From positions 1 to 64,000 of the IMG/VR virus record IMGVR_UViG_3300042147_000025: DNA of 64,000 nucleotides; one strand, given 5' to 3'. The translations under genes were made by a program, and so were the position numbers. Shown here piece after piece: positions 1-64,000 of the stretch. The notes under the pieces are model-generated. The model had not been told where the DNA came from, made no database searches, and saw only the letters and a list, made by a program, of their open reading frames with translations. Within the stretch, counting starts at the first letter, position 1, and the number at the start of each line of letters is the position of its first letter. The DNA comes from a virus.

Positions 1-61
1 GACATTGTGCAAGGAATTTCTGAAGAAAATCTAAAGAAATTTATCATTTATTTTCAATGAA

Positions 62-127
62 CCACTTTAGTGCCACTTTAGTGCCACTTTAGTGCCACTT
101 TAGTGCCACTTTAGTGCCACTTTAGTG
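62..127. repeat. Tandem repeat, 6 x 11 bp (CCACTTTAGTG)
   Basis: Perfect copies start at 62, 73, 84, 95, 106 and 117. Confidence 0.97.
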
Positions 128-315
128 GACAACCATCTGCAAGCTCTTAGCATAGCTAGAGGCTGGATAGCCTTCCACTTCGTCTTTCCATGTTCTATGG
201 TAGACAGGCTGAGGTTTATTGGAGGCTACATCTTCTTGAATAAAGATTTTGTAGAAGACTATTAAAGAGATGATCATGATAGCTTCCTTATATTGTAATT
301 CATTAACGAATCTAT

Positions 316-504
316 TTATTCCACGTAATAACAATCAGACTCTTTATAGCCCTTCTTACTCATATACTCACGTTCAAGCTTAGCACATTGCTCAAAGGCT
401 TCGTTCTCTTCCTGTTGTGTGCTAACAGACCAAGAGGTTGGTTCGTAAGCATCACATTGGTTAGGAGATGAACACAAAGCGACATACAAGAGAATAGTGT
501 ACAT
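316..504 (-). CDS. Small Cys-containing hypothetical protein with hydrophobic N-terminus
   Basis: 62-aa ORF with AAGGAAG RBS upstream. Confidence 0.6.
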   Translation of the reverse strand: MYTILLYVALCSSPNQCDAYEPTSWSVSTQQEENEAFEQCAKLEREYMSKKGYKESDCYYVE

Positions 505-546
505 GAGAATCTTCCTTATTTGAGAGGGATTAATCTTGGTTGAGTC

Positions 547-693
547 TTACACTAACACAAAACCATAAAAGCTATGCTCCAACCTCATCCCGTGAATCTT
601 TGCCACTTGTTTGTAGAACATCATAGCATCATTACTACGGATTGCAACAGGGATTTTATGAGACATTGCAAACAGCTTGATGATGGTTTTCAT
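547..693 (-). CDS. Small early hypothetical protein (MKTIIKLFAM...)
   Basis: ATG after AAGGA RBS, directly downstream of the promoter at 728-756. Confidence 0.6.
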   Translation of the reverse strand: MKTIIKLFAMSHKIPVAIRSNDAMMFYKQVAKIHGMRLEHSFYGFVLV

Positions 694-727
694 GTCTACG
701 TTCCTTGTGTTTTGTTTGGTATGGCTC

Positions 728-756
728 ATTATGTTCCTATTCACCACACCAGTCAA
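728..756 (-). promoter_or_regulatory. sigma70-type early promoter
   Basis: TTGACT-17 bp-CATAAT with AT-rich UP element. Confidence 0.75.
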
Positions 757-792
757 CAATTATTTTAGGCATTTCGCAGTCTATTTAGACAT

Positions 793-1620
793 TCAACCCT
801 CTTGATAAAATTTAGTTGTGACTCTTCCAAACATTAGGTCTGATTCTATCTCATTTACCAACTTAAGTAGAGCATCTTCAACCTCACATCTATAAAACAC
901 CTCTTTTCTGTATCTATCCAATACTTCTAACAACCTATTAATTTTAGCTTTTTGCCAAGCCTTGTGGGCTTCTGTTTCACTAGTAAATGACCCAAGCCCC
1001 GTATAACCCTTATCTGATTTTATTGATGCTTGAAACTTGCTAGCTTTGCTGGATTTAGACACACCCATGAGCATGTCAGACTTTGGGTGCTTCCTAACGA
1101 GATTGTTTATATAAGATGATACAGCAACACATGTTTCTGGTGAATAGGTGTTGCTATCTGGAAACAGTATATCTTTATCAATTTGCAGTGATATATTTGT
1201 GTCATATACAGCATGATTTTGATACCACTCAGCAAAGTTTTGAAAGTTGTGCCAATACTCGCACACTTCTACACCTTTAGCTCCATATGTATAATAAGAA
1301 GGGTTCGTTTCACTGTAGCACCTTTCTATAATGCCTTTCCATATCTGGTGCACTGGGTTTTTCGGACCTCTTCCTACCTCCGAGGTTTTAAATCTAGATG
1401 TATGTTCACCTACACCCATAAAACCCACACCCGCAATTAAGCGGGCAAAAGGGTCAGCAACCAAACCACTGTTGATATTCTGGGCGCTGGTCACACGCTC
1501 GTAGCCAGTGTTCAAGAACCTAACATAGACTTCAGGACCACTTACTATTTTTGTTATGACTAGCTCACCACACCGTTTGGTCTGGAAAATGTCCCCTTCT
1601 TTGTACGAACCTCTTTTCAT
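793..1620 (-). CDS. Free-standing HNH-type homing endonuclease
   Basis: W..I..RCY, WHNFQNFAEW and IDKDIL...YSPETC motifs, AP2-like C-terminus; paralog of 3470, 27131 and 46892-47651. Confidence 0.8.
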   Translation of the reverse strand: MKRGSYKEGDIFQTKRCGELVITKIVSGPEVYVRFLNTGYERVTSAQNINSGLVADPFARLIAGVGFMGVGEHTSRFKTSEVGRGPKNPVHQIWKGIIERCYSETNPSYYTYGAKGVEVCEYWHNFQNFAEWYQNHAVYDTNISLQIDKDILFPDSNTYSPETCVAVSSYINNLVRKHPKSDMLMGVSKSSKASKFQASIKSDKGYTGLGSFTSETEAHKAWQKAKINRLLEVLDRYRKEVFYRCEVEDALLKLVNEIESDLMFGRVTTKFYQEG

Positions 1621-1640
1621 TTCATCCTCATCATATTAGT

Positions 1641-1931
1641 TTATTGATTAGTACCACTATAATAACCATCCCCACCACTATTCCCTGTCCGTTTGCTCCA
1701 AAGATCATCAGCACCGTATTCTTCCAATGTATTCTCCACTCTATCCCAGCTCTGAAACTTACTCGTCCACTGATACAGCTTCTTAGTCTTACGATCAAGT
1801 CTGTAGAGGTCTGGAACCTCGTTGAAGTTAACAAACCAGATTGTGTTATCCTCTACATATGAGCACTCAAGCTTTATATCGTTGTAGTAGTCGTGAGATA
1901 TCTTGTATAGATTGCCTTCTTTAAAGTTCAT
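1641..1931 (-). CDS. Hypothetical protein
   Basis: 96-aa ORF in the early gene run. Confidence 0.6.
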   Translation of the reverse strand: MNFKEGNLYKISHDYYNDIKLECSYVEDNTIWFVNFNEVPDLYRLDRKTKKLYQWTSKFQSWDRVENTLEEYGADDLWSKRTGNSGGDGYYSGTNQ

Positions 1932-1952
1932 AAGGATACCACCATGATTATT

Positions 1953-2183
1953 TTACCTCTTTTCATAAAACTTCTTGACTGTAACGTTAGTGTAGTCTTC
2001 AAGTTTGTAGTACTTGAGGATGCCTGAATGAGGTTTCAGCATTCCTAGTACTGGGTGATGATTGTATTCGATTGTGTAGGTTTTAGACACAGGATCAGTG
2101 CTAACACTGTAGTCATTAATCCCATCATCTGAATAGAGATAGTGGATTCTATCTCTATGTTCAAGAACAGTAACATTCTTCAT
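1953..2183 (-). CDS. Hypothetical protein
   Basis: 76-aa ORF coupled (ATGA) to a 40-aa upstream ORF at 2180-2302. Confidence 0.6.
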   Translation of the reverse strand: MKNVTVLEHRDRIHYLYSDDGINDYSVSTDPVSKTYTIEYNHHPVLGMLKPHSGILKYYKLEDYTNVTVKKFYEKR

Positions 2184-2342
2184 TCTGGGAGATACTTGCC
2201 GAAGGTGCAGAAGTAGGTCCAGTTGATGCTGTTAGCTTTCTTGATATCACCAGCTTCACGGGCTTTGTTGAAGGAGGTTTCGAGGTTGGCTTGAATGTTC
2301 ATTTTCTGGCTTCCTGAGTGGTTTGCTGTCTTGATAGGTTAG

Positions 2343-2371
2343 ATTCTACACACCCACTGAAGACGTGTCAA
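2343..2371 (-). promoter_or_regulatory. sigma70-type early promoter
   Basis: TTGACA-17 bp-TAGAAT with A/T tracts upstream. Confidence 0.8.
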
Positions 2372-2664
2372 CAAATTAAATCAAATTCTTTTCGAGATAA
2401 ATGAGAGCCTCTTGATGGGTATTAAACCACTCAAGACCAGCATACAGCCAGCCTGAAGGTGTCATACTCCAACCTAAGACAATCCACTGATCGTTGTCCT
2501 CTACAATTTCCATCATTCTTTCTCCCAATTCCTTTTAAGACTTCTCTCAGTGCTATAGCCTCGCTTCTTGTTTTTACCGCCTGTGTCATAGTGGTCTGCA
2601 CACTTTTGCTTAGCTGAAGAACGCTTGCGTTCATATTTCTGGAATGATTCTTGTGTGTAGGTGC

Positions 2665-2856
2665 TCATTTGATATTGTCCAGTTTAATTGCTTTAGCTAC
2701 CACTTTCATACGTTCCATACAATAGTCCAGAGTTGCTGCTACAAGCAGACTACCATCAGGTTCACGAATCTCAGCATAGATGCTGTTTTGATGGTCACGT
2801 TTACCATATCGGATGTTTGTAATTACAGCATCATGGTACTTATCTGTCCAGTTCAT
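2665..2856 (-). CDS. Hypothetical protein
   Basis: 63-aa ORF coupled to small upstream ORFs. Confidence 0.55.
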   Translation of the reverse strand: MNWTDKYHDAVITNIRYGKRDHQNSIYAEIREPDGSLLVAATLDYCMERMKVVAKAIKLDNIK

Positions 2857-3111
2857 TTCGTTTCTACCTTATTACGATATACCAGAATAAATCCAAACAG
2901 CTTGTAGTCTTCCATGGTCCAAGTCTTACCATACCGCTCATATTTCATGTAAACTTTACGAGTAATCATTTCAACATCTCCAATTCAATCGTCTGTTTTG
3001 TGTTATACATCGGAACACATGTCCAATGCCCATTGTCACGGAATAATTTAGCAGCTATGCCTTGGGAAAGGAATGTGTAGGCTTGTTGGAATGCTGATTG
3101 TTGTGTGCTCA

Positions 3112-3345
3112 TTACATCCAATCCTCTTCAACTGTACCTTCAGTAAGGTAGCCTACAGTTTTTAGTTCTGTAATACAAGCACCGATTACATACGCTCTGT
3201 AACTTCCGTTATGATGTCCTTCGTCTAAAAGGAACAACTCAACAGCAGCGGCTTTAAGTGCTTCAGGAATAGCGTAGCCAAAGGAGCGGGCATTAGGAAT
3301 CACAGACTCAACTTTAGACCAAACAAAATCAATTTTCCATTTCAT
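3112..3345 (-). CDS. Hypothetical protein
   Basis: ORF with probable start MKWKIDF after GGCGGTG. Confidence 0.55.
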   Translation of the reverse strand: MKWKIDFVWSKVESVIPNARSFGYAIPEALKAAAVELFLLDEGHHNGSYRAYVIGACITELKTVGYLTEGTVEEDWM

Positions 3346-3469
3346 CTCACACCGCCTTGAGTTCATCAATGTAACTACTTATCTTGTGTTTGTAGTGTAC
3401 TGCTGTTTTCACAACCTTGCAAGACATTTTCAAGAAAGATTTAAGTTTTATTTGAGGTTCCCAATGTAA

Positions 3470-4204
3470 TCAGGGCAAGCTCCAAACCCTTAAAGCTTCG
3501 ACTGCCCTTGGGTCAATTAAACCGTCCCACTTATCAGCCTGTGCTCTGACATAGCTCTCTTTCTTTACTCGGTAAGCTGCGTAAGCATCAGCAACCGTAT
3601 AGAATGTCCCTAAATAATGCACCTTCCCTGCCAGCATAATTCGACTTTCGTACCAATCAGTCTCACCTATCATCACACCCTGTGGCAGATTATATTCGTT
3701 GGATTTCTTTTTAACAGCGAGTAGAACATTAATCTCTAATGGAAGAAACACACAAGTTTCAGCAGAATAAACTTTATTGCCAGAGAAAAGTAAATCTTTA
3801 TCAAGGTGCCAGCCATCTTGTCTATATAGGTCATCAAAGTAGAAGGGTGCAAAATTCTGAAAATTCAACCACTCTTCGCTTGCTGTGCAACCTTCATAAG
3901 TCGGAGTAGGGGACTTTCTATGATAGCAACGTTCAAGCATTGCGTGCCAAACATGGTATGGGTACAGATGGTCCACCGGATTATAGATCCCAACACCCAT
4001 GCACGCAACCCCGAAAATAGTTTTCACTGCACGATCTTTAATGATACCACTTCTGATTCTTCCTGTGCTTACTTTTAGAGTGGTGCCAGTATCAAGAAAC
4101 CTAATAGTGACGTTATTACTATCAATATAATCAATTACTTCATACTCCGCTCCATTCAAAGTGGAGTAAGTATTTCCTAGCCATTTGTCTCGCGCTTTAC
4201 TCAT
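3470..4204 (-). CDS. Free-standing HNH-type homing endonuclease
   Basis: WHAMLERCY, WLNFQNFA and LDKDLL...NKVYSAETC motifs. Confidence 0.8.
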   Translation of the reverse strand: MSKARDKWLGNTYSTLNGAEYEVIDYIDSNNVTIRFLDTGTTLKVSTGRIRSGIIKDRAVKTIFGVACMGVGIYNPVDHLYPYHVWHAMLERCYHRKSPTPTYEGCTASEEWLNFQNFAPFYFDDLYRQDGWHLDKDLLFSGNKVYSAETCVFLPLEINVLLAVKKKSNEYNLPQGVMIGETDWYESRIMLAGKVHYLGTFYTVADAYAAYRVKKESYVRAQADKWDGLIDPRAVEALRVWSLP

Positions 4205-4808
4205 TCTCTTTAATAACCCTGTTCAAATAATTTTTAAGTTTTAATAACAGCACAACAGTTTTGCATATAACTACACAAATAGGGCGAAAACTATTTGTGC
4301 GGGATAAATCATCTATCCAGCTCACTCCACAGCTAGTGGCTACCTCTGTGTGGGTGTAGTCTACATCACAGGAATTGTAGGGTAAAACTACCTCATCTTC
4401 CTCATATTCGTCCTCTGTTTTGATAGGCTTTGCAGCTATTGCTTTCTTGTACAATACCTCTGCACGTTGAAGCTTAGCTACCACACAATCTCTCAAAATT
4501 GAGTACTCAGAGATATCCATTTCGCCAGCTTTATACGATTGTTCAAGCTCGACCATTTGAGAGCGTAATGTTTGCAATCTCTTGCCTTGTGGGAGGATTT
4601 TATCCTTGATGCTTGAATTAGACTTGTTGGCAGCACTACGCAAAGCAATCTGTTCATCAGAAAACCAATCTACGTTGGCTTTACCATGTTGAGTGTACAT
4701 CGGGATTTCTACAGACCTAGCGTGGCGTGAGCCCGTTTGCTGACCCGAGTAGTCAGGCTCGTTGTCGTGTGATGAGACCCATGACTGAATTGCGAAGTAC
4801 CTTGACAT
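4197..4808 (-). CDS. Hypothetical protein, coiled-coil middle (MSRYFAIQ...)
   Basis: ATG at 4808 after GAGGG RBS, downstream of the promoter at 4848-4876. Confidence 0.65.
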   Translation of the reverse strand: MSRYFAIQSWVSSHDNEPDYSGQQTGSRHARSVEIPMYTQHGKANVDWFSDEQIALRSAANKSNSSIKDKILPQGKRLQTLRSQMVELEQSYKAGEMDISEYSILRDCVVAKLQRAEVLYKKAIAAKPIKTEDEYEEDEVVLPYNSCDVDYTHTEVATSCGVSWIDDLSRTNSFRPICVVICKTVVLLLKLKNYLNRVIKENE

Positions 4809-4847
4809 GATAAAACCCTCAAACCTAAACACCTTGTCGATGTAGAG

Positions 4848-4876
4848 ATTATGAGGGTTTGGGGTATAGCTGTCAA
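4848..4876 (-). promoter_or_regulatory. sigma70-type early promoter
   Basis: TTGACA-17 bp-CATAAT. Confidence 0.8.
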
Positions 4877-4879
4877 CAA

Positions 4880-5161
4880 TTATTTTACATTGAATATTGG
4901 CTTGTTTGCCCAATCTTGGTAGATATAGAGACGTGCAGCAAAATGCCATGGACCGCCTTTGAAATCTAGCAGACCGCCGAGAGAACCAAAACCACCTAGG
5001 TAGGATCGAATCTCTTTTGTTGCAAGAATAAATTCTTCAGCAGTTATAGTACCACCCCGTGCCGCGTTCTTTAATGCATGACACATCAACTGTGCACCGT
5101 TGTGTTCTGAGTAGTATTTACCACTGATAACTTTATCAAACACGTCTTGTACATTAACCAT
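4880..5161 (-). CDS. Hypothetical protein
   Basis: 93-aa ORF with AAGGAGA RBS. Confidence 0.65.
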   Translation of the reverse strand: MVNVQDVFDKVISGKYYSEHNGAQLMCHALKNAARGGTITAEEFILATKEIRSYLGGFGSLGGLLDFKGGPWHFAARLYIYQDWANKPIFNVK

Positions 5162-5172
5162 TTTGAATCTCC

Positions 5173-5343
5173 TTATTTATTGGCAATCTTGCGAAGCAGC
5201 TCAAGCTCTTCACGTTTCATATCCATCTCACGTTTCTTACGACCTGATCCACAACAGATGGCACAAATTATCCAGATGGGGAGCCAAATAAAACCTGACA
5301 ACAGGGTTAAGATGAAGTGTACGAAATGGGCTCCACCACTCAT
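5173..5343 (-). CDS. Small membrane protein (MSGGAHFVHFILTLLSGFIWLPIWIICAICC...)
   Basis: 56-aa ORF read from sequence; hydrophobic segment followed by a charged tail. Confidence 0.6.
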   Translation of the reverse strand: MSGGAHFVHFILTLLSGFIWLPIWIICAICCGSGRKKREMDMKREELELLRKIANK

Positions 5344-5728
5344 GATATGTTTACTCCACGACCCATAAACATTGGACGATTACGTTGTTGATTCCAACCA
5401 CAATCCTGGTGTCCAATCTCACCAGCTTTCTGGCAGTTGCAGCGTTCAAGGTCGTCGTCTACTGGAGGGTAACCAACAATACATTCAAACTCTTCAGCGG
5501 TCATCTCTAATTCAAGCTTCATCCTATCACCTCAATCAATTCAGTTCTATACCAATTCTGTAGCCACTGGCTCGTACCATCATCAAAAAGTATAGTGGCT
5601 GTTTCATTGTCCTCACCTACTTTGTTAAAGACTATCCCTTTAACTTCGCAAGCTGATTTGAATTTGCTGCCACCTACACGAACGAATACTTTGTCACCGG
5701 GGATGAGTTGGCCTATGAATTTCTTCAT
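5340..5728 (-). CDS. Two small coupled hypothetical genes (5340-5522, 5519-5728)
   Basis: ATGA overlaps. Confidence 0.55.
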
Positions 5729-5731
5729 TGC

Positions 5732-5890
5732 TCAGACCAGACGTACGATGAATCGTATAGCGCCATACGCCAAGTCTTTCTTGTTCGCAAGATTACGTGC
5801 AGCTTGACCTTTACCTGCTGGGTATTGCTTGATCACAGCTTTGGTCTGGATGTCTACTACTTCGTAGGCTACGTTGGTTTGAGTGGTCAT
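5732..5890 (-). CDS. Small early protein (MTTQTNVAYEVVDIQTK...)
   Basis: 52-aa ORF read from sequence, AAGGA RBS, first gene after a TTGACT promoter near 5930-5957. Confidence 0.6.
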   Translation of the reverse strand: MTTQTNVAYEVVDIQTKAVIKQYPAGKGQAARNLANKKDLAYGAIRFIVRLV

Positions 5891-5982
5891 GTCCGTATTC
5901 CTTTTGGGTTGTTTTGCTTCAGTAACTATAGATTAGCACACTGGTATGCGGAGTCAACCACTATTTCAATTTATTTTCAAAG

Positions 5983-6006
5983 AAAAGGGAGCTGATTAGG
6001 CTCCCT
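5983..6006 (-). terminator. Rho-independent terminator
   Basis: GGGAGC/GCTCCC stem followed by TTTT on the minus strand, after ORF 6014-6388. Confidence 0.7.
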
Positions 6007-6013
6007 GTGGTGG

Positions 6014-6388
6014 TCACTCTTTTGGCTTAAGCCACTTCTGACAACTCTCAGCAATGAGTCTCAAAAGTCCACGAGCCTCCATGATATTGGTAGTTTGGTT
6101 CATGGAGAACAAGTGGATACTTTCCACTAGCTCAACAGTTTCCTCAAGCTTTGCTTTCATTGAGGCTATCTGCTGCTCTTCCAGTTCATATATTTGTTCC
6201 AGAAGCTGAAGCCTTTCTTGTGTCTCATCTGTTGAAGGCTGCGTCTCTGACGATTCTTCACCGACCTTAGCAACCAACTCAGTTACGATATATTCATCAT
6301 CAAGATAGGCCCATGAACAGTCAGCCTTGTCCCTCATGAACAATTCACGACCCTGACAACTAATGAGGTATCCTATTGTCTTGTTCAT
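6014..6388 (-). CDS. Hypothetical coiled-coil protein
   Basis: 124-aa ORF. Confidence 0.6.
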   Translation of the reverse strand: MNKTIGYLISCQGRELFMRDKADCSWAYLDDEYIVTELVAKVGEESSETQPSTDETQERLQLLEQIYELEEQQIASMKAKLEETVELVESIHLFSMNQTTNIMEARGLLRLIAESCQKWLKPKE

Positions 6389-6390
6389 GG

Positions 6391-6594
6391 TCAGTTCATC
6401 CGAGAAATTGAGGCAAAGGCTTCTTTCAAAGTCCTCTTAATTCTCCGCTTCCCATCCAAGCGCTGTACCAAATAACCGTCCACTTGTTTGATGATCAAAC
6501 CCTTGAAATTTCCAGATACATCATAAACCCTTCTAGTGTGGTTACCCGATACTGGGGAGAACTCACCTTTGACTTTTGGATTTTGATTGCTCAT
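6391..6594 (-). CDS. Small basic hypothetical protein
   Basis: Probable start MSNQNPK after AAGGTG. Confidence 0.55.
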   Translation of the reverse strand: MSNQNPKVKGEFSPVSGNHTRRVYDVSGNFKGLIIKQVDGYLVQRLDGKRRIKRTLKEAFASISRMN

Positions 6595-6714
6595 TTCATT
6601 CACCTTAAAGATTAGGTAATCAGCACAAAGAACCATTTCTCAGTGCCGTGACTCCTTGGTCTGTCAGATGGCTTACTTCTCAAATGCCGTCTTTGAAACT
6701 CCTTGTGTGACTGA

Positions 6715-6743
6715 ATTGTAAGAGATGGCTTACGTGCCGTCAA
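6715..6743 (-). promoter_or_regulatory. sigma70-type early promoter
   Basis: TTGACG-17 bp-TACAAT with UP element. Confidence 0.75.
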
Positions 6744-6763
6744 GCAAATTTTGAAATTATTTT

Positions 6764-7009
6764 TCAGTCATTGTATATGAGGTTGTTCTCGACTAAAATT
6801 TCCTCTATTTTTCCGAGGGTTACGTAATATCGCTTGTCTTCGTCACTACCGAACGCTGTATCATCAGCCGACCAAAGGTGTTCATCCAAGAAAGCCTCAA
6901 GCTCTTCTTTACCTTCCCTGTAAGCGTTTGTTGCATCAAGCACAGCTTCGGAAAAGGAGTACCCATCCATGAAACTGTCCAGACAGTCTTTAATGGTAAG
7001 AAATTTCAT
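6764..7009 (-). CDS. Acidic hypothetical protein (MKFLTIKD...)
   Basis: ATG after AGGGG RBS. Confidence 0.6.
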   Translation of the reverse strand: MKFLTIKDCLDSFMDGYSFSEAVLDATNAYREGKEELEAFLDEHLWSADDTAFGSDEDKRYYVTLGKIEEILVENNLIYND

Positions 7010-7131
7010 TTTTAAGCCCCTATGTGTGTTGGTGTTACGTTGTGGTGTAACGCTGGCGACTCGTTCTTGTAAGGCTAGATTTACATGGATCCAAAACCTT
7101 TGCAATACCCTTATGAAAATAAATTCTGAGC

Positions 7132-7699
7132 CTATTTCCCAAGAAATGAATGCTCCCTCCATTGAACGTATCTATTGATTCCCCTATACAGATAGCTTTT
7201 CTCTTTGTAGAGTTTAATAGCTTTCGGAATCAATACACGTTGTGTAAAGCTTTGCCCAGAAGCAATTTCATAAATACTTCCTGCTGTGTGTAAGAGAGCA
7301 AGTTGAATGTGACTCATTTTGTCACCTCCGAGGATGTTGACTAAGAATTGTTCTAAGTGGTGCTCAAATTGTTTGTTCATTTGTTTAATTCCACTCCAAA
7401 ACACTATTCTTCAATGTCTGCATCAATTCTTTATAATCCATCTCTCCCGGCTCTTGAAATTTCTTCAAAGATTCTTCCAACCACAAAGCTTCCACACCAT
7501 CACATTCTATAAAATCCACAAGAGGGGTGTCTAGGATGTAGGCGTGTCCTTCGTTTGTGTAGATTGTTTGCCCTGTAAGTCTGCACACAAAATCTTCATT
7601 AGCTTCAATGATGGCTTCGATGATATAGCAACCATTGTGCTCAGGAAGGGTAAGACTTTGCAGTATAACTTTTTCGCCTATGCTAAAGAGATGGTTCAT
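7132..7699 (-). CDS. Two hypothetical genes (7132-7380, 7385-7699)
   Basis: Contiguous ORFs with RBSs. Confidence 0.55.
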
Positions 7700-7878
7700 G
7701 ATTTATCCTTAAGCATAACTGTTTGTGCTGAGTTTACAATCAAGTATCCACTAATGATAACCATTGTCAATGACTGGAAAGCTTCCTGTGTCAGGGTTCC
7801 GCACCATAGACTGATGAATAGGAGAGCTTGGATAATTGAAATCAGGATAAATTTCCTACTTGCGAATTTATTGTTCAT
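7696..7878 (-). CDS. Small two-TM membrane protein
   Basis: SRKF followed by two hydrophobic segments. Confidence 0.55.
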   Translation of the reverse strand: MNNKFASRKFILISIIQALLFISLWCGTLTQEAFQSLTMVIISGYLIVNSAQTVMLKDKS

Positions 7879-8057
7879 TCTATCACCTTCTTAGGTACTG
7901 CAATGAACTCACAAACCCGGCTACGTGGCAAATCTTTCTGACACTCAATCTTTAACTCTTTTCAGCTTAGGGGTGTCCCAACTTTGACCTAGAGTAAAAA
8001 CACCTAGGAGGAATCCCACCACCAGCCCAGATCCTGTGCCTATAACTACAAAACTAT

Positions 8058-9000
8058 TCACGCTTCAATCTCCTCTTCAATAAAATTCCCAAACACATTC
8101 ACTTCAACATACTTACGGCACTCTGCATCATACCGGAACCGTGCCTGTTTAAGCTGTTCTTTAGCCAAAATAACCTCCAGCGGGGAGGAATCTAGGCTAC
8201 CCTGAGCTGTCCTATAGTAATCCTCTGCAACCTTTAAATTGCTGCGTAACTCCCCTAACTTACTCATTCACACATCTCCCACTTAGACAAATGAATTCGA
8301 TCACTAATACATACATGAAATTTATCACAAACTTTACCAACACCATCACGCCTGCCAGAAGCTTGGATGTGACCTTTGAAGGAATTGTTGATATACACTG
8401 CGTAAGTGATCATCTCAATTCACCTTAATCATAATGGCATTACGCCAAATAGTTGGGTAAGTAGCATACTCACGTTGATCCAGTACACCATGAACACGAA
8501 TACCAGATTCTGTGTAGCCGTCATAGACAACAGCAAAACCTTCACCTTCTGGAGTGAAAGGTTCAATTTCTTCCAGTACTACTTTGTTGAGATAGCCAAG
8601 GTCAATGTTCATTTGATTAACACCCATTCATGATTAACATCTGGAACGAAAGTCATAGCCACTCGCCAATCCCAACCAGATTTTAAACCTTGATCTGATA
8701 TCATGTGCTCAACATTCTCAAAAGCTTTCACTAACCAACCTCCAAATACTTCTGCACGTTGGTGATAGGCATCAATCTGCTCCCAGTTCATTTAACACTC
8801 CTTGCCAAATCGACAGTATTATTAATATCTTCTTCACTAGATTCAACGTTACCCATCACCATAAAGAAGTCTTTACTATGATCTGTCAAGCTATCCCACT
8901 CGATAGCGCATTGAGATAGGAAGAAAGCCCAGCGTTCGTGGTTCTGAATCTGTTCAGCAGATGGACGTTTGCTTACTGCAATTCGCTTAGGAGTTTTCAT
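8058..9000 (-). CDS. Run of small hypothetical genes (8058-8267, 8415-8612, 8609-8791, 8788-9000)
   Basis: Tightly packed ORFs with overlapping stop/start codons. Confidence 0.55.
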
Positions 9001-9248
9001 GGGAGTTCCTCATAGATTGGCAAGATTCTATCAATCTTAATGATGTCTGCTGAAGGAAATTCATCTTTTGCAAGATCCTCAGCACCGAACAATCCAGCAC
9101 AATGGACATTAATAGCAAACGAGAAAACTTCACCATTGACATCATCACACATCAAAACTCTGTAATTATTCATAACATTCTCTCCTATTTATCCTACATA
9201 ACTTATCTATTTCATTTCAGCGCTTTTAACGCCATGTCTTGTGTGTTG

Positions 9249-9277
9249 ATTATGATTGGTTGGGATGGTGTTGTCAA
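9249..9277 (-). promoter_or_regulatory. sigma70-type early promoter
   Basis: TTGACA-17 bp-CATAAT. Confidence 0.8.
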
Positions 9278-9398
9278 GAGAATTTATTCAACATACCAAT
9301 ATTCCATCTGCTGACCTTCTTTCTTAACAATCCAGTAACCATTCTTTTCAAGGTATTCAATGCACTGAGAGAAGGTTCCCGAGCAAAGGTAGGCACCG

Positions 9399-11014
9399 TT
9401 ACGAATGTGTAGCACTTGGAATTCCATCAGTCTTCTCCTCGTTATCTATAAAGAATTTACAACTATCAACTTGTTTGACACTCACTTCCATGCACAACCA
9501 AGGCTGAAATTTAGGAGCTGCCTCTACCAAATACCGATAGCAAAGCTCCTTTCGTGGGCAGTTTGTGCCAACACACTTACTGAAGACAGACACTAGACAT
9601 ACTCCACTTTTTCTGTCATCACTTGAGTGACTTTACGTGTCAAAGGTAACAATTCAATTTCACCTTCAAGCCAGCCATGATCACAACTTGTTTCAACCCA
9701 AACCATCATATACTTCTCACCTTCTAAAGATTTGATGTAGAAAGTTTCGTACATGTTTCGTTTATGCGGTTCTTGCTGAAGGTCATATTGTTCATCTGCA
9801 TCGTAATCGTTAGCTTCGCACCAATCACAGAACTGTGAGTAGCCATCAAAATTAAATACGCTCATTGCTATCCTCCACAATTTTCCTAAGACCATAAAAC
9901 AAATCAACTGCAACACCATGCACTGACTGAGCCCCTTCGTCTATATTCACCGCAAGTTGCTGTGCATTCAGTCGAGCATCATAAGTCGATGTGTTACTTA
10001 CTGAATACAGATAATAAAGCTCCTGATCTGTCTCAAGAATAATTGAGACATTTCCTTTCGGTGTTCTACTAATCTTCACCCTTCTTCTCCCAAATCAAAT
10101 TCAAGCGCTTCAATAATCTTCTCAATATCGTCTGTCACACTATAATCATATTCTAGCTCTTTCTCCAACAAGTGTTTAGCATTTTGTTCGGAGACTGATT
10201 GTGTCGAGGATTGTTTGTTTACGTTGGGTCATTTATCTTCATCCCACATATTGAACACATCCATGATTTTCTCTGCTACATCATCAAATCGATCTTCAGG
10301 TACACCATATTCATCAGAACAACTGTAGCTATAGTTCATATTGCGACTGAATGATTCTAGGATAGCTTCTAATTTATCACGAATAGTTTTCTCAGAAAAA
10401 GACATTTGTGAATATTCTGGGTCTTCGCTATAGTATTTACTCATTCTCCATACCTCCGCAATTCATTAACCAAAACATAACATTTACCGGTAGTTTTGTC
10501 CATCCCAAGCACCGTTAGGTGCATCCCCTTACCTAGCTCATCAGGATACGTTCCGACACGAATCACTAGCTCTTTTCCCGCCAACTCTTCCCATTTGAAG
10601 ATGGAGTTGGCTAGGGTTTCTTTGGTGAATACGGCTACCATTAGTCATATCCCAAGAGAGTAGGTTTGTTTGGATATCGGATATAGCCGTCCGTATGCAA
10701 GACTGCACCCTGTTCTTTACACTGCTTTAGAAGGTTGAGCCTGTAAATCAAATCCTTGTTAGAACTATTTTGTTGCAAGTTTAATTCAGCTTGCTTGATA
10801 GCTTCATCTAATAGTGTAATCATTCTACAACCTCCACTTCATTCCGATGGAAAGGCCATTGTGCAGACTTAGCCTCCTCCGTGTTCTCATAAAAAGGATC
10901 TACAAGGAAGATCCCATACGGACGATCATCGATATAGCTGATTGTGTATTCTTTGCCTACTTCAAACATTGTGTAGGGTGAGGAGATGATTCGTACTTTA
11001 GTGCCGATTTGCAT
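9399..11014 (-). CDS. Run of small hypothetical genes (9399-9593 Cys-rich, 9593-9865, 9852-10079, 10229-10444, 10441-10641, 10641-10823, 10820-11014)
   Basis: Packed, translationally coupled ORFs of 60-90 aa. Confidence 0.55.
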
Positions 11015-11025
11015 GATATTTCTCC

Positions 11026-12348
11026 TTAAGCTAAGATTTTACTTTCTTGAAGCACATTATCATCCTTCCAAGACATTTTCAAGGGAATTAATGAGGTAAT
11101 TCCAAATTCTTCTCGGAAAGAGTCGCCCATTGCATTCTCCAGAAAACCTACGTCAGACATCTTGACCACAAAACTATCATGGATCGGTAGGATTGGCTTC
11201 ATTTCATCAACAAATTTCTCAATAACTCGTTGTGCAAGATAGGAATCTGCATTCTGTAGTGCTAGCCCAAACGAATCATCTCGGCAATAGCAAGGAATGA
11301 AGTCAGGCGTCATACTGTAAATGTGCTCCCTTACCTTCTTACCTGTGTTCAAGCTCTTATCTATGTTCCAATCTTGAGCTTTAAACTTAGTGATTTCTTT
11401 ATTGATTGCACGATCAGCACTATCTTCGGTCTTGGAGTTAAACAGAATATTGATAGATAATTTAATCAGTTCACGATGGTCATCATTCTGCAAACGTTCT
11501 GGCAGAATATCCATGTAAACATCCAGTGGAAGATTCTCCATACTAATCTGCTCCATAAGACTTGCAATCCTGTAGTGTAAGTTGGAGAAGTCAATCTCCA
11601 CTACTTGCTCACCATTGATTGTAATGTCTAGTCGTGCCTTAGTCTTCTTGTGTTTAATCTTTAGTGCATCAGAATGGAAATACCGGCCACCATGTTCAAA
11701 GTCTTTATTAAAGATACGAGAATAGATGTTGGTCATGACATTACCTTCACCATCCCGGATGTCATGCAACTCATTAATCTTATTAAGCTTTTCTACAATC
11801 TTACGTGCATTTTTGATATTCTTGTTATCTTGATAGTCAATTGCTTTACCATATTCGTTACGAAGAATGATGGTTTGAAGGCTAGCATTATAAGCAGCAA
11901 TAGCACTCTGAACCTCTTCATCTTTAGAACAGAATTCAGCAATGAATAATTCTGATGGCGTGATATAAGACATGATCCTCTTTTCCTTATCTACGTGACC
12001 TTTACCCACGAAGTTCTCAATGTAACCCAAGGCTTCTAAGGTGTCAATGCATTTCAACAGTCTTTGTGTTTGGATACCACGTCTGTTGTACTTGGTCTTG
12101 TTGGTACTATGATTACCTTTATGTCTTGAGTACAGAAGCTTCTCTTGTCTCTTAACACAAGCAATAAGATTCATAATCACTACACCACTAAGTTCCTTAT
12201 CCTCTATCTTAGTGATAGGTCTAAGCTTATTAACTACAGATGTAGATAGATTAATGTTGTATGTTAACAACCTACTCTTAAGGCTATACTCTTCTACTTC
12301 TTCTATCACTATTCCACTCCTAGTCCCTCTTCTGTTCATATGGGGCAA
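11026..12348 (-). CDS. Short PolA/T7-RNAP-superfamily (right-hand) polymerase of uncertain function
   Basis: GGRYF, motif A-like VEIDFSNLH, motif B-like RELIKLSINILFN, motif C-like PIHDSFVV; start codon uncertain. Confidence 0.7.
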   Translation of the reverse strand: MPHMNRRGTRSGIVIEEVEEYSLKSRLLTYNINLSTSVVNKLRPITKIEDKELSGVVIMNLIACVKRQEKLLYSRHKGNHSTNKTKYNRRGIQTQRLLKCIDTLEALGYIENFVGKGHVDKEKRIMSYITPSELFIAEFCSKDEEVQSAIAAYNASLQTIILRNEYGKAIDYQDNKNIKNARKIVEKLNKINELHDIRDGEGNVMTNIYSRIFNKDFEHGGRYFHSDALKIKHKKTKARLDITINGEQVVEIDFSNLHYRIASLMEQISMENLPLDVYMDILPERLQNDDHRELIKLSINILFNSKTEDSADRAINKEITKFKAQDWNIDKSLNTGKKVREHIYSMTPDFIPCYCRDDSFGLALQNADSYLAQRVIEKFVDEMKPILPIHDSFVVKMSDVGFLENAMGDSFREEFGITSLIPLKMSWKDDNVLQESKILA

Positions 12349-12636
12349 GATTTAACAAGAAAGTCAAGGAATACGTGGCCTGTAGCCCGATCCCATGACC
12401 AATTCTTTCGCACTTAGCACCAAGATTCATAGAACCATAATCTCACACCTACCCTTACAAACACAAGGTTGAATTCACTGGTTATTGGGTAGTTTCAGGA
12501 GATTTCACTGTCTCATCTTCAAGAGCTTCTAGTACGAACTGCTCAACATGTTTCCAAGCTTCATAGAAATAGACATCTTCTTGATCGACCACTTCTTTCA
12601 TGTAAGCTAGTATGTGTTTCTGTAATTCGTTCATGA

Positions 12637-12921
12637 TTAATCCTCAATCCCATCATCAAAATGTCTACGAATCAAATACTGTCGCCACTCTTCACTCACT
12701 TCATAATCTTTCTTTGTGTGGTTGTCAAAGAAATACATAGCCCAACCACTACTACTGATGATACCACCTTCTCGGATAGGTTTGCCCCAAGATTCCTCTA
12801 CATTTAACACTTGGCCTTCAACGTATGTAGATGCAAGATAGCGTGATTTGCTGAGGACAACTGAAGAGTATTTCTTTCCTGAGTGTATATGTGTAACGTA
12901 CCAAGCTTTAAGGTTGTTCAT
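12637..12921 (-). CDS. Hypothetical protein
   Basis: 94-aa ORF, TAATG coupling. Confidence 0.55.
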   Translation of the reverse strand: MNNLKAWYVTHIHSGKKYSSVVLSKSRYLASTYVEGQVLNVEESWGKPIREGGIISSSGWAMYFFDNHTKKDYEVSEEWRQYLIRRHFDDGIED

Positions 12922-13112
12922 TATACATTCCTCACTAAGTATCCAAGAACTTTAAGCAAGTCTTCATTGACATCAAGCTTGTAAAGCAGACTGATAATCT
13001 CTTTCTTCTCCTCAGCCTTAACCCTATCCACAAGAATCTTCTTACAAGCCATCATTCCCTCACCAGTTTCCTGCTGCAAAGCTTTCACTTCCTCAATCGT
13101 TGGACCTTTCAT
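12921..13112 (-). CDS. Mini-protein resembling the EF-Ts N-terminal (UBA-like) domain
   Basis: TIEEVKALQQETGEGMMACKKIL versus EF-Ts [23 protein letters not shown]. Confidence 0.7.
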   Translation of the reverse strand: MKGPTIEEVKALQQETGEGMMACKKILVDRVKAEEKKEIISLLYKLDVNEDLLKVLGYLVRNV

Positions 13113-13113
13113 T

Positions 13114-13386
13114 TTACTCTTCCTCTGTCAAAGTATAGCCCATTCTAATCAGCCGCTCATCACACCAATCTCTACTAGGCTGATACTGCCCGTATTCTGG
13201 AGCACAACCTTTAGGCCCTTCTTTCCAATTCTTGTAATCCTTGAACCAATCACCATCATACCGAGCAACACGAACACGAGGAGTCTTCTCAATAAAAGCT
13301 ACACGATTTTCAATTTCCCCACGATCAGTTCCTAACACATACCGTATAGAACAATGATCTTCCATAACCCAAGCGCTTAATTTCAT
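13114..13386 (-). CDS. Hypothetical protein
   Basis: 90-aa ORF with GAGGAGG RBS, first gene of the leftward operon. Confidence 0.65.
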   Translation of the reverse strand: MKLSAWVMEDHCSIRYVLGTDRGEIENRVAFIEKTPRVRVARYDGDWFKDYKNWKEGPKGCAPEYGQYQPSRDWCDERLIRMGYTLTEEE

Positions 13387-13415
13387 GATACGTCCTCCTC
13401 AATTAATGTAGGCCA

Positions 13416-13582
13416 ATCTTACCTCCATCACCAACCCCTGTCAAGCACCCTTTCGAAAAATCTTCTGACAGAGTGTAGATTTATCTACCAAACAAATTTG
13501 CCCAAGGAGGGTTTCCCTGAAATGAGAGTTTAGAGAATATTTTTAAATCGGTGCTTGACAGTGCCGATGGTGCGTGTAAACT
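13416..13582. promoter_or_regulatory. Divergent sigma70 promoter pair at the strand switch
   Basis: Minus: TTGACA(13444-13439)-17-TAAGAT; plus: TTGACA(13555-13560)-16-TAAACT. Confidence 0.75.
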
Positions 13583-13618
13583 GAGGCCAATTGAAAACAA
13601 ATCTGAAGGAGCCTGATC

Positions 13619-14206
13619 ATGAAACTTAAAGACGCCATTCGACTGGTGAACAAAGACAAGAATAACTCTACCGATGCCGTCCTTGACGACTTTGCACGGG
13701 CAGTGAATGCTGACATCTATATTGGCTGGAGTGATAAATGGAATGAGCGTGTCAAAGGTTACTGGCTTGTTCGTTGGCTGTGCACAGACACTTGGGTAGG
13801 TCGTCGGGTGTATTTCTTTGATGGCGAGCCTGTTGCTACCAGCTATCAGAGTGCCCGTAAAAATGATGAGTATATTGAGTTTGTCAGTAATGAAGCTGCT
13901 GAGAAAATTCGTTCATTTATTTTTGAGCTTTACGGTGAAGAAGAAAAGCCAGCATATGACATTGTTAATGTTGAAGAGGACATTGATGATTTCTATCATT
14001 TCGACCTAACTGATTACTTTCTTGAGGATGAAGGTTTTGTGGATGGTAAGCCTGTTAAGATCATTCAGCACCGTTGGTTCGATGATGAGGACGACAAACG
14101 CTGGATCTGCTACCACGCCAAAGTAAAATTCGAAGATGGGGAAGAACGTGTCGTAAAGGCAGAAGAGATTCATTTTCCACTTCGTGTTAGCAAAGATTTC
14201 TCTTGA
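13619..14206 (+). CDS. Hypothetical protein
   Basis: 195-aa ORF, AAGGAG RBS. Confidence 0.7.
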   Translation: MKLKDAIRLVNKDKNNSTDAVLDDFARAVNADIYIGWSDKWNERVKGYWLVRWLCTDTWVGRRVYFFDGEPVATSYQSARKNDEYIEFVSNEAAEKIRSFIFELYGEEEKPAYDIVNVEEDIDDFYHFDLTDYFLEDEGFVDGKPVKIIQHRWFDDEDDKRWICYHAKVKFEDGEERVVKAEEIHFPLRVSKDFS

Positions 14207-14332
14207 CCCCCTCACAAACAATGTGACAAGATGGTGTGAATGCTTAGAATGTAAACAAATAAATTTGAATGAATTATTAATGTAACGCTATGCAGCGAAA
14301 GCTACTCGAAGAGTAGCGGCTGTGGGAGAGAA

Positions 14333-15204
14333 GTGATGAATTTGCACAATGAGATTATGAATATTCCAGCTATGGTTCCAACAGAGGCGCTGGTGGATGG
14401 TAAAAGCTTTGCCTACAAGATTGGACATCGTGATGCACGGCACGCGGCTGCTGAATTGTCTTTGAAGGCTGAAGCTCGGATTGAGGAGTTGGAGTTGCTT
14501 CTAGCACAAGCAAGAGCCATGGTTAACGGTGCTACCGATGAGTGGCACAATAAAGTTGCTGAAATTCTGAGGAGTAAGTAATGGAATACATGGAGAGCAT
14601 GATGCAGAATCAACTAGAAGCTTCGCTTGCTTTTGAGAGACAATGTGAGGATATTATTTACGCACTTGATAATTTTGGTCGGGATATCTGTCCAGTTGAA
14701 TATGGGCTTCCATCTTACGGAGAACATATGGATCGAATGAAAGAATTGGTTCGTGATGTTCTTATGGGCGAACAAGGGCAGGCTGAGGGGTTTTATATTG
14801 ATGATTGACATAGCACTAGGGTTTGACGTTTACTCGGCTCAAGAGCTACAAAACTACGCATCAAACGGCCTTTTGTACGCAGGAAATGTAGACCTTACAA
14901 GGTTTGTTGAAAAGATGCTTTGAAGGAGAATGTAAAGATGTTCACAGCAAAAGATATGCACAATAAACTTAAATCGAGAAACGTCTGTAATGGTCTTGAT
15001 GAATGGATTGAGGATATACTTTACAAAAAGTTTATTCAGTACGGCAATGCAGCAGTTGTTATGGTATCCGATATTGGCTCTCGTGGATGGGTCAGAGAAG
15101 GTTTTGTTAATGAGATGAATTCACGTGGTTTCTGTGTAGAATATATATCTGATCAACGTGATGGAGATTATTATCGTGTCAGCTATCCACCACAGGAGCG
15201 GTAA
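14333..15204 (+). CDS. Run of small hypothetical genes (14333-14581, 14581-14808, 14801-14923, 14938-15204)
   Basis: Coupled ORFs with RBSs. Confidence 0.55.
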
Positions 15205-15273
15205 GGATAATCCTTGCTATTCTTGAAGCAATTTGATTAATATTCTTTGCAGGGTGTTGGAGGGGAGAAGAGC

Positions 15274-17016
15274 GTGAGTAACAAATACGGTATTGATACA
15301 TCCCATGAATACAAGACAGGATGTCCAAGGTGTATTCGAAAAGGGGAAGACCGGTCTAAGAATAATTTGCACGTCTATGGAGAGGGTAAGGGAGCCTTCT
15401 GTTGGGCGTGTGAATTTACGATTCCAAGTGATGAGTGGCTTGCCGAACACGGCGAAATTAAAGATGAAGAAGAGGAGTTTGTAGTGGGAAGTTATTTTGA
15501 TCTAGATGTCAATGAGAAAATTAAGAAAGTAACAGGGACTGATAGTAAAAGTTATCGGGGGATTCGTAGTGATATTTCCCGGCCTTTTGGTGTTCGTTAT
15601 GGCTATAGTGAGGAAGATGGCAGTGTGGTAGCAACCTATTATCCAACTACTCAGAATTATGAGATTAGTGGGTACAAGGTCCGTAAACATCCGAAAGACT
15701 TTACGAGTCCTGTAGGCGAAACCGGAAAAGATTGCGAGCTGTTCGGGCAGTTTAAATTCAAGACAATGACCGGGACTGTTCTTATTGCAGGGGGAGAACA
15801 TGACGCCTTGGCAGCATTTAGCATGCTTGCTGATGCACAGAAGAATAAGCAATATGATCCAGTGGCTTGTGTTAGTCCAACAATTGGCGAGAGTGGGGCA
15901 CACAAACAAGTTCAGAAACAATATGCGTTTTTCTCTCAGGCAAAAAAGATCGTAATTGCAACAGACAGCGACAAGGCTGGTAAAGAGGCTGCTGAAAAGA
16001 TTGCTAAAGTTCTGCCCCGTGGCCGTGTATACATTATGAATATGCGGCTGAAGGATTGTAATCAGTACATTCTTGAAGGCCGTGAACAAGACTTCATTAA
16101 TGATTTCTGGCAGGCAAAGCCGTACAGTCCAGCAGGCGTCCATGCCTCTAGTGGTTTGTTGAGTGCAGCGATTGATTACTCTGATTTGAGTAAGCTTACA
16201 CTCCCACCATTCATGGCTAAAGCTCAGCAGATGTTTGGTGGGGGTTTGGTGAAAAACGAGTTGACTTGCTGCTTTGCGAAAACGAGTGTTGGCAAGAGTT
16301 TGTTCATTGATTCGTGTGTTGTGCATTGGGTACTGAATGAGCCAACCGAAGTTGTGGGTGTCCTTTCCCTTGAAGCAACAAAGGATAAGTGGGCAACCAA
16401 TATTCTTTCTAACTTCTTGGGCGTTCGCCTGATTAATATGGACGGTGCTGCACGTCGTGAGTATCTATCTCGTGATGATATCCGTGAGAAAGCTGAAAAG
16501 TTTTTAATGAAAGAAGATGGTTCACCTACATTCTGGGTTTGTGATGAACGCGGTGCATCCATTGATGTTGTGAAAGAAAAAATTCTTGAAATGATAATTC
16601 AACTTGGCGTAACGATTCTGGTAGCAGACGTTTACTCTGACTTGATGGCAGGTTTGAGTCTGGAAGCACAAGAGGAGTTGGTTGCGTGGTTTAAGAAGTT
16701 GATCAAAGAATACCCGCAAGTTAGTGTCTTGCTGGTGTGTCATACCAGAAAAACAGATAACAATTCACAGCTAACTGAAAGTGATATTATTGGCACTTCT
16801 ACAATCATGAAGTCTGCTGCACAAACATTTAGTCTAGAGAGGGACAAACTTTCCGATTCAGATTTCGAGAGGAACTGTACTCGGGTAACAGTTCATAAAA
16901 ATCGGCATCACTCGGAAACAGGCCCAGCAGGCATTGTTTATTTTGACAAAGATACGGGCAAGCTTTATGACTTAGATACTTATTTGCAAGAGCATCCTGA
17001 GATTAATGAATTCTAG
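15274..17016 (+). CDS. DNA primase-helicase (T7 gp4-like)
   Basis: Zn finger CPRC...CWAC, TOPRIM motifs GGEHDALA and DSDKAG, Walker A-like AKTSVGKS, CHTRK, KNRH..ETG. Confidence 0.9.
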   Translation: MSNKYGIDTSHEYKTGCPRCIRKGEDRSKNNLHVYGEGKGAFCWACEFTIPSDEWLAEHGEIKDEEEEFVVGSYFDLDVNEKIKKVTGTDSKSYRGIRSDISRPFGVRYGYSEEDGSVVATYYPTTQNYEISGYKVRKHPKDFTSPVGETGKDCELFGQFKFKTMTGTVLIAGGEHDALAAFSMLADAQKNKQYDPVACVSPTIGESGAHKQVQKQYAFFSQAKKIVIATDSDKAGKEAAEKIAKVLPRGRVYIMNMRLKDCNQYILEGREQDFINDFWQAKPYSPAGVHASSGLLSAAIDYSDLSKLTLPPFMAKAQQMFGGGLVKNELTCCFAKTSVGKSLFIDSCVVHWVLNEPTEVVGVLSLEATKDKWATNILSNFLGVRLINMDGAARREYLSRDDIREKAEKFLMKEDGSPTFWVCDERGASIDVVKEKILEMIIQLGVTILVADVYSDLMAGLSLEAQEELVAWFKKLIKEYPQVSVLLVCHTRKTDNNSQLTESDIIGTSTIMKSAAQTFSLERDKLSDSDFERNCTRVTVHKNRHHSETGPAGIVYFDKDTGKLYDLDTYLQEHPEINEF

Positions 17017-18137
17017 AGGAATTATGGTAAAAGCAAGAGATTGGGCAAAAGATGTAGAAGGCACTGATATTGAATTTATCGGAAGAGAGGGTAACTATCT
17101 TATCTGCCTTATCTGCTCAAAAGATGGATTTATATTTAAGCCATATAGGACAACGTGGCCTCCAACTAGACTCACGCCGGAAGTAACCTGTTGATCCAAC
17201 AGGTTACTTCAAATTTCTAGTAAGGAAATTGCATGGTGATAAATACAACCTTGATAAGGTGATCTACACAAAAGCCGACAGGAATATCATTGTAGGTTGT
17301 TCCATTCACGGTGATTTTAATATCAGAGCTGCAAATTTTAAGAGAGGAAAAGGATGTCCTCTTTGCTCTTATATGACTATTGGGGATAAGAACCGTGGCA
17401 GTAGAGAAGCCTTCCTAGAAAAAGCCAGAGAAATTCATGGGGATATTTACGATTACTCACTTGTTGAATATACTACTTCCAACGGGCAAATTAGTATCAT
17501 TTGTAGTATACATGGAATTTTTCAACAAGCTGCCTATAATCACTTGGTTGGCAAGGGCTGCTTAACTTGTGGACTTGAGAGGAGTAAACTATCTAGGGTG
17601 CTCAGTATAGAAACTGTCCTAGAAAGATTTACTGATGTTCACGAAGACAGGTATGACTACACTGATGTTGTTTACATAGGAGATGCCCATTCACCCCTTA
17701 AAATTGTATGTAAGGAACATGGAATGTTTTTACAAACATATGCAAACCACTACCACAATAAACAAGGATGTCCAGAATGTGCAAAAGAGTTTAGTGCTAG
17801 GTTGAGGTCAGGATTTATGAAAAGTGCTGATTCAAAAGACTACGCAAGTTTATACTTGATTGAGTGTAGTTCAGATGAAGAAGTATTTTTCAAGATTGGT
17901 ATAACAACAAAGCCGCTGAAAACTAGGTTTGCAGGACCGTCTACAATGCCATATGATTACGAAGTTAAATATCTGTTCATATCAGGAGGAGAACATATAT
18001 GGAATTTGGAAAGGTTGCTGCACTATGAGTACAAGGACCAGAAATATTTACCACTCCTAGAATTTGGAGGAAGATATGAATGTTTCAGTGAGATTGATGT
18101 TGACGAGTATAAGAAATTGGTCTACACTTTGGCATAG
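17006..18137 (+). pseudogene. Frameshifted homing endonuclease (repeated C..HG.F/GCP.C Zn modules plus GIY-YIG-like C-terminus)
   Basis: ORF 17006-17194 stops inside a perfect hairpin; another frame continues VDPTGYFKFLVRKLHGDKY into ORF 17229-18137; LYLIE...FKIGIT...GGRYECF. Confidence 0.7.
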
Positions 18138-18164
18138 GCTATTACATTGAATTAGGAGTAACAA

Positions 18165-20279
18165 ATGCTGGGCGAAAATGAGATTATTCTTGACATCGAG
18201 GCAAATGGATTTATTTTTGAGTCCACAAAAGTGTGGACAGTCTGTGCCACCAATATTCAAAGTGGGGAAAAGATCAAAGTAAATCCTTTTAAAGATGAAT
18301 CTGCCAAGAGTCAGCTAATCTCATTCATCTTTAAAAAGCCCAATCCTGTAGTGATAGGCCACTTTATTCTCGGCTACGATATGTTCGTGTTGCAGAATAT
18401 TGTAGATATCAATTTCTCTGTTGGGAAAGATACGATTGATGGTAAGCCTGTTCAGTTTGTAGATTCACTATATTTAAGCATGTTCCTCAACCCTGATCGG
18501 GTTGGGCACAGCGTTGAAGCTTTTGGTGAGACTCTTGGACTTCCTAAAATTGATTGGCGAGAAAAAGCAATTGAGCTTGGCTTGATTCAAAAGGATAGTC
18601 CGAAGGGTCAAGAGTTTATGCAGTGGCACCCCGAGATGGATGTGTATTGTGAACGAGATACTGATGTCAACGTATTGCTTTACCAATATCTTCAGCGGGA
18701 ATGGAAAGATGTCTATGGTAAAGATTTTACTATCACAGATGCATTTAAATGTGGGCAGAAGTCTTTCTATCTAATGTCTTGTCAGGAACTTACAGGATTT
18801 AAGTTTGATGTTGAAGGTGGTATCAAGCTTAAGGAACGCATTGGTTTGATGATGGAAGAGATTCGTGCCGAGGTTGAGCCTAAACTTCCTCCTCGTGCAT
18901 TGAAGAAGTCCGAAGAAAAGTATTACAGTATGCCAGCTAAGCCATGGAAGAAATCAGGAGACTTCTCCTCGTCTTGGGAAAAGTTTGTAGAAAAGCACAA
19001 TGGTGTTCTTGATACTAATACGGGACTGTGGGAGTTCTATGGTGAAAAATATCCAGTAGTTGCAGGAGCTATGCTGAATATTAAGTTGCCCATGGAAATG
19101 GCTAACCAAGATCAGATGAAAGATTGGTTCCTAGACAATAACTGGAAACCGACGCTGTGGAATTTCCAGCGTGGCCCTGATGGCAAACCGATGCGTGATC
19201 CTAAGACACGTCAACTTATCCAGACAAGTCCAAAGATTCAGGAGGCAGGTAAGATTTGCCCTAACCTAATGAAGTTGGAAGGTGACATTGTTAAACTCGT
19301 TGTGAAGTGGCTTAGCTTGCGTAACCGACAATCTGTGCTGGAAGGTTGGCTGACCAATGATCGCTTGCAGATGGATGGCCGTATTGGTGCAGGGCGTACA
19401 GGGATTGCCTCAACACATCGCCAAAAGCATCGTACTGTTGTAAACGTACCAAAAGCATCGGAGAAGGTGTTGCTTGGTAAAGAATTCCGCGCTCTTTGGA
19501 TTTCAGAAGATGGTATGCTGATTGCTGCCGGGGATGCTGCTGCGTTAGAGGGACGAGTTCAAGGACATTACTGCTTCAAATATGATAATGGGGCAACTGC
19601 TGAAGAATTGTTGAAGGGCGATGTCCACTCTAAGAATGCAAGGTTTGCTTTCTATGACCACATTCCTGATGTGCAGAAATTCGATATTGATGCAAAAGAT
19701 TTTAGTAAGGATGATCCAATCTTTAAGCCATATCGAGATACCAGTAAAAACGGCTACTATGCCTGTATGTATGGCTGTGCTGGCCCTAAGCTCGCATCCA
19801 CACTAGGATTACCCGTGAAGATGGGGAATGACAAGCTGGAAGCCTTCTGGGAAGCTAATCCTGCAACTAAGGCACTGAAAGAAAACTTAGAGAAGTATTG
19901 GACAAGTACAGGCCGTGAAAAGTATCTTCCTGCAATTGATGGCCGTATGCTTTGCACTCGTAAGAAATCAGCACTACTCAACACAATTTTTCAAAGTTGT
20001 GGTGGTATTTCCATGGATTATGCGCTATGCTTCATGGACGCTTGGCTTGGAGGTTTGCGCTGGAAAGATCGTAAACCTTATTACATCTATAAGGGCCACA
20101 TTGTTCGACGTATTGGATATTGGCACGACGAAGCAGAATTTGAGTGTGATGAGGCTATTGCCGAGGAGATTGGACAGATGATTGAAAAAGCAATTGAAAA
20201 GGCTGGACAATATCTTAAACTTAAAGTACCATTGGCGGGTGAAGCAAAGACGGGTAAATCGTGGATGGAAACCCACTAA
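18165..20279 (+). CDS. polA: Family A DNA polymerase with 3'-5' exonuclease
   Basis: LDIEANG (ExoI), YCERD (ExoIII), DAAALEGR (motif A), RDTSKNGYYACMYG (motif B), WHDE (motif C). Confidence 0.93.
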   Translation: MLGENEIILDIEANGFIFESTKVWTVCATNIQSGEKIKVNPFKDESAKSQLISFIFKKPNPVVIGHFILGYDMFVLQNIVDINFSVGKDTIDGKPVQFVDSLYLSMFLNPDRVGHSVEAFGETLGLPKIDWREKAIELGLIQKDSPKGQEFMQWHPEMDVYCERDTDVNVLLYQYLQREWKDVYGKDFTITDAFKCGQKSFYLMSCQELTGFKFDVEGGIKLKERIGLMMEEIRAEVEPKLPPRALKKSEEKYYSMPAKPWKKSGDFSSSWEKFVEKHNGVLDTNTGLWEFYGEKYPVVAGAMLNIKLPMEMANQDQMKDWFLDNNWKPTLWNFQRGPDGKPMRDPKTRQLIQTSPKIQEAGKICPNLMKLEGDIVKLVVKWLSLRNRQSVLEGWLTNDRLQMDGRIGAGRTGIASTHRQKHRTVVNVPKASEKVLLGKEFRALWISEDGMLIAAGDAAALEGRVQGHYCFKYDNGATAEELLKGDVHSKNARFAFYDHIPDVQKFDIDAKDFSKDDPIFKPYRDTSKNGYYACMYGCAGPKLASTLGLPVKMGNDKLEAFWEANPATKALKENLEKYWTSTGREKYLPAIDGRMLCTRKKSALLNTIFQSCGGISMDYALCFMDAWLGGLRWKDRKPYYIYKGHIVRRIGYWHDEAEFECDEAIAEEIGQMIEKAIEKAGQYLKLKVPLAGEAKTGKSWMETH

Positions 20280-20375
20280 TGAAACAAAATCCAAAATACC
20301 TGAAAATACCGCTGTACAAACCCAATAAATCATGCAAGAATGGTAGTACAAATTAAATTGTAAAGGAGAGAAGAG

Positions 20376-21093
20376 ATGGGCTATTACACACGATATGATA
20401 TTTCTGATAACCCACAAACTGTTCAGCAAGCAATTGAGGAGAAATCTCAATACCACTTCTACTCTGGACAAACTGATACTGTAAAGTGGTATGATTGGCA
20501 GGAACACTGCAAAGAGGTTTCTAAAAACTTTCCTAACCTTGTAATCAAAGTTGAAGGCGATGGTGAAGAACAGGGTGATCAATGGAAAGCTTACATTAAA
20601 AATGGTAAGATTCAGATTGCTAAAGCTGTAGTAACGTTTGAAGAATTTGATGAAGCAAAACTTAACTAATCTAGGAGAAATAAAATGTCTAACTTTACAT
20701 ATGCCGTGGTAGAAAAAGCAACTGGTCTGACTCTTGAAGCAACCACTACACGCGAAGCTGCCAGAGAAATCAAGCGTGAGTTTGAAAGCTATAACTCTGG
20801 TAATCAATTTCAGATTGTGCAGTTTGTTAAGTCTAAGGTAGTCCGCTAGTATGGGCAGCATCCGTATCTCAGAAACATCCCAAGTTGGTGAAGTGTATTC
20901 TACTGTAGAATATGAATTCAGTGATGCATCTGACTTCTTTGCTTGGGATGAAATGAAGCGTGAAACTATCAATAATGCTGTTAAGAACTTTGTAGGTGGT
21001 CTGTACGGTGAGAATCCTGTTGAAGATCAACCAGCAGATAATGTGACAGAGATTAAAGTTGCTAAGAAGGCTAAAGAGCCAACTAAACACTAA
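20376..21093 (+). CDS. Three small hypothetical genes (20376-20669, 20685-20849, 20851-21093)
   Basis: ORFs with GGAGA-type RBSs. Confidence 0.6.
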
Positions 21094-21174
21094 AAGAATT
21101 TACGGAAACGTAGATATAGCCTCACAATAATGTGAACAAAACTTAATACACAACTTAATAGAGAAAAATTAAAT

Positions 21175-21915
21175 ATGACTAACAAAACAGAAGTGATCGT
21201 CCGTGACCTGCCTAAATCGGGCACTCTGGAGACAGCAAACGTTTATATCAAGAATGCTGTAGTTTACTATGCAGCAGTCCACGAGCCAAAGCTTAAATAT
21301 CAATCGACTGACAAAGAGTTCAGTGCAACTGTCTTCGTTGATGAAGAGGCTAAGGATCGTCTGTTGGATGAAGTGATGGTTAACAAATCCTTCTCCCAAG
21401 TTGGTATCACCAAAACGAGCAAACCGCCGCGAAAAATTAAATTCGCATTGTCTTCGCAAGTTGAAGAAGGTAAAGCTAATTATGATCTGGTAGATGGTTT
21501 GTGGGGATTCAACATTGCCAAGCCTGAGTTTAGTAAGAAGGGTCTGCCGATGAACGTTAACGTTATTGACGCAGAAGGTAATGCATTCACTGAGAACGTG
21601 GGTAATGGTAGTGTTGTTAACCTGAAGTTGTTTGGTTACAAGAATCAGGACGGTCAACTCACTGTTACACTGGACACTGTTCAAGTGATTGAGCACGTAG
21701 CTTATGAAGGTAAAGGTTCGTCTGATTCGGTTGATGATGATGTCTTGGGTGTTAGTTACAAGGTGAAGAAAACTGAGGCTAAACCTGCTGAGGAGGAAGC
21801 TGTTGTAGCGCCTAAGAAAGCAAACACACTCCCACAGAAAAATGATGTAGATACTTCTTTCGAGGAAGATTTGCCTTTCAATCGTATCAGTGATCGCCTG
21901 TTGATGATTATCTAA
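21175..21915 (+). CDS. Single-stranded DNA-binding protein (T7 gp2.5-like)
   Basis: NVGNGSVVNL OB-fold motif, acidic tail with EEDLPF, location in the replication module. Confidence 0.65.
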   Translation: MTNKTEVIVRDLPKSGTLETANVYIKNAVVYYAAVHEPKLKYQSTDKEFSATVFVDEEAKDRLLDEVMVNKSFSQVGITKTSKPPRKIKFALSSQVEEGKANYDLVDGLWGFNIAKPEFSKKGLPMNVNVIDAEGNAFTENVGNGSVVNLKLFGYKNQDGQLTVTLDTVQVIEHVAYEGKGSSDSVDDDVLGVSYKVKKTEAKPAEEEAVVAPKKANTLPQKNDVDTSFEEDLPFNRISDRLLMII

Positions 21916-21958
21916 AGGAACTTTGGGACATGGATGTCCACTTATTTAAGGAGAGATT

Positions 21959-22120
21959 ATGAAAGTTGTAAACGAAGATGGCTCTCTTGCACCTTGGCTG
22001 CAACAAGCAGAAGATCGTGGCCTTATTACAGACGGTGAAATTCATCTTGATCCTGAGACATACCAAATGTTTCTTGATTGGGAAGCTGAACAGAAACAAA
22101 CTAAACATACTTTGCATTAA
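21959..22120 (+). CDS. Small acidic hypothetical protein (MKVVNEDGSL...)
   Basis: 53-aa ORF read from sequence, AAGGAG RBS. Confidence 0.55.
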   Translation: MKVVNEDGSLAPWLQQAEDRGLITDGEIHLDPETYQMFLDWEAEQKQTKHTLH

Positions 22121-22133
22121 TTAGGAGAAACAC

Positions 22134-22388
22134 ATGACTGAACAAGAACTCTTCGACCGACTGGTAGATTTGAACAAACAAGCACTGACAATTGCAGAAG
22201 ATATTTCTCAATTGAAGAAAGATACAAAGTATCACAAGGACAACAATCCATCGGGCATTAGCGTTGATGATATTAAGTTTGTCGCAGCGGCTGCTAAATT
22301 GGAAGCCAAGCAACAATTTGAAGAATTCAGTGGTGATAATGCTGCTGTAATTGCTAAGTATAAAGTGCTTACTAATTATGATGCCTAA
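22134..22388 (+). CDS. Small helical protein, possibly GapR/T4 DsbA-like DNA-binding protein
   Basis: IAEDISQLKKD...GISVDDIK pattern; AGGAG RBS. Confidence 0.4.
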   Translation: MTEQELFDRLVDLNKQALTIAEDISQLKKDTKYHKDNNPSGISVDDIKFVAAAAKLEAKQQFEEFSGDNAAVIAKYKVLTNYDA

Positions 22389-22401
22389 TTGATTTGAATA
22401 A

Positions 22402-22428
22402 GGCCGGTGAAATATCCGGCTTTTGTTT
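22402..22428 (+). terminator. Rho-independent terminator
   Basis: GCCGG/CCGGC stem followed by TTTTGTTT. Confidence 0.7.
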
Positions 22429-22439
22429 AGGAGAGTAGA

Positions 22440-22751
22440 ATGAATAATCTTTATAGTTTCTATGTTGATTGTGGTCGTATGGGCAGTCTGGATGGTTTGT
22501 TTATTGCTACACAGGGAGAAGTAGACAAAGCAATTGGTCGCGAGATGTATTTTGGCGAAGTGTTGGGTAAACACTCTGATGTACAAGGTACTCTTGAAGC
22601 TCACGAGATTAAGCTTGTGTCTAGTGACCAAGACAAAGTTGAGTGGCTTCTTGAACTTCTTGGTGAGAATGTAAGCGGCTTTAATCCTCTGGACTACATT
22701 CAAGAATATGATGAGGATGACGAAGAAGAGGAATATGAGGATGACGAGTAA
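22440..22751 (+). CDS. Hypothetical phage protein with acidic tail
   Basis: DCGRMG.LDGLF, FGEVLGKHSDV. Confidence 0.65.
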   Translation: MNNLYSFYVDCGRMGSLDGLFIATQGEVDKAIGREMYFGEVLGKHSDVQGTLEAHEIKLVSSDQDKVEWLLELLGENVSGFNPLDYIQEYDEDDEEEEYEDDE

Positions 22752-23748
22752 GCTAACATCAATTATTGACCTCGATTACGTAAAGTATAGTGCTGCCTCG
22801 GTTGGTGAGAAACGTTCAATCATTGTTACGCACAAAGCGTCAGGCCGTGAGAAAGAGTTTGATACACGCACAAGCTTTTATGGACGAGACAAGCTTAAAA
22901 GTGGAGGATGGCTTGGTGAACTAAACGCTAAACGTGAAAGTCCTTTTAGTGTAGATGAGTTTGAGATTATTGATGTTCAAACTCCTGAGCCAGTTGACCA
23001 CGTATTGCAGATTGCAAAGACACAAGTAGAAAATGACCTTAAAAAATTGGGTACAAATAAGTACAAAGCGTTTTTAGGGAAAGGTGATAGCTTCCGTGTT
23101 GAACTTTCTACATTGCTTAAGTACAAAGATAACAGAAAGGATATGCTTCGCCCTTTGCATATGGATGCTGTGACAGAATATCTTGCTCGTAAGTTTAAAG
23201 CTGAGATTATTGAATCGTTTGAGGTAGATGATCGTTGCGTACAAGAGTGTTATAAACAACCAAATAATGTAATTCAAGGCTTGGATAAAGATTACTATTC
23301 CTCACCAAATAAGTTCTTCAACGTTAATCGTCCAGAAGAGGGTATTATTGATTGTGATCAATTCGGCAAGCTTTGGTTAACTGATAAAGGTGATGTTCGT
23401 GGCGTAGGCAGGCTTCATCTAGCTTGGCAAATTGCCAGTAATGACACTAGTGATAACTATGCTGCAAACTGTTTCTCAGATATTAAGTGGGCAGGAAAAT
23501 CAGCATATAAAGCACTAGTAGACTGTACCACTGACACCGAGGCATGGTTGAAGCTTAAAGAGGTTTTCCAGCATCTTTATCCCGAAGAAAAGACTGTTTT
23601 GGGGTGGAGAAACGAGCCTATCAACATCACTTGGGATTATGTTCTCAATGAGTGCTTTATGATGGCGAGAATGGTTAAAGTTCCGAGTGAGAATATTAAT
23701 GCTTACGATGTGATGGATGAATTAGGGATTGAGTATGGAGCTGATTGA
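22741..23748 (+). CDS. 5'-3' exonuclease (T7 gp6/FEN-like)
   Basis: IIDLD, YKDNR, FEVDD, DKD and DTSDNY acidic motifs. Confidence 0.8.
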   Translation: MTSKLTSIIDLDYVKYSAASVGEKRSIIVTHKASGREKEFDTRTSFYGRDKLKSGGWLGELNAKRESPFSVDEFEIIDVQTPEPVDHVLQIAKTQVENDLKKLGTNKYKAFLGKGDSFRVELSTLLKYKDNRKDMLRPLHMDAVTEYLARKFKAEIIESFEVDDRCVQECYKQPNNVIQGLDKDYYSSPNKFFNVNRPEEGIIDCDQFGKLWLTDKGDVRGVGRLHLAWQIASNDTSDNYAANCFSDIKWAGKSAYKALVDCTTDTEAWLKLKEVFQHLYPEEKTVLGWRNEPINITWDYVLNECFMMARMVKVPSENINAYDVMDELGIEYGAD

Positions 23749-24466
23749 CAGAAAGACAGCGTTAGATCTAGGTTTAACAACTTACTTCACAGGTAAAGAA
23801 TGTAAAAATGGGCACATCGCAACACGTAAAGTTGGCTGTGGAAGTTGCTCAACGTGTGGTGCAGAAAGAACAAAACGATGGAGGGAAGAAGGTAAACAAT
23901 CTGATTTCAATATCAGCGGAAAAGAACTCCCTTCTCTGGATTATCTCAATGAATGTCTAGAGTATAAAGACGGGGTGTTATTTTGGAAGGTGCGTCCAAG
24001 ATCACACTTTAAGTCAGAGAAAGGCTGGAAGATCAGTATTACTCGAAACAGTGGTAAGATTGCAGGACACTACCATAAGACTAACAATTACCTAGAAGTT
24101 AGAATTGATGACCATCTTTACAAGGGTCACAGGGTAGTGTATAAATTAGTTTCTGGGCAAGAGCCTATTGGGATGGTGGATCATATCGATGGTGATGTGA
24201 CAAACAACAGATTTGAAAACCTAAGAATTGCCACATCTCAGGAAAATGCTCGGAATGCAAATAAACGACCGCGTAATGCTTCAAGTATTTACAAGGGCGT
24301 TGCAAATGAAAATGGTAAGTGGGCTAGTTACGTGACTGTTGACGATAAATACGTAAGAAATTTCTTTGATACAGAAGTAGAAGCTGCGCTCGATTATGAT
24401 AAGAGAGCCTCACAATCGTTTGGTGAATTTGCTAAATTAAACTTTCCATTGGAGATTAACGTATGA
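23735..24466 (+). CDS. HNH homing endonuclease with AP2-like domain
   Basis: HRVVY...VDHIDGDVTNNRFENLR...ENARN; S.YKGV; FGEFAKLNF. Confidence 0.85.
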   Translation: MELIDRKTALDLGLTTYFTGKECKNGHIATRKVGCGSCSTCGAERTKRWREEGKQSDFNISGKELPSLDYLNECLEYKDGVLFWKVRPRSHFKSEKGWKISITRNSGKIAGHYHKTNNYLEVRIDDHLYKGHRVVYKLVSGQEPIGMVDHIDGDVTNNRFENLRIATSQENARNANKRPRNASSIYKGVANENGKWASYVTVDDKYVRNFFDTEVEAALDYDKRASQSFGEFAKLNFPLEINV

Positions 24467-24804
24467 AAAAGATTACCGAAGATTACCTGTTGGACTACGT
24501 ATCAGACGTTGGTGAGTTTGAGAAAGAGCATCGTAAATATTCATCCTTCTACTGCACTGTTACACACCGAATCACTCAAGAGGATATTGAAGCCTTGGCA
24601 GAAGATGCTGTTGATGCGAGTGACTTTCTAGGTGTACTGATTACACGTAATGGTATCTGGGACGATTCTTGGGGAACTGAGTGGAGCGATACAACTTACG
24701 AGAAGCTACAAGAATATCAAGAGCTTGTTCCAGAGGTTGTGATTCCTGAGCATTATGTTACGAAATATAAGACTTCAGCTTTTAAGCCTGTGTTTGAAGA
24801 ATGA
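24463..24804 (+). CDS. Hypothetical protein
   Basis: 113-aa coupled ORF. Confidence 0.6.
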   Translation: MKKITEDYLLDYVSDVGEFEKEHRKYSSFYCTVTHRITQEDIEALAEDAVDASDFLGVLITRNGIWDDSWGTEWSDTTYEKLQEYQELVPEVVIPEHYVTKYKTSAFKPVFEE

Positions 24805-25403
24805 CAATTCCATCACAAGCAGACATCGCTAAACGTAAAGCTAATCGTGACAAGCTTGCAAAGAAAATCACAGAAGATGGACACCTAAAAGAAAATGAAT
24901 TAGTTCGTATTGTCCGCAAAGCAATCGATTCGGCTTGGATGACCGCAGCAAATAAATTAGTCTTCTTTGAAGATAAAGTTATTCCTGATATGAATCCAGC
25001 AACACGAACAAAATGGTTGATTGAGTGTAATCAATGCGGTAATATGTTCAAGGTTGATGAAGTAAACGTAGATCATGTGGTTGGTGAGTTTGCATGTACA
25101 AATAGAGAAGAATTTATGTCTTATCTCCTCAGCCGACTAGATGTTAACTTTGAAGATTTACAGATACTGTGTGTTGATATCCCTAAGAAGAATCATACCG
25201 GTTGCCACCAGATTAAGACCCTGAGTGAGCGGATGGGAATTACATTCGAAGAGGCTAAGATTGAAAAAGAAGTAATTAAGATTTGTAAACTAAAAGCTGC
25301 ACAAATTGATAAATGGCTCAGTGATCGAGGAATTAAGGTTGCCAAGAATCCACAGGCTAGGCGAGATGCTGTTAGGGAGGTATTAAACAATGGCTTGGAT
25401 TAG
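24801..25403 (+). CDS. HNH-type endonuclease (Zn-binding), probably a core gene
   Basis: CNQC...VDHV...LQILC...CHQIKT. Confidence 0.7.
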   Translation: MTIPSQADIAKRKANRDKLAKKITEDGHLKENELVRIVRKAIDSAWMTAANKLVFFEDKVIPDMNPATRTKWLIECNQCGNMFKVDEVNVDHVVGEFACTNREEFMSYLLSRLDVNFEDLQILCVDIPKKNHTGCHQIKTLSERMGITFEEAKIEKEVIKICKLKAAQIDKWLSDRGIKVAKNPQARRDAVREVLNNGLD

Positions 25404-27060
25404 AGTTGAAGATGATTTGCCAGAAGAAACACAAGCTTATGGTTGCACAACAGACGATGTGCATGTAAAGAATTCAAATTCTGGGTTTGAAGATATTGGT
25501 TTCCTAGCTCGTACTACAACCGGTCCTAAATGGTTTACTAAATGTGGGAAATTTGAGCTTGAAAGTATTACTCATTGGAAATACTTCTAATGCTAATATT
25601 TCACTTCAAACCTGAAAACATGCTTGAATTCAACAAAGAAGATAACCGAAAGAAACTAATGGATACTCTTAAGAAGTTTCAAGAAATTGATGAAAAGCTT
25701 GAGAGAATCTGTAATGAACTTGGAATTGATAAACCTGAAATGGTTTGCAGGAGTATGGAACTATGAGCGAAATGGAACACAACAAGGGTAAACTTATTCC
25801 TTTTGAGATGACCGAAGAAATTGCTGAGTCTTTGGTTCAAGCGAAAGGAGAATCGTTGGAAAGTTACTATGATTCATATCTTGAACAGATGAATGATGAT
25901 TATACTTGGTATGATGAAGATTTAGCAAAGATCGCCGGTAAGTGGTACAAGGTAGAGTTTGAGATTAAGTCTGGTGAGTTGTACGGTTTTGCTGAAGCTA
26001 AAGAAAATGAAGATGGTTCAATTAACTTTGATACTTACCATTATAACGGCGGAGGTCATTGGACTGAAGTTGTGGAAGGAGCATTGAAATGACTAACAAA
26101 ATCACCAAAGAGTTTCTGTTCACCGAACTGAGTATTAAAATTGCAACTTTGGAAATGAAGTTGGATAAAGTATTGGAGTTACTTAATAAGTCTGAATATG
26201 AAATTGTAAATGTGGTTAATGTTAAAGACCACCTTCATGTTGGTATCAATGATGTAGTAAGGTCATTTAATACTTCTCCACCACAATGGCCTAATGAATC
26301 TCACACAGATTATCTGAAACGAATTGGTCAGTATAACGAAGCTAGTTCTGACAACGAAAACTTTGAGGATAACTACAAATGATTAAAGATTATTGGACAG
26401 CAATCTTCTGGTGTGAATTTATCCAGTTTAGTACGATGTTTCACATCTGGACACAACAACTTGGTGTTTAGCTTGAGAGGTGGGGTATGGGAAGTGTTAT
26501 AGATATGTTTCCGAAGAAGCCTATTAGCGAAAGTATTACTGTTAAAGTTGATGTATTGGAATACTGGCGAATTAGGAATGAATTGATTTCTGATGAGTTT
26601 GTAAAGTACAACGCCTATGAGAAACAGGAAATTTTAGACACGGTATTGTCCATGAATTTGGAACTGTACACTTTGGTAGTTAAATTGAAGGAGAGACTTG
26701 GTGAACATTGATGATCTAACTATTGATGATCTAACTATTGATGAGCTAGAAACACTTAAGAGTAAAGTTACTAAGAAGCTACATGATATTGAAAGTGAAG
26801 AGAAAGTTGTTGTTTGGAACTATGAACGAATGGGCCTTGTAAGCCGACAGTTTACAACTTTTGATTCTGCTTTAGCTTATTTTAATGACAACTATAAGGA
26901 GTTGTATGTAGAGTTGGCTCAAAAGTATGAGAAGAATCGTGGAGGCTATGCAAGCGTATATAACAATGCACCAAAACTTGTACCTGAGATGATGAGTCCC
27001 ACAGAGTTTGAAGAGTGTAAGAAAATTGGTCTATTTGAAGATCTTAATCCATCTAAGTAA
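25390..27060 (+). CDS. Run of small hypothetical genes (25390-25590, 25590-25766, 25763-26092, 26089-26382, 26487-26711, 26701-27060)
   Basis: Coupled ORFs; the first has a DUF551-like WI.VED.LP...ITHW pattern. Confidence 0.55.
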
Positions 27061-27072
27061 GGAGAATTGGTT

Positions 27073-27141
27073 TTGAGTGAAGTAGAATGGAAACAGCAGG
27101 CAATTGAATTAGCAAAGACTGGAAAGAACCATGTCACGTAA
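27073..27141 (+). pseudogene. Orphan 5' fragment resembling the N-terminus of the exonuclease at 27879
   Basis: AAGGAG RBS then TTG; MSEVEWKQQAIELAKTGKNHVT* versus MISKEWHNTALELRDQG. Confidence 0.55.
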
Positions 27142-27877
27142 TTTTAATAAGCTCTCTATTAATGAAATATACCCTACAAATGAAGGCTGTTTCATTAGAG
27201 TAGTCGATGTGATGACAGGTAAGAAGATCTTGGTAGAATTCCTAGATGACTATAAACATCAAGTCTACAGCGATGCATATACAATCACCAAAGGATCTTT
27301 GAAAAATTCGTATAACCCATCGGTTTCTGGAAGGGGCTTTATTGGTGTTGGTGAGTATACTCCTACAATAGATAGTAAACATACACCAGCCTATGTTCTA
27401 TGGAAAGCAATGTTCTACAGGTGTTATTCGGCAGAGTCTCTAGAGAAGTCACCGACCTATATTGATTGCTATGTCTCTGAGAAATGGTATAACTTCCAAA
27501 ATTTTGCTGGTTGGTTTTACTCGCAATCGAATTGGAAGTTGAATTACGAGTTAGATAAGGATCTTTTGTATTCCGGGAATAAAGTTTATTCAGAAGAAAC
27601 CTGTTGTCTAATCCCAAAGGACATAAATTCTAGCTTGGTTAAAGTAAAGCTAGATAGTCAAGGTTCTTTAGGAGTAAGACAAAGCTCGTCCGGTAAATAC
27701 ACAACTGAGTGCAGGATCAACAAAGTAAAAGTTCACCTAGGTAGCTTCGATAGTGTTGTGGAGGCACAGGCTGCATATTTAGAGGCGAAGAAACAGCAAA
27801 TGAACAGCCTCGCCAAACAGTATGAGAGTACACTGAGCGAAGCAGTATTGGAACGACTTAAAAACTGGAGTATTTGA
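27131..27877 (+). CDS. Free-standing HNH-type homing endonuclease
   Basis: WKAMFYRCY, WYNFQNFAGW, LDKDLL...NKVYSEETC. Confidence 0.8.
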   Translation: MSRNFNKLSINEIYPTNEGCFIRVVDVMTGKKILVEFLDDYKHQVYSDAYTITKGSLKNSYNPSVSGRGFIGVGEYTPTIDSKHTPAYVLWKAMFYRCYSAESLEKSPTYIDCYVSEKWYNFQNFAGWFYSQSNWKLNYELDKDLLYSGNKVYSEETCCLIPKDINSSLVKVKLDSQGSLGVRQSSSGKYTTECRINKVKVHLGSFDSVVEAQAAYLEAKKQQMNSLAKQYESTLSEAVLERLKNWSI

Positions 27878-27878
27878 T

Positions 27879-28814
27879 TTGATTAGTAAAGAATGGCATA
27901 ACACAGCACTAGAGCTACGTGATCAAGGGTTGTCTGGGAGGGCTATTGCTAACATCATTAACAAAAGCAAGAGTCAAGTAAATGATTTCTTTAAGTTTAT
28001 TTTTGATGCCAAACAAAATGTAAGCCCGGATGCATTTGAAAATAAAGGCCCAAAGATTCTATTTATCGATATTGAAACGAAGCCCATCCTCGCACATGTA
28101 TGGCGACTATTTGACCAGAACGTTGGATTGAACCAAATCCAAGAAGATTGGTCAATCCTGTCTTATTGTGCTAAATGGAAAGGTTCTGATGACGTGATCT
28201 ATGAAGACCTCCAAGGAGCTGAAGACTTTGAAGATGATAGTAAACTTCTTGGTAATCTTTGGAAGTTGTTGAATGAGGCTGATATTGTTGTAGGTCAGAA
28301 CAGTAAACGATTCGATGTGAAGAAAATCAATGCACGTCTGGTACTTAATGGCTACCCTAAGCCAAGTACATTCCGACAGATTGATACACTAAACATTGCT
28401 AAAGCTCAGTTTGGTTTCACTAGTAATAAATTGCAGTACATGACTGACAAGCTGTGTACACGTTACAAGAAGCTTGAGCATGGTAAGTTTGCTGGCCATC
28501 TGCTTTGGGCAGAGTGTATGAAAAATAACCCAGAAGCTTGGGCTGAAATGAAACTTTACAATGTCAATGATGTTCTGTCTCTAGAAGAACTTTACGACAT
28601 TCTCAGTAGCTGGGATAATACACTCCCTAACTTTGATGTATATGTAGATGAAATTCTAGATATGTCTGTGTGGGAAGAGGATGGTTTCCATTACAGTAAT
28701 GTTGGTAAATATAAGCGGTATCGTAATAAAGTGACTGGTGTTCAACGTAGGTCGCGTGTTAATCTGTTGCCGAAGGAAAAGAGGGATTCACTTCTTTCCA
28801 ATATTGCAGGGTAA
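27879..28814 (+). CDS. HTH plus RNase H-like (DEDD) 3'-5' exonuclease
   Basis: N-terminal HTH (GLSGRAIANIINKSKSQV); IDIET, GQNSKRFD, YNVNDV. Confidence 0.8.
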   Translation: MISKEWHNTALELRDQGLSGRAIANIINKSKSQVNDFFKFIFDAKQNVSPDAFENKGPKILFIDIETKPILAHVWRLFDQNVGLNQIQEDWSILSYCAKWKGSDDVIYEDLQGAEDFEDDSKLLGNLWKLLNEADIVVGQNSKRFDVKKINARLVLNGYPKPSTFRQIDTLNIAKAQFGFTSNKLQYMTDKLCTRYKKLEHGKFAGHLLWAECMKNNPEAWAEMKLYNVNDVLSLEELYDILSSWDNTLPNFDVYVDEILDMSVWEEDGFHYSNVGKYKRYRNKVTGVQRRSRVNLLPKEKRDSLLSNIAG

Positions 28815-28957
28815 ATAAGTGGAAGACTCTAGACTTAAAAATAGTGTATCGCGGTTGGAGAAAGAAGTGGACAACCTTACGAAAACAGTCTACAATCTTA
28901 AACAACAGATGAGTGATGCACTTGAACAAATTAAATCATTAAAAGAGAGGCTTAGTG

Positions 28958-29503
28958 ATGGTAGCGGAAAGTAAATTTAAAGTTGGTGATAAAGTTATTG
29001 CTGTAAAGGACACACCTCAAAACCCAGAGGGTTGGATTGGCTATATCACAAACCTCAATCCCAGAACAGGTGCATTTGATTTCTATGCTCAAGCAGAGGA
29101 AGGTGGGGAAGAGTTTGCTTTTGATGAGCATGAACTTGAGCTATTGAGTGTGAGTCAATCTTCCATCGCACGTCCAATTCTAGAAGAACGAAAGATTGGT
29201 AAAGTTCAAATGGATTTGTTTGACTCAGGCTTCCCAAATGCTGTAATGGAAGTTGCAAAGGTAATGACATGGGCCGCCGAAAACAAGGGTTATAAACCAC
29301 ATGATTGGGTTAACCTTCCAGATGCTGAGACTTCTTTCCCATCAGCAGCAAGTCGTCATCGGGTTAAGAGCTTGATTCAAAAGGTTGAAGGATTGCCTGT
29401 AAGTGAGCGTGTAGATGAAGAGTCTGCAATCCTTCACAAAGCTCATGAGGCTTTCAATATCCTTGCTGAATTGGAGTTGATGCTGAGAGGGAAGATTAAA
29501 TGA
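28958..29503 (+). CDS. dATP/dGTP diphosphohydrolase-domain protein (DUF5664-like) with SH3-like N-terminus
   Basis: EVAKVMTWAA...Y..HDW...SAASRH...DEES.ILH.AH.AFN. Confidence 0.65.
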   Translation: MVAESKFKVGDKVIAVKDTPQNPEGWIGYITNLNPRTGAFDFYAQAEEGGEEFAFDEHELELLSVSQSSIARPILEERKIGKVQMDLFDSGFPNAVMEVAKVMTWAAENKGYKPHDWVNLPDAETSFPSAASRHRVKSLIQKVEGLPVSERVDEESAILHKAHEAFNILAELELMLRGKIK

Positions 29504-29937
29504 GACTCCTTGGAATTGATGTTGACGGCGTGGTAGTTGACACACTAACCCTATACAAACAAGCCTCACCTAACTTGGAAGATCCACTAGACTTCTGGCG
29601 AGATGAAAATCTTTATGATAATCTTGTTCCAATGGAGGGTGCTGTAGAGAAACTTGAACAACTTAGTAAATACTTTGGTATAGTGTTTGTAAGCCGATTG
29701 AAAGGTAATCACCACAGGTCGAAAGTGTATTTCTTGAAGAAACATTTTCTGTTTATGACTGGCTTTGTTGGAAGTCATGAAAAATGGATTCTGAATGATT
29801 CTCTTGTTGCAATGGTGGATGATTTAGAGGATAATCTTACTAAGTTTGATGCAGACAAGAGAATTCATTTTGGACAGGGTGAATATAAAGATTGGAATAC
29901 GTTTGATGTTGAATACTTTTGTGAACAATATTTGTAA
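29500..29937 (+). CDS. HAD-family 5'(3')-deoxyribonucleotidase
   Basis: IDVDGVVVD motif I, MVDD motif IV. Confidence 0.75.
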   Translation: MRLLGIDVDGVVVDTLTLYKQASPNLEDPLDFWRDENLYDNLVPMEGAVEKLEQLSKYFGIVFVSRLKGNHHRSKVYFLKKHFLFMTGFVGSHEKWILNDSLVAMVDDLEDNLTKFDADKRIHFGQGEYKDWNTFDVEYFCEQYL

Positions 29938-30118
29938 TTAAGGGGGGAGTTATGGAATTTGAATGTGTACACAATGGTGTAATGCCACAAGAATTTGAAG
30001 TGGCCTTGTTGGAAGGCAAAGCAATACTCTGTAAAACTTCGATTGGGTGGATTGAAGTGGATATCGAATCTGTAGAAGATTTTCGTAATAATGTAAAATA
30101 CAAAATTAAGGAGAAGTT

Positions 30119-30604
30119 GTGAGTAAGAAAGAATGTATCAAGTTCGGTTATGCAATCGGTAATCAACCTGCAATGGGCGATCACTGGGAAGTTTGGAAGC
30201 AAGTGAAAGCCCAATCCAAGCTTATCCTAGAAGAAGTAAATGAACTTGAGGATGCCTGTTCAGAGGAAGACCTTCTAGAAGTGTTGGACGCTGTAATGGA
30301 TATTAAATATCTGAATACATACCTTGAACATCTGCTGGAAGCTTACGGTTGTAAAACTAAGCTTGCTTGGGAGACAGTGTGTTCCAATAATGCTCAGAAG
30401 ATTACAACTAGCTATACCTACGCACAAAGCAGTAAAGAATATCTGGAATCTCGTGAAGAAGGTGAATTCTATATCGATGAAACTTTGTTTGAAGGCGAGC
30501 GTCTGTACACTGTAAAACGAGTTAGTGACAGCAAGGTCATGAAATTGAAATCTCACGTACGGCCAGAACTTACTACTTGTATTCCTGAAGAGTTTAAAGT
30601 ATGA
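30119..30604 (+). CDS. MazG-like NTP pyrophosphohydrolase
   Basis: LILEEVNELEDA...EVLDAVMDIKY. Confidence 0.7.
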   Translation: MSKKECIKFGYAIGNQPAMGDHWEVWKQVKAQSKLILEEVNELEDACSEEDLLEVLDAVMDIKYLNTYLEHLLEAYGCKTKLAWETVCSNNAQKITTSYTYAQSSKEYLESREEGEFYIDETLFEGERLYTVKRVSDSKVMKLKSHVRPELTTCIPEEFKV

Positions 30605-30761
30605 TTCACGCACACGTTCCAATACAACGACCAAAACCAGACTGGCATGAGTATATCAAGTCTCGTGAAGATTTTGATAAATGGCTCAGTTCAGGAATGT
30701 TCTACGTTTACTGGCCTGATTTAACTTGGATTGAAGTGCATAAGTATTTGGAGGGAGAAGA

Positions 30762-31409
30762 ATGACACAGATTAAAGTAGAACTGCTGGATTCAATGGGG
30801 AGTGATTTGGCTGTAGTACAGGCAGCACGAGTTAGCTTTGCTAAGGATGCAGATTCTGAGTTTGATAATGTAAAAGACGGCAAGCTTATTGGCTACCTTG
30901 CAAAGCATAATCACTGGACGCCCTTCGCCCACACAGCTTTAAAGTTCCGTATTGCAGCGCCTGTGCCGATTCGTACGCAATGTTTTAAGCATAAAGTGGG
31001 TATGACCGAGAATGAGGAGAGTCGTCGGTATATCTCTACAACACCAGAGATTTTTATTCCTGAGTTCTTTCGAAGTAAGCCAGAAGGTAGTATCAAACAA
31101 GGCAGTGGAGAGCAACACGAGGATTCTGATTATTGGGTCGAGCAATACACACTTCAAACTGAACGTTCAGTTGCTGTATATAATCGAATGTTGAATGATG
31201 GTGTATGCCCGGAACAAGCTCGCTTTATCCTTCCACAAGGTGCAATTGTTAATTGGATTTGGACAGGTAATCTGGTAAGCTTCGCTAACTTCTACAACAA
31301 GCGAACTGATCCTAATGCTCAACGTGAAGTGCAAGTAGTTGCCGAATTGGTTGGTAAAGAAGTAGAACGTATTTTCCCAGTTTCGTGGAAAGCATTGACG
31401 GAGAAATAA
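30762..31409 (+). CDS. thyX: Flavin-dependent thymidylate synthase
   Basis: AARVSF, HWTPFAH, NEESRRY, PEQARFILP, AQREV. Confidence 0.92.
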   Translation: MTQIKVELLDSMGSDLAVVQAARVSFAKDADSEFDNVKDGKLIGYLAKHNHWTPFAHTALKFRIAAPVPIRTQCFKHKVGMTENEESRRYISTTPEIFIPEFFRSKPEGSIKQGSGEQHEDSDYWVEQYTLQTERSVAVYNRMLNDGVCPEQARFILPQGAIVNWIWTGNLVSFANFYNKRTDPNAQREVQVVAELVGKEVERIFPVSWKALTEK

Positions 31410-31410
31410 A

Positions 31411-32006
31411 ATGATTAATAACGAATACACAATTTCCAACTTTATCCAAGAGCTTCAGAATCTTTATATGGTACGACTTGGTATGTCTATCTCGGAATCG
31501 AGTAGGTACATCGTTGACACTATCGAAGACATTGAGATTGCACTAAATAATGATGTTTCGGCATTTGAATACTTTCAAGAAGATTTAACTAATGGAGTAG
31601 AAGTATGAGCAACAAGAATTTTAATTTCCCAGTGAGTGAATACGATCAATACCTCTCCTTTGTAGATGTTGAGCAACACCCTGAATGGCAAGAAGCTTGG
31701 AAAGCTCAAGATAAAGAAAAAGTAGATGCAATTCTTTATAGCTTCGGAGTTGATCTAGAAAATGGCTACGAAGTAGAAATTAATACTCACCGTACACGCC
31801 TTACACAGAAAGTTGAATATGGTCCTCGGTTCTCTTTCTCAGAGCGTCAAGATAAAATCTGGAAAGAATCTGGTATGAGTATTGAAGATCAGATTCGTAA
31901 TTGTGGTGATATATCTCTGCAAAACATGCTTAGTGGGATGAATAAGTTTGGGTTTGGTAAGTGTGATACGGTTAAGACAGCTGAACAATTGGCTAGTGAA
32001 TTTTAA
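31411..32006 (+). CDS. Two hypothetical genes (31411-31608, 31605-32006)
   Basis: Coupled ORFs with RBSs. Confidence 0.55.
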
Positions 32007-32019
32007 ATAAGGAGTATTT

Positions 32020-33024
32020 GTGACAATTGATTTTGATAAGAAAACACAGATTCAAACACCAACACTAAGTTACGCACGACACTACCCTAAGCTTGTAGAG
32101 ATGGCTAACAAGCAACTAGAAGAACAACTTTGGTTTAGTTCTGAAATGACTGTAGAGCTGGATAAGATGCAACTCCTGTACGAGTTGACACCAGAACAAC
32201 TTCACGCAGTGAAGACAGTTTTGCAGTTGTTCCTTCGTTATGAGTTGATCGTAGGTGAAGAGTTTTGGAATACTCTTGTTATTAAAGAGTTCCCACGGCC
32301 TGAAGTGAAGCTTGCAGCAAGTGTTGTTGGTATGACCGAGTTGGCGATTCATAGTGAGTTCTACAATCAAATCAATGTACAGCTAGGTTTGGATAAAGAT
32401 GAGGATTACCTAGCCTATATTGATGATCCAGAGCTTAAAGGGCGTGTTGATTGGTTGGATGATATCTTAACTGGGGAAGATAAGCTTCTTGCAACAATCA
32501 TCTTTGGTATGACTGAAACTGCTTTGTTGTTCTCAAGCTTTGCTATCCTGAAGAGTTTTCAATCTAACGGGTACAACTTGATTCCCGTGATTGCACGAGG
32601 CACCAATCAGTCAGCCATTGATGAAGATTTGCATGGGCAGATTGCAGCAGAGATTATCAACACACGGTATGCTGAACTTGGTTATACTTTGAAAGATGAT
32701 AAACAACGAGTAATTAAGATTTACGAAGCTGTTGATTACGCTTACACTCACGAATGTCGGATTATTGATCTTGCTATTTTGAAAGACACATTCAACGGTC
32801 AAAGTAAAGAAGACTATAAAATCTTTGTACAACACCGATTGAACATCTTCTTGGAGCGACTAGGTCTTGATCCTGCATTCCCTGAAATTCATTCTAAGAT
32901 TGCAGACTGGTTCGAACAGAATACATATGCTTATAAAGTTATTGACTTCTTCTCTGCTGGCTTAGGTATGGAATATGAGAGTGGTTGGAACGAAAAGAAA
33001 TTTACATCAGCTTGGGAGGGCTAA
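32020..33024 (+). CDS. nrdB: Ribonucleotide reductase class I beta subunit
   Basis: ELAIHSEFY, E..LLFSSFA, DEDLH, DFF near the C-terminus. Confidence 0.88.
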   Translation: MTIDFDKKTQIQTPTLSYARHYPKLVEMANKQLEEQLWFSSEMTVELDKMQLLYELTPEQLHAVKTVLQLFLRYELIVGEEFWNTLVIKEFPRPEVKLAASVVGMTELAIHSEFYNQINVQLGLDKDEDYLAYIDDPELKGRVDWLDDILTGEDKLLATIIFGMTETALLFSSFAILKSFQSNGYNLIPVIARGTNQSAIDEDLHGQIAAEIINTRYAELGYTLKDDKQRVIKIYEAVDYAYTHECRIIDLAILKDTFNGQSKEDYKIFVQHRLNIFLERLGLDPAFPEIHSKIADWFEQNTYAYKVIDFFSAGLGMEYESGWNEKKFTSAWEG

Positions 33025-34757
33025 TGATTAACTATTCAGAAATGCGAAAGACACAACAAGCGGAAGGTGAAGTACCTGAGTGGTTTACTACTGGTGGTTT
33101 GCAACTGTTTCATAATAAGTATGCTTACAAGGGTGAGTCAGTAAAGAGTCGCTTCAAAGGTGTAGCTAAAGCAATGGCTAAACATGCACCTAAAGTTTAT
33201 CCTGAGTGGTGGGGTACTGACCCTTACACAGTTGGTAAGACTTGGGAAGATGCTTTCTTTGCAACAATGTGGGATGGTTATATCAGTTGCTCAACACCTC
33301 TGTTGGCTAATGGTGGTTTGCGTAAACGAGGCACTACAGTCAGTTGTGCTGGGGGTTATGTAGGTAACAATCTTTTTGATCGCTACAATGCAATCACTGA
33401 GGCAGCTATCCTGACTAAACACAGTCATGGTACAAGTTACTCGATTGACCACTGGCCTCATGAGGGTGCAGAGTTGCGTCGAGGTGGTCGAAGTCTCGGT
33501 GTTATGCCGGTCATTCGGGACTTTATCGCGGTAATGGAGGAGGTAACTCAGGGTAGTCGTCGAGGCAGTCTGGCATATAGTATTCGCCCTCAACATAACG
33601 ATTTCGATGAGGTTGTAAAGTACCTCTACGCACGTACCGAGTCGAATAATGTGGGCTGGTTGATTGATGATGACTTCATCCGTTTGATGGATGATAAAGA
33701 CGAAGAGTCCCATCGTAAGTGGCAGCGAATGTTGGGTGTTAAGCTTCCTCGGGGGAAAGGCTACTTCACATTTATTTCTAAGATGAATCGTCACCTTGCA
33801 GAAGCATTTCGACGTAAGGGTATGACTGTAAAGGCCAGCAACTTATGTCAGGAGACATGTCTGCCATCGGATGAAGATTACACGTTCAGTTGTGTGATTT
33901 TGAACTACAACTTGGAGCTTTATCGTGAGTGGCCTGAGCACTTGGTATTCATCGGTCAAGTGATGAGTGACTGCAATATTAGCGAATACCTTGAAACTAT
34001 GGATGATATGACTGAGCTTGATAAACAAGCAATGCATAAAATCTACCGCTTCACTAAAGAGTTTCGCTCCCTTGGCAGCGGTGTATTGGGCTGGCACACC
34101 CTGATGCAGAAAGAACGTTTGAGTGTTAGTAGTTTGGAATGTATGTTTCTTAATACTAAAATCTTTAAAGGTTTGGATGAGGAATCGAAGAAAGCAACAC
34201 AATGGTTGGCTGGCGTGCTTGGTGAACCACTTGGTTGTATGGGGTTGGGTATTCGTAATGCTACTCGTTTGATGATGCCTCCTACCAAAAGCTCCGCAGA
34301 GATTATGGCTGGTGCTTCTGAAGGTATTGGTCTTGACATTGCAATGGCTTTCACTAAACAGTCTGCGGGTGGGGAGTTCTTCCGCTTGAACAAAGTTCTC
34401 CTTGAGTTGATGAAGGAGAAAGGCGTTTACTCTGACGAGACAGTACAAGAGATTATTAATGATAAAGGCAGTGTGCAGAAAGTTAGTTGGTTGACAGAAG
34501 AAGAGAAAGCTGTATTCCGAACAGGATTTGAAGTTCCTGCTGAAGATTATCTTCGTCTGTGTTCTCAACGGCAAAAGTATATTGATCAGGCACAATCGAT
34601 TAATTTGTACTTCACCTCAAATGATAGCGAAGAATATATTAGTCGTATTCACAAACTCGCAATGGAAGATGAGGGTATTTTGAGTTTGTATTACATTTAC
34701 TCAATGCGTGGTGCTGGTGATATCTCTCGCGTGGAGGTTTGTGAGATGTGTCAATAA
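33024..34757 (+). CDS. nrdA: Ribonucleotide reductase class I alpha subunit (no ATP cone evident)
   Basis: STP, VSC, SNLCQE, PTKSSA, DQAQS, SLYY, C-terminal CEMC; TAATG overlap with nrdB. Confidence 0.93.
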   Translation: MINYSEMRKTQQAEGEVPEWFTTGGLQLFHNKYAYKGESVKSRFKGVAKAMAKHAPKVYPEWWGTDPYTVGKTWEDAFFATMWDGYISCSTPLLANGGLRKRGTTVSCAGGYVGNNLFDRYNAITEAAILTKHSHGTSYSIDHWPHEGAELRRGGRSLGVMPVIRDFIAVMEEVTQGSRRGSLAYSIRPQHNDFDEVVKYLYARTESNNVGWLIDDDFIRLMDDKDEESHRKWQRMLGVKLPRGKGYFTFISKMNRHLAEAFRRKGMTVKASNLCQETCLPSDEDYTFSCVILNYNLELYREWPEHLVFIGQVMSDCNISEYLETMDDMTELDKQAMHKIYRFTKEFRSLGSGVLGWHTLMQKERLSVSSLECMFLNTKIFKGLDEESKKATQWLAGVLGEPLGCMGLGIRNATRLMMPPTKSSAEIMAGASEGIGLDIAMAFTKQSAGGEFFRLNKVLLELMKEKGVYSDETVQEIINDKGSVQKVSWLTEEEKAVFRTGFEVPAEDYLRLCSQRQKYIDQAQSINLYFTSNDSEEYISRIHKLAMEDEGILSLYYIYSMRGAGDISRVEVCEMCQ

Positions 34758-34764
34758 CTTTTAA

Positions 34765-34792
34765 AGCCCCTTAATTGGGGCTATTTCTATTT
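34765..34792 (+). terminator. Rho-independent terminator after nrdA
   Basis: AGCCCC/GGGGCT stem plus a T-rich tail. Confidence 0.65.
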
Positions 34793-34801
34793 GGAGAACT
34801 T

Positions 34802-35581
34802 ATGTTTAGATTTATCTATAAGACAACGAATAATTTGAATGGTATGTACTATATTGGCATGCATAGAACAGACAACTTAGAAGACGGGTATCTGGGGTCT
34901 GGTAGGCAACTACTAAAAGCTTTTGTTGAACAAGGGAGGTCTACATTCACAAAAGAGATTCTAGAGTTTGCTGAAACAGACGAAGAGCTTATGCTTTTAG
35001 AGAAACAATATGTAAATATAGATGTTGTAGAGGACAGTAATTCTTATAATATGACTACAGGAGGTGCTGGGAGGTTGTCATATGGAGAAAGCTGCAATTT
35101 CAGTGAAGAGGGACTAGAACGCCTGAGAAATAGTGGTAAACGTTATATAGGAGAGAATAACCCTTTTTATGGTAAGACACATACTGAAGAAACTCGTGAA
35201 ATTCTTTCCTTGAATGCCAGTAAGAAAGTGGGAGAATTAAACCCTTTCTTCGGGAAGACACATTCAGAGGAGTTTAAAAGAAAAGCTTCTGAGATGAGAC
35301 TAGGTAAAAATAAGAGCAACACACCGTCTATGGCGATAAGATCTTGGAACCAATCCACGGGATGGTGGTGTACACCCACAGGCTGCTACACCAGTGACAG
35401 AGATGCTGCCTTGTTTACAGAGATTGGTAGAAATTGCATTAGGGCTTGGTGCAAGAGCCCAGATAAAATTGTCAGGAAAAACTATCAAATTCCTGAACAT
35501 TACTGGGGTAAGACTTGGAAGGAGAATGGTTTTTACTTCCTACCTAAAATAAAGTTTGACATAGCTTTGAAAGAAGCCTAA
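34802..35581 (+). CDS. GIY-YIG homing endonuclease (Seg-like, NUMOD3 repeats)
   Basis: FIYKTTN...YYIGMH...YLGSG; two NPF(Y/F)GKTH(T/S)EE repeats. Confidence 0.88.
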   Translation: MFRFIYKTTNNLNGMYYIGMHRTDNLEDGYLGSGRQLLKAFVEQGRSTFTKEILEFAETDEELMLLEKQYVNIDVVEDSNSYNMTTGGAGRLSYGESCNFSEEGLERLRNSGKRYIGENNPFYGKTHTEETREILSLNASKKVGELNPFFGKTHSEEFKRKASEMRLGKNKSNTPSMAIRSWNQSTGWWCTPTGCYTSDRDAALFTEIGRNCIRAWCKSPDKIVRKNYQIPEHYWGKTWKENGFYFLPKIKFDIALKEA

Positions 35582-35620
35582 ACTACAGACCATAGGCGAA
35601 AGCTTGTGGTCTTTTTCTTT
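35556..35620 (+). promoter_or_regulatory. sigma70 promoter overlapping a terminator hairpin
   Basis: TTGACA-17-TAAACT (35556-35584); GACCATAGGC-GAAA-GCTTGTGGTC followed by TTTTT. Confidence 0.7.
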
Positions 35621-35634
35621 GCGGAGAAATTAAA

Positions 35635-36102
35635 TTGAGATATTCAAAAGGTAAATGGATTGCATCTTACAGAGACACCTACTCTCTAGACTGCACCCTA
35701 TCTCCAATAATCTACGCTGGACTCTTACGCTTTCACGAAGTATTGGAGAAACGTAACAAAGAAGGCGGTTGTCTAGGTGTCCCGAGTGAATACTGTGCTA
35801 ACCCTGATGTTGATGTCACAGACCAAGAAGTACAAGATTGGCTAGACGACATCAAGAAAATGATGTATTCTTTTGAGAACAAAGAGCCTGACATGGATTT
35901 GTATAATTTCAAGCTAACAACAGTTCCATATGAGGATGATGTTACAAAGTCATATGAATCAGAGTATGGTAGGTCATTCAAAATAGAGTGTGATAATGAG
36001 GAAGAGAAAGCTAGGTACTATGCTGACTTGGATGCGCATGAGAAGAAGGTTCAAGAGGGTTTGAATCTCTTTGCAAATAAATATAAATCATTATGGTGGT
36101 GA
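35635..36102 (+). CDS. Hypothetical protein
   Basis: 155-aa ORF, GGAGA RBS, TTG start. Confidence 0.65.
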   Translation: MRYSKGKWIASYRDTYSLDCTLSPIIYAGLLRFHEVLEKRNKEGGCLGVPSEYCANPDVDVTDQEVQDWLDDIKKMMYSFENKEPDMDLYNFKLTTVPYEDDVTKSYESEYGRSFKIECDNEEEKARYYADLDAHEKKVQEGLNLFANKYKSLWW

Positions 36103-36106
36103 TAAA

Positions 36107-36286
36107 ATGAAAGGCTATGAAGATCTAGTTGCAGGCTTGCTCTTACTGATTGTTATACTGATCGGTGGTTACACTTACCTAAACTCGCAGGTGATTAAAC
36201 AAAGAGAGGTGTTGCAAGTACCAGCAGCAGCAGAGAAGAATGTTGAGAAAAGAGCTTTTGAGTCATTATCAAAGGTAACTGAATAA
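36107..36286 (+). CDS. Small single-TM membrane protein
   Basis: LVAGLLLLIVILIGGY segment. Confidence 0.55.
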   Translation: MKGYEDLVAGLLLLIVILIGGYTYLNSQVIKQREVLQVPAAAEKNVEKRAFESLSKVTE

Positions 36287-36300
36287 CTTTATTATAGACG

Positions 36301-36347
36301 AAAAGAAGCCGAGGCTCCGTAATTGGATGACCTCGGCTTTAGTATTT
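36301..36347. terminator. Probable bidirectional terminator between convergent operons
   Basis: AAGCCGAGG/CCTCGGCTT stem flanked by A-rich and T-rich tracts. Confidence 0.75.
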
Positions 36348-36403
36348 CTGAGATATAGTGAATGGCGTCACTAATCAAATGTCTTCTAGGGAAGTTCTTA
36401 TTC

Positions 36404-36742
36404 TTAGTTATTCTGAATTTGCAAATTATTTTGAATCACTTTTTGATTCAATTTCTTATCACTTTGCAACTCTTTAACCCGAAGCTCCAACACATAAATA
36501 CGCTGGTCAGTACTAACTTGATAATCATCCTGTCTTTCAGAAGTTTTATTAACCCTCTGTTCAAGATAATCTGTATTATTAGCAACCACTTTCATAATGT
36601 CCTGCCTTACTAAAGTAAGCTTCTGTCCATAGTTATTAACGTTTGCGTTATCACTTGAATTAGACATCAAGATTGCTATCAGAATTGTAGACAAAATAAG
36701 ATAAGCTACAGTTGCTGTTCGATCCAATACCTTCCAGATCAT
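36404..36742 (-). CDS. Membrane-anchored coiled-coil protein (lysis region)
   Basis: N-terminal TM segment, GGAGG RBS. Confidence 0.6.
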   Translation of the reverse strand: MIWKVLDRTATVAYLILSTILIAILMSNSSDNANVNNYGQKLTLVRQDIMKVVANNTDYLEQRVNKTSERQDDYQVSTDQRIYVLELRVKELQSDKKLNQKVIQNNLQIQNN

Positions 36743-36754
36743 TGGACCTCCAGA

Positions 36755-37036
36755 TTACTTTCGTTTGTTTATCGATCCAAAATACAGGTCTAAACGAGCA
36801 AGCAAATCAGAACGCATCCCTTCAATGTTAGTTACTAGTCGTTGCTCTGTATCCTTGAGCTGTTGATTACTTACTTTGTCTGTGTAGAGGAATAAAACTC
36901 TACTCTCAAGCTCTTTGTTCTGTGTTCGGATATCTTGGATAACTAGCATACCGAGAGCCATCACTACAGAGAGAAGTCCTATAGCAAATTTTTCCCAAAT
37001 AGCTGTAATGCGGGTGTTAGCTGAGTCATTTGGCAT
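36755..37036 (-). CDS. Single-TM protein, possible holin/antiholin
   Basis: FAIGLLSVVMALGMLVI segment; lysis cassette context. Confidence 0.5.
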   Translation of the reverse strand: MPNDSANTRITAIWEKFAIGLLSVVMALGMLVIQDIRTQNKELESRVLFLYTDKVSNQQLKDTEQRLVTNIEGMRSDLLARLDLYFGSINKRK

Positions 37037-37316
37037 TCTTGTACAGCTCCATCTGAGACTTCTTGTTTTTACGGATAGCATCCATTTGCTTTTCCCACAA
37101 ACCAATACACCCTACATTACGATTCTGTGCAAGAGCTAGATCAATCAAACTCTCACCAGCAGGTTTTGCACGGCACGGGCTCACAAGAAGTGCATCACTT
37201 GGGTAGACATTGGTTATCATTGGGGTAGGTGGTGCAATAACCTTGTTTGAGCAGGCTGACAATGTTATCAGAAAGCAACCCATCATCAGGCAAGACATTA
37301 GGTTTAAGATTTTCAT
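37026..37316 (-). CDS. o-spanin (Rz1-like lipoprotein)
   Basis: Lipobox LSAC, Pro-rich segment, overlaps the 3' end of the i-spanin. Confidence 0.75.
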   Translation of the reverse strand: MKILNLMSCLMMGCFLITLSACSNKVIAPPTPMITNVYPSDALLVSPCRAKPAGESLIDLALAQNRNVGCIGLWEKQMDAIRKNKKSQMELYKNAK

Positions 37317-37638
37317 TCTTAATGTTCTCTTGTTTGGCTGCTACAGGAGGCTTACCTAAAGGTAAGCGTAGCTTTTCAATATTATCAGATATCACTTCAA
37401 TTTTAGTTTTAAGATCCTTTTTGCCAGCTTCCACTTCAACCACACTAACACTGTCAATCTGACAGCTTAAACCTTTCAAGTTAAGGGACTTTTGCATATC
37501 AGAATTGACGTTAATGGCCACTACTAGTGCTTGCTCAGCTATGAGCTTATCGTCGTGTAGAGATAGAGAAAGCCAGCCTAAAGAGAGGGTACTTGCAAAC
37601 AAACCGAGAATGATATAGGACATCCAGCTATTGAACAT
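37195..37638 (-). CDS. i-spanin (Rz-like)
   Basis: N-terminal TM segment, helical periplasmic part, C-terminal Cys. Confidence 0.7.
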   Translation of the reverse strand: MFNSWMSYIILGLFASTLSLGWLSLSLHDDKLIAEQALVVAINVNSDMQKSLNLKGLSCQIDSVSVVEVEAGKKDLKTKIEVISDNIEKLRLPLGKPPVAAKQENIKNENLKPNVLPDDGLLSDNIVSLLKQGYCTTYPNDNQCLPK

Positions 37639-37891
37639 TCTCTTCATCCTCTTTCTTATCAAGAGTGGGTTGGTGTATTAGCCTACCAATTAGCCCCAAC
37701 AATCCAAACAAAATAGCTAAACTAATTACAAGCTTAAAGGCAAAATATACGTTTATAACACCAAGCACGGACAAGCCTGTTACAGATACGGCTTGCAGAA
37801 TGTTAGCTAAACTAAAAACTACAGAATAACTTTTCCAAAGCTTCTTCCAATTACCCACTAGAGATACTTTAGAAATGTTCTTCATTTTCAT
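37628..37891 (-). CDS. Putative holin
   Basis: WKKLWKSYSV followed by two TM segments and GRLIHQP; possible dual start MKM. Confidence 0.65.
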   Translation of the reverse strand: MKMKNISKVSLVGNWKKLWKSYSVVFSLANILQAVSVTGLSVLGVINVYFAFKLVISLAILFGLLGLIGRLIHQPTLDKKEDEENVQ

Positions 37892-38498
37892 CTCCCTCGG
37901 AGTGTTTATTTATGTAAGTAGAGTAAAGAATCCTAATCTTATTTTTAAACTCTTCTTCGGGGTGGTGCATTTTCATCGTATTACAAAGCTTACAACAAGG
38001 TCTAACATTATCCAGTGTATAACCTTTGTCAGAATCAACTCTATCCAAGCTATTATAAATATACTGACTATTTAATCTACTTCTGTCACTTACTGTAAGA
38101 ATTTGATGCTGGTAGACCATTGCAGGAGGTTCGTCGCAATAGTAGCAGTTACTGGACGTTAGCTCTTTAAAAACATCCAGATCAATTTCAAAAGCATAGT
38201 TAAACTTTTTTGCTCTTGTTTTATATACGCCAAACAGACGCTTTAATCCAGAGACTCCCGGATCTAAAAGTTTCTTGTTTGCCATCTTAACTTTTCCGTT
38301 TGCACTCCTGATGGCCGTAGAGATAGGACAACCATGTCCGCAAGTCTTACATGAAATTAAATGACTAGAGCCTTTTTCTACAATATTTCCACACTCACAT
38401 TGAATTTTAATGCGCATGCTGTCATTTACTTTATCGTAGAACTTCTCTAGAACTACATAGAATCTTTCACGAGTAAGATCAAGGTTATCAATGTCCAT
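37869..38498 (-). CDS. HNH-type homing endonuclease
   Basis: CECG, CYYC, LDRVDSDKGYTLDNVRPCCKLCNTMK. Confidence 0.8.
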   Translation of the reverse strand: MDIDNLDLTRERFYVVLEKFYDKVNDSMRIKIQCECGNIVEKGSSHLISCKTCGHGCPISTAIRSANGKVKMANKKLLDPGVSGLKRLFGVYKTRAKKFNYAFEIDLDVFKELTSSNCYYCDEPPAMVYQHQILTVSDRSRLNSQYIYNSLDRVDSDKGYTLDNVRPCCKLCNTMKMHHPEEEFKNKIRILYSTYINKHSEGDENEEHF

Positions 38499-38976
38499 TC
38501 AAACACATCTCTTTCTCTGTCTCGCGTCTTTTAACAAGGCCCGGTAAAACTTTATTTTTTGCAAAAACCCACTTGCTAAGTTCTTCACAAGCACCCACAT
38601 AGTCTTTAGAATTAAGCTTACGAAGCATAGTGGAGGATTTAAAATTGCCAATTCCCACATTGTACGTGAAGCTTAGAAAAGCTGCATGTTGGTAATCTGT
38701 GAGTGGTACACGAACAAGGTTCATCATCTGTTTATCGTGAGATGATAAGTCTTTTGCTAATTGGTCTAGGCACTGCTCATCTGTAAACTTTTGACCAAGT
38801 TTTAGTTCCGGTCCCGTATGACCGTAACATGAGGTTTTGATGTTTACGGGGTCTAAATAGACTTCATTAACCTTACCCTCATTAGGTGCTATTAAATAAC
38901 CCCCACTCATCGCAACCGCAGCAGTGAAGCCATATGCTAAAAGTTTTTTGTACAGGGCTTTCTTTGTATCTGCCAT
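38488..38976 (-). CDS. SAR-type endolysin (GH24 lysozyme)
   Basis: Ala/Gly-rich N-terminal segment; catalytic E-8x-D-5x-T (NEG...YLD...KT.CYGHT); FTYNVG; GLVKRR. Confidence 0.9.
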   Translation of the reverse strand: MADTKKALYKKLLAYGFTAAVAMSGGYLIAPNEGKVNEVYLDPVNIKTSCYGHTGPELKLGQKFTDEQCLDQLAKDLSSHDKQMMNLVRVPLTDYQHAAFLSFTYNVGIGNFKSSTMLRKLNSKDYVGACEELSKWVFAKNKVLPGLVKRRETEKEMCLNGH

Positions 38977-38995
38977 CTAGTACTCCAAGTGTGAG

Positions 38996-39009
38996 GCACA
39001 TCCTTGTGC
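38996..39009 (-). promoter_or_regulatory. CsrA/RsmA consensus hairpin upstream of the endolysin
   Basis: GCACAAGGATGTGC: GGA in the loop, matches ACANGGAUGU. Confidence 0.5.
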
Positions 39010-39016
39010 TTTATTC

Positions 39017-39100
39017 TTAATATCCAACATATGCTGCTGTTACAGGAAGCCCCGCAGCAACAAAGGCTACAATCAATTTCTTTCTAAGTGCTGCGTTCAT
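39017..39100 (-). pseudogene. Orphan SAR-like N-terminal fragment of a second endolysin allele
   Basis: MNAALRKKLIVAFVAAGLPVTAAYVGY* versus endolysin KKALYKKLLAYGFTAAVAMSGGY. Confidence 0.55.
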
Positions 39101-39116
39101 TATACTTACTCTGAAA

Positions 39117-39308
39117 CTATTCTTCTGAAGTTGGTGCAGGCATTGCTTCCCGCATTGATTCGGAGAAATTATAGTAGTATTCCATGTACCGTGGATCATT
39201 AGCCTCAACTTCACCTAAAAATGGTTCACTGTCCACTTTTGGTTGCCGGGTGTACCATGAGACTACTTTTGTTTTGGTTTCATCTTCAAATTGAATATAA
39301 ATGGACAT
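39117..39308 (-). CDS. Putative tail fibre assembly protein
   Basis: YIQFEDE...VEANDPRY; downstream of the fibre gene. Confidence 0.55.
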   Translation of the reverse strand: MSIYIQFEDETKTKVVSWYTRQPKVDSEPFLGEVEANDPRYMEYYYNFSESMREAMPAPTSEE

Positions 39309-39318
39309 ATATACCCTA

Positions 39319-39951
39319 TTAAACTAGCAATGAGTGGGCAAGGGTCATGAATAGGGTTTGACCCTTGAAGCGGTAAAGCTCCTCGTTCGGGTGCAAGCCA
39401 TCCTTGAGTAGCCGCCACCATACGTTGGTTGCACCTATTGCCCTGTAATGGTCAACCACTGTAACGCCAAGTGATGCGCCCATATCGACGAGCGCCTCGC
39501 TGTACAGGGCGACTTTTGTATTTACGTCCGAGTTGCCGTGAACAATAGGGTTCGGCGTGCCAAAGATTATTTTCTTGTTCTTCGCCGCAACGATTTGGCA
39601 CATCTCCGTAGCCAACGTTATGACGCCGCCTACGGAATGCCCCCGCAGGGCACTGTTAATGCCCAGCTGCACATAGACCAAATCTACATCAGGGTACGTT
39701 TCGAGCAGACTCGATAAGCTGGGGATAACTGTAGGCAGGAAGAGGGTTTCATCGCCATAGCGCCAGCTACGGAAATCCGTACCACCATGGCTTACGTTTA
39801 TAAACGTAAAGACTCCGGCACCGAATTTCTCATCCAATAGTTGCCCTGCGACCACGCACTCGGTCCACGGAGATACGCCACTGTAAGCACCGTTGGGGCC
39901 AAGGTGGCTAGCACTTACGCCGGTCGAATCGCCTATAACCAGAATTTTCAT
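39319..39951 (-). CDS. SGNH/GDSL hydrolase (esterase)
   Basis: IGDST, GG, LGIN, DGLHPN blocks. Confidence 0.8.
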   Translation of the reverse strand: MKILVIGDSTGVSASHLGPNGAYSGVSPWTECVVAGQLLDEKFGAGVFTFINVSHGGTDFRSWRYGDETLFLPTVIPSLSSLLETYPDVDLVYVQLGINSALRGHSVGGVITLATEMCQIVAAKNKKIIFGTPNPIVHGNSDVNTKVALYSEALVDMGASLGVTVVDHYRAIGATNVWWRLLKDGLHPNEELYRFKGQTLFMTLAHSLLV

Positions 39952-41087
39952 CAGATTTCATATCCGTTGCAAGAAATAGAAAAAGTCATCGTCCCAGAGG
40001 CAACCGTGCAGCGATAGTAGATAGTTTGTGGGGTAATAATAGGGATGTTAGGCATTTGACTAGGAAAACCAGCGTTTGCAATAGCAGCACTAGTTGCTGA
40101 GCTAACCTTTTCACCAAGACCTACGCCCGCAGCAACTGCTGAAGATCCAGCCAAAGAAGTGGTCATGGTTACAGTAGCTGACGAAGATGCAATGGTGGTG
40201 CTGAAGTCACCACGCTTTGCATTAAAAGGGGTTACGAGAGAAGTATCTCTAATGAAAAGAGATGCTTGTGGAGTACTGCTTGTGTAAAAGACGTTATTAG
40301 GTATCCAAACATGCCGATCCTCAACAAAGACTGGGCTGAATTGTCCGGACGCATTTGTTGGTACTACAGTCAAAAGAGTGGAAGCAGTATAGCCAGACGG
40401 CATACTGGCACCAGAATAAACTTCTGTTTGAGTTGCAAGTGTTGCGTTCTTTGCCAAAAGTGCACTGGTTGCGGTGGTGGGGTTGTAGATCGCATAAAGT
40501 GCAACATACCCACTAATTGGTGCAGAGCCTGTGTCCATACCACCAGCACCAACAGTTGCCAAGTTGACACTATGACTAAAGCTGGGTAGGTTCTTAACTG
40601 CACCCCCCAGAGAGGATTTAGTAATAACCTCATCAGCAGTATAAGTGGCAGTGGATGCTGCCGTAGTAACCAACATCAACCCATTTCGTACAGACCCAAT
40701 AACAGGTCCACTAGCTGCTGAGAACGTAGCGAGAGATGTGTCTGTAATAAAGGCAATTTTCCAATACGTATCCGTAGAGTCCGTGGTGGGGTTTTGTCCT
40801 GCACTATCCTGTACAGCAACATAAATATTACCATCAGACCCTTGTACATAACTACGTACACCAGAGGTAGTGAAGTAGTAGTTAGAAGTAGCATCCCACT
40901 CACTGATACCCTTCTGGAACAAATGTAGGATTGCATTGTCCTGACGATTCTGTGCAAAGTTCTCCCACTGAAAAGGTGGGACTTCGGCTGTCCAACCAGT
41001 CTGAATCTTTACATCACTAGGAGCAACAATAGCACCACCCGATGCCCATTGAAACGAAAAGTCCGGTTTTGAAACTTCAGCAGCCAT
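39951..41087 (-). CDS. Tail fibre protein
   Basis: WASGG...KIQTGW..EVPP.QWEN N-terminus; GAGGMDTGSAP..GYVALYAIYNP. Confidence 0.8.
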   Translation of the reverse strand: MAAEVSKPDFSFQWASGGAIVAPSDVKIQTGWTAEVPPFQWENFAQNRQDNAILHLFQKGISEWDATSNYYFTTSGVRSYVQGSDGNIYVAVQDSAGQNPTTDSTDTYWKIAFITDTSLATFSAASGPVIGSVRNGLMLVTTAASTATYTADEVITKSSLGGAVKNLPSFSHSVNLATVGAGGMDTGSAPISGYVALYAIYNPTTATSALLAKNATLATQTEVYSGASMPSGYTASTLLTVVPTNASGQFSPVFVEDRHVWIPNNVFYTSSTPQASLFIRDTSLVTPFNAKRGDFSTTIASSSATVTMTTSLAGSSAVAAGVGLGEKVSSATSAAIANAGFPSQMPNIPIITPQTIYYRCTVASGTMTFSISCNGYEI

Positions 41088-41101
41088 TATTAAATCCTTT
41101 G

Positions 41102-41851
41102 TTAGATGAGCTGAGCATATTGCCCACCCAATGATAAATCACTTAAATCTCCGTAGCCTTTGGCATTCAGAGCACCTTGAAAACCAAAATAGTCTTCAGC
41201 AATAAACTCACCAAAATTGATTTTTACACCAATTGGCTTTGGAATAAATCTGGAGGGGTAGCCAGAAGAATAGGATGTATAAGTTAGAAGTACTTTCTCA
41301 AAAGAAGATAACTCTCTTCCTAACATCACAGTAACTTCAGCATTACCCTCCGCAACAACCAAGCTCATATCAATTCCAAATATGAATTGCATAAACTCTA
41401 TGAATTGGTTTGGGGTTACATTTGTATTATTCTTTACAATCTTAGCTTTAATGAACAATCGATATTGTTCATCTGTAAGCAGTGTATTCCCAGCTAGTGG
41501 ATTGTTGATGTCATAATAAGGACCACCAATAGCTGGGTTATCCAAGTCACCGTAAGATTGAGCATCTGGATAACCAACAAAAGCAAAGAACGTCAACAGT
41601 GCTGTATCAATAAGCTCTCTTGGTTGGCCTACAATATCACCAATAATATCTAATTGAGCACCAACAGCAGTATCAATAGAACGCTCTTGCATCAGTTGAC
41701 GGAAGACTTCTTGAAGCTCAATCTTTCCGCCAAGGAGGATTTGGAGGTACTTGTCGAACGTAGGGGCAGATTCTTGGCGAAACTGTTCAGTCGTTCTGGA
41801 GCGTGCAACAGAAAGGTAATCCTCAATATTGAACGGATTTAGTTCAGACAT
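41102..41851 (-). CDS. Baseplate wedge protein (DUF2612-like)
   Basis: IDTAVGAQLDIIGDIVG; L.DEQYRLFIKAKI. Confidence 0.75.
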   Translation of the reverse strand: MSELNPFNIEDYLSVARSRTTEQFRQESAPTFDKYLQILLGGKIELQEVFRQLMQERSIDTAVGAQLDIIGDIVGQPRELIDTALLTFFAFVGYPDAQSYGDLDNPAIGGPYYDINNPLAGNTLLTDEQYRLFIKAKIVKNNTNVTPNQFIEFMQFIFGIDMSLVVAEGNAEVTVMLGRELSSFEKVLLTYTSYSSGYPSRFIPKPIGVKINFGEFIAEDYFGFQGALNAKGYGDLSDLSLGGQYAQLI

Positions 41852-42737
41852 GAAAACTCCTAGGCATTAGATGGTCCATTTGCAGAACATCTTTAGTAAA
41901 TAGTTCTGTATTACCCACCCGCAGGACATTAACTCCTTTGGCCCTATATTCTTTAAACATTTTGAGAATGTTTGTTTCAGCCGCCCGAGCATCTTTACCG
42001 TTTTCAAATCTATATGAATAGAGCACAGTAATCTTTTTTAAATCACAAGGTTTAAATCTAGAAGTAACACCGAGATTAGTGATACCCACTTTCCAATAAG
42101 TTGTACCATTGTCATCAACTCTTAGGTAGTACAAATAACCTGGAAGTTGTGAAACAAAACCCCCTTTCTTACAATTTGAGCACCCACTACCGTAGATAAT
42201 ACTTGCTCCAATTGGATAAAAAAGTTGATTACATACTAGACAAAGACATTCTATTGGTGTGCTGTTGTTTACGTAATTACCCACCACTTTCACATCATGC
42301 TGGAACTCATCAAAGCATTTCTGTAATTTTTCTACCGAACCCTTAGCTTTTCCGCTGCACATAAGGCAGCCTGAGTACTGGAGAAGATTGGCTGTGGAAG
42401 CTTCCCATTCATAATCACAACACCGACAACGAGCTTTGATAGGCTCCTGACTTCCTTTGTAGTCAGAAACCAAATCAACGTTCCTATTATTATTGTCGAG
42501 GAGTTTTTGATAAGTTTCTTTTGTATATAAGTAAGTAGAGCAGCATGGACAACCCTTCCCACGTAGTAGGACGGAGGGCGTAGTAGGCCAACTATACTGA
42601 CAGACGTTGCAAACAACATCTAAAAACCCTGTGCGTGTTTTATACACACCTGTGATCTTTAAGGTTGGTCTTTTTTCAGACATTAAATGAAAAAAATCGG
42701 ATGCTATTTTTGCATTGTTTTCTTGTCTTTTACTCAT
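41844..42737 (-). CDS. Homing endonuclease with CxxC repeats and GIY-YIG-like C-terminus
   Basis: Three C..C...GC..C modules; YLYYLRV...WKVGIT...GNTELF. Confidence 0.7.
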   Translation of the reverse strand: MSKRQENNAKIASDFFHLMSEKRPTLKITGVYKTRTGFLDVVCNVCQYSWPTTPSVLLRGKGCPCCSTYLYTKETYQKLLDNNNRNVDLVSDYKGSQEPIKARCRCCDYEWEASTANLLQYSGCLMCSGKAKGSVEKLQKCFDEFQHDVKVVGNYVNNSTPIECLCLVCNQLFYPIGASIIYGSGCSNCKKGGFVSQLPGYLYYLRVDDNGTTYWKVGITNLGVTSRFKPCDLKKITVLYSYRFENGKDARAAETNILKMFKEYRAKGVNVLRVGNTELFTKDVLQMDHLMPRSFHV

Positions 42738-42740
42738 TAA

Positions 42741-44180
42741 TCAGACCACTGTAATATTGGTTGTGTTCAAGCTTGCAATGGAATCAAACGGAATTACAAT
42801 GTTACTTGTCCCAACAGGACTTGGTGCAGTCCCAATTGTGAGGGATACAACCTCATGACCAACAATTGAGTTAATAGGTGTATACAGACGACTGTAGATC
42901 ACATCATCACCTGTGCCAAAGTTAGCAGTGAAGTACTCAATCAATGCCGACTTGATAGCATCATTCCCGTTGGGCGGGAAGTTCACATCTGTGGTGATGT
43001 CCATGCTAATATAAATTACAACAGGATCTGGACGAGAGAAACTAATGTCGTGAGGGAAGCCCTGAACATCAGAAATACTTACAGTGGTGTTACCATAGCT
43101 AAGAATACCAATTGGTTTGTTATCCCAAATAGCATTAGCAATATCTGTACTCAATCCACCAGAAACAATAGGAAGGAAGCTGTGTGCAGGAACACCGTTA
43201 CCGTCTACAACAGAAGTATCATTTTCATAGATGGTAACCTCACTAACATTATCAAGATTGATAAGAGCAGAGTAGATAGCATCTAGTGTATTAGTTGCAC
43301 GATCAAACTTGCCATTGCGGAACCTAAGACGAAGCTCTTCATCTGTCTCGCGATCTTCACCGGGAGTAGCTGCGACAGGGTTGTTTACACTATCCCAACC
43401 AAGCATTGGTGTCAGGATGGTATCAATAGTATTTGCAGGTTGCTCAATGATACCGGATTCAACTGCAACTACTTCACCAACAGTCCGTACTTTATTGATA
43501 CCAAGATTAACAGAAGTTGTGAAGTTTACTGTTTGAAAGATATCATTTCGATCAATTACAAGAGTCGTTCCAACAACAGAGGCTGTCAGTGTTGGGTGAG
43601 CACCAGCAATAACACCTTGCAATCCAGCCAAGATTTCAGCAACCGTGGCACTTGCATCAGATGTATAAGTGATGGTATTAGAGGTTGTTGTATTGGCATA
43701 AGTGATGGTGTAAGCTGTGCTATCTTGTAAGGTGACAACTGATACGGTTATGCCGCTAGCGTTACTCGGGGATAGAGAAATAGCGCCAACTGTAGTGAAT
43801 TGCTCGCCAGTTGTAGAGCTACTTACAGTTTGTCCAACAGGGATTAGCGTGTTAGTGTCGCCAGCAACTAGAATAGACGATGTGGTGAACGTTTGTTCTT
43901 TGCGGGTAATACCAGCGTATGCTACAAGGTTATCTAGGGCAATACCAGTTGCAGAGTTTGGGTCAAAGGCTGCATAGACTTCTTGAGCAGCTTCCCAAAG
44001 GTCTGCTTCAGAGGGAGCAGCTAGGGAGATTAGGCGACCTAGGGCCGAGCTGTCTGAAACATCTACAACTTGTCCTACTGGAGTGAGGTCAATAAATAAT
44101 TGTACAGCTAAGGCTCTGTCATCAGCTAAGATATCTGCAAGCCGTTTAATAACAAAGCCTGCATCCGTTAAACCGGCCAT
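42741..44180 (-). CDS. Baseplate J-like protein
   Basis: ATGIALD, GEDRETDEELRLR, KPIGI. Confidence 0.85.
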   Translation of the reverse strand: MAGLTDAGFVIKRLADILADDRALAVQLFIDLTPVGQVVDVSDSSALGRLISLAAPSEADLWEAAQEVYAAFDPNSATGIALDNLVAYAGITRKEQTFTTSSILVAGDTNTLIPVGQTVSSSTTGEQFTTVGAISLSPSNASGITVSVVTLQDSTAYTITYANTTTSNTITYTSDASATVAEILAGLQGVIAGAHPTLTASVVGTTLVIDRNDIFQTVNFTTSVNLGINKVRTVGEVVAVESGIIEQPANTIDTILTPMLGWDSVNNPVAATPGEDRETDEELRLRFRNGKFDRATNTLDAIYSALINLDNVSEVTIYENDTSVVDGNGVPAHSFLPIVSGGLSTDIANAIWDNKPIGILSYGNTTVSISDVQGFPHDISFSRPDPVVIYISMDITTDVNFPPNGNDAIKSALIEYFTANFGTGDDVIYSRLYTPINSIVGHEVVSLTIGTAPSPVGTSNIVIPFDSIASLNTTNITVV

Positions 44181-44199
44181 TTATAATCCTTTTGTTTAA

Positions 44200-44571
44200 T
44201 CAGTTGATCGGGGATACCACAATCGGACTAGAAATAGTTCCGTCAATAACTCTAACTTGAAAAGTCAACGTGTACTTCCTATTAACGAAAGTTGAGTTCC
44301 AAGAGATGATTTCTTTAACTCCGGCATCAGACAAGACTTTTTGTTGCAAAATTAAGTCGGTTGATGCTTTAGAAGTTTGCTTGATAGCTATGATGCGTTG
44401 GCTGTACGGAATGCCGTAAGTGGTGTCAAGGAACCATTCACCGAGCCAACTCTGAAGAAGAATCAACAAACGTTGTCCTGTCACCTCAACTTGAGATTGG
44501 GTAGTGTCTTCTTTGAGCAAGGGACCATTGTGCCAGATTATGTCGTTCTGGTCGTTCAATTTGAAGTCGAT
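44200..44571 (-). CDS. Baseplate wedge/sheath initiator (gp25-like)
   Basis: WLGEWFLDTTYGIPY; start may be ATC at 44571 or TTG at 44559. Confidence 0.7.
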   Translation of the reverse strand: MDFKLNDQNDIIWHNGPLLKEDTTQSQVEVTGQRLLILLQSWLGEWFLDTTYGIPYSQRIIAIKQTSKASTDLILQQKVLSDAGVKEIISWNSTFVNRKYTLTFQVRVIDGTISSPIVVSPIN

Positions 44572-44645
44572 TTCACACCTCCTACGTCTTGTGCATACAG
44601 GAAAAACATGCTATATTTATTCCCTTAACTATTAGGAGAACTACC

Positions 44646-45200
44646 ATGATTTTTGATTTAAATTTTATTAATGAGTGCTTTGACGTTGATTTTTCAAAAG
44701 GGTTGCTGTCTTGGAAAGAGGATAGACCTACTAATCATTTCAGGACTCCGGGTGGTCACTCTTCTTGGAAGACTAAATCTTCATCAACGTCACCCCTCAC
44801 AAAGAACAGTAAAGGTTATCTTACTGTTGGTGTAACTTTTGAGGGTAACTATATAACTTATATACAACACAGGATCATCTATGCCTTGTTTCACGGTGAT
44901 GCCAATCCACCATTGATTGACCACTACAACAGGAATATCACAGATAATAGCATCAGCAACCTACGTCCCTCTTGTATGGCTGGTAATGCTAAAAATCGTA
45001 AAATGTCCAAGTTAAATACGTCTGGGATAACCGGTGTGGAATATAGAGTCAAACCAAGTGGCTATTACTTTTGGATAACAAATTCAGCAAAAGATGAAGG
45101 ACCAAAAGATATAGTTTTCCGTGATTTCTTTCTGGCTTGTTGCGAAAGAAAAGCTTGGGAATTGAAGAACGACTATACGGTAGAACATGGAAAATATTAG
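44646..45200 (+). CDS. HNH homing endonuclease, antisense to the late operon
   Basis: HRIIY...IDHYNRNITDNSISNLR; NTSGITGV; AGGAG RBS. Confidence 0.8.
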   Translation: MIFDLNFINECFDVDFSKGLLSWKEDRPTNHFRTPGGHSSWKTKSSSTSPLTKNSKGYLTVGVTFEGNYITYIQHRIIYALFHGDANPPLIDHYNRNITDNSISNLRPSCMAGNAKNRKMSKLNTSGITGVEYRVKPSGYYFWITNSAKDEGPKDIVFRDFFLACCERKAWELKNDYTVEHGKY

Positions 45201-45982
45201 TTTGTACTTACACCAGAAGTACCTGAACCCACTGTAACACCTAGATGCTTGTGAAGGTTTATATTTATTCCACTAAGTACATATGTGCCCGTTTGTGTAT
45301 AATTACCTACCTGAGTTATATTGCTTTGGTAGGTAATGTCTCCGATCCAAGTAGTATTTCCTACATCAACGGTCATTGTTTGCGCGTTTAAGTTAATGCT
45401 ATTTGAGGCATTAATAGTGGCATCCGAACAATTGATTACAACCGGTTGATTTGAAGTGTTAACTTCAATACTGCCGTCAACCTTTAGCCTAACTTCACAC
45501 TCTACACCGCCCAGATTTTGAAATAAAACAGTGTCTTTAGTATCGTGGGTCAGGGCATGTTTTGCTGGATTATTCACAGCAACACCGGGGGGTTGAATAC
45601 CCGGAAGAAAGATGGCGTCTGACTTATCCATCTTAGCGAAGTTCATTGGACTCGCTGGCCTACCATTCCCAACTTTCCAGCCATCCATATTCCTCATAGA
45701 GAACATTGCTGTACCAGTATCTCCAACTTCAATTGGAAAAGTGAAGCCAGCTTTCTTGGAGACTTGAAAGGATACAGGGACATTGCCGATTGTTGGACGT
45801 TCTGCTACTGTACCATCTTGCAGCTTTTGATTGATAGTCGGTTGGATATCTACAACCTGTCCAGCAAGACCATCACGCACTGCAACCACAATGCAAGGAA
45901 TAATAGTATAGATGTTTTGCATCTGGCTATCGAAGGAACTAACCATTGTACTTTGAATAGCAGCTACAGCTTCTGAACTCAT
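45197..45982 (-). CDS. Baseplate central spike (Gp138-like)
   Basis: VDIQP, FPIEVGD.G...FS.R, beta-repeat region, C-terminal HKH. Confidence 0.8.
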   Translation of the reverse strand: MSSEAVAAIQSTMVSSFDSQMQNIYTIIPCIVVAVRDGLAGQVVDIQPTINQKLQDGTVAERPTIGNVPVSFQVSKKAGFTFPIEVGDTGTAMFSMRNMDGWKVGNGRPASPMNFAKMDKSDAIFLPGIQPPGVAVNNPAKHALTHDTKDTVLFQNLGGVECEVRLKVDGSIEVNTSNQPVVINCSDATINASNSINLNAQTMTVDVGNTTWIGDITYQSNITQVGNYTQTGTYVLSGININLHKHLGVTVGSGTSGVSTN

Positions 45983-46878
45983 GAACCACCACCTTTTTGT
46001 ACAACTTTCTCTAGGCTAGTTGCACGTATCTCACTGTACCACCCTGAGCTGCGCCATCCACCAGAGTGACGTAATGATTCAACCTTAAGCCAGCCAGTAA
46101 TTAGGGTATCTTCAAGATAGATAATATCTCCCGCTCTAATATCAGGATTCAAAAGAATCTTCATCTGAATGCCGGGCTTCTTTACTTTATCTTTCTTAGA
46201 ACGTTGTCTATCACCAGAAACACGGTAAGGAGTTTCGATTAATCCTGTATACTTTGAGATGACATATGCAAGGTCAAAGTTTTCATTATTAGGACGACCT
46301 TTATCGTGTACGTAGACAACACCATCATCTAGTTGCCATTCACAACCATATTTCTCGCAGAACTCATCCATCATCTCTTTAGGGGTTCCGCTGAGAGGGT
46401 AGCCACCAATGATTGGGTTGTTTAAGTTGGTCCCGCTAACAACACCCCTGTCAGCCCCAATAGCTTTGACAAACTTCTGAACCACAACTTTTGGATCTTG
46501 TCCTTCTGGAACAAATTCAGAGAGGAGTTGATGATTGAGGTTTGTATATCCGCTTCCCATAGTGACTTGCGTAATCCTATCCGTACCTGACTTCCTTGTA
46601 GATACATGAGTCACCTGTCCGGCAAACAACCGCTTAGGTCCGCCAGTGTCTAGATAGCCAGCTTCGAACACAGCAGCCGGATAGTCGGTGTCTAGTAATT
46701 TAACGTGTTCATCAGAGAGGTTGTAGATTTCTATAGATGCGCTATTTGTCCGCTTTTTATTATCTGGACTTTTACTGATATCAAAAGTAACCTGAAGGTC
46801 TGTAATTTCTAATGCTTCGCCAGAACTATAGTCACCAATTATCAAGCGGTACTGCCTATTACGTTGTATAAGATCCAT
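45979..46878 (-). CDS. Baseplate hub protein
   Basis: N.ASIEIYNLS, EAGY, TGLIETP, LLNPDI. Confidence 0.75.
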   Translation of the reverse strand: MDLIQRNRQYRLIIGDYSSGEALEITDLQVTFDISKSPDNKKRTNSASIEIYNLSDEHVKLLDTDYPAAVFEAGYLDTGGPKRLFAGQVTHVSTRKSGTDRITQVTMGSGYTNLNHQLLSEFVPEGQDPKVVVQKFVKAIGADRGVVSGTNLNNPIIGGYPLSGTPKEMMDEFCEKYGCEWQLDDGVVYVHDKGRPNNENFDLAYVISKYTGLIETPYRVSGDRQRSKKDKVKKPGIQMKILLNPDIRAGDIIYLEDTLITGWLKVESLRHSGGWRSSGWYSEIRATSLEKVVQKGGGS

Positions 46879-46891
46879 TGATTACCCTTTA

Positions 46892-47651
46892 TCAGTAAGG
46901 CTCATAATCAAAAGAAATCAACTTAGTGTAAGCCTTTTGACAGAGGTTATCTTTGTAGTGATCCGCCAGAGAGCGTACTTTATTATTAACGTGAAGTCTT
47001 ACAGACTCAAAGGCATCAAACTTATTACCATAAGAACCAAGGCTTATTGCTTTACCGCCAACCGATGAAGTAGCGATAAACCTACCAGCACGAAGTTCAA
47101 CACCTTTTGGTAAATCAGGGTTTCCAGATATCTTTTTCGTGCGGAATATCACATTCAATTCTCTTGGGAGAAAGGTGAAAGGTGCATGTCTCTGGATTAT
47201 AATTTTTGTTATTGTGGACAAGTAAGTCTTTATCTAACTGCCAATTTGGGAGGTTAAATCCCGGTTGTTTGTTACACCATTCTGCAAACACTTGAAAATT
47301 TAACCAAGAGTCTACTACTTGACAGTCAACATACGACTGCAACTGATTCTTAGTGTCGTAACAACGGGCCAGCATTGCAGACCAAGTGTTGTACTCCTTC
47401 GTAATATTCCCTGTTCTACCGGCTGAATAAATACCCACACCTATAAACCCCTTTCCAAAAACCTGTGGCGAATTGGGATTCTTTACTTTCCCAGCCTGAA
47501 GCATGTGTGAGTAGGTTTTAGTTATAGTTCCATCTTCAAATTTCACGAGTATGTCTTGGCTTCCGTTGTATTCAACAACAGCACAATCACCACTAAAGTT
47601 TGTCTTGAATACATCACCAATAAATATTTTCTGTTTTGGACCTTTCATCAC
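46892..47651 (-). pseudogene. HNH-type homing endonuclease frameshifted by a 7-bp duplication
   Basis: WSAMLARCY, WLNFQVFAEW, LDKDLL...ETC; CACCTTT duplicated at 47171-47184; removing one copy gives ETCTFLPRELN. Confidence 0.85.
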
Positions 47652-47704
47652 AACCCCACATATTTAAATTGAGGTTAGATTGTAGCATCAAGTCGCAGTG
47701 AAAG

Positions 47705-48040
47705 TCAACTTTCTTCTGACCACAAATAAAACAAATTGTAATATTGATCAATAGAATCAGGATACACCTTATAAGGTTCACTAATTATATCTGCTTTTTC
47801 TTCCATCCAGATAAAACCTGTCAACGGAAAAATAGCGTAGTCCAAGAACATTGGATAATTAGGAACTAAAGCTTCCCCTAAGATGATTGGATTACTATCA
47901 GCGTCATAGAGATTTACAAAATATAACTTAGCTCTTTCATTGTAGACAAATTCAAAAATGTAAGAGTCGCCTTGAAAGGCAATGGTGTATGTATAATATG
48001 CACCACTGAACAAAGGCATTGCTATATATTTATCAGCCAT
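47705..48040 (-). CDS. Virion/baseplate protein
   Basis: 111-aa ORF at the usual position before the hub gene. Confidence 0.6.
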   Translation of the reverse strand: MADKYIAMPLFSGAYYTYTIAFQGDSYIFEFVYNERAKLYFVNLYDADSNPIILGEALVPNYPMFLDYAIFPLTGFIWMEEKADIISEPYKVYPDSIDQYYNLFYLWSEES

Positions 48041-48818
48041 TTTCCCTTGCCTTTCTTAGTGGGTCTGTGTCTTTAGGGGAATCACCAGTACCTACATCTT
48101 GTGGTGTACTATCTTGCTTACCTTTAGAGGCTTTACTTGAAGCTTTCTTTTTAAGAGAGTCTTGTACATCTTTTGGGATAGTGGTCTTCTTTAAGAAAGC
48201 AAAAGTCACCTGTTCAAAAGTAATATCACAATACAAACCATATCCAGTGTTTGGGTCTTCCTTAAAAGTAATCTTAGTCATTACAAGATTGTTGATTACT
48301 TTACGAAGCAGTGTGCTGTCATACTCAAACAAACGAACAAGTTGAATGCTGGGATCAAAGTTACCAGTCTTATCGTTGAAGACAACACCAGCAGTAAGAT
48401 CAATCAGAGCTTGTCTAATTTGTTCTAGAAGGTCAGCACGTCTGCTATCAACCACTACTTCCGGAGTACTATCAGATAGGAACTGGCCGATACTGTCTGG
48501 AATAAACTTCTTCAGGACACTTTGGTCTGTAGAGTTCACACTGACAGCATTAGGGGCTTGATTACTGTTGTATGGAGAGTTACCATCCAAGTCTTGGATT
48601 AGGTAAGTTCCAGTGGAAATGTCTACACCCGTAATTACAGCACCAATTGTAAAGATTGGATTCGCAGAAATATAGTGGTCAGTCACCAGTCCACCGGACG
48701 CAATTGGATGTTTTGTAACTTGCCCAGAATAATTTTGTGTATAAGAAGTTACCGCCGAGAGGTAAATAAAACCCCCGTCTTGGACTGATGAATCACCCCA
48801 CTCTATCGCTAATGACAT
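48033..48818 (-). CDS. Tail tube initiator/Dit-like baseplate protein
   Basis: VTKHPIASG..VTDH; follows the tape measure gene. Confidence 0.65.
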   Translation of the reverse strand: MSLAIEWGDSSVQDGGFIYLSAVTSYTQNYSGQVTKHPIASGGLVTDHYISANPIFTIGAVITGVDISTGTYLIQDLDGNSPYNSNQAPNAVSVNSTDQSVLKKFIPDSIGQFLSDSTPEVVVDSRRADLLEQIRQALIDLTAGVVFNDKTGNFDPSIQLVRLFEYDSTLLRKVINNLVMTKITFKEDPNTGYGLYCDITFEQVTFAFLKKTTIPKDVQDSLKKKASSKASKGKQDSTPQDVGTGDSPKDTDPLRKARENG

Positions 48819-49806
48819 ACTCAGTCCCTTTCATTAGACTACCATTAAATTTTTCATAAATTTCAACAATATCTTCTATGTTGTGTGGATAAGTAGTTTC
48901 ACTATAGCCATCAGGCAACAACTGCCTATCCACTACTCCGCAAGTTAATGTATTAATACACTCACGTTCTGCTGCCTTACAATCTGAAATATTCGGAAAT
49001 TTATAAACTTTGTGTAATACAACATCTAACCCAGAAACCCTTTGCTGCTGGGAAACACGGATTAAAGAATTATTAGAAATTCCAAACTTAATGGCAATGA
49101 TGTTATCGTTATCTTTGATTAAGTTGATGTAGGCTTCTGTTTGTCTTTGCTTTGCACAACCACAAGACCTATTCCCCTTCATCAGAGTAGCAGAACGAGC
49201 CTCTACATTCTGAAGACAGTCAGGGCAAAACACTTTCCAGTATGGTCTATGACCTTTAAAATCTTCTGTAGTACTTCTTGCAAAAGTAGTTCCTTCAGAA
49301 AAAGATCCCGTTGCAAAGAAGTCTCTGACAAACTCTTCATCAGGTTTAGATGCTCTCTTACCTACTGCCTCAAAGCGGCAACCGGGACAACCAACATTTC
49401 TATTTATGAAATTATTGATAATTCCACTTGACCAAATACCATGAGTTTTGCACTCAAGTGATAATTTAGTTTTTCTGTCTGTGAATTCACCAGCCCAGCC
49501 ATGAAATACATATCCGAGTTCACCTGCTTTTCTTTGACAAACTATCTTATAATATCTTTCATCTCTTCGGGCAGAAACTGAACATCCACACGGTACTTGC
49601 CCCAGTATCAAACTAGACTTGATTGACCTAAACAGTCCATCTCCATATAATTCTGGGTCTTTTTCACAAATACTACACTTTACAACGTACATTTTGGATG
49701 TAGCGCTTTTACCAGACCAGCCAATAACTTCAAGTTGGTTTTCCTTGCCAAATCTGGTGCCAACAAATTCGTCAGTTTCAATTTTATCAAAATCACTGTA
49801 GTACAA
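48793..49806 (-). CDS. Homing endonuclease with Zn modules and GIY-YIG-like C-terminus
   Basis: CSIC...PCGC, C.THG...GCPGC, IKFGIS...DGYSET; TTG start after AGGAG. Confidence 0.7.
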   Translation of the reverse strand: MYYSDFDKIETDEFVGTRFGKENQLEVIGWSGKSATSKMYVVKCSICEKDPELYGDGLFRSIKSSLILGQVPCGCSVSARRDERYYKIVCQRKAGELGYVFHGWAGEFTDRKTKLSLECKTHGIWSSGIINNFINRNVGCPGCRFEAVGKRASKPDEEFVRDFFATGSFSEGTTFARSTTEDFKGHRPYWKVFCPDCLQNVEARSATLMKGNRSCGCAKQRQTEAYINLIKDNDNIIAIKFGISNNSLIRVSQQQRVSGLDVVLHKVYKFPNISDCKAAERECINTLTCGVVDRQLLPDGYSETTYPHNIEDIVEIYEKFNGSLMKGTEYVISDRVG

Positions 49807-49864
49807 TTTAAACACTCCTAAATTAAAGTCTGAATATTGTACTACAGCTTTCTGAAAGAATCAA

Positions 49865-51742
49865 CTATTGTTTTACAGGGAATTGGACATTCACTTGGTC
49901 AAAGGATTGAACAAACATATTTGCTACAGCTTCACCAATAGCTTGAGCTTGTGCATTTGCATCCATGCCTTGGAGCGTTGAGCCATCCACATTCACAACG
50001 ATGTCGATCTGATTACTGTTACTCACAATACCCATTGCTTTATCTTCAGCAGCAGCTTTAGCCATGTCCGCTTGTTGTGAGTCATACCCAGCAGCATCTT
50101 GGTAATAGGGGGAGGTTGGGTCATCATAAACTGCACGACCTCTCTCACGAGCTTTGTTCATGTTAAAGCCGGTGTTGTTTATGATATCCCCAACAATGGC
50201 TGCTGGCGATGCATACTCTAGACCAAACAGATTAGCTTTTTCAGTGGAACTATTACTTGTCTCGGAAGTCGGAAGAGACCCGCTTTTCCACTTCTGGAAC
50301 TCAGCAATAGCATTCATGATAGAAGCAATTTCTCTTGCTGTAGCTTCTAGAGTTGGGAGGAAGTCAAACTTGATCGTGGAGATATCAGTGAAGATTTGTT
50401 TGATATCAGACCAGTCTTTCTTGAGTTGGTTGGTCTTGTCCACGCCTAACCAATCCGCCACAACACTATCTTTACCCTCAAGAGCACGAATAAAAGATTG
50501 CGGGAATAGGAGAAGGTCATCAGCCCATTTTGTTGCTTCGTTAAACCCTTCTGCAAGCCTCTTAACTAGGTCTCCACTTTCATTCAAGCCTGCCGCGAGG
50601 GTACGGAAAATACGAGCAAAACCCTCTTCTACGCCTGCGTTTGATGCCAATACGGCCATGTCATTTACAGAGTTTTGATAACGAGCTTGCTCAGCTTGGG
50701 ATGCTTGGGATGCTGTACCTAGAGCCCCGCCCTGATTAGCTCGTTGAGAAGCAGCAGCGCCTGCATAAGTGAGGATATCACTGGTTACTTTGCCTTTCTT
50801 CATATCAGCCAAAAGCTGTTGAATGGCTTCAGCACCAGTCTTATTACCGCCAATCTTTGCTTGATATGCTTGAGCAAACAGTGCCGTACCACCCGGCAAT
50901 GCCTCTGCAATTTGCCCAGTAAGTTCCTCAGACATCAACTTACCCTTACCCGCAACTTGAGACAATGCTCTGAACAAACGGTTCTGAGTAGTTTTATCGA
51001 GTTTGTTGACGCGGGCCAGTTCAGCAAATCCACTAAAAACCTTCTGGCTTTGTTTTAAGCCAATACCCGATCCAGTAAGACCTGATATTAGTTTATTATA
51101 GTCGCCAGATGCCTCAAGGAAATTGAACCCCACACGGTTCGCTTCAGACCTCAAATATTGGAAAGAATCTGAGCCTTGTTGTGCTGTTCCCCCGGCTTGC
51201 TGTACAACCGCTGACGTTTGCAACTGGGCAGAGACGACTTCTTGGTTACGCCTATTTAATGCCCCGAGACCATAGCCCCCTAAACCCAGTGCAAGTGCGG
51301 GACCAAGTAGACTGGGCATACCTCGGGAACGTCCAAGGCCAGCGGCAGCTCCTGTAACAACAGCCTCACCTGTCCTCCCTCTGGGGGTAACAACAGTAGG
51401 TGTATGTCCCGGAACAACTTGAGGAACAATCCTCATAGGGTGAGACATACCTGCACGGGCCATCGCAACAGCAACAGTTTGATTTAAGGCAGCTTGATTG
51501 ACATTGAACTTATTAATATCAAAGACAGTACGATTGCTCGCCATATCTAAGGCGTTACCAAGGACTCTCTCAAGCTTTCGTTGGTCAACCGTAAAGTTAC
51601 CAATGCCAAAATTTAAGGAGTTACCAAAACCTTTAAATTTATTTAGCTTCTTCTCAAGAGTAGCTAATGCTTTGTCAACCTTTTTTAAACCTCTTGTGTC
51701 AACATCAAAACCGATACTGGCGAAGTACTTGGCGATCTGCAA
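49865..51742 (-). CDS. Tape measure protein
   Basis: ALSQVAGKGKLMSEEL.GQIAEALPG tape-measure domain; Ala/Gly-rich. Confidence 0.88.
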   Translation of the reverse strand: MQIAKYFASIGFDVDTRGLKKVDKALATLEKKLNKFKGFGNSLNFGIGNFTVDQRKLERVLGNALDMASNRTVFDINKFNVNQAALNQTVAVAMARAGMSHPMRIVPQVVPGHTPTVVTPRGRTGEAVVTGAAAGLGRSRGMPSLLGPALALGLGGYGLGALNRRNQEVVSAQLQTSAVVQQAGGTAQQGSDSFQYLRSEANRVGFNFLEASGDYNKLISGLTGSGIGLKQSQKVFSGFAELARVNKLDKTTQNRLFRALSQVAGKGKLMSEELTGQIAEALPGGTALFAQAYQAKIGGNKTGAEAIQQLLADMKKGKVTSDILTYAGAAASQRANQGGALGTASQASQAEQARYQNSVNDMAVLASNAGVEEGFARIFRTLAAGLNESGDLVKRLAEGFNEATKWADDLLLFPQSFIRALEGKDSVVADWLGVDKTNQLKKDWSDIKQIFTDISTIKFDFLPTLEATAREIASIMNAIAEFQKWKSGSLPTSETSNSSTEKANLFGLEYASPAAIVGDIINNTGFNMNKARERGRAVYDDPTSPYYQDAAGYDSQQADMAKAAAEDKAMGIVSNSNQIDIVVNVDGSTLQGMDANAQAQAIGEAVANMFVQSFDQVNVQFPVKQ

Positions 51743-51756
51743 TGTTTATTACTCCG

Positions 51757-52325
51757 TCATTTCGGTTTATTTTTATCAGCTTTAGCTTTATCAAATGCTT
51801 GCTTACTTAAAGCATCGTACACATCAAGGAATTCAAGGAGCTTCAGCATTTGTCGTGTAGAGTATTTCCACTCCATTTCAGCAGCCAATTCAAGACCACC
51901 TTTCTCATGCATGGCGATCCTATAGATACTCCAGTGCTGAGAGAAAGTTTTATCAATTTCTTTTTCTAGCTGTGTAGCCAATCTTCCCGACTCAGACTTT
52001 TCAGTTACTCTTCTGAATCGGGTGCCTGAAAAAGCTCTTCGAAGTTAAAATTCAGCACCTCTTTATAGAGTTTATTGAGGTGTGCATACTTGCGAGAAAA
52101 GGATACATCAAAAGACTTTTCAGTGATCTGCATGTTCTCCTTGGAAACATAGTTACAAATGATTTGTTTCATTTGACTAAGATCCGCCTTACCTTCATCA
52201 ATAGCTGCCTGATGCTTTTCAATAAACATCAAACCTTTAGTTGCAGGCATTGCGGTTACAAGGTAATCAATATCATCAACTGTAATAGTTGTTTGTTCAA
52301 GTACTTCAAATTTTGGAGCTGCCAT
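51757..52325 (-). CDS. Tail assembly chaperone pair (G = 52005-52325; GT via -1 frameshift to 51757)
   Basis: CTT TTT C at 52034-52028; the -1 frame is open into ORF 51757-51981; downstream 11-bp stem. Confidence 0.75.
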
Positions 52326-52349
52326 TTATTTTATCTCAGAAAATACAAA

Positions 52350-52847
52350 TTAAAAAATGTTATCAAAGAAGTTACCAGCTTCGCTGAGTGCTCTATCAAA
52401 GATGTCAGTTGCAGGCTTAGCGTTACCAGACACAACATAGGTGCTCGTGGACTGCAAGAAGAATTCCCAATTACGATACTCAAACTGCCCGGAATACGTA
52501 GATGTAGGGTACCCAGTAATATACGCCTCATTGGATGAGAACACACTACGACCTGAGTTATCCTTCAACATTAATTCAATTCGTCCAGTGCCTTCAGTTA
52601 AATCAAGTTCATGGATATACGAAAGTACATCGTTTCCCTGAGAGGTTTGGAGGAGAGAGATGGTGATAGTGGCAGAGGTATCGACATTAGGGACTCGTGT
52701 GTTCTTACCACGAATACCGCGAATAACAGTAAACCCTTTCACTGTTCTGCTAATGCTGATACTCTGCCAGCCAGTTAGTTGATAACCACCAACAGTTAAG
52801 ATTACGTCACTAGGGCTGTATGTATTCACAGTAAAGGAATTAGCCAT
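52350..52847 (-). CDS. Tail tube-like protein (DUF3277-like)
   Basis: TYSPSDV, TITISLLQTS.GND.L. Confidence 0.7.
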   Translation of the reverse strand: MANSFTVNTYSPSDVILTVGGYQLTGWQSISISRTVKGFTVIRGIRGKNTRVPNVDTSATITISLLQTSQGNDVLSYIHELDLTEGTGRIELMLKDNSGRSVFSSNEAYITGYPTSTYSGQFEYRNWEFFLQSTSTYVVSGNAKPATDIFDRALSEAGNFFDNIF

Positions 52848-53344
52848 TACAGCACTCCTTCTGCAATTGAGGACGAACCGGATGCAAGATTAATCAAATC
52901 TTGGAGAATACCACTAGCATCTTGGTTGCTACCGACGTTGATAACCGCTTGTGAAGAGCGAAGTATCCAAGTACGACTATCAAAGCTAGTACTTTGTACC
53001 ATACTTGGAATCCCTTCAATCCATGTGTTGGTTGAAAAGAACAAGTCTGTACCAGATAAATCTTTTATAAACAGCGGGAATTTCCCCATTTGTGTGAACT
53101 CATCTAACTGCCACAACTTAGTAAGGATATCATTAGATGTAGAGCCACGGTGGAACGTTAGCGAAATAGTGTATGTCTGACTATTCGTATACAGTCTAGA
53201 AATAGATCCGTCTGCTGTTTCTGTTGTACCGAACGGAACCTTGTCTTTGGTGATGCTGATAAATGTTCCGTCAGCAAATCCGCCGAGCGGAATACCAAAA
53301 GCCAAACAGTTCACATCATCTGGTAGGTAATTCGCAATTGTCAT
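52847..53344 (-). CDS. Tail tube-like protein (DUF3277-like)
   Basis: NYLPDDV, GFADGTFISI. Confidence 0.7.
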   Translation of the reverse strand: MTIANYLPDDVNCLAFGIPLGGFADGTFISITKDKVPFGTTETADGSISRLYTNSQTYTISLTFHRGSTSNDILTKLWQLDEFTQMGKFPLFIKDLSGTDLFFSTNTWIEGIPSMVQSTSFDSRTWILRSSQAVINVGSNQDASGILQDLINLASGSSSIAEGVL

Positions 53345-53398
53345 GTAATCTCCTTAAATTATAGGGGCTTAGATCTTAGTCGTCACCCCTAATTCCAA

Positions 53399-53929
53399 TT
53401 AAGGACTAACCTTCCACCGCTCATCAACAGTGCCACCAAGTGCTTCCATTGCAGCAACTTCTGATGGAGCAAGAGGTGTGTTACCACCAATAAAGATGTC
53501 ACTACCAAACAGGTAGATGCCCCAATCACGAGTACCGAACTCAGAGCCAAAAGAGGCATTAGCTGGTGCTACAATTACTGCACTATTACTGGAGGCTACT
53601 GTTTGACCACTCATGTCCTTCATGGTGCAGTTGAACACATAACGGTTGTCCGGTACATTAGCATCAGCGATTTGAAGTTGTTGGAACAACGAGTTAGACG
53701 GCGAGCCTTGGTGTAGAGTGATAGTTACGTTCATCGCAGTTACACGACGCTTAACCCTCGCAAAACTGTTGTCGCCAACACCCTGATAAGGCGTGGAACT
53801 TGGAGTAATCCGATCCATGCTGACAAACGTACCATCAGCAAAACCTGTTACTCGGTGTACGAAATCTCCTTTCGACAAAATGATAGTAAAATCATCCGGA
53901 AGGTAGTTCGCAATAAAATTGTCACTCAT
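53399..53929 (-). CDS. Tail tube protein
   Basis: NYLPDDF, GFADGTFVS; first structural gene after the sheath. Confidence 0.75.
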   Translation of the reverse strand: MSDNFIANYLPDDFTIILSKGDFVHRVTGFADGTFVSMDRITPSSTPYQGVGDNSFARVKRRVTAMNVTITLHQGSPSNSLFQQLQIADANVPDNRYVFNCTMKDMSGQTVASSNSAVIVAPANASFGSEFGTRDWGIYLFGSDIFIGGNTPLAPSEVAAMEALGGTVDERWKVSP

Positions 53930-54627
53930 AAATTAATTGCCTCTGTATTAATGTGGGAATCTTCCCTAATTGTTTTATTTGGGCGATCCCCATAGACTTG
54001 TTCAGAAACATCGTCATATGCAAAAGCCGCTTCTAATTCTGTTTTAAAAGATTTTCTTAATTTACAAGTTCCGTCTACAAATAACTTTGCCCTGAAGTTA
54101 CCGTGATGCATACTTACACCAATACTTTCACAAGCGCTGTCTTTTCGTTTTCGTCTGTTATGGCAATTAACAGATCTTGTCACCCAACTGCAGTTTTCTT
54201 TGGTGTAGTTACCGTTAGTATCTTTTCGGTCTAGTTCCAAACCTTCTACATAGTGCTCTGACATATCATTGTAAAATGATTCAAAGTCAACCCAAGAAGG
54301 TTGGTAACTAATACCCCGACCACCGTAGTCTTCAAACTTATAGGCTTTTGGGTTATCGCATCGGACCTTCATACCAGCCCAAACTCCATATAGTGGACTA
54401 GAGCTTAATCCATGAGTTATGAACTGTGAACCGTCCTTTGCACACCCACATGTGATTACTTTACCAGAAACCAAGTCTACTAGATTTACAGGTTTAATAG
54501 GGGAACCACACTCACATTGAACATTCACAAATCTACGACGCCTTTTAGAGACAGGCTTCATATAAGTTTCAGAAACAGTGACTAGAGACGAGAATTTGCT
54601 GCCAATTGGTAAATCTTTGTTTTTCAT
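53926..54627 (-). CDS. HNH-type homing endonuclease with AP2-like C-terminus
   Basis: CECG, TCGC, W.GMK.RC...YGGRGI, LDRKDTNGNYTKENC.W. Confidence 0.85.
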   Translation of the reverse strand: MKNKDLPIGSKFSSLVTVSETYMKPVSKRRRRFVNVQCECGSPIKPVNLVDLVSGKVITCGCAKDGSQFITHGLSSSPLYGVWAGMKVRCDNPKAYKFEDYGGRGISYQPSWVDFESFYNDMSEHYVEGLELDRKDTNGNYTKENCSWVTRSVNCHNRRKRKDSACESIGVSMHHGNFRAKLFVDGTCKLRKSFKTELEAAFAYDDVSEQVYGDRPNKTIREDSHINTEAINL

Positions 54628-54685
54628 AGAACCTCCCAAATAAAATGATTTTTATCATATCACTCAAAAGGTTCTATGTAAAGCT

Positions 54686-55969
54686 CTATACAGAAAGGTA
54701 GAAATTGATGTCTACCGAGCGAATCGAGCCTTGCAAACGGGCGCGGATAACGAACACACCAGCAGCACGTTGAGCACGAAGAGTTGCGGGAATACTCAAA
54801 ACTGGTGGGGTAGAAATTGTCCATCCAGAGTCAATCAGACCATTACTCTCAGCAAGAGAACAAACAGCACGGATCTCATTTTCTACAATCAAAAGGCCCG
54901 GATCAGTCATTGGGATTTTAAGGCTGTTGATGATTCGGAAGTAGATCCCTTCCTGCAATCTTGCCTTTAACCAGTCCTTGCCAATCTGGACATCGATTGG
55001 TTTTGTATCAAACATGTTACCGTCTTGGAAAATGTCAACACCACCTTTACGGCGGTAAAAGTTCCACGATTTAGCACGCAAATTGACAACTTGAGTAGAG
55101 CTAAGGATGCTGCGAGTAACACCGTTTGCACGCTTGAAATCCCAGTCATTAGCACCCGGAGTCACAGCCAACTGACTACCAATCCATGCAGCTTCCGGAT
55201 ATTCAGTCGCGGCGGTGCCGGAGTAAACACCAAAAGTACGACTTGCAGACTTAGCATTAAGTTTATAACCAATATCAGTAATACCAGTCGTTGGTGCTAC
55301 AGTATCAGCCGAGGACAGACCATAAATCTTATCCATTGCTTGGATTGTATCAGACAGAGCTTCTTGTTCAGCAACTACCTGTGTTTCAGCAGTGAGTGCA
55401 TACCAGACGTCATTGTCTGCATCAACTGCAAGAAGTGCATCAGGCCAAGTTTCGGTGGCAGTGTTTACACCAACAAGGTTGGTAGAAGTTGTAACACTCC
55501 AAGCAGTACCGAGTACAGTGGTTGTAAGAATTAGTGTGGTTGTACCAGTGACAGTAATGCCGGTAGGAGAACCGATAGCAGCTTTCAAACCAGTTACAAT
55601 ACTGGTTGCAGTCGCACCGACACCAGAGGTAAAGGTATAAACCACATCATTAAGTGTTACAGTGTATGCAGTGCTGTCCGCTACAGTAGGTGTGAAAGTA
55701 ACACTATCTACTTGCCGACGGCCAATAATGACAGAAGGGGGGATAGCCCCAATTACACCCGACTGACCAAACAGCTTACTAGCCATAACATAAGCTTTAT
55801 CTGTGGTGGCAAAGTCTGCACCAACCTCAGTAATGCTAGCGTATGAGCGTGCTCTGTCAGCAAAGTTAGTAAATGTAGCAAGCACCAATGGGATTGCGAA
55901 GGAAGCAGTAGCGATAGCAGTAGTTTGGTCAGTTATGACCACATTTACCACGTCGTTAAGATCGCTCAT
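54686..55969 (-). CDS. Contractile tail sheath protein (DUF3383-like)
   Basis: PEAAWIG...PG...W.FK...GV; IDV..G.DWL..RLQE; KIP.TD.G. Confidence 0.85.
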   Translation of the reverse strand: MSDLNDVVNVVITDQTTAIATASFAIPLVLATFTNFADRARSYASITEVGADFATTDKAYVMASKLFGQSGVIGAIPPSVIIGRRQVDSVTFTPTVADSTAYTVTLNDVVYTFTSGVGATATSIVTGLKAAIGSPTGITVTGTTTLILTTTVLGTAWSVTTSTNLVGVNTATETWPDALLAVDADNDVWYALTAETQVVAEQEALSDTIQAMDKIYGLSSADTVAPTTGITDIGYKLNAKSASRTFGVYSGTAATEYPEAAWIGSQLAVTPGANDWDFKRANGVTRSILSSTQVVNLRAKSWNFYRRKGGVDIFQDGNMFDTKPIDVQIGKDWLKARLQEGIYFRIINSLKIPMTDPGLLIVENEIRAVCSLAESNGLIDSGWTISTPPVLSIPATLRAQRAAGVFVIRARLQGSIRSVDINFYLSV

Positions 55970-56016
55970 ATTTGTTATGATCCTTTATTATGTAGCCATC
56001 GCTACGGATTTATTTA

Positions 56017-56574
56017 TCATGGGTAAATGATACTTTCTGGAATCTTTATGATTACAGGAATTTCTGATGTTTCATCCGCAAGGACAACACCTTCTACAAC
56101 ATCTACAAGTTGATTTGTGTTTACAGTATAATTAAATGTCACATCCATGTTGTGGTACTCAACCCACTTAGTATCTCTCTTCTGTGGGGCTCTGCGGATC
56201 TGACTCTTACGCATAAGGCCCAGCTTATTCTTTTTCAATTCTTCAAGAGCTACTGGGTTGTTATTAATTCTTTGGGTAAAGCTTTGAGCCATATCACCAC
56301 TTAAGCTACCAATAAAACTGAACTGAACAAAGATTTCATATTGAGCTTGTACAGAAAGTTCATCATCTTCATTTACTAAAGTAGATGTTATATGATGACC
56401 ACTTTGAGCAATACTGAGGATATTGATTGCAACATAACTTTCAGCAGGTTCAGCACCGTTGCTGTTAGAAAAGATAATTCCTTTATCTTGTGCAATGGTG
56501 TTGGGGAAGAATTCCAACAATGTAGAGATAGAAGCTTTGCGCAATGCCTTTCGGACATCAGAGTATACAGCCAT
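56017..56574 (-). CDS. Tail terminator/neck protein
   Basis: 185-aa ORF immediately upstream of the sheath. Confidence 0.6.
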   Translation of the reverse strand: MAVYSDVRKALRKASISTLLEFFPNTIAQDKGIIFSNSNGAEPAESYVAINILSIAQSGHHITSTLVNEDDELSVQAQYEIFVQFSFIGSLSGDMAQSFTQRINNNPVALEELKKNKLGLMRKSQIRRAPQKRDTKWVEYHNMDVTFNYTVNTNQLVDVVEGVVLADETSEIPVIIKIPESIIYP

Positions 56575-56583
56575 GTGATGTCC

Positions 56584-56958
56584 TCAGTTTGGTGTCAATT
56601 CAATACGAGCAGCTTGAATTTTTACGTGCTCCAAGATTCCCATTCCATTGGTCCAATCATCCACCTTCATAATCTTATAACGATCATTTTTCCAAATGAA
56701 TTCGTCAGCGGACCAACCTGAATTTCCTTCTTTAAGAGTTCTGGCGTAATCGGCAGAGTAGAACTTAACCCAGCCTCTTGTCCTATCAGCTTCAGGAAGC
56801 ATCATAATTTCATAAGGTTTTAGTGGTTGGATATTCACCATTAGTGGAACTTCTATGACACTACCTTCAACCCAATCCCCATCTACAAAAGAACCAGATG
56901 TTTGTCTGTAAATTGTAAGTGGTATTTTATGTGTAAGTAGAAACTGAGGTTTCAACAT
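56584..56958 (-). CDS. Head closure protein
   Basis: G.FVDGDWVEG, NIQP, LPEADR; gene position. Confidence 0.6.
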   Translation of the reverse strand: MLKPQFLLTHKIPLTIYRQTSGSFVDGDWVEGSVIEVPLMVNIQPLKPYEIMMLPEADRTRGWVKFYSADYARTLKEGNSGWSADEFIWKNDRYKIMKVDDWTNGMGILEHVKIQAARIELTPN

Positions 56959-57440
56959 TAATCACTACCTCTGTTAGCTACTTTAAAATCAACGGAGTCA
57001 TACAAAAGACCACTGTCAATAAGTGGGTTATCAAACCCTTTAAGCTCAACAGTAAGTGGGGCATTTCGTGGAGTATCCCAGTCAGCAACAGCCTTCTTTA
57101 AGTCAGCCTGAGCTTTAGCACCAATCTTTGTATACTCTTGTTTGAACGTACTTTTCCCCTCAGCAATCCTTTGCATACTCTCGGAAAATAGATTGTCGTA
57201 TGATCCCTTTTTAATTGGGGCCATAAAACCAACACGAATAGCTGGGCGAGTGGGGATATTTTGAGCTGGTACACCTTCCTCCTGCCAGCTCCAGACGGTC
57301 GCAACAGATAAATTATCGTTATCTGGTCCGTAGTAAATTGGCTCTACAATTCCGACCTGAACTTCTAATTGACTACCTCTAAGAAGATCCCTCTTCATTT
57401 TGTTCCAGCCAGATTTATCAATAGTGAGCTTAAAAGACAT
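56958..57440 (-). CDS. Neck/tail completion protein
   Basis: IPTRP, NAPLTV.LKG.DNPLIDSG.L. Confidence 0.7.
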   Translation of the reverse strand: MSFKLTIDKSGWNKMKRDLLRGSQLEVQVGIVEPIYYGPDNDNLSVATVWSWQEEGVPAQNIPTRPAIRVGFMAPIKKGSYDNLFSESMQRIAEGKSTFKQEYTKIGAKAQADLKKAVADWDTPRNAPLTVELKGFDNPLIDSGLLYDSVDFKVANRGSD

Positions 57441-58239
57441 GCTTCACCTCTGGATACTTTTCAATTAACTTTTCTGCATTCTCTGATTTTCTGTTTAAAA
57501 AGAGAGTAGAGTTTGAGTATAGTTCATTTAAAATAGTAGCCGCTTTGATTCCAGTGATTGACAGTCTATAAAGCTCACCCTTCATAAGGACAGTCCGTGT
57601 ATCAATTGACGGGTTGATAGATTGACAGTAACTTAGGAACTGATCGCACAACTCCTTGCTTCCACAAAGGTAAACTCTACGGTTCTTATTTTCGGGCTTT
57701 GATATACTACCATCACCGTCAATTAAACCTCTCCAGAAATGTCTGTTATTCAAGAATCTTTCTGGTGCAAATTCTTTGGTGCTTTTTCTGGTTGTATACC
57801 CTAGATTGATAAAGCTCTTGTAAATCCCATCAACAGTAAAAGATAGTTGGCAAGATTTATTTAAGGTACTTGTCCTGATCTGATATGCCACTGGATTTGG
57901 CAAATTAATTTCATTCTTCATTGTTTCAAGAATGTGAGAATCGTCTGATTGAATATCAATGGTAAGTCGTTTACCGCGACCGGTCATACATCCATCAGCC
58001 AACATAAGCCCATAAAAATAAGCTGCTCCTTCTGTGTCCTTCTCAAAGTAATCAACCACAACGTGCCTGTTGGCTACTCTGTTACTACCATTCTCAATTT
58101 TAACACCCTGTTGCTTAAATATCTTTGCAACACAAGCATCTGAAACATTGAAGGTTTTAGCAATTTCTCGTAGGGTAAGCTTCTGTTCTACGTACATAGT
58201 AATCAAGGCTGGGTATTGATCTTTTCTGATTTTGATCAT
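57430..58239 (-). CDS. Free-standing double-motif LAGLIDADG endonuclease with N-terminal HTH
   Basis: YFYGLMLADGC and FWRGLIDGDGS; LTLREIAKTFNVS. Confidence 0.8.
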   Translation of the reverse strand: MIKIRKDQYPALITMYVEQKLTLREIAKTFNVSDACVAKIFKQQGVKIENGSNRVANRHVVVDYFEKDTEGAAYFYGLMLADGCMTGRGKRLTIDIQSDDSHILETMKNEINLPNPVAYQIRTSTLNKSCQLSFTVDGIYKSFINLGYTTRKSTKEFAPERFLNNRHFWRGLIDGDGSISKPENKNRRVYLCGSKELCDQFLSYCQSINPSIDTRTVLMKGELYRLSITGIKAATILNELYSNSTLFLNRKSENAEKLIEKYPEVKHVF

Positions 58240-58252
58240 ATTTTCCTTCAGA

Positions 58253-58699
58253 TTAAAATGTGCAGTTAATAAACAAAGTTTCACCAGCAGCATGACAACT
58301 ATCACATCCACAACCTGTCTCACAACAAGCTGCTTCTCTACAGATATCCCCATCACAAACTTCGATGTTCATGAGCTTGCTTGGACAACTGTTAGCAGAC
58401 CAAGGCATCAACCCCATAGGAATGAGTACTGTAGGATTATTAATGAAGTTACCAAGCGCCGCGATGTAGTTCTTAGCATAGTCGTTCCAAACTTCTAGGT
58501 CGCCTGTGGATTCTCTGGTATTATATCCAGCAATAGTAAACGAGGCAGAAATTGCAGCCATTCGAGCGGCTTGATACACATTTTGATTATTCAAGTCTAA
58601 GAATTGCTGAATTTCCTCCTCACTGTAGATGGGGTAGAACGGATTATTCGGGGTGTTGCCTATGAGCAAATTTACCTGCTCAACGGGTGTAAGGGCCAT
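58253..58699 (-). CDS. Head-tail adaptor with Cys-rich C-terminus
   Basis: V.LLIG....SEEEIQQFLD; position after the capsid genes. Confidence 0.6.
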   Translation of the reverse strand: MALTPVEQVNLLIGNTPNNPFYPIYSEEEIQQFLDLNNQNVYQAARMAAISASFTIAGYNTRESTGDLEVWNDYAKNYIAALGNFINNPTVLIPMGLMPWSANSCPSKLMNIEVCDGDICREAACCETGCGCDSCHAAGETLFINCTF

Positions 58700-58747
58700 G
58701 GCCACTCCTACATATATGAGGAGGGCAGACAAGCTGCCCCTTTATAC

Positions 58748-59059
58748 TTACGCAGCAGGCATAATACCGGCAGCAATCAATTTAGTAAGCAATGCATTAT
58801 AAGCTACAGTAACCGCTGCCAAGTCTGCAAAGTCTGGAGATTGTTGGGCAGTGAAAGTGATTTGTTTTGCAATACCAGCTACAGTAGTTGTTGCAGCAGC
58901 AGTGCCGAGTGCAGTACGTGCAGCAGCAGCAGTTGCAGCGGTCAATACAGAACGGCCTACAGCAGTAGAGTCAGTGATGTCAGCAGCAGTGATGCTACCA
59001 ACGGATGTATCCAATTCCTGTACTGCAAAGATCCAACCGTTTTTAGTTGTTACAGCCAT
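58748..59059 (-). CDS. Head fibre/decoration protein
   Basis: ITDSTAVGRSVLTAA.AAAARTALG; YNALLTKLIAAGIM. Confidence 0.65.
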   Translation of the reverse strand: MAVTTKNGWIFAVQELDTSVGSITAADITDSTAVGRSVLTAATAAAARTALGTAAATTTVAGIAKQITFTAQQSPDFADLAAVTVAYNALLTKLIAAGIMPAA

Positions 59060-59074
59060 ATTTAAATCTCCGTA

Positions 59075-59100
59075 AATAAGGGGCTATATTTCAAGCCCCA
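59075..59100 (-). terminator. Terminator after the major capsid gene
   Basis: GGGGCT/AGCCCT stem followed by TATTT. Confidence 0.6.
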
Positions 59101-59109
59101 TTAGATCGT

Positions 59110-60174
59110 TTACAAGTACAGACGAACAACAGCAGCAGGATTGAGCATGGCGTTCAAGAAGTTCTGCTCAGTCATGATTTCGATGATGTCATCTTTTTCA
59201 TTCAGGTATTCAAACCAGTACGAACCTTGGGCACGACGGTTGATCGAACCAAAACGGTTAGCCGGAGCGTAGTAGGTTTTGAACAGATCACGAACACCAA
59301 CAGGCAGCAAGTAAGCATCGCCTTCTGGAATGAATGGTACAAAAGTACCAGCAGCATTCTCGTAACCACCAGCACCTGCGTTGATGAAGGTGATACCGAA
59401 TACAGTCATTTGTTCGAAACGTGCATCCAGACCAGCAACATCTGCACCACCTTTACCCAACAGAATGCTTGTACCTTGACTCTGATCAACATACTTGAAT
59501 GCGTCAGTTACGAAAGCATTCTGTTGCAGAGCCATGTAGAAGCTATCGGAGCACAGGCACACGAAGGCACGAACAGTACCAGCTTGACCATCACGCAGAC
59601 CATTACGAACAGCTTTCTTAGCAGTGTTCAGAACAGCACGTGGATCAGCAGCACCTGCGAAATCAACATCAATTTCTTCACGAGTAACATCAAACTCGGT
59701 GTAGTAGTTGGTTACTACAGTGCCACGAGGAGCATAAGCAGTACCACTAACAATCAGTTGCATACGAGCAGCTTCAAGAGTGAGGGAATGTGCTTCACGC
59801 AAATCAATCATCTTATCAGCACGAACCGAAGCTACAGTTTCCAGCTCAGCAAACTCAGCCAGACTACCACCTTGAACAATACCGTCGATATCATTAGGGG
59901 TGATTGCATCATCAGCAGGGAAGTGTGGAATCTTCAGCAACAGGGAGTCTTGTTCACGACCAGCGATGGTCTGATTACGTTCGTCCCAGTTACGGTCTTC
60001 CAGAATGTGACTTTTCTTGGTGTTACGAACAATCTCGATGTTCTTCTGGCTGCGATAGTCAGGGGTAAACAAGCCCAGAGCGTTAGTGATACCAACAGTG
60101 TTAGGAACAATGATCAGGGATTCGGTGCGGTCTACAACCTTACCCGGATTGTTGCGGTCAAGTACAATTGCCAT
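59110..60174 (-). CDS. Major capsid protein
   Basis: 354 aa, IPHFP..D.I.P.DI, phage cap E-like pattern, strong codon bias, gene position. Confidence 0.88.
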   Translation of the reverse strand: MAIVLDRNNPGKVVDRTESLIIVPNTVGITNALGLFTPDYRSQKNIEIVRNTKKSHILEDRNWDERNQTIAGREQDSLLLKIPHFPADDAITPNDIDGIVQGGSLAEFAELETVASVRADKMIDLREAHSLTLEAARMQLIVSGTAYAPRGTVVTNYYTEFDVTREEIDVDFAGAADPRAVLNTAKKAVRNGLRDGQAGTVRAFVCLCSDSFYMALQQNAFVTDAFKYVDQSQGTSILLGKGGADVAGLDARFEQMTVFGITFINAGAGGYENAAGTFVPFIPEGDAYLLPVGVRDLFKTYYAPANRFGSINRRAQGSYWFEYLNEKDDIIEIMTEQNFLNAMLNPAAVVRLYL

Positions 60175-60202
60175 AGTATTTATAATTCCTTAAGGTCGTA
60201 GA

Positions 60203-60667
60203 TTAAACAGTTTTGAGAACTTGGATGCCTTGTTGCTCAAGCAGACCCTTCAGGGTTTCAACTTCAGCGTCAGACAGATCAGCACCACCATCAACAGCAG
60301 CCGACTTAGCTACTTGTTTGATGTAGTATTCTTTGAGTTGCAGAGCACCCGAAGTACCTACAAAACCAACAGCGTTATACATACCGCTAGCAATTGCACG
60401 AGGAACGAACGAAGGGTTGAAGCTGAAGTGGTCGCCATATACAACAGCGAATTCATTGGTCAGTACCAGTGGAGCTTCAGAAGCGAGTACGGTCCAAGCA
60501 GCAGTGAGATCAGCAGACTTGGCACGATAAACAACAGTACCCATACGGATAGCTGGAGTGATAGGGGTGATGTTCAGATCACGGCGGCTGTAACCAACCG
60601 AGGGGTCCATCTCATGGACAACCAGATCAGAGAAGCGTTGTACGAAAGTTTCAGCAACGAAAGGCAT
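60203..60667 (-). CDS. Head decoration protein
   Basis: RFSDLVVHE...GYSR; between the protease and capsid genes. Confidence 0.7.
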   Translation of the reverse strand: MPFVAETFVQRFSDLVVHEMDPSVGYSRRDLNITPITPAIRMGTVVYRAKSADLTAAWTVLASEAPLVLTNEFAVVYGDHFSFNPSFVPRAIASGMYNAVGFVGTSGALQLKEYYIKQVAKSAAVDGGADLSDAEVETLKGLLEQQGIQVLKTV

Positions 60668-60691
60668 ATTTGTTTCCTTTAAATAATGTAA

Positions 60692-62035
60692 TTAGATCAA
60701 GCCAAGTTTTTGTTTGATAAGATCTTCGGTAGAAGTTTTAGCTTTCGAGGTAGTCTCTACAACGGCTTCAGTACCTTGGTCGCCAATCTCTGTAAACATA
60801 TCAGATGCTTCAAGAGCTTGTTTCTGTGCAGCAAAACCACTCAGAACAGTTTCAAATGCCGAGTCGTCGAGGCTAGACAAGGAGGTCGAAACAGCTTCAA
60901 CTTTGTCAGCGGACATAACAGCGGCAAGGGCAGTCTTACGGCCAGAAAGTTTCATACCTTCTTTCTCAGCTTGCAGAGTGGCAACGGATGCCAGAGCTTC
61001 AGTGAGAAGGGTTTCTTTTTCAGCAAGCAGCAGAGCAGCGGCTTCAAATTTGCTGGTAACATCAGAAACACTCAATTGAGCGGCCTGAAGTTGAGCTTGC
61101 AGTTCGGCAAGTTGAGTCATTTCTAGAGTTTCCTCGGTTTTATTAAATTGGGTAAACAGTTTGGTTTTTAACATACCACCTTCTTGTTTTTGAGCTGTAT
61201 CAGCTAAGTGTGTGTAAAAGTCTTCCAACGTCATCACACGGTCAGCTAGTCCTAGCTCAATAGCTTCTTTAGGCAAGAAGGTACGCGCTTGTGTGGACTT
61301 CACTGCTTCTACTGACAAGTTGCGATGTTCTGCAACAAACCCAGTAAACTCTTCGTAAAGTGTGTCAACTTTACCTTGAATATCTTCCAAGAACTCTTTA
61401 CGGAAACTACCGTCAGCGTCAAATGGAATCTTGTCATCACCAGCAGAGATAAAGGTACGTTCATAACCTTCTTTCTCAAGTGCTTTAGAATCGTTCATCA
61501 AACGAACCAGAACACCCACACTCCCAACTTCTGAGCTTGGAGCCATGATCAGTTCATCGGCAATTACAGACAAACCATAAGCTGCTGAGGCGGACAGACC
61601 ATCTACATAGGTGATGATACGCACGTCGTTTTCAGTAGCCAATTTACGCATGTAATTGGCAGTTGGCATCATCTGGAAGGCTTCGCCCCCACCACTGGAA
61701 ACACTGAATGCAATAGTTTTTGCACCACTGTCTACAAGGTAGGTAAAGTCTTCTTTAATCTGTTGGTAAGAAGCGCCGCCACAATCAAAACCCATCATAG
61801 TGACTGGTTTATAGGAAAGTGGGCCATCAATGTTCAGAACAGCAACCCCAATATCTTTGTTATAAGAGTATCGGGAATTGCTTTCACGGTTATCTTCAAC
61901 TGCTGTGTCTAGTTTGAAGTCTTCGTTGTTTCGTTCGTTAAGATATTGAATAACAATTTCAAACGATGCTGGGTGCATCAGGTGAGGAGTATTACAAATC
62001 TTTTCTTTCAGTCGTAAAAGTTGGTGTCCACTCAT
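60692..62035 (-). CDS. S49 prohead protease with C-terminal scaffold region
   Basis: SGGGE, SASAAY, VGSVGV, A.ELGLAD; coiled-coil C-terminus. Confidence 0.88.
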   Translation of the reverse strand: MSGHQLLRLKEKICNTPHLMHPASFEIVIQYLNERNNEDFKLDTAVEDNRESNSRYSYNKDIGVAVLNIDGPLSYKPVTMMGFDCGGASYQQIKEDFTYLVDSGAKTIAFSVSSGGGEAFQMMPTANYMRKLATENDVRIITYVDGLSASAAYGLSVIADELIMAPSSEVGSVGVLVRLMNDSKALEKEGYERTFISAGDDKIPFDADGSFRKEFLEDIQGKVDTLYEEFTGFVAEHRNLSVEAVKSTQARTFLPKEAIELGLADRVMTLEDFYTHLADTAQKQEGGMLKTKLFTQFNKTEETLEMTQLAELQAQLQAAQLSVSDVTSKFEAAALLLAEKETLLTEALASVATLQAEKEGMKLSGRKTALAAVMSADKVEAVSTSLSSLDDSAFETVLSGFAAQKQALEASDMFTEIGDQGTEAVVETTSKAKTSTEDLIKQKLGLI

Positions 62036-62788
62036 CAAGTGTTCTCCGTATTTGATGTTGAGCTATCCCCGGAGGAACCGTTTGAGCTGCCTGTGCCGTT
62101 GGGCATTCCTTCAGCCATACCAGCACCCGAGTTAGAAGTGTCATCACCCATCATTTGAGCAAGATCTTCATCACTAATATCTTTCCTGACTCGATAAGGA
62201 ATGTCAGCTTGACCAAGAACCCAGTTAATAACTTCTGGTGTCCGGGGTAGCATACCTACGGCTTTCACTCGTTGAATAAACTTACCAATCTCGTCCAAAG
62301 ACTCTTTACCAACTTCGCCATAATCTACGAAAGGCATTAAGTCTGTTTCCCACCCGTTTAATTCAAACGTTTGGCGGAAAAGATCATTATTAAGTTGATC
62401 TTTAATCTCATTAAGCTTGGCTTCGATTGCCATCTCAATAGTACTGACTTTAGTTTCAGCCAAAGAGAAAGAACCGCCGCCCCCAGAACTACCAAGACCT
62501 AAGAAGTCAGCGAACAGGCAAGTAAGGATTTCAGAGTTATATCGTTGGATGATAACGTTAGTGTCGTATGACAGTTGGCCTGTTACACTTTTAATCTCAA
62601 ACTCAAACATCTTATTGCCATTTTCATCTGTGATGAGTGGCAATATCAAACCAGATTGCTTGGCTTGATGCATGTTCTGCAAGATCTTTTTGTATTCTTC
62701 AAAGACTGCACGATTCTCTTCTGAGGCATCGGTAGTCATGTATTGAGGTGGGATATAAAGAACTTTAAATCCGTTTGAATCTTGTGCT
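62035..62788 (-). CDS. Portal protein, 3' exon
   Basis: IIQRYNSEIL, GSFSLAE; the frame is open upstream of the annotated ATG to the 3' splice site (AQDSNGFKVLYIPPQYM). Confidence 0.8.
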
Positions 62789-63784
62789 CGTTTTGTTCAA
62801 GTGGATTCGTTAATTCCACCCGGTTCTTTTATGAACTCCTACATGTTTCCATGCAGACCAGACTATATCACACTCTTCAGCTTGACCTGTTTAGAGCCTT
62901 ACCATTTCGAACCACTTGGTTCTACTCCCTTACGGGATAGTCGTTGAACGTTCTAATCAAGTATCGTAATTATTAAAAGTTATACAGATCCGATATGTGT
63001 CTGTACTGCTTTTTGTTTTTGATTTTAGTTACCATGCTTTTATTAATTTTAGCATTGGTACTTAAAGCTACAATCTCCATATTCCTAACTCCAGCTTCTA
63101 TCTGCTTGCATATCCAGTGGATAGTTTCTTCAGATATTACAATAGATTTTCTAGGAATACTGTATTGCTGTGAAATAGACAACCAACCAATACCACGCCG
63201 AATGTTCTCAAGAGATACTTTTGATACCTCTAACATCTCATGAATTTCAATGTTTCTGTACCCGTTCTCCATCATCTGGCAAATCTCGTGAACTTGCAGA
63301 TTGGTTAACAGTGCATTGTGAACATCTTCACCTTGTTCTGGAATTTTCAAACCAGTTCTAAGTGCGTGTTGAGTATTTTCTGAGTAGGTGTTCCACTCAA
63401 GGTTGCTTAAATCATTATGTGCTTTATTTCCATCAATATGGTTGACGCATGGTTTGTTTTCGGGGTTATCAAGAAAAGCTAGAGCGACAAGTCTATGGAC
63501 TGTAAAACTCTTAGCTTTATTATCTTCCCAAAGGAAAACTATTTCATAGCCGTCTCTATTAATAAAAGTGGCTTTTTCTTTTCCTTGTTTGTTGTAAACT
63601 TTACCAGTTGCATCAACAAAATAATTTCTTACGATTTCTTTCTTCATAGTATTTCTCCTACTGACTTCGGATGAGATACTTGATTAGCTTCGCTGCTGAT
63701 TGTCTTCACCTTTACGTGGTCAGAGTTCCCAGCAATTAAATAAGTTTTCGACAAGTATTTCTACTTGAAGCCGCTAGTTAGTCA
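62789..63784 (-). mobile_element. Group I intron (IA2-like), 996 nt, in the portal gene
   Basis: P ATTGCTGGGAA, Q AATCAGCAG, R GTTCAACGACTA, S GATATAGTC; P1 GCCGU/GCGGC with U-G at the splice site; terminal G; splicing restores the frame. Confidence 0.9.
62973..63647 (-). CDS. Intron-encoded HNH homing endonuclease
   Basis: VHRLVA.AF...VNHIDGNK.HN.LSNLEW.T..EN..HA; lies in the P6 loop. Confidence 0.9.
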   Translation of the reverse strand: MKKEIVRNYFVDATGKVYNKQGKEKATFINRDGYEIVFLWEDNKAKSFTVHRLVALAFLDNPENKPCVNHIDGNKAHNDLSNLEWNTYSENTQHALRTGLKIPEQGEDVHNALLTNLQVHEICQMMENGYRNIEIHEMLEVSKVSLENIRRGIGWLSISQQYSIPRKSIVISEETIHWICKQIEAGVRNMEIVALSTNAKINKSMVTKIKNKKQYRHISDLYNF

Positions 63785-64000
63785 ACGGCAATTGCTTGAC
63801 TTTCTTCATAAGCTTTCTTGTACTTCCAAGATTGCCACGCTCCATTTAATTGACTGACACCCGTAGGTGAGTCTTTCAGTGGATTGTTCCGAAACAACAA
63901 GAACTTCTTACGTGGAATAAACTTCTCGGTAATGTCTTCCGTCGCATTCACAAAGTCCCAACCAGCATAAGAATCATTGGTTGATGTTAGTGTGCTTTGA
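63785..64000 (-). CDS. Portal protein, 5' exon (truncated by the window edge)
   Basis: Open frame ...FIPRKKFLLFRNNPLKDSPTGVSQLNGAWQSWKYKKAYEESQAIA(V). Confidence 0.8.

What the first reader, a model, noticed from the sequence alone, without database searches (positions are those of the whole stretch)
12921..13112. 63-aa early protein mimicking the EF-Ts N-terminal domain
Seen: VKALQQETGEGMMACKKIL aligns without gaps to [19 protein letters not shown] of bacterial EF-Ts. The GMM..KK helix region that contacts EF-Tu domain I is kept, the conserved Arg is replaced by Gln, and the EF-Ts core domain is absent. It is the second gene after a strong early promoter. Inference: it may bind EF-Tu to modulate host translation, or shield EF-Tu from defence systems that target it.
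Basis: partly seen in the sequence, partly recalled or inferred. Interest (0 to 1): 0.7.

Follow-up and report, generated by a model that had tools for sequence, protein, structure and literature searches.

The report
Phage mini-protein copying EF-Ts hairpin
A complete 93-kb phage, probably of Pseudomonas, has a conserved 63-residue gene whose first 31 residues copy the two-helix hairpin that bacterial EF-Ts uses to grip the translation factor EF-Tu, without the catalytic part, so it probably docks on host EF-Tu, though binding is untested.

Summary
Window 12921-13112 (minus strand) is a real 63-aa gene. Residues 1-31 are homologous to the N-terminal alpha-hairpin of EF-Ts. A phage-only profile against 22 independent EF-Ts N-termini gives hhalign probability 96.6%, E 5.4e-10. 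All six PDB hits are EF-Ts. In a 6.4-Mb Pseudomonas genome the profile hits one place, the start of tsf.

The rest of the protein is not EF-Ts. The third helix of the TS-N/UBA bundle (GDxxxAxxxLR) is replaced by an extended helix 2 and a new C-terminal helix ending in YLVR. No EF-Ts core exists in this genome or in five complete relatives.

The hairpin motif TGEGMMACKK is invariant in 31 homologues despite synonymous changes. Its Glu is a Pseudomonas EF-Ts hallmark: 28 of 30 Pseudomonas species, 0 of 76 other bacteria sampled. Homologues occur in cultured Pseudomonas phages (Bitten, ventosus, UAVern, phiK7A1, vB_PF_Y1-MI), all annotated hypothetical.

Most likely it is a non-catalytic EF-Tu ligand. 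What it achieves (throttling translation, shielding EF-Tu, recruiting it) is inferred, not shown. The Arg needed for EF-Ts binding in M. tuberculosis is Gln here.

This scan has noted similar stand-alone EF-Ts N-domain proteins on other phage DNA. I found no published study. It is a new variant of a known domain.

The parts
12921..13112 (-). 63-aa gene (stop codon 12921-12923) encoding the EF-Ts-hairpin mini-protein
   Evidence: ORF list. There are 31 homologues of 63-77 aa. Synonymous variation occurs inside the invariant motif. AF2 model has mean pLDDT 92.5.
13020..13112 (-). Codons 1-31: helix 1, TGEG turn and start of helix 2. [quoted passage not shown]
   Evidence: hhalign probability 96.6%, E 5.4e-10, columns 1-31. 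PDB profile hits are EF-Ts only. Unique hit at the tsf start in a Pseudomonas genome. Superposes on 1EFU chain B residues 1-35 at rmsd 2.0 A over 31 residues, 42% identity, Z 3.0.
12924..13019 (-). Codons 32-63: non-EF-Ts scaffold. It comprises the continuation of helix 2 (to residue 45), a loop of variable length in relatives, and a C-terminal helix ending in the conserved L..YLVR motif.
   Evidence: Alignment A1 shows variable sequence and 0-14-residue insertions with conserved L56, V60 and R61. AF2 helices are 20-45 and 50-62. There is no hhalign match beyond column 31.
13117..13125 (-). Shine-Dalgarno-like GAGGAAGAG, 4-12 nt upstream of the ATG. The upstream gene's TAA stop (13114-13116) is one base from the ATG.
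   Evidence: Read directly from the sequence.
13114..13386 (-). First gene of the operon, 90 aa, unknown function
   Evidence: ORF list. No Pfam or PHROG match. An 83% identical homologue lies about 1.1 kb from the type-B TS-N gene in L011.
12637..12921 (-). Third gene, 94 aa, unknown function. Its ATG overlaps the stop of the hairpin gene (TAATG).
   Evidence: ORF list and sequence. Only sub-threshold family matches.
13416..13444 (-). sigma70-like promoter candidate TTGACA-17-TAAGAT in the divergent intergenic region 13387-13618
   Evidence: Consensus scan, 10 of 12 matches. GC skew switches sign at about 14 kb. This is a pattern match only.

Best explanation
[quoted passage not shown] Residues 1-31 keep the EF-Ts helix 1, TGxGMMxCKK turn and helix 2. 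The third helix of the TS-N bundle has been replaced by an extended helix 2 and a new C-terminal helix, which probably packs back to stabilise the hairpin.

The protein most likely docks on the G domain of the host's (probably Pseudomonas) EF-Tu, at the surface used by the EF-Ts N-domain. It lacks the EF-Ts core that pries open the nucleotide pocket, so it cannot catalyse GDP/GTP exchange. It would be a non-catalytic EF-Tu ligand that competes with EF-Ts, and possibly with the similar hairpin of ribosomal protein L7/L12. By that route it could tune elongation, mask EF-Tu or recruit it.

Shown: homology, selection, absence of the core, phage and host range. Inferred: binding to EF-Tu and every downstream effect.
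For: Homology of residues 1-31:
- hhalign of the phage-only profile against independent EF-Ts N-termini: probability 96.6%, E 5.4e-10.
- All PDB sequence hits are EF-Ts.
- An exhaustive HMM search gives 731 hits at E<=1e-3. All four hits of about 290-300 aa that I checked carry PF00889.
- There is a single genome-wide hit at the tsf start in P. kilonensis.
- All 80 sampled EF-Ts N-termini score 14-40 bits with the phage profile.

What this segment does in EF-Ts:
- In the M. tuberculosis EF-Tu:EF-Ts structure, K24 on helix 2 makes salt bridges to EF-Tu D144/D145, and R13 on helix 1 bonds P114/E155 (PMC9529903).
- K24 is invariant in the phage family.

Selection:
- TGEGMMACKK is invariant in 31 homologues while the C-terminal half varies and carries indels.
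- Synonymous codon differences occur inside the motif.

Host match:
- The Glu of TGEG occurs in 28 of 30 Pseudomonas EF-Ts and in 0 of 76 non-Pseudomonas EF-Ts sampled.
- All five cultured phages with a homologue infect Pseudomonas.

Related family:
- A sister 'type-B' phage family carries the same TGEGMMAC motif in a complete TS-N domain.
- Its model superposes on EF-Ts N-domains at about 1.1 A over 44 residues, probability 1.00.

No EF-Ts core is present in this or in five complete related genomes.
Against: - Binding was not demonstrated by any tool.
- Arg13, reported as indispensable for EF-Tu:EF-Ts complex formation in M. tuberculosis (PMC9529903), is Gln in this clade. Many wider-family members keep Arg.
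- The isolated N-domain is only one of several EF-Ts contact surfaces, so its affinity alone may be low.
- The third helix of the domain is not conserved, so the hairpin's geometry and exposure in the new scaffold rest on a prediction.
- Pfam's EF-Ts_N and UBA models do not match.
- Whole-model fold searches give only generic helical hits. The EF-Ts match is local and weak (Z 3.0).
Confidence: 0.5

Rival explanations
1. Re-purposed hairpin. The protein descends from the EF-Ts N-domain but now binds another partner, such as another translational GTPase (as the L7/L12 hairpin does), a phage protein or a defence protein. The conserved YLVR helix would form part of a new interface.
For: - The third helix is replaced, and a separate conserved C-terminal motif exists.
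- The key Arg13 is Gln in this clade.
- In another huge phage this scan noted an EF-Ts hairpin used as a head-protein propeptide, not as an obvious EF-Tu binder (unchecked note).
Against: - The residues kept invariant are those conserved in EF-Ts itself: V9, L12, T16, G17, G19, M20, M21, C23, K24, K25 and L27.
- The Pseudomonas-specific Glu is kept.
- That pattern fits an unchanged target better than a new one.
Confidence: 0.22
2. EF-Ts decoy. The protein imitates the EF-Ts N-terminus to soak up a host or competitor factor that recognises EF-Ts, for example a toxin or defence protein that needs EF-Ts. It would not act on EF-Tu.
For: - The similarity to EF-Ts runs from Met1.
- A review of contact-dependent inhibition effectors discusses EF-Tu and EF-Ts repeatedly (PMC9086364, listed; I did not read it). 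That some of these toxins depend on both factors is my recollection, not a tool result.
Against: - I know of no factor that recognises the EF-Ts N-domain specifically.
- The one partner of this hairpin named in the papers read is EF-Tu.
Confidence: 0.08
3. Chance or generic helix-turn-helix resemblance. It would be a small helical phage protein unrelated to EF-Ts, for example a DNA-binding or structural protein.
For: - The model's helices 1-2 also superpose on the HU N-terminal helices (rmsd 1.4 A over 38 residues, Z 4.6) and on homeodomains.
- There is no Pfam hit.
Against: - Sequence statistics: hhalign E 5.4e-10.
- All PDB hits are EF-Ts.
- There is a unique genome-wide hit at tsf.
- A type-B family with the same motif in a full TS-N fold bridges the two.
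Confidence: 0.03

Closest known systems
N-terminal (TS-N, UBA-like) domain of bacterial elongation factor Ts, e.g. E. coli EF-Ts residues 1-54 in PDB 1EFU and M. tuberculosis EF-Ts in 7VMX (Pfam PF25025 EF-Ts_N, PF00627 UBA/TS-N)
   Same: Helix 1, the TGxGMMxCKK turn and helix 2 align in register from Met1. There are 12 of 19 identities in the core stretch. K24 is kept. The local superposition is 2.0 A over 31 residues.
   Different: There is no third helix with GDxxxAxxxLR, so it is not a canonical three-helix TS-N bundle. Helix 2 runs on to residue 45 and a new C-terminal helix follows. Arg13 is Gln. No core, dimerisation or C-terminal modules are present, so no exchange activity is expected. 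It falls below the Pfam thresholds.
'Type-B' phage TS-N proteins (e.g. P0040, which is 98% identical to the ORF at L011:3857-4150; P0057, P0069, P0071; an unannotated ORF in Pseudomonas aeruginosa phage Y1)
   Same: They carry the same derived motif TGEGMMAC(K/R)K, are stand-alone small phage proteins, occur in phage contigs of about 95-104 kb, and lack an EF-Ts core.
   Different: Type B keeps the complete TS-N domain. Its model matches EF-Ts N-domains at about 1.1 A over 44 residues. It also has a helical N-terminal extension of about 50 residues. The present protein starts directly with the hairpin and has swapped the third helix.
Caulobacter phage Colossus gp247, a truncated EF-Ts (PMC3556154)
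   Same: It is a phage-encoded fragment of EF-Ts, proposed to modulate host translation.
   Different: gp247 (98 aa) is described as carrying core subdomain N with the catalytic Phe81 equivalent. That is the part missing here. The two are complementary fragments of EF-Ts.
C-terminal domain of ribosomal protein L7/L12 (helices 4-5)
   Same: [quoted passage not shown] The title of Kothe 2004 places the contact on EF-Tu helix D.
   Different: No sequence match to Pfam Ribosomal_L12 was found for this protein. The sequence is clearly EF-Ts-type.

Membership tests
EF-Ts N-terminal domain (TS-N; PF25025 / PF00627) | Helix 1, TGxGMMxCKKxL turn and helix 2 hairpin at the extreme N-terminus | tested here: met
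   hhalign probability 96.6%, E 5.4e-10, columns 1-31. PDB hits are EF-Ts only. Unique hit at the tsf start in a Pseudomonas genome.
EF-Ts N-terminal domain (TS-N; PF25025 / PF00627) | Third helix (GDxxxAxxxLR) completing the UBA-like three-helix bundle | tested here: not met
   The profile alignment ends at column 31. The AF2 model has one continuous helix 20-45 and no GD turn. Type-B relatives do have it.
EF-Ts N-terminal domain (TS-N; PF25025 / PF00627) | Scores above Pfam's gathering threshold | tested here: not met
   No Pfam family is reported even at E<=10. Bona fide bacterial EF-Ts also often fall below the PF25025 cut-off of 33.2 bits: 17.7-24.3 bits.
EF-Ts N-terminal domain (TS-N; PF25025 / PF00627) | EF-Tu-contacting residues Arg13 (helix 1) and Lys24 (helix 2), as in M. 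tuberculosis EF-Ts (PMC9529903) | tested here: inconclusive
   Lys24 is invariant. Arg13 is Gln in this clade and Arg in many wider-family members.
EF-Ts N-terminal domain (TS-N; PF25025 / PF00627) | Binds the G domain of EF-Tu | not testable with these tools
   This needs pull-down, ITC, or a structure of the complex.
Full-length elongation factor Ts (guanine-nucleotide exchange factor; PF00889 EF_TS) | Core domain with the TDF motif that opens the nucleotide pocket | tested here: not met
   The protein is 63 aa. PF00889 finds nothing in the complete 93,120-bp genome or in five complete relatives.
Generic UBA-like three-helix bundle | Compact three-helix UBA fold recognisable by structure search | tested here: inconclusive
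   Foldseek finds no hit at E<=0.001, and VIA's best Z of 5.7 goes to generic helical proteins. The type-B control does retrieve EF-Ts, UBA and NAC domains.
PHROG 36594 (unknown function) | Profile match | tested here: inconclusive
   E 0.0018, 19 bits, residues 3-30 only.

The most novel reading that the evidence does not exclude
The hairpin protein is an early counter-defence or hijacking factor. In one version, clamping the EF-Ts/L12 face of EF-Tu hides EF-Tu from EF-Tu-directed abortive-infection systems: Lit-type and type IV Thoeris proteases, or Avs7, which builds EF-Tu into its complex (PMC13581612). In the other version it delivers EF-Tu as a host subunit to a phage enzyme, as Qbeta replicase does. 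One candidate enzyme is the 440-aa polymerase-like protein encoded about 0.6 kb downstream, which keeps this position in two related contigs.
Probability: 0.12. Interest if true: 0.85.

Novelty: new variant of a known kind. Interest (0 to 1): 0.55.

Why it matters
EF-Tu is among the most abundant bacterial proteins and a recurrent point of contact between phages and hosts. Examples are the Qbeta replicase subunit, the Lit and type IV Thoeris cleavage target, and the Avs7 component (PMC13581612).

A phage family has kept only the EF-Tu-gripping hairpin of EF-Ts, under strong selection and with a host-genus-specific residue. That would be a minimal natural EF-Tu ligand and a new way for DNA phages to act on elongation.

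Homologues exist in cultured Pseudomonas phages (Bitten, ventosus, UAVern, phiK7A1, vB_PF_Y1-MI), where they are annotated hypothetical. The idea is therefore directly testable. If binding is confirmed, a whole set of hypothetical genes gains a function. The roughly 30-residue hairpin could also serve as a tool to probe EF-Tu/EF-Ts/L12 interplay.

Tried and rejected
- Complex prediction of the protein (alignment A1) with Pseudomonas aeruginosa EF-Tu returned 'no answer' (score 0.01, mark 0.32). It counts neither for nor against binding.
- Pfam gave no match for the protein.
- Foldseek and VIA-align on the whole model gave only generic helical matches.
- blastn of the region and tblastn of the 63-aa protein against cultured phages gave no match. 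Cultured homologues appeared only when a more distant family member was used as query.
- Scanning 185,579 bacterial and archaeal species genomes for the phage-type motif found no relative.
- No RNA holder was listed among sequencing runs, so expression and timing remain untested. Rhizosphere-labelled runs hold the DNA (shares 1.00, 0.35 and 0.21).
- I tested whether overall similarity singles out Pseudomonas tsf as donor. It does not: several Clostridia EF-Ts score higher with the phage profile. Only the single Glu marker points to Pseudomonas.
- I tested whether the hairpin gene travels with the stand-alone GGQ domain. The GGQ domain was not found in five complete relatives.
- Immediate neighbours are not conserved with the gene, so no obligate partner gene was found.
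- The protein atlas gave only sub-0.9 leads (EF-Ts_N and UBA-like clusters).
- Literature searches for a studied phage EF-Ts N-domain protein, or for a phage protein that binds EF-Tu in this way, found none.

Full report
**The gene.** Window 12921-13112, minus strand, is an ATG-initiated ORF of 63 codons.
- A Shine-Dalgarno-like GAGGAAGAG lies 4-12 nt upstream of the ATG (13117-13125).
- The stop codon of the preceding 90-codon ORF (13114-13386) is one base from the ATG.
- The gene's own stop overlaps the ATG of the next ORF (12637-12921) as TAATG.
- It is therefore the second cistron of a tightly coupled minus-strand operon of small genes.
- The operon starts at a divergent intergenic region (13387-13618), where GC skew changes sign. 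A TTGACA-17-TAAGAT site lies there at 13444..13416.
- The promoter scan is a pattern match only: 4 sites found against 2.9 +/- 1.9 expected. 'Early' is inferred from this position.

**The genome.** The window belongs to a complete 93,120-bp virus record with direct terminal repeats.
- It is a myovirus with primase/helicase, PolA, ribonucleotide reductase, tail sheath, baseplate and HK97-type head genes.
- Its tail sheath is 39-49% identical to those of Pseudomonas myoviruses of about 90-100 kb (vB_PsaM_M1, Bitten, UAVern, phiK7A1, the KIL phages).
- Rhizosphere-labelled sequencing runs hold the DNA.

**Is the resemblance to EF-Ts real?** Yes.
- The single sequence against PDB returns only EF-Ts chains (six of six, best E 0.08). 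The alignment is ungapped and in register from residue 1.
- Thirty-one homologues of 63-77 aa were found. A profile of them again hits only EF-Ts (E 4e-4 to 0.01).
- I built an independent alignment of 22 bacterial EF-Ts N-termini from named genomes. hhalign of the phage-only profile against it gives probability 96.6%, E 5.4e-10 over columns 1-31 of both.
- An exhaustive HMM search of 1.84 billion representatives gave 731 hits at E<=1e-3. Of the ten hits I scanned against Pfam, the four of 286-307 aa all carry PF00889 as full-length EF-Ts, and two long proteins (597 and 1175 aa) carry PF00889 with extra domains.
- As a specificity control, the phage-only profile searched in six frames over a whole 6.4-Mb Pseudomonas kilonensis genome hits one place, the first 31 codons of tsf (E 4.8e-6).
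- All 80 sampled EF-Ts N-termini score 14-40 bits with it.

**What is and is not conserved.**
- In the 31-member family, M1, T5, E7, L12, T16, G17, E18, G19, M20, M21, A22, C23, K24, K25 and K36 are invariant. The segment after residue 36 varies and carries 0-14-residue insertions. It ends in a conserved L..YLVR helix.
- Codons inside the invariant TGEGMMACKK differ synonymously between phages (GGT/GGC, GAG/GAA, GGA/GGG, TGT/TGC). The conservation is therefore selection on the peptide.
- The AF2 model (mean pLDDT 92.5) has helices 6-16, 20-45 and 50-62. The EF-Ts hairpin is present, but helix 2 runs on without the GD turn, and a new helix folds back.
- The hhalign match stops at column 31.
- 1EFU chain B superposes only locally: residues 2-33 on 1-35, rmsd 2.0 A, 42% identity, Z 3.0.
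- Whole-model fold searches are uninformative.
- The protein is thus not a full TS-N/UBA domain. It is the hairpin on a new scaffold.

**A bridging family.** Viral contig L011 and several database proteins (P0040, P0057, P0069, P0071) carry the same derived TGEGMMAC motif. In them it is followed by the canonical GDxEKAVxYLR helix and preceded by a helical extension of about 50 residues.
- The model of P0040 retrieves EF-Ts N-domains as its top 17 PDB hits (probability 0.98-1.00, about 1.1 A over 44 columns, 48% identity), followed by NAC and UBA domains.
- This serves as a positive control for the fold search. It is also evidence that phages carry both a complete and a re-scaffolded version.
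- A type-B copy lies in the unannotated record of P. aeruginosa phage Y1.

**Host link.**
- tblastn with a more distant family member (P0035) finds homologues in five cultured phages, all infecting Pseudomonas: Bitten, ventosus, UAVern, phiK7A1 and vB_PF_Y1-MI. All are annotated 'hypothetical protein'.
- The Glu in TGEG is characteristic of Pseudomonas EF-Ts. It occurs in 28 of 30 sampled Pseudomonas species, with TGQG in the other two. It occurs in none of 76 EF-Ts from other genera, where the residue is A, L, S, V or Q.
- This fits capture from, or adaptation to, Pseudomonas translation machinery.
- Overall profile scores do not single out Pseudomonas, so the donor is not established.
- No relative occurs in 185,579 bacterial and archaeal species genomes. 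The family appears to be confined to phages.

**Function.**
- In the M. tuberculosis EF-Tu:EF-Ts crystal structure, K24 (helix 2) forms salt bridges to EF-Tu D144/D145, and R13 (helix 1) bonds P114/E155. R13 is required for complex formation (PMC9529903).
- The phage family keeps K24 invariant. This clade has Gln at position 13; many wider relatives keep Arg.
- The catalytic core is absent from the protein, from the whole genome and from five complete relatives.
- The best-supported reading is a non-catalytic ligand of the EF-Tu G domain that would compete with EF-Ts and perhaps L7/L12. I put this at about 0.5.
- Whether the purpose is to throttle elongation, to mask EF-Tu from defences that act on it (Lit, type IV Thoeris, Avs7; PMC13581612), or to recruit EF-Tu is open.

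**Context.**
- The same genome also encodes a stand-alone GGQ release-factor domain (G000 88432-88623). Earlier notes of this scan report an anti-Shine-Dalgarno RNA. Together these suggest a broader set of translation-directed genes in this phage.
- The GGQ gene was not found in five relatives that carry the hairpin.
- The immediate neighbours of the hairpin gene differ between relatives.
- The 440-aa polymerase-like gene downstream is retained in L008 (97% identity) and L009 (37%).

**Prior knowledge.**
- I found one published phage EF-Ts fragment, Colossus gp247. It is described as the complementary piece, core subdomain N (PMC3556154).
- I found no study of a stand-alone TS-N hairpin protein.
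- This scan has noted stand-alone EF-Ts N-domain proteins on other phage DNA, including a probable Pseudomonas-phage family. Those are unchecked AI notes and not independent evidence.

**Verdict.** This is a new variant of a known domain, with an untested but readily testable mechanism.

Noticed in passing
window 11026-12348 (-): A 440-aa protein in PHROG 4756 (E 7.8e-57), with a faint match to a phage RNA-polymerase PHROG (E 0.061). It lies about 0.6 kb downstream of the hairpin gene and is retained downstream of it in L008 (97% identity) and L009 (37%).
   Followed up: partly
G000:C1:88432-88623 (+), locus L092, outside the window: A stand-alone GGQ (RF-1, PF00472) domain in a 73-codon open frame, E 2.1e-16 and above the Pfam cut-off. 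It was not found in five complete relatives that carry the EF-Ts hairpin gene.
   Followed up: partly
L011:2640-2906 (-) versus window 13114-13386 (-): The 90-aa protein encoded just upstream of the hairpin gene has an 83% identical homologue in the 104-kb contig L011. There it lies about 1.1 kb from, and opposite in orientation to, that phage's type-B TS-N gene. This loose linkage of the two genes in two different phages is unexplained.
   Followed up: no
protein P0045 (34 aa), from the representative search: A 34-residue variant joins the hairpin (to ...CKKIL) directly to the terminal AYLVRNA motif. It looks like an internal deletion of the family's variable middle. It may be a minimal form or a broken gene.
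   Followed up: no
protein P0042 (130 aa), from the representative search: A small protein with two tandem complete TS-N domains and no EF-Ts core (PF25025 E 1.7e-10, two stretches). Its source is unknown.
   Followed up: no
L095:1501-1668 (Pseudomonas phage Y1, OQ572403.1 19326-19493): The record has no annotation at all. It holds a type-B TS-N open reading frame (tblastn E 5e-6).
   Followed up: no
L093 and L094 (phages Bitten and ventosus): In these cultured phages the hairpin gene is annotated with a 20-residue longer N-terminus (87 aa). It sits in a module with a glutathionylspermidine synthase and a DprA-like gene, a different neighbourhood from the window's.
   Followed up: no

Follow-up and report, generated by a model that had tools for sequence, protein, structure and literature searches.

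Promoter-hairpin leaders of homing endonuclease genes in the late operon of an Ounavirinae-like phage

Two homing endonuclease genes (HEGs) in the tail-gene operon of an Ounavirinae-like phage, here called (a) and (b), are probably portable, self-insulating expression cassettes, as is about a third of the HEGs in late operons of related phages. In such a cassette, a leader of 58-83 nt would hold a promoter for the host RNA polymerase, consisting of a -35 box and usually an extended -10 element (TGnTAnnnT). The spacer or the -10 region of this promoter would double as the 5' arm of a hairpin, whose 3' arm would be formed by the SD and the start codon of the nuclease. The abundant read-through mRNA of the operon would contain both arms, and the nuclease start would be locked at a predicted opening cost of 15-28 kcal/mol. 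Transcripts from the modest promoter of the cassette would begin in the loop or on the 3' side of the hairpin, lack the 5' arm and thus be translatable (2-7 kcal/mol).

Nuclease genes and anatomy of the leaders

The window, a stretch of 64,000 nt (positions 1 to 64,000 of the IMG/VR record IMGVR_UViG_3300042147_000025), originates from a complete 93-kb Ounavirinae-like myophage of a rhizosphere metagenome and carries at least 13 HEGs. No RNA run was found to contain this phage. Four of them were at the centre of the original prediction, and all four matched HEG families in PHROG or Pfam profiles. HEG (a) (53926..54627, minus strand) codes for an HNH/AP2-type nuclease of 233 aa (phrog_374, E=5.6e-55), its stop codon overlapping the start of the tube gene (53929). 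Upstream lies the tail sheath gene (54686..55969, minus strand; phrog_205, E=2.3e-94; 49% identical to its counterpart in Pseudomonas phage vB_PsaM_M1), the predicted origin of read-through transcripts into cassette (a). HEG (b) (48793..49806, minus strand) codes for a CapR-type endonuclease of 337 aa with a TTG start (PF21817, E=1.9e-35; phrog_681, E=2.7e-61), follows the tape-measure gene (49865..51742, minus strand; PF20155, phrog_2335) and overlaps the start of a Dit-like gene by 26 nt. HEG (c) (46892..47648, minus strand), an HNH nuclease gene of phrog_953, is divided over two frames: profile positions 172-295 and 294-383 matched two overlapping ORFs, 47115-47648 and, for the C-terminal part, 46892-47221. 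The split gene is probably decaying or dead. HEG (d) (44646-45200, with its promoter 44589..45200) is of the HNH_3 type (PF13392, phrog_99), starts with ATG at 44646 and lies on the plus strand, antisense to the late operon. Judged by sequence, these are free-standing HEGs with a nuclease domain, and (a), (b) and (c) are present or absent between conserved neighbours in related genomes.

The proposed hexamers, spacings and repeats were all found in place. The sigma70-like promoters scored 10.7 (a), 10.8 (b), 13.2 (c, the fourth best in the genome) and 9.6 (d) with the promoter PWM, and every score surpassed the 99.95th percentile of genome positions (9.3). The leader of HEG (a) (54625..54685, minus strand) contains the -35 box TTTACA (54682-54677), the extended -10 element TGaTATGAT (54662-54654), the SD GGGAGG (54637-54632) and the AUG (54627-54625). 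Its 17-nt promoter spacer forms the 5' arm of a hairpin of 19+5 bp (54678-54625) that spans the leader from the -35 box to the AUG and has the -10 element in its apical part. The own transcript is predicted to start at about 54648-54646, in the loop or on the 3' side of the hairpin. The hairpin was exceptionally stable (MFE -26.3 kcal/mol, z = -8.5), a stability reached in none of 200 shuffles, and the sense strand is favoured: the antisense strand yielded -19.7 kcal/mol, a covariance model scored 75 bits for sense versus 29 bits for antisense, and the G-U pairs favour sense. The leader of HEG (b) (49795..49864, minus strand) has the -35 box TTGATT (49864-49859), the -10 box TACAAT (49841-49836) and the SD AGGAG (49819-49815). 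A 13-bp stem joins a 5' arm that includes the -10 box (49848-49836) to a 3' arm across the TTG start and codons 2-4 (49807-49795). The SD lies in the weakly paired interior, and the locked element is the start codon. This hairpin (MFE -21.2, z = -3.6) was also matched by none of 200 shuffles.

The other two leaders are weaker. HEG (c) has the promoter TTGACT-18-TGcTACAAT (47708-47679) in its leader (47646..47708, minus strand) and a hairpin of 8 bp with two G-U pairs (47677-47670 with 47658-51), the 5' arm of which begins 2 nt past the -10. HEG (d) has the promoter TTGTGC-17-TGcTATATT (44589-44617) and an imperfect hairpin of 9 bp (44620-44628 with 44632-44640) with one mismatch and one G-U pair in the repeat. 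With z values of -0.15 (c) and +0.49 (d), these hairpins were no more stable than shuffled sequence. The proposal that an inverted repeat masks the ribosome binding site or start codon at four HEGs is thus supported by prediction for (a) and (b), where the structure is stronger than described, and not supported for (c) and (d). The -35 boxes of (a)-(c) are indeed placed at the upstream stop codon: that of (a) is 3 nt from the sheath stop, that of (b) adjoins the tape-measure stop and that of (c) overlaps the TGA of the plug gene. A U-tract was absent after the leader hairpin, thus the structure is not an intrinsic terminator.

Opening of the start regions and class of the promoters

Among 181 genes, the start regions of (a) and (b) took the first and second rank in the predicted cost of opening on the long leader (20.3 and 15.8 kcal/mol); (c) ranked 8th and (d) was close to the median. 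Calculated from the predicted own transcript start, the cost decreased to 6.0 kcal/mol for (a) and 3.8 kcal/mol for (b). The long-minus-short-leader differences of 14.2 and 12.1 kcal/mol were again ranks 1 and 2 of 181 (median 0.8), with (c) and (d) on ranks 12 and 18; all these energies are in-silico values from a calculation that leaves out ribosome traffic and co-transcriptional folding. For (a) and (b), these predictions agree with the proposal that read-through RNA holds both arms and keeps the nuclease start closed, and with the proposal that the own transcript starts past the 5' arm, seen most clearly in these two. The read-through argument does not apply to (d), since its antisense orientation means that no read-through RNA of the operon contains it.

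For (c) and (d), the likelier reading is that the promoters are real and the small inverted repeats are chance occurrences or decayed remnants without regulatory effect. Their fold z values, their ranks in the opening difference, the split and probably dead reading frame of (c) and the antisense position of (d) agree with this. Against it stands the recurrence of their topology: a 5' arm that starts 2-3 nt after the -10 and pairs with the SD is strongly developed in the related loci L032/33/35, L050, L004 and L022, and L006 shows the topology of leader (c) at the homologous site, with a promoter score of 13.3. Thus (c) and (d) may belong, as weak representatives, to a second subtype.

The original prediction took the sigma70-like promoters as early promoters and concluded on a temporal switch, the inverse of the T4 control: the nuclease would be made early from a promoter active only at that time, and the late read-through mRNA would be silent during packaging. 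Such a switch would have exactly the anatomy of the self-insulating cassette, the promoters are of the host type and have the -35 box that T4 late promoters lack, and the cassettes are located in the structural operon. We nevertheless regard it as unlikely. A host-type promoter is no mark of early-only activity in this phage: a sigma70-like promoter, TTGACT-18-GATTAT, also stands at the head of the packaging and structural operon, and a repeated phage-specific promoter motif was not present in this phage. The HEG promoters form a separate subclass with extended -10 (TGn) that is shared by none of the approximately 20 predicted early-region promoters. In T4, all HEG controls limit expression to the middle or late period of infection, with efficient homing (PMC2988022). 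Hence the premise that homing is possible only early is unsound. Promoters with an extended -10 have a weaker dependence on -35 contacts and are hence not bound to be shut off together with early promoters; the HEG promoters may be active throughout infection.

Recurrence, covariation and origin of the leaders

In the genome and about 50 related loci, promoter and occluding hairpin were detected together at 23 of 67 HEGs and at none of 982 other genes (Fisher 6e-30), with thresholds (promoter PWM >=9, long-minus-short difference >=8 kcal/mol) that were set after (a) and (b) had been seen. Looser thresholds (>=7 and >=8) gave 24 of 67 HEGs and 1 of 982 other genes. The loci belong to related, largely uncultured phages and the counts are therefore not independent, so that the 16 sequence clusters formed by the 25 positive leaders are the fairer number. 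Two thirds of the HEGs in the surveyed loci lack the design; examples in the window are the HEGs 41844-42737 and 37869-38498, both without a promoter and overlapping the gene upstream. A similar, weaker arrangement was observed at a non-HEG gene of 115 aa ahead of the large terminase gene (66156-66503).

The pairing is conserved. In eight alignable leaders, 89% of the cells were paired, and two-sided changes affected 13 cells versus 4.6 in shuffles, a value reached in 0 of 500 shuffles; the true register scored 0.38, slid-register controls 0.13-0.19. The 3' arm covers the SD and start codon of the nuclease with 10-17 of 17 start-region bases paired, and in 19 of the 25 leaders every pairing partner of the start region lies 5' of the predicted transcript start. 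GIY-YIG, HNH-AP2 and CapR-type nucleases are all served, hence the arrangement does recur in unrelated nuclease families, as had been proposed, and with covariation. A MAFFT alignment of 16 leaders had as its only invariant columns a -35 T and TG-n-TA---T. The -35 boxes read TTGACn or TTTACA at a spacing of 16-18 nt, and the extended -10 TGn occurred in 11 of the 16 clusters.

This conservation bears on a coupling of the nuclease to the upstream gene. In such a coupling, the hairpin would keep the nuclease start closed until a ribosome that completes the sheath or tape-measure gene unwinds the 5' arm. Nuclease output would then be a small, constant proportion of that of the structural protein, with a secondary part for the promoter-like sequence. 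The 5' arm begins 4-9 nt past the upstream stop in (a) and in roughly half of the related leaders, within reach of a terminating ribosome, and the position of the -35 boxes at the stop codons in (a)-(c) fits as well. The remaining leaders, at 13-49 nt, are outside this reach; in (a), just the basal 4-7 pairs would open and about 15 bp would stay over the SD. Coupling also leaves unexplained why invariance is limited to the sigma70 -35 and TGnTAnnnT positions, and we consider it improbable.

The leader arrives with the insert. Near-identical relatives lack both HEG (a) and its leader, the gap between sheath and tube gene in HEG-less IMG/VR loci is just 11-31 nt, and in contigs of two other studies the region 53921-54686 is replaced by 40 nt. 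These short junctions assign the leader to the insert. Relatives likewise skip the HEG (b) region (~48650-49865), phage M1 and many IMG/VR loci have no HEG at the sites of (a), (b) and (c), and presence/absence joints occur in metagenome contigs. Leader (a) and the leaders of GIY-YIG loci agree at 72-76% identity, the level of the backbone flanks, in front of unrelated ORFs. An X2 contig shares with the window the 3' arm, the ATG and two codons of (a) and then continues with a GIY-YIG N-terminus (switch at codon 3-4). These observations are suggestive of a shuffling of genes through the leader.

Such near-identical leaders before unrelated nucleases, and the transition from the window leader into a GIY-YIG ORF, suit a hairpin that serves the phage or genome shuffling, as a homology module like the promoter-early stem-loop cassettes (PeSLs), whose description they fit (PMC2839356). 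The hairpin could otherwise be an RNase III or processing site and 3'-stabilising element between the sheath and tube messages, for which a stem of the (a) type, with about 24 bp, is long enough for RNase III. As the main function of the hairpin, both are very improbable. The HEG-less relatives manage with their 11-31 nt junction and no hairpin, thus the phage does not need it; neither role requires a 3' arm over the nuclease SD and start codon, which is always the case, and the missing U-tract argues against a terminator. Processing and recombination could be additional rather than alternative roles.

Comparison with T-even leaders and PeSLs

The arrangement had been interpreted as an inversion of that of I-TevI in T4. 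It is rather the T4 arrangement itself, differing only in promoter class and operon context. Hairpins that sequester the ribosome binding site and have an embedded promoter have been reviewed for T-even HEG leaders (Gott 1988, Gibb & Edgell 2007/2009; PMC2988022). In both systems read-through transcripts have their SD and start codon masked by a stable hairpin, as predicted here for (a) and (b) and not for (c) and (d), a promoter directly upstream of the nuclease gives an own transcript without 5' arm, here according to predicted starts, and GIY-YIG as well as HNH nucleases are served. The freeing promoter in T-even phages is a T4 late (TATAAATA, no -35 box) or middle promoter; in the present leaders it is not a phage late or middle promoter but of the host sigma70 type, with -35 and usually extended -10. 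The silent transcripts are early or middle messages of nucleotide-metabolism genes in T-even phages and the structural-operon message here. Our phage is Ounavirinae-like, its leader is common to unrelated nucleases, and it is known from sequence prediction, the T-even leaders from experiment.

Several T4 late genes (soc, e, 49 and others) are also blocked on long upstream transcripts and translated from a shorter one with the promoter inside the structure (PMC2988022); those genes belong to the phage itself and have T4 late promoters, ours are mobile nuclease cassettes. In the autorepression of I-TevI, too, a regulatory sequence overlaps the promoter of the nuclease, though there it is an operator that imitates the homing site and binds the protein (PMC2988022). 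In our leaders the sequence varies freely with complementarity kept, which, together with the strand-specific G-U pairs, points to RNA rather than to a protein site.

PeSLs of the T4-type phages RB49 and phi1 (PMC2839356, PMC4122927) are compact intergenic modules of stop codon, -35, -10, SD and ATG with a stem-loop overlapping a sigma70-like promoter; they flank accessory genes and were proposed to move with them and to supply homology for swapping. Our leaders likewise combine promoter and stem-loop in one module between stop and SD/ATG. The PeSL stem-loops are short GGGG...CCCC terminators that exclude the SD. In our leaders SD and start codon form the 3' arm, and the stems, rich in AU and GU, are followed by no terminator tail; nothing like a compact, GC-rich terminator or attenuator apart from the SD was seen. 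PeSLs are located in early hyperplastic regions ahead of ORFans, the present leaders before HEGs in the late operon.

The same logic has an experimental precedent in I-TevI, I-TevII, I-TevIII and segB of T-even phages and in mobE of Aeh1 (PMC2988022). Compared with the known T4 design, the promoter type and the phage group are different, and the design recurs in many uncultured relatives. With the start locked on read-through RNA and open on the own transcript, the nuclease dose would depend on the own promoter rather than on the very strong transcription of the structural genes. A cassette of this kind could be inserted between any two late genes without overproduction of a DNA-cutting enzyme.

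Predicted start-site occlusion in the window

The genome, a single contig of 93,120 bp with 40.8 % G+C of which the window presents the first 64 kb, belongs to a myophage, with 49 % identity between its tail sheath and that of Pseudomonas phage vB_PsaM_M1 (Ounavirinae). No cultured phage matched the 12-kb region by megablast, and a search for sequencing runs containing the phage listed none of RNA. Both ends of the contig (window 62-127, genome 93055-93120) carry tandem copies of an 11-bp unit, CCACTTTAGTG, which represent a terminal repeat or iteron array, or else reflect overlap in the assembly if the genome is circularly permuted. The structural and lysis genes occupy the minus strand from ~66.6 kb to 36.4 kb in the order large terminase, portal, protease, capsid, sheath, three tube paralogs, tape measure, baseplate, fibres and lysis. 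Within the window at least 13 homing-endonuclease genes (HEGs) were present, affiliated to HNH (phrog_953, 374, 99, 59), CapR/phrog_681 and GIY-YIG-like families. Four of them are considered here: HEG (a) (HNH-AP2, 53926-54627, minus strand), HEG (b) (CapR-type, 48793-49806, minus strand), HEG (c) (HNH, 46892-47648, minus strand) and HEG (d) (HNH_3, phrog_99, 44646-45200, plus strand). HEG (c) matches phrog_953 positions 172-295 (N-terminal) and 294-383 (C-terminal) in two overlapping ORFs of different frames, and is either frameshifted and decaying or dependent on a frameshift.

The four sigma70-like promoters and inverted repeats of the original prediction were all found in place. All four promoters exceeded 9.3, the 99.95th percentile over both strands, when scored with a sigma70 position weight matrix (PWM): 10.7 for HEG (a), 10.8 for (b), 13.2 for (c) and 9.6 for (d). 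Promoter-like sites were not in excess across the region in a generic consensus scan (34 vs 39.8 ± 6.4); their placement is informative, not their number. Hairpins pairing the promoter region with the ribosome-binding site or start codon had been claimed for all four genes. They were confirmed for HEG (a) and (b), whereas those of HEG (c) (z = -0.15) and HEG (d) (z = +0.49) were indistinguishable from shuffled sequence. The hairpin of HEG (a), 19+5 bp from the -35 box to the AUG (54678-54625, -26.3 kcal/mol, z = -8.5), far exceeds the 10-bp repeat first described; HEG (b) has a stem of 13 bp (z = -3.6).

The free energy for exposing positions -14 to +5 in a 100-nt context was calculated for the 181 called genes. 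HEG (a) (20.3 kcal/mol) and HEG (b) (15.8 kcal/mol) ranked first and second, HEG (c) eighth, and HEG (d) was near the median of 5.3 kcal/mol. For RNA begun 5-9 nt past the predicted -10 box the cost dropped to 6.0 (a) and 3.8 (b) kcal/mol. In a uniform control over all 181 genes, the difference between a 70-nt and a 22-nt leader was 14.2 (a) and 12.1 (b) kcal/mol, again ranks 1 and 2, with a median of 0.8; HEG (c) ranked 12th and HEG (d) 18th. HEG (d), on the plus strand, is antisense to the operon and therefore absent from late read-through mRNA, so the read-through argument proposed for it was not supported. The third highest opening energy in the genome, 12.9 kcal/mol, belongs to the promoterless start of gene 58253-58699; its leader (58700-58747, minus strand) folds into two hairpins, the second of which, CUCCU...AGGAG, covers the Shine-Dalgarno (SD) sequence.

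Recurrence and covariation in related loci

A sheath-protein search yielded 49 IMG/VR loci with 55-88 % identity. About half had an ORF of 250-306 aa at the sheath/tube junction, the others a gap of 11-31 nt. The ORFs fall into a GIY-YIG family (13 loci) and an HNH-AP2 family, that of HEG (a) (7 loci), which are unrelated to each other. Nearly all their leaders consist of a -35 box, a 17-nt spacer serving as 5' arm, an apical -10 box and a 3' arm formed by SD and start codon. Opening requires 15-28 kcal/mol with the long leader, the read-through RNA containing both arms, vs 2-7 with the short leader, the own-promoter RNA without the 5' arm. Complementarity is kept while the arm sequence varies, e.g., AGAACCU/AGGUUCU, AGAGCCU/AGGCUCU, GCAGCCU/AGGCUGC, AAACCCC/GGGGUUU and CAAACACC/GGUGUUUG. 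The design was also observed at other sites, with CapR-type HEGs (locus L011) and with second HEGs within intron-like inserts (loci L043, L046, L050). The predicted recurrence in unrelated nuclease families thus held, GIY-YIG, HNH-AP2 and CapR-type HEGs lying behind the same leader design. A second subtype has the 5' arm 2-3 nt past the -10 box and the start site inside the arm (loci L032, L033, L035, L050, L004, L022); a weak form of this topology is present at HEG (c), at HEG (d) and at the L006 site homologous to that of HEG (c).

For a family-wide test, HEGs were labelled by two BLAST rounds from known HEGs, and a promoter score and an opening-energy difference were assigned to each of the 1,049 genes usable from the genome plus the 50 related loci. 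A promoter score ≥9 together with a difference ≥8 kcal/mol was found in 23 of 67 HEGs and in none of 982 other genes (Fisher 6e-30, with post hoc thresholds and related loci). The contrast held at every threshold pair tried, e.g., 24/67 vs 1/982 at ≥7 and ≥8. The 25 positive leaders formed 16 clusters at 80 % identity. The only non-HEG exception was a 115-aa gene heading the terminase operon, just before the large terminase; its leader (genome 66504-66637, minus strand, beyond the window; 2504-2637 of L053) has TTGACT-18-GATTAT and a UCUCUC/GAGAGA stem over the SD, with a long-minus-short difference of 9.4 kcal/mol, the third largest.

Covariation across the HEG leaders of relatives, a check named in the original prediction, agreed with the pairing: 89 % of cells were paired in eight in-register leaders, and both sides had changed in 13 cells vs 4.6 ± 1.8 in shuffles (0 of 500 as high). 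The covariation score was 0.376 vs 0.13-0.19 for slid registers. A covariance model seeded with these eight recovered non-seed leaders from the same junction (L020, L028, L042, L002) and from elsewhere (L011, L043, L046), the sense strand scoring ~75 bits vs ~28 for the antisense strand.

Outside these loci, protein searches with HEG (a) or (b) in viral_contigs gave no relatives, an exact search for the 3' arm there had 0 matches, and blastn of the leader against cultured phages returned noise only. Rfam holds no family for the leader; the sole match was a sub-threshold, miRNA-precursor-like one on the hairpin. Cultured relatives proved uninformative: the HEGs of phage vB_PsaM_M1 lack the promoter-hairpin design, and the homologue of HEG (a) in the cultured phage KIL3 has a promoterless 11-nt leader. 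The sheath/tube endonuclease of KIL3 is located in an intron-like structured region of 290 nt, behind the sheath gene (L052 133-423). This segment is similar to one in L043, L044, L046 and L050, in which the sheath match ends at residue 328 (e.g., L043 3928-6633) and an insert of 2.4-2.7 kb follows, with a highly structured 285-nt leader (-96 kcal/mol) and one or two HEGs; in these loci the sheath gene is probably interrupted by a group I intron.

Promoter class, timing and proposed mode of action

A MAFFT alignment of 16 leaders, built without reference to any promoter model, had as invariant columns only one T of the -35 box and TG-n-TA---T, the positions weighing most in an extended -10 sigma70 promoter. 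Outside these columns the sequence drifts under the pairing constraint, and the distance from the -10 box to the start codon stays at 26-37 nt. TGn occurred in 11 of the 16 leader clusters. Among the ~27 intergenic sigma70-like candidates of the genome it was confined to HEG (a), (c), (d) and one doubtful site, and it was absent from all strong early-region promoters (TTGACA-17-TAnAnT), which sets the HEG promoters apart as a subclass of their own, in most cases with a -35 box of lesser strength.

Further promoter-like sites were noted. A near-consensus promoter, TTGACC-17-TATAAT (49623-49651, plus strand; PWM 14.5, joint best in the genome), lies antisense inside HEG (b), directed toward the leader and start region of the gene; an antisense RNA may arise from it, or the site may be due to chance. 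Two strong ones, TTGACG-17-TACACT (18100-18128, plus strand) and TTGACA-17-TAAACT (35556-35584, plus strand), are situated at the 3' ends of the early-region HEGs 17229-18137 and 34802-35581, facing the DNA polymerase gene and a 155-aa ORF, respectively, an arrangement resembling that of T4 HEGs with embedded promoters for the host genes downstream. A promoter before the tube paralog 52847-53344 was rejected: the spacer (53345-53398, minus strand) contains a GGGG...CCCC hairpin followed by a T-rich run, terminator-like and kept in nearly all relatives, with no conserved promoter. This hairpin is probably an attenuator or terminator behind the major tube gene, and the promoter-like GTGACG-17-TATAAT probably incidental.

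The original prediction assigned the HEG promoters to early expression. This timing was not supported: the structural operon itself apparently starts from a sigma70-like promoter, and the HEG promoters do not resemble the early class. There was no sign of a phage-specific promoter family, a search for repeated motifs of the single-subunit RNA polymerase type giving only the 11-bp terminal tandem repeat, and a 427-aa early protein without Pfam match gave no clue to late transcription. A weaker reliance on -35 contacts is established for extended -10 promoters, and those of the HEGs could still be active past early shut-off. The premise that homing is possible early is undercut by the T4 literature, which favours HEG expression at middle or late times, in step with the machinery of repair and replication (PMC2988022).

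For I-TevI, I-TevII, I-TevIII, segB and Aeh1 mobE a hairpin hides the ribosome-binding site on upstream transcripts, and a promoter inside the hairpin structure of T-even HEGs gives a transcript unable to form it (PMC2988022). The leaders of HEG (a) and (b) have this anatomy in common. It is reasonably probable that HEG (a) and (b), like their relatives, are self-insulating cassettes: no nuclease would be translated from structural read-through mRNA, and the nuclease dose would be set by the cassette's own promoter. Ribosomes finishing the upstream gene might open the hairpin, which is possible in leaders with an arm beginning 4-9 nt past the stop codon; such coupling to termination cannot be general because the remaining leaders have distances of 13-49 nt. 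Processing by RNase III and a part in recombination as in PeSLs (PMC2839356) may be additional functions, but they leave unexplained that the 3' arm is always SD plus start codon and that HEG-less phages lack the hairpin. Two other roles of the leader hairpins were rejected, intrinsic terminator for want of a U-tract behind them, and protein operator for a sequence that varies while pairing persists and for strand-specific G-U pairs.

Mobility of the leader and possible nuclease exchange

Sites a, b and c are unoccupied in phage vB_PsaM_M1, the junctions there measuring 2-34 nt. Two other metagenome studies, both plant-associated, yielded contigs of 95-99 % identity elsewhere in which 53920 is joined to 54687 via 40 unrelated bases, with neither the HEG (a) ORF nor its leader of 58 nt; other metagenome contigs omit ~48650-49865, that is HEG (b) with its leader. 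Because leader and gene are missing together, promoter and hairpin arrive with the HEG insert.

Leader (a) is 72-76 % identical to those of the related loci L007, L048 and L009, the same level as in the flanking DNA of sheath (73-75 %) and tube (65-70 %). These loci nonetheless encode GIY-YIG enzymes, unrelated to the HNH-AP2 enzyme of the window. HNH-AP2 homologues elsewhere are preceded by unrelated leaders. A contig from metagenome run X2 agrees with the window across the 3' arm, the start ATG and the next two codons, beyond which it encodes CYLYKIVNKI, the GIY-YIG N-terminus of L048. Near-shared leaders before unrelated nucleases and the switch in this contig suggest that the leader resides at the site as a module and that the nucleases behind it are exchanged for one another. 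More speculatively, and with rather low confidence, it might be a transferable dock: an extended -10 host-type promoter with an RBS-locking hairpin would stay at the hot-spot junction, GIY-YIG and HNH-AP2 genes being swapped behind it, and host RNA polymerase would set an expression window uncoupled from, and possibly earlier than, the late operon. If true, this would be the switch of T4 with the temporal classes exchanged.

The logic is already known from T4, and the concept of a mobile promoter/stem-loop cassette from PeSLs. In the literature searched and Rfam, four aspects appear new: the host-type extended -10 promoter in this role, the location among structural genes of an Ounavirinae-like clade, the near-exclusive tie of the design to HEGs, and the single leader common to unrelated nucleases. 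Control of HEGs by a promoter inside an RBS hairpin would then not be peculiar to T4 but recurrent, re-implemented with host-type promoters in another myophage lineage, in which it is almost diagnostic of HEGs (23/67 vs 0/982 genes) and may serve annotators as a signature of mobile cassettes. With 60 nt, promoter and insulator make a compact part, testable and reusable. The cassette would explain why the nucleases are not over-produced although their genes lie between sheath and tube, the structural genes with the highest expression, and the common leader before unrelated nucleases would be a concrete handle on HEG replacement at hot spots.
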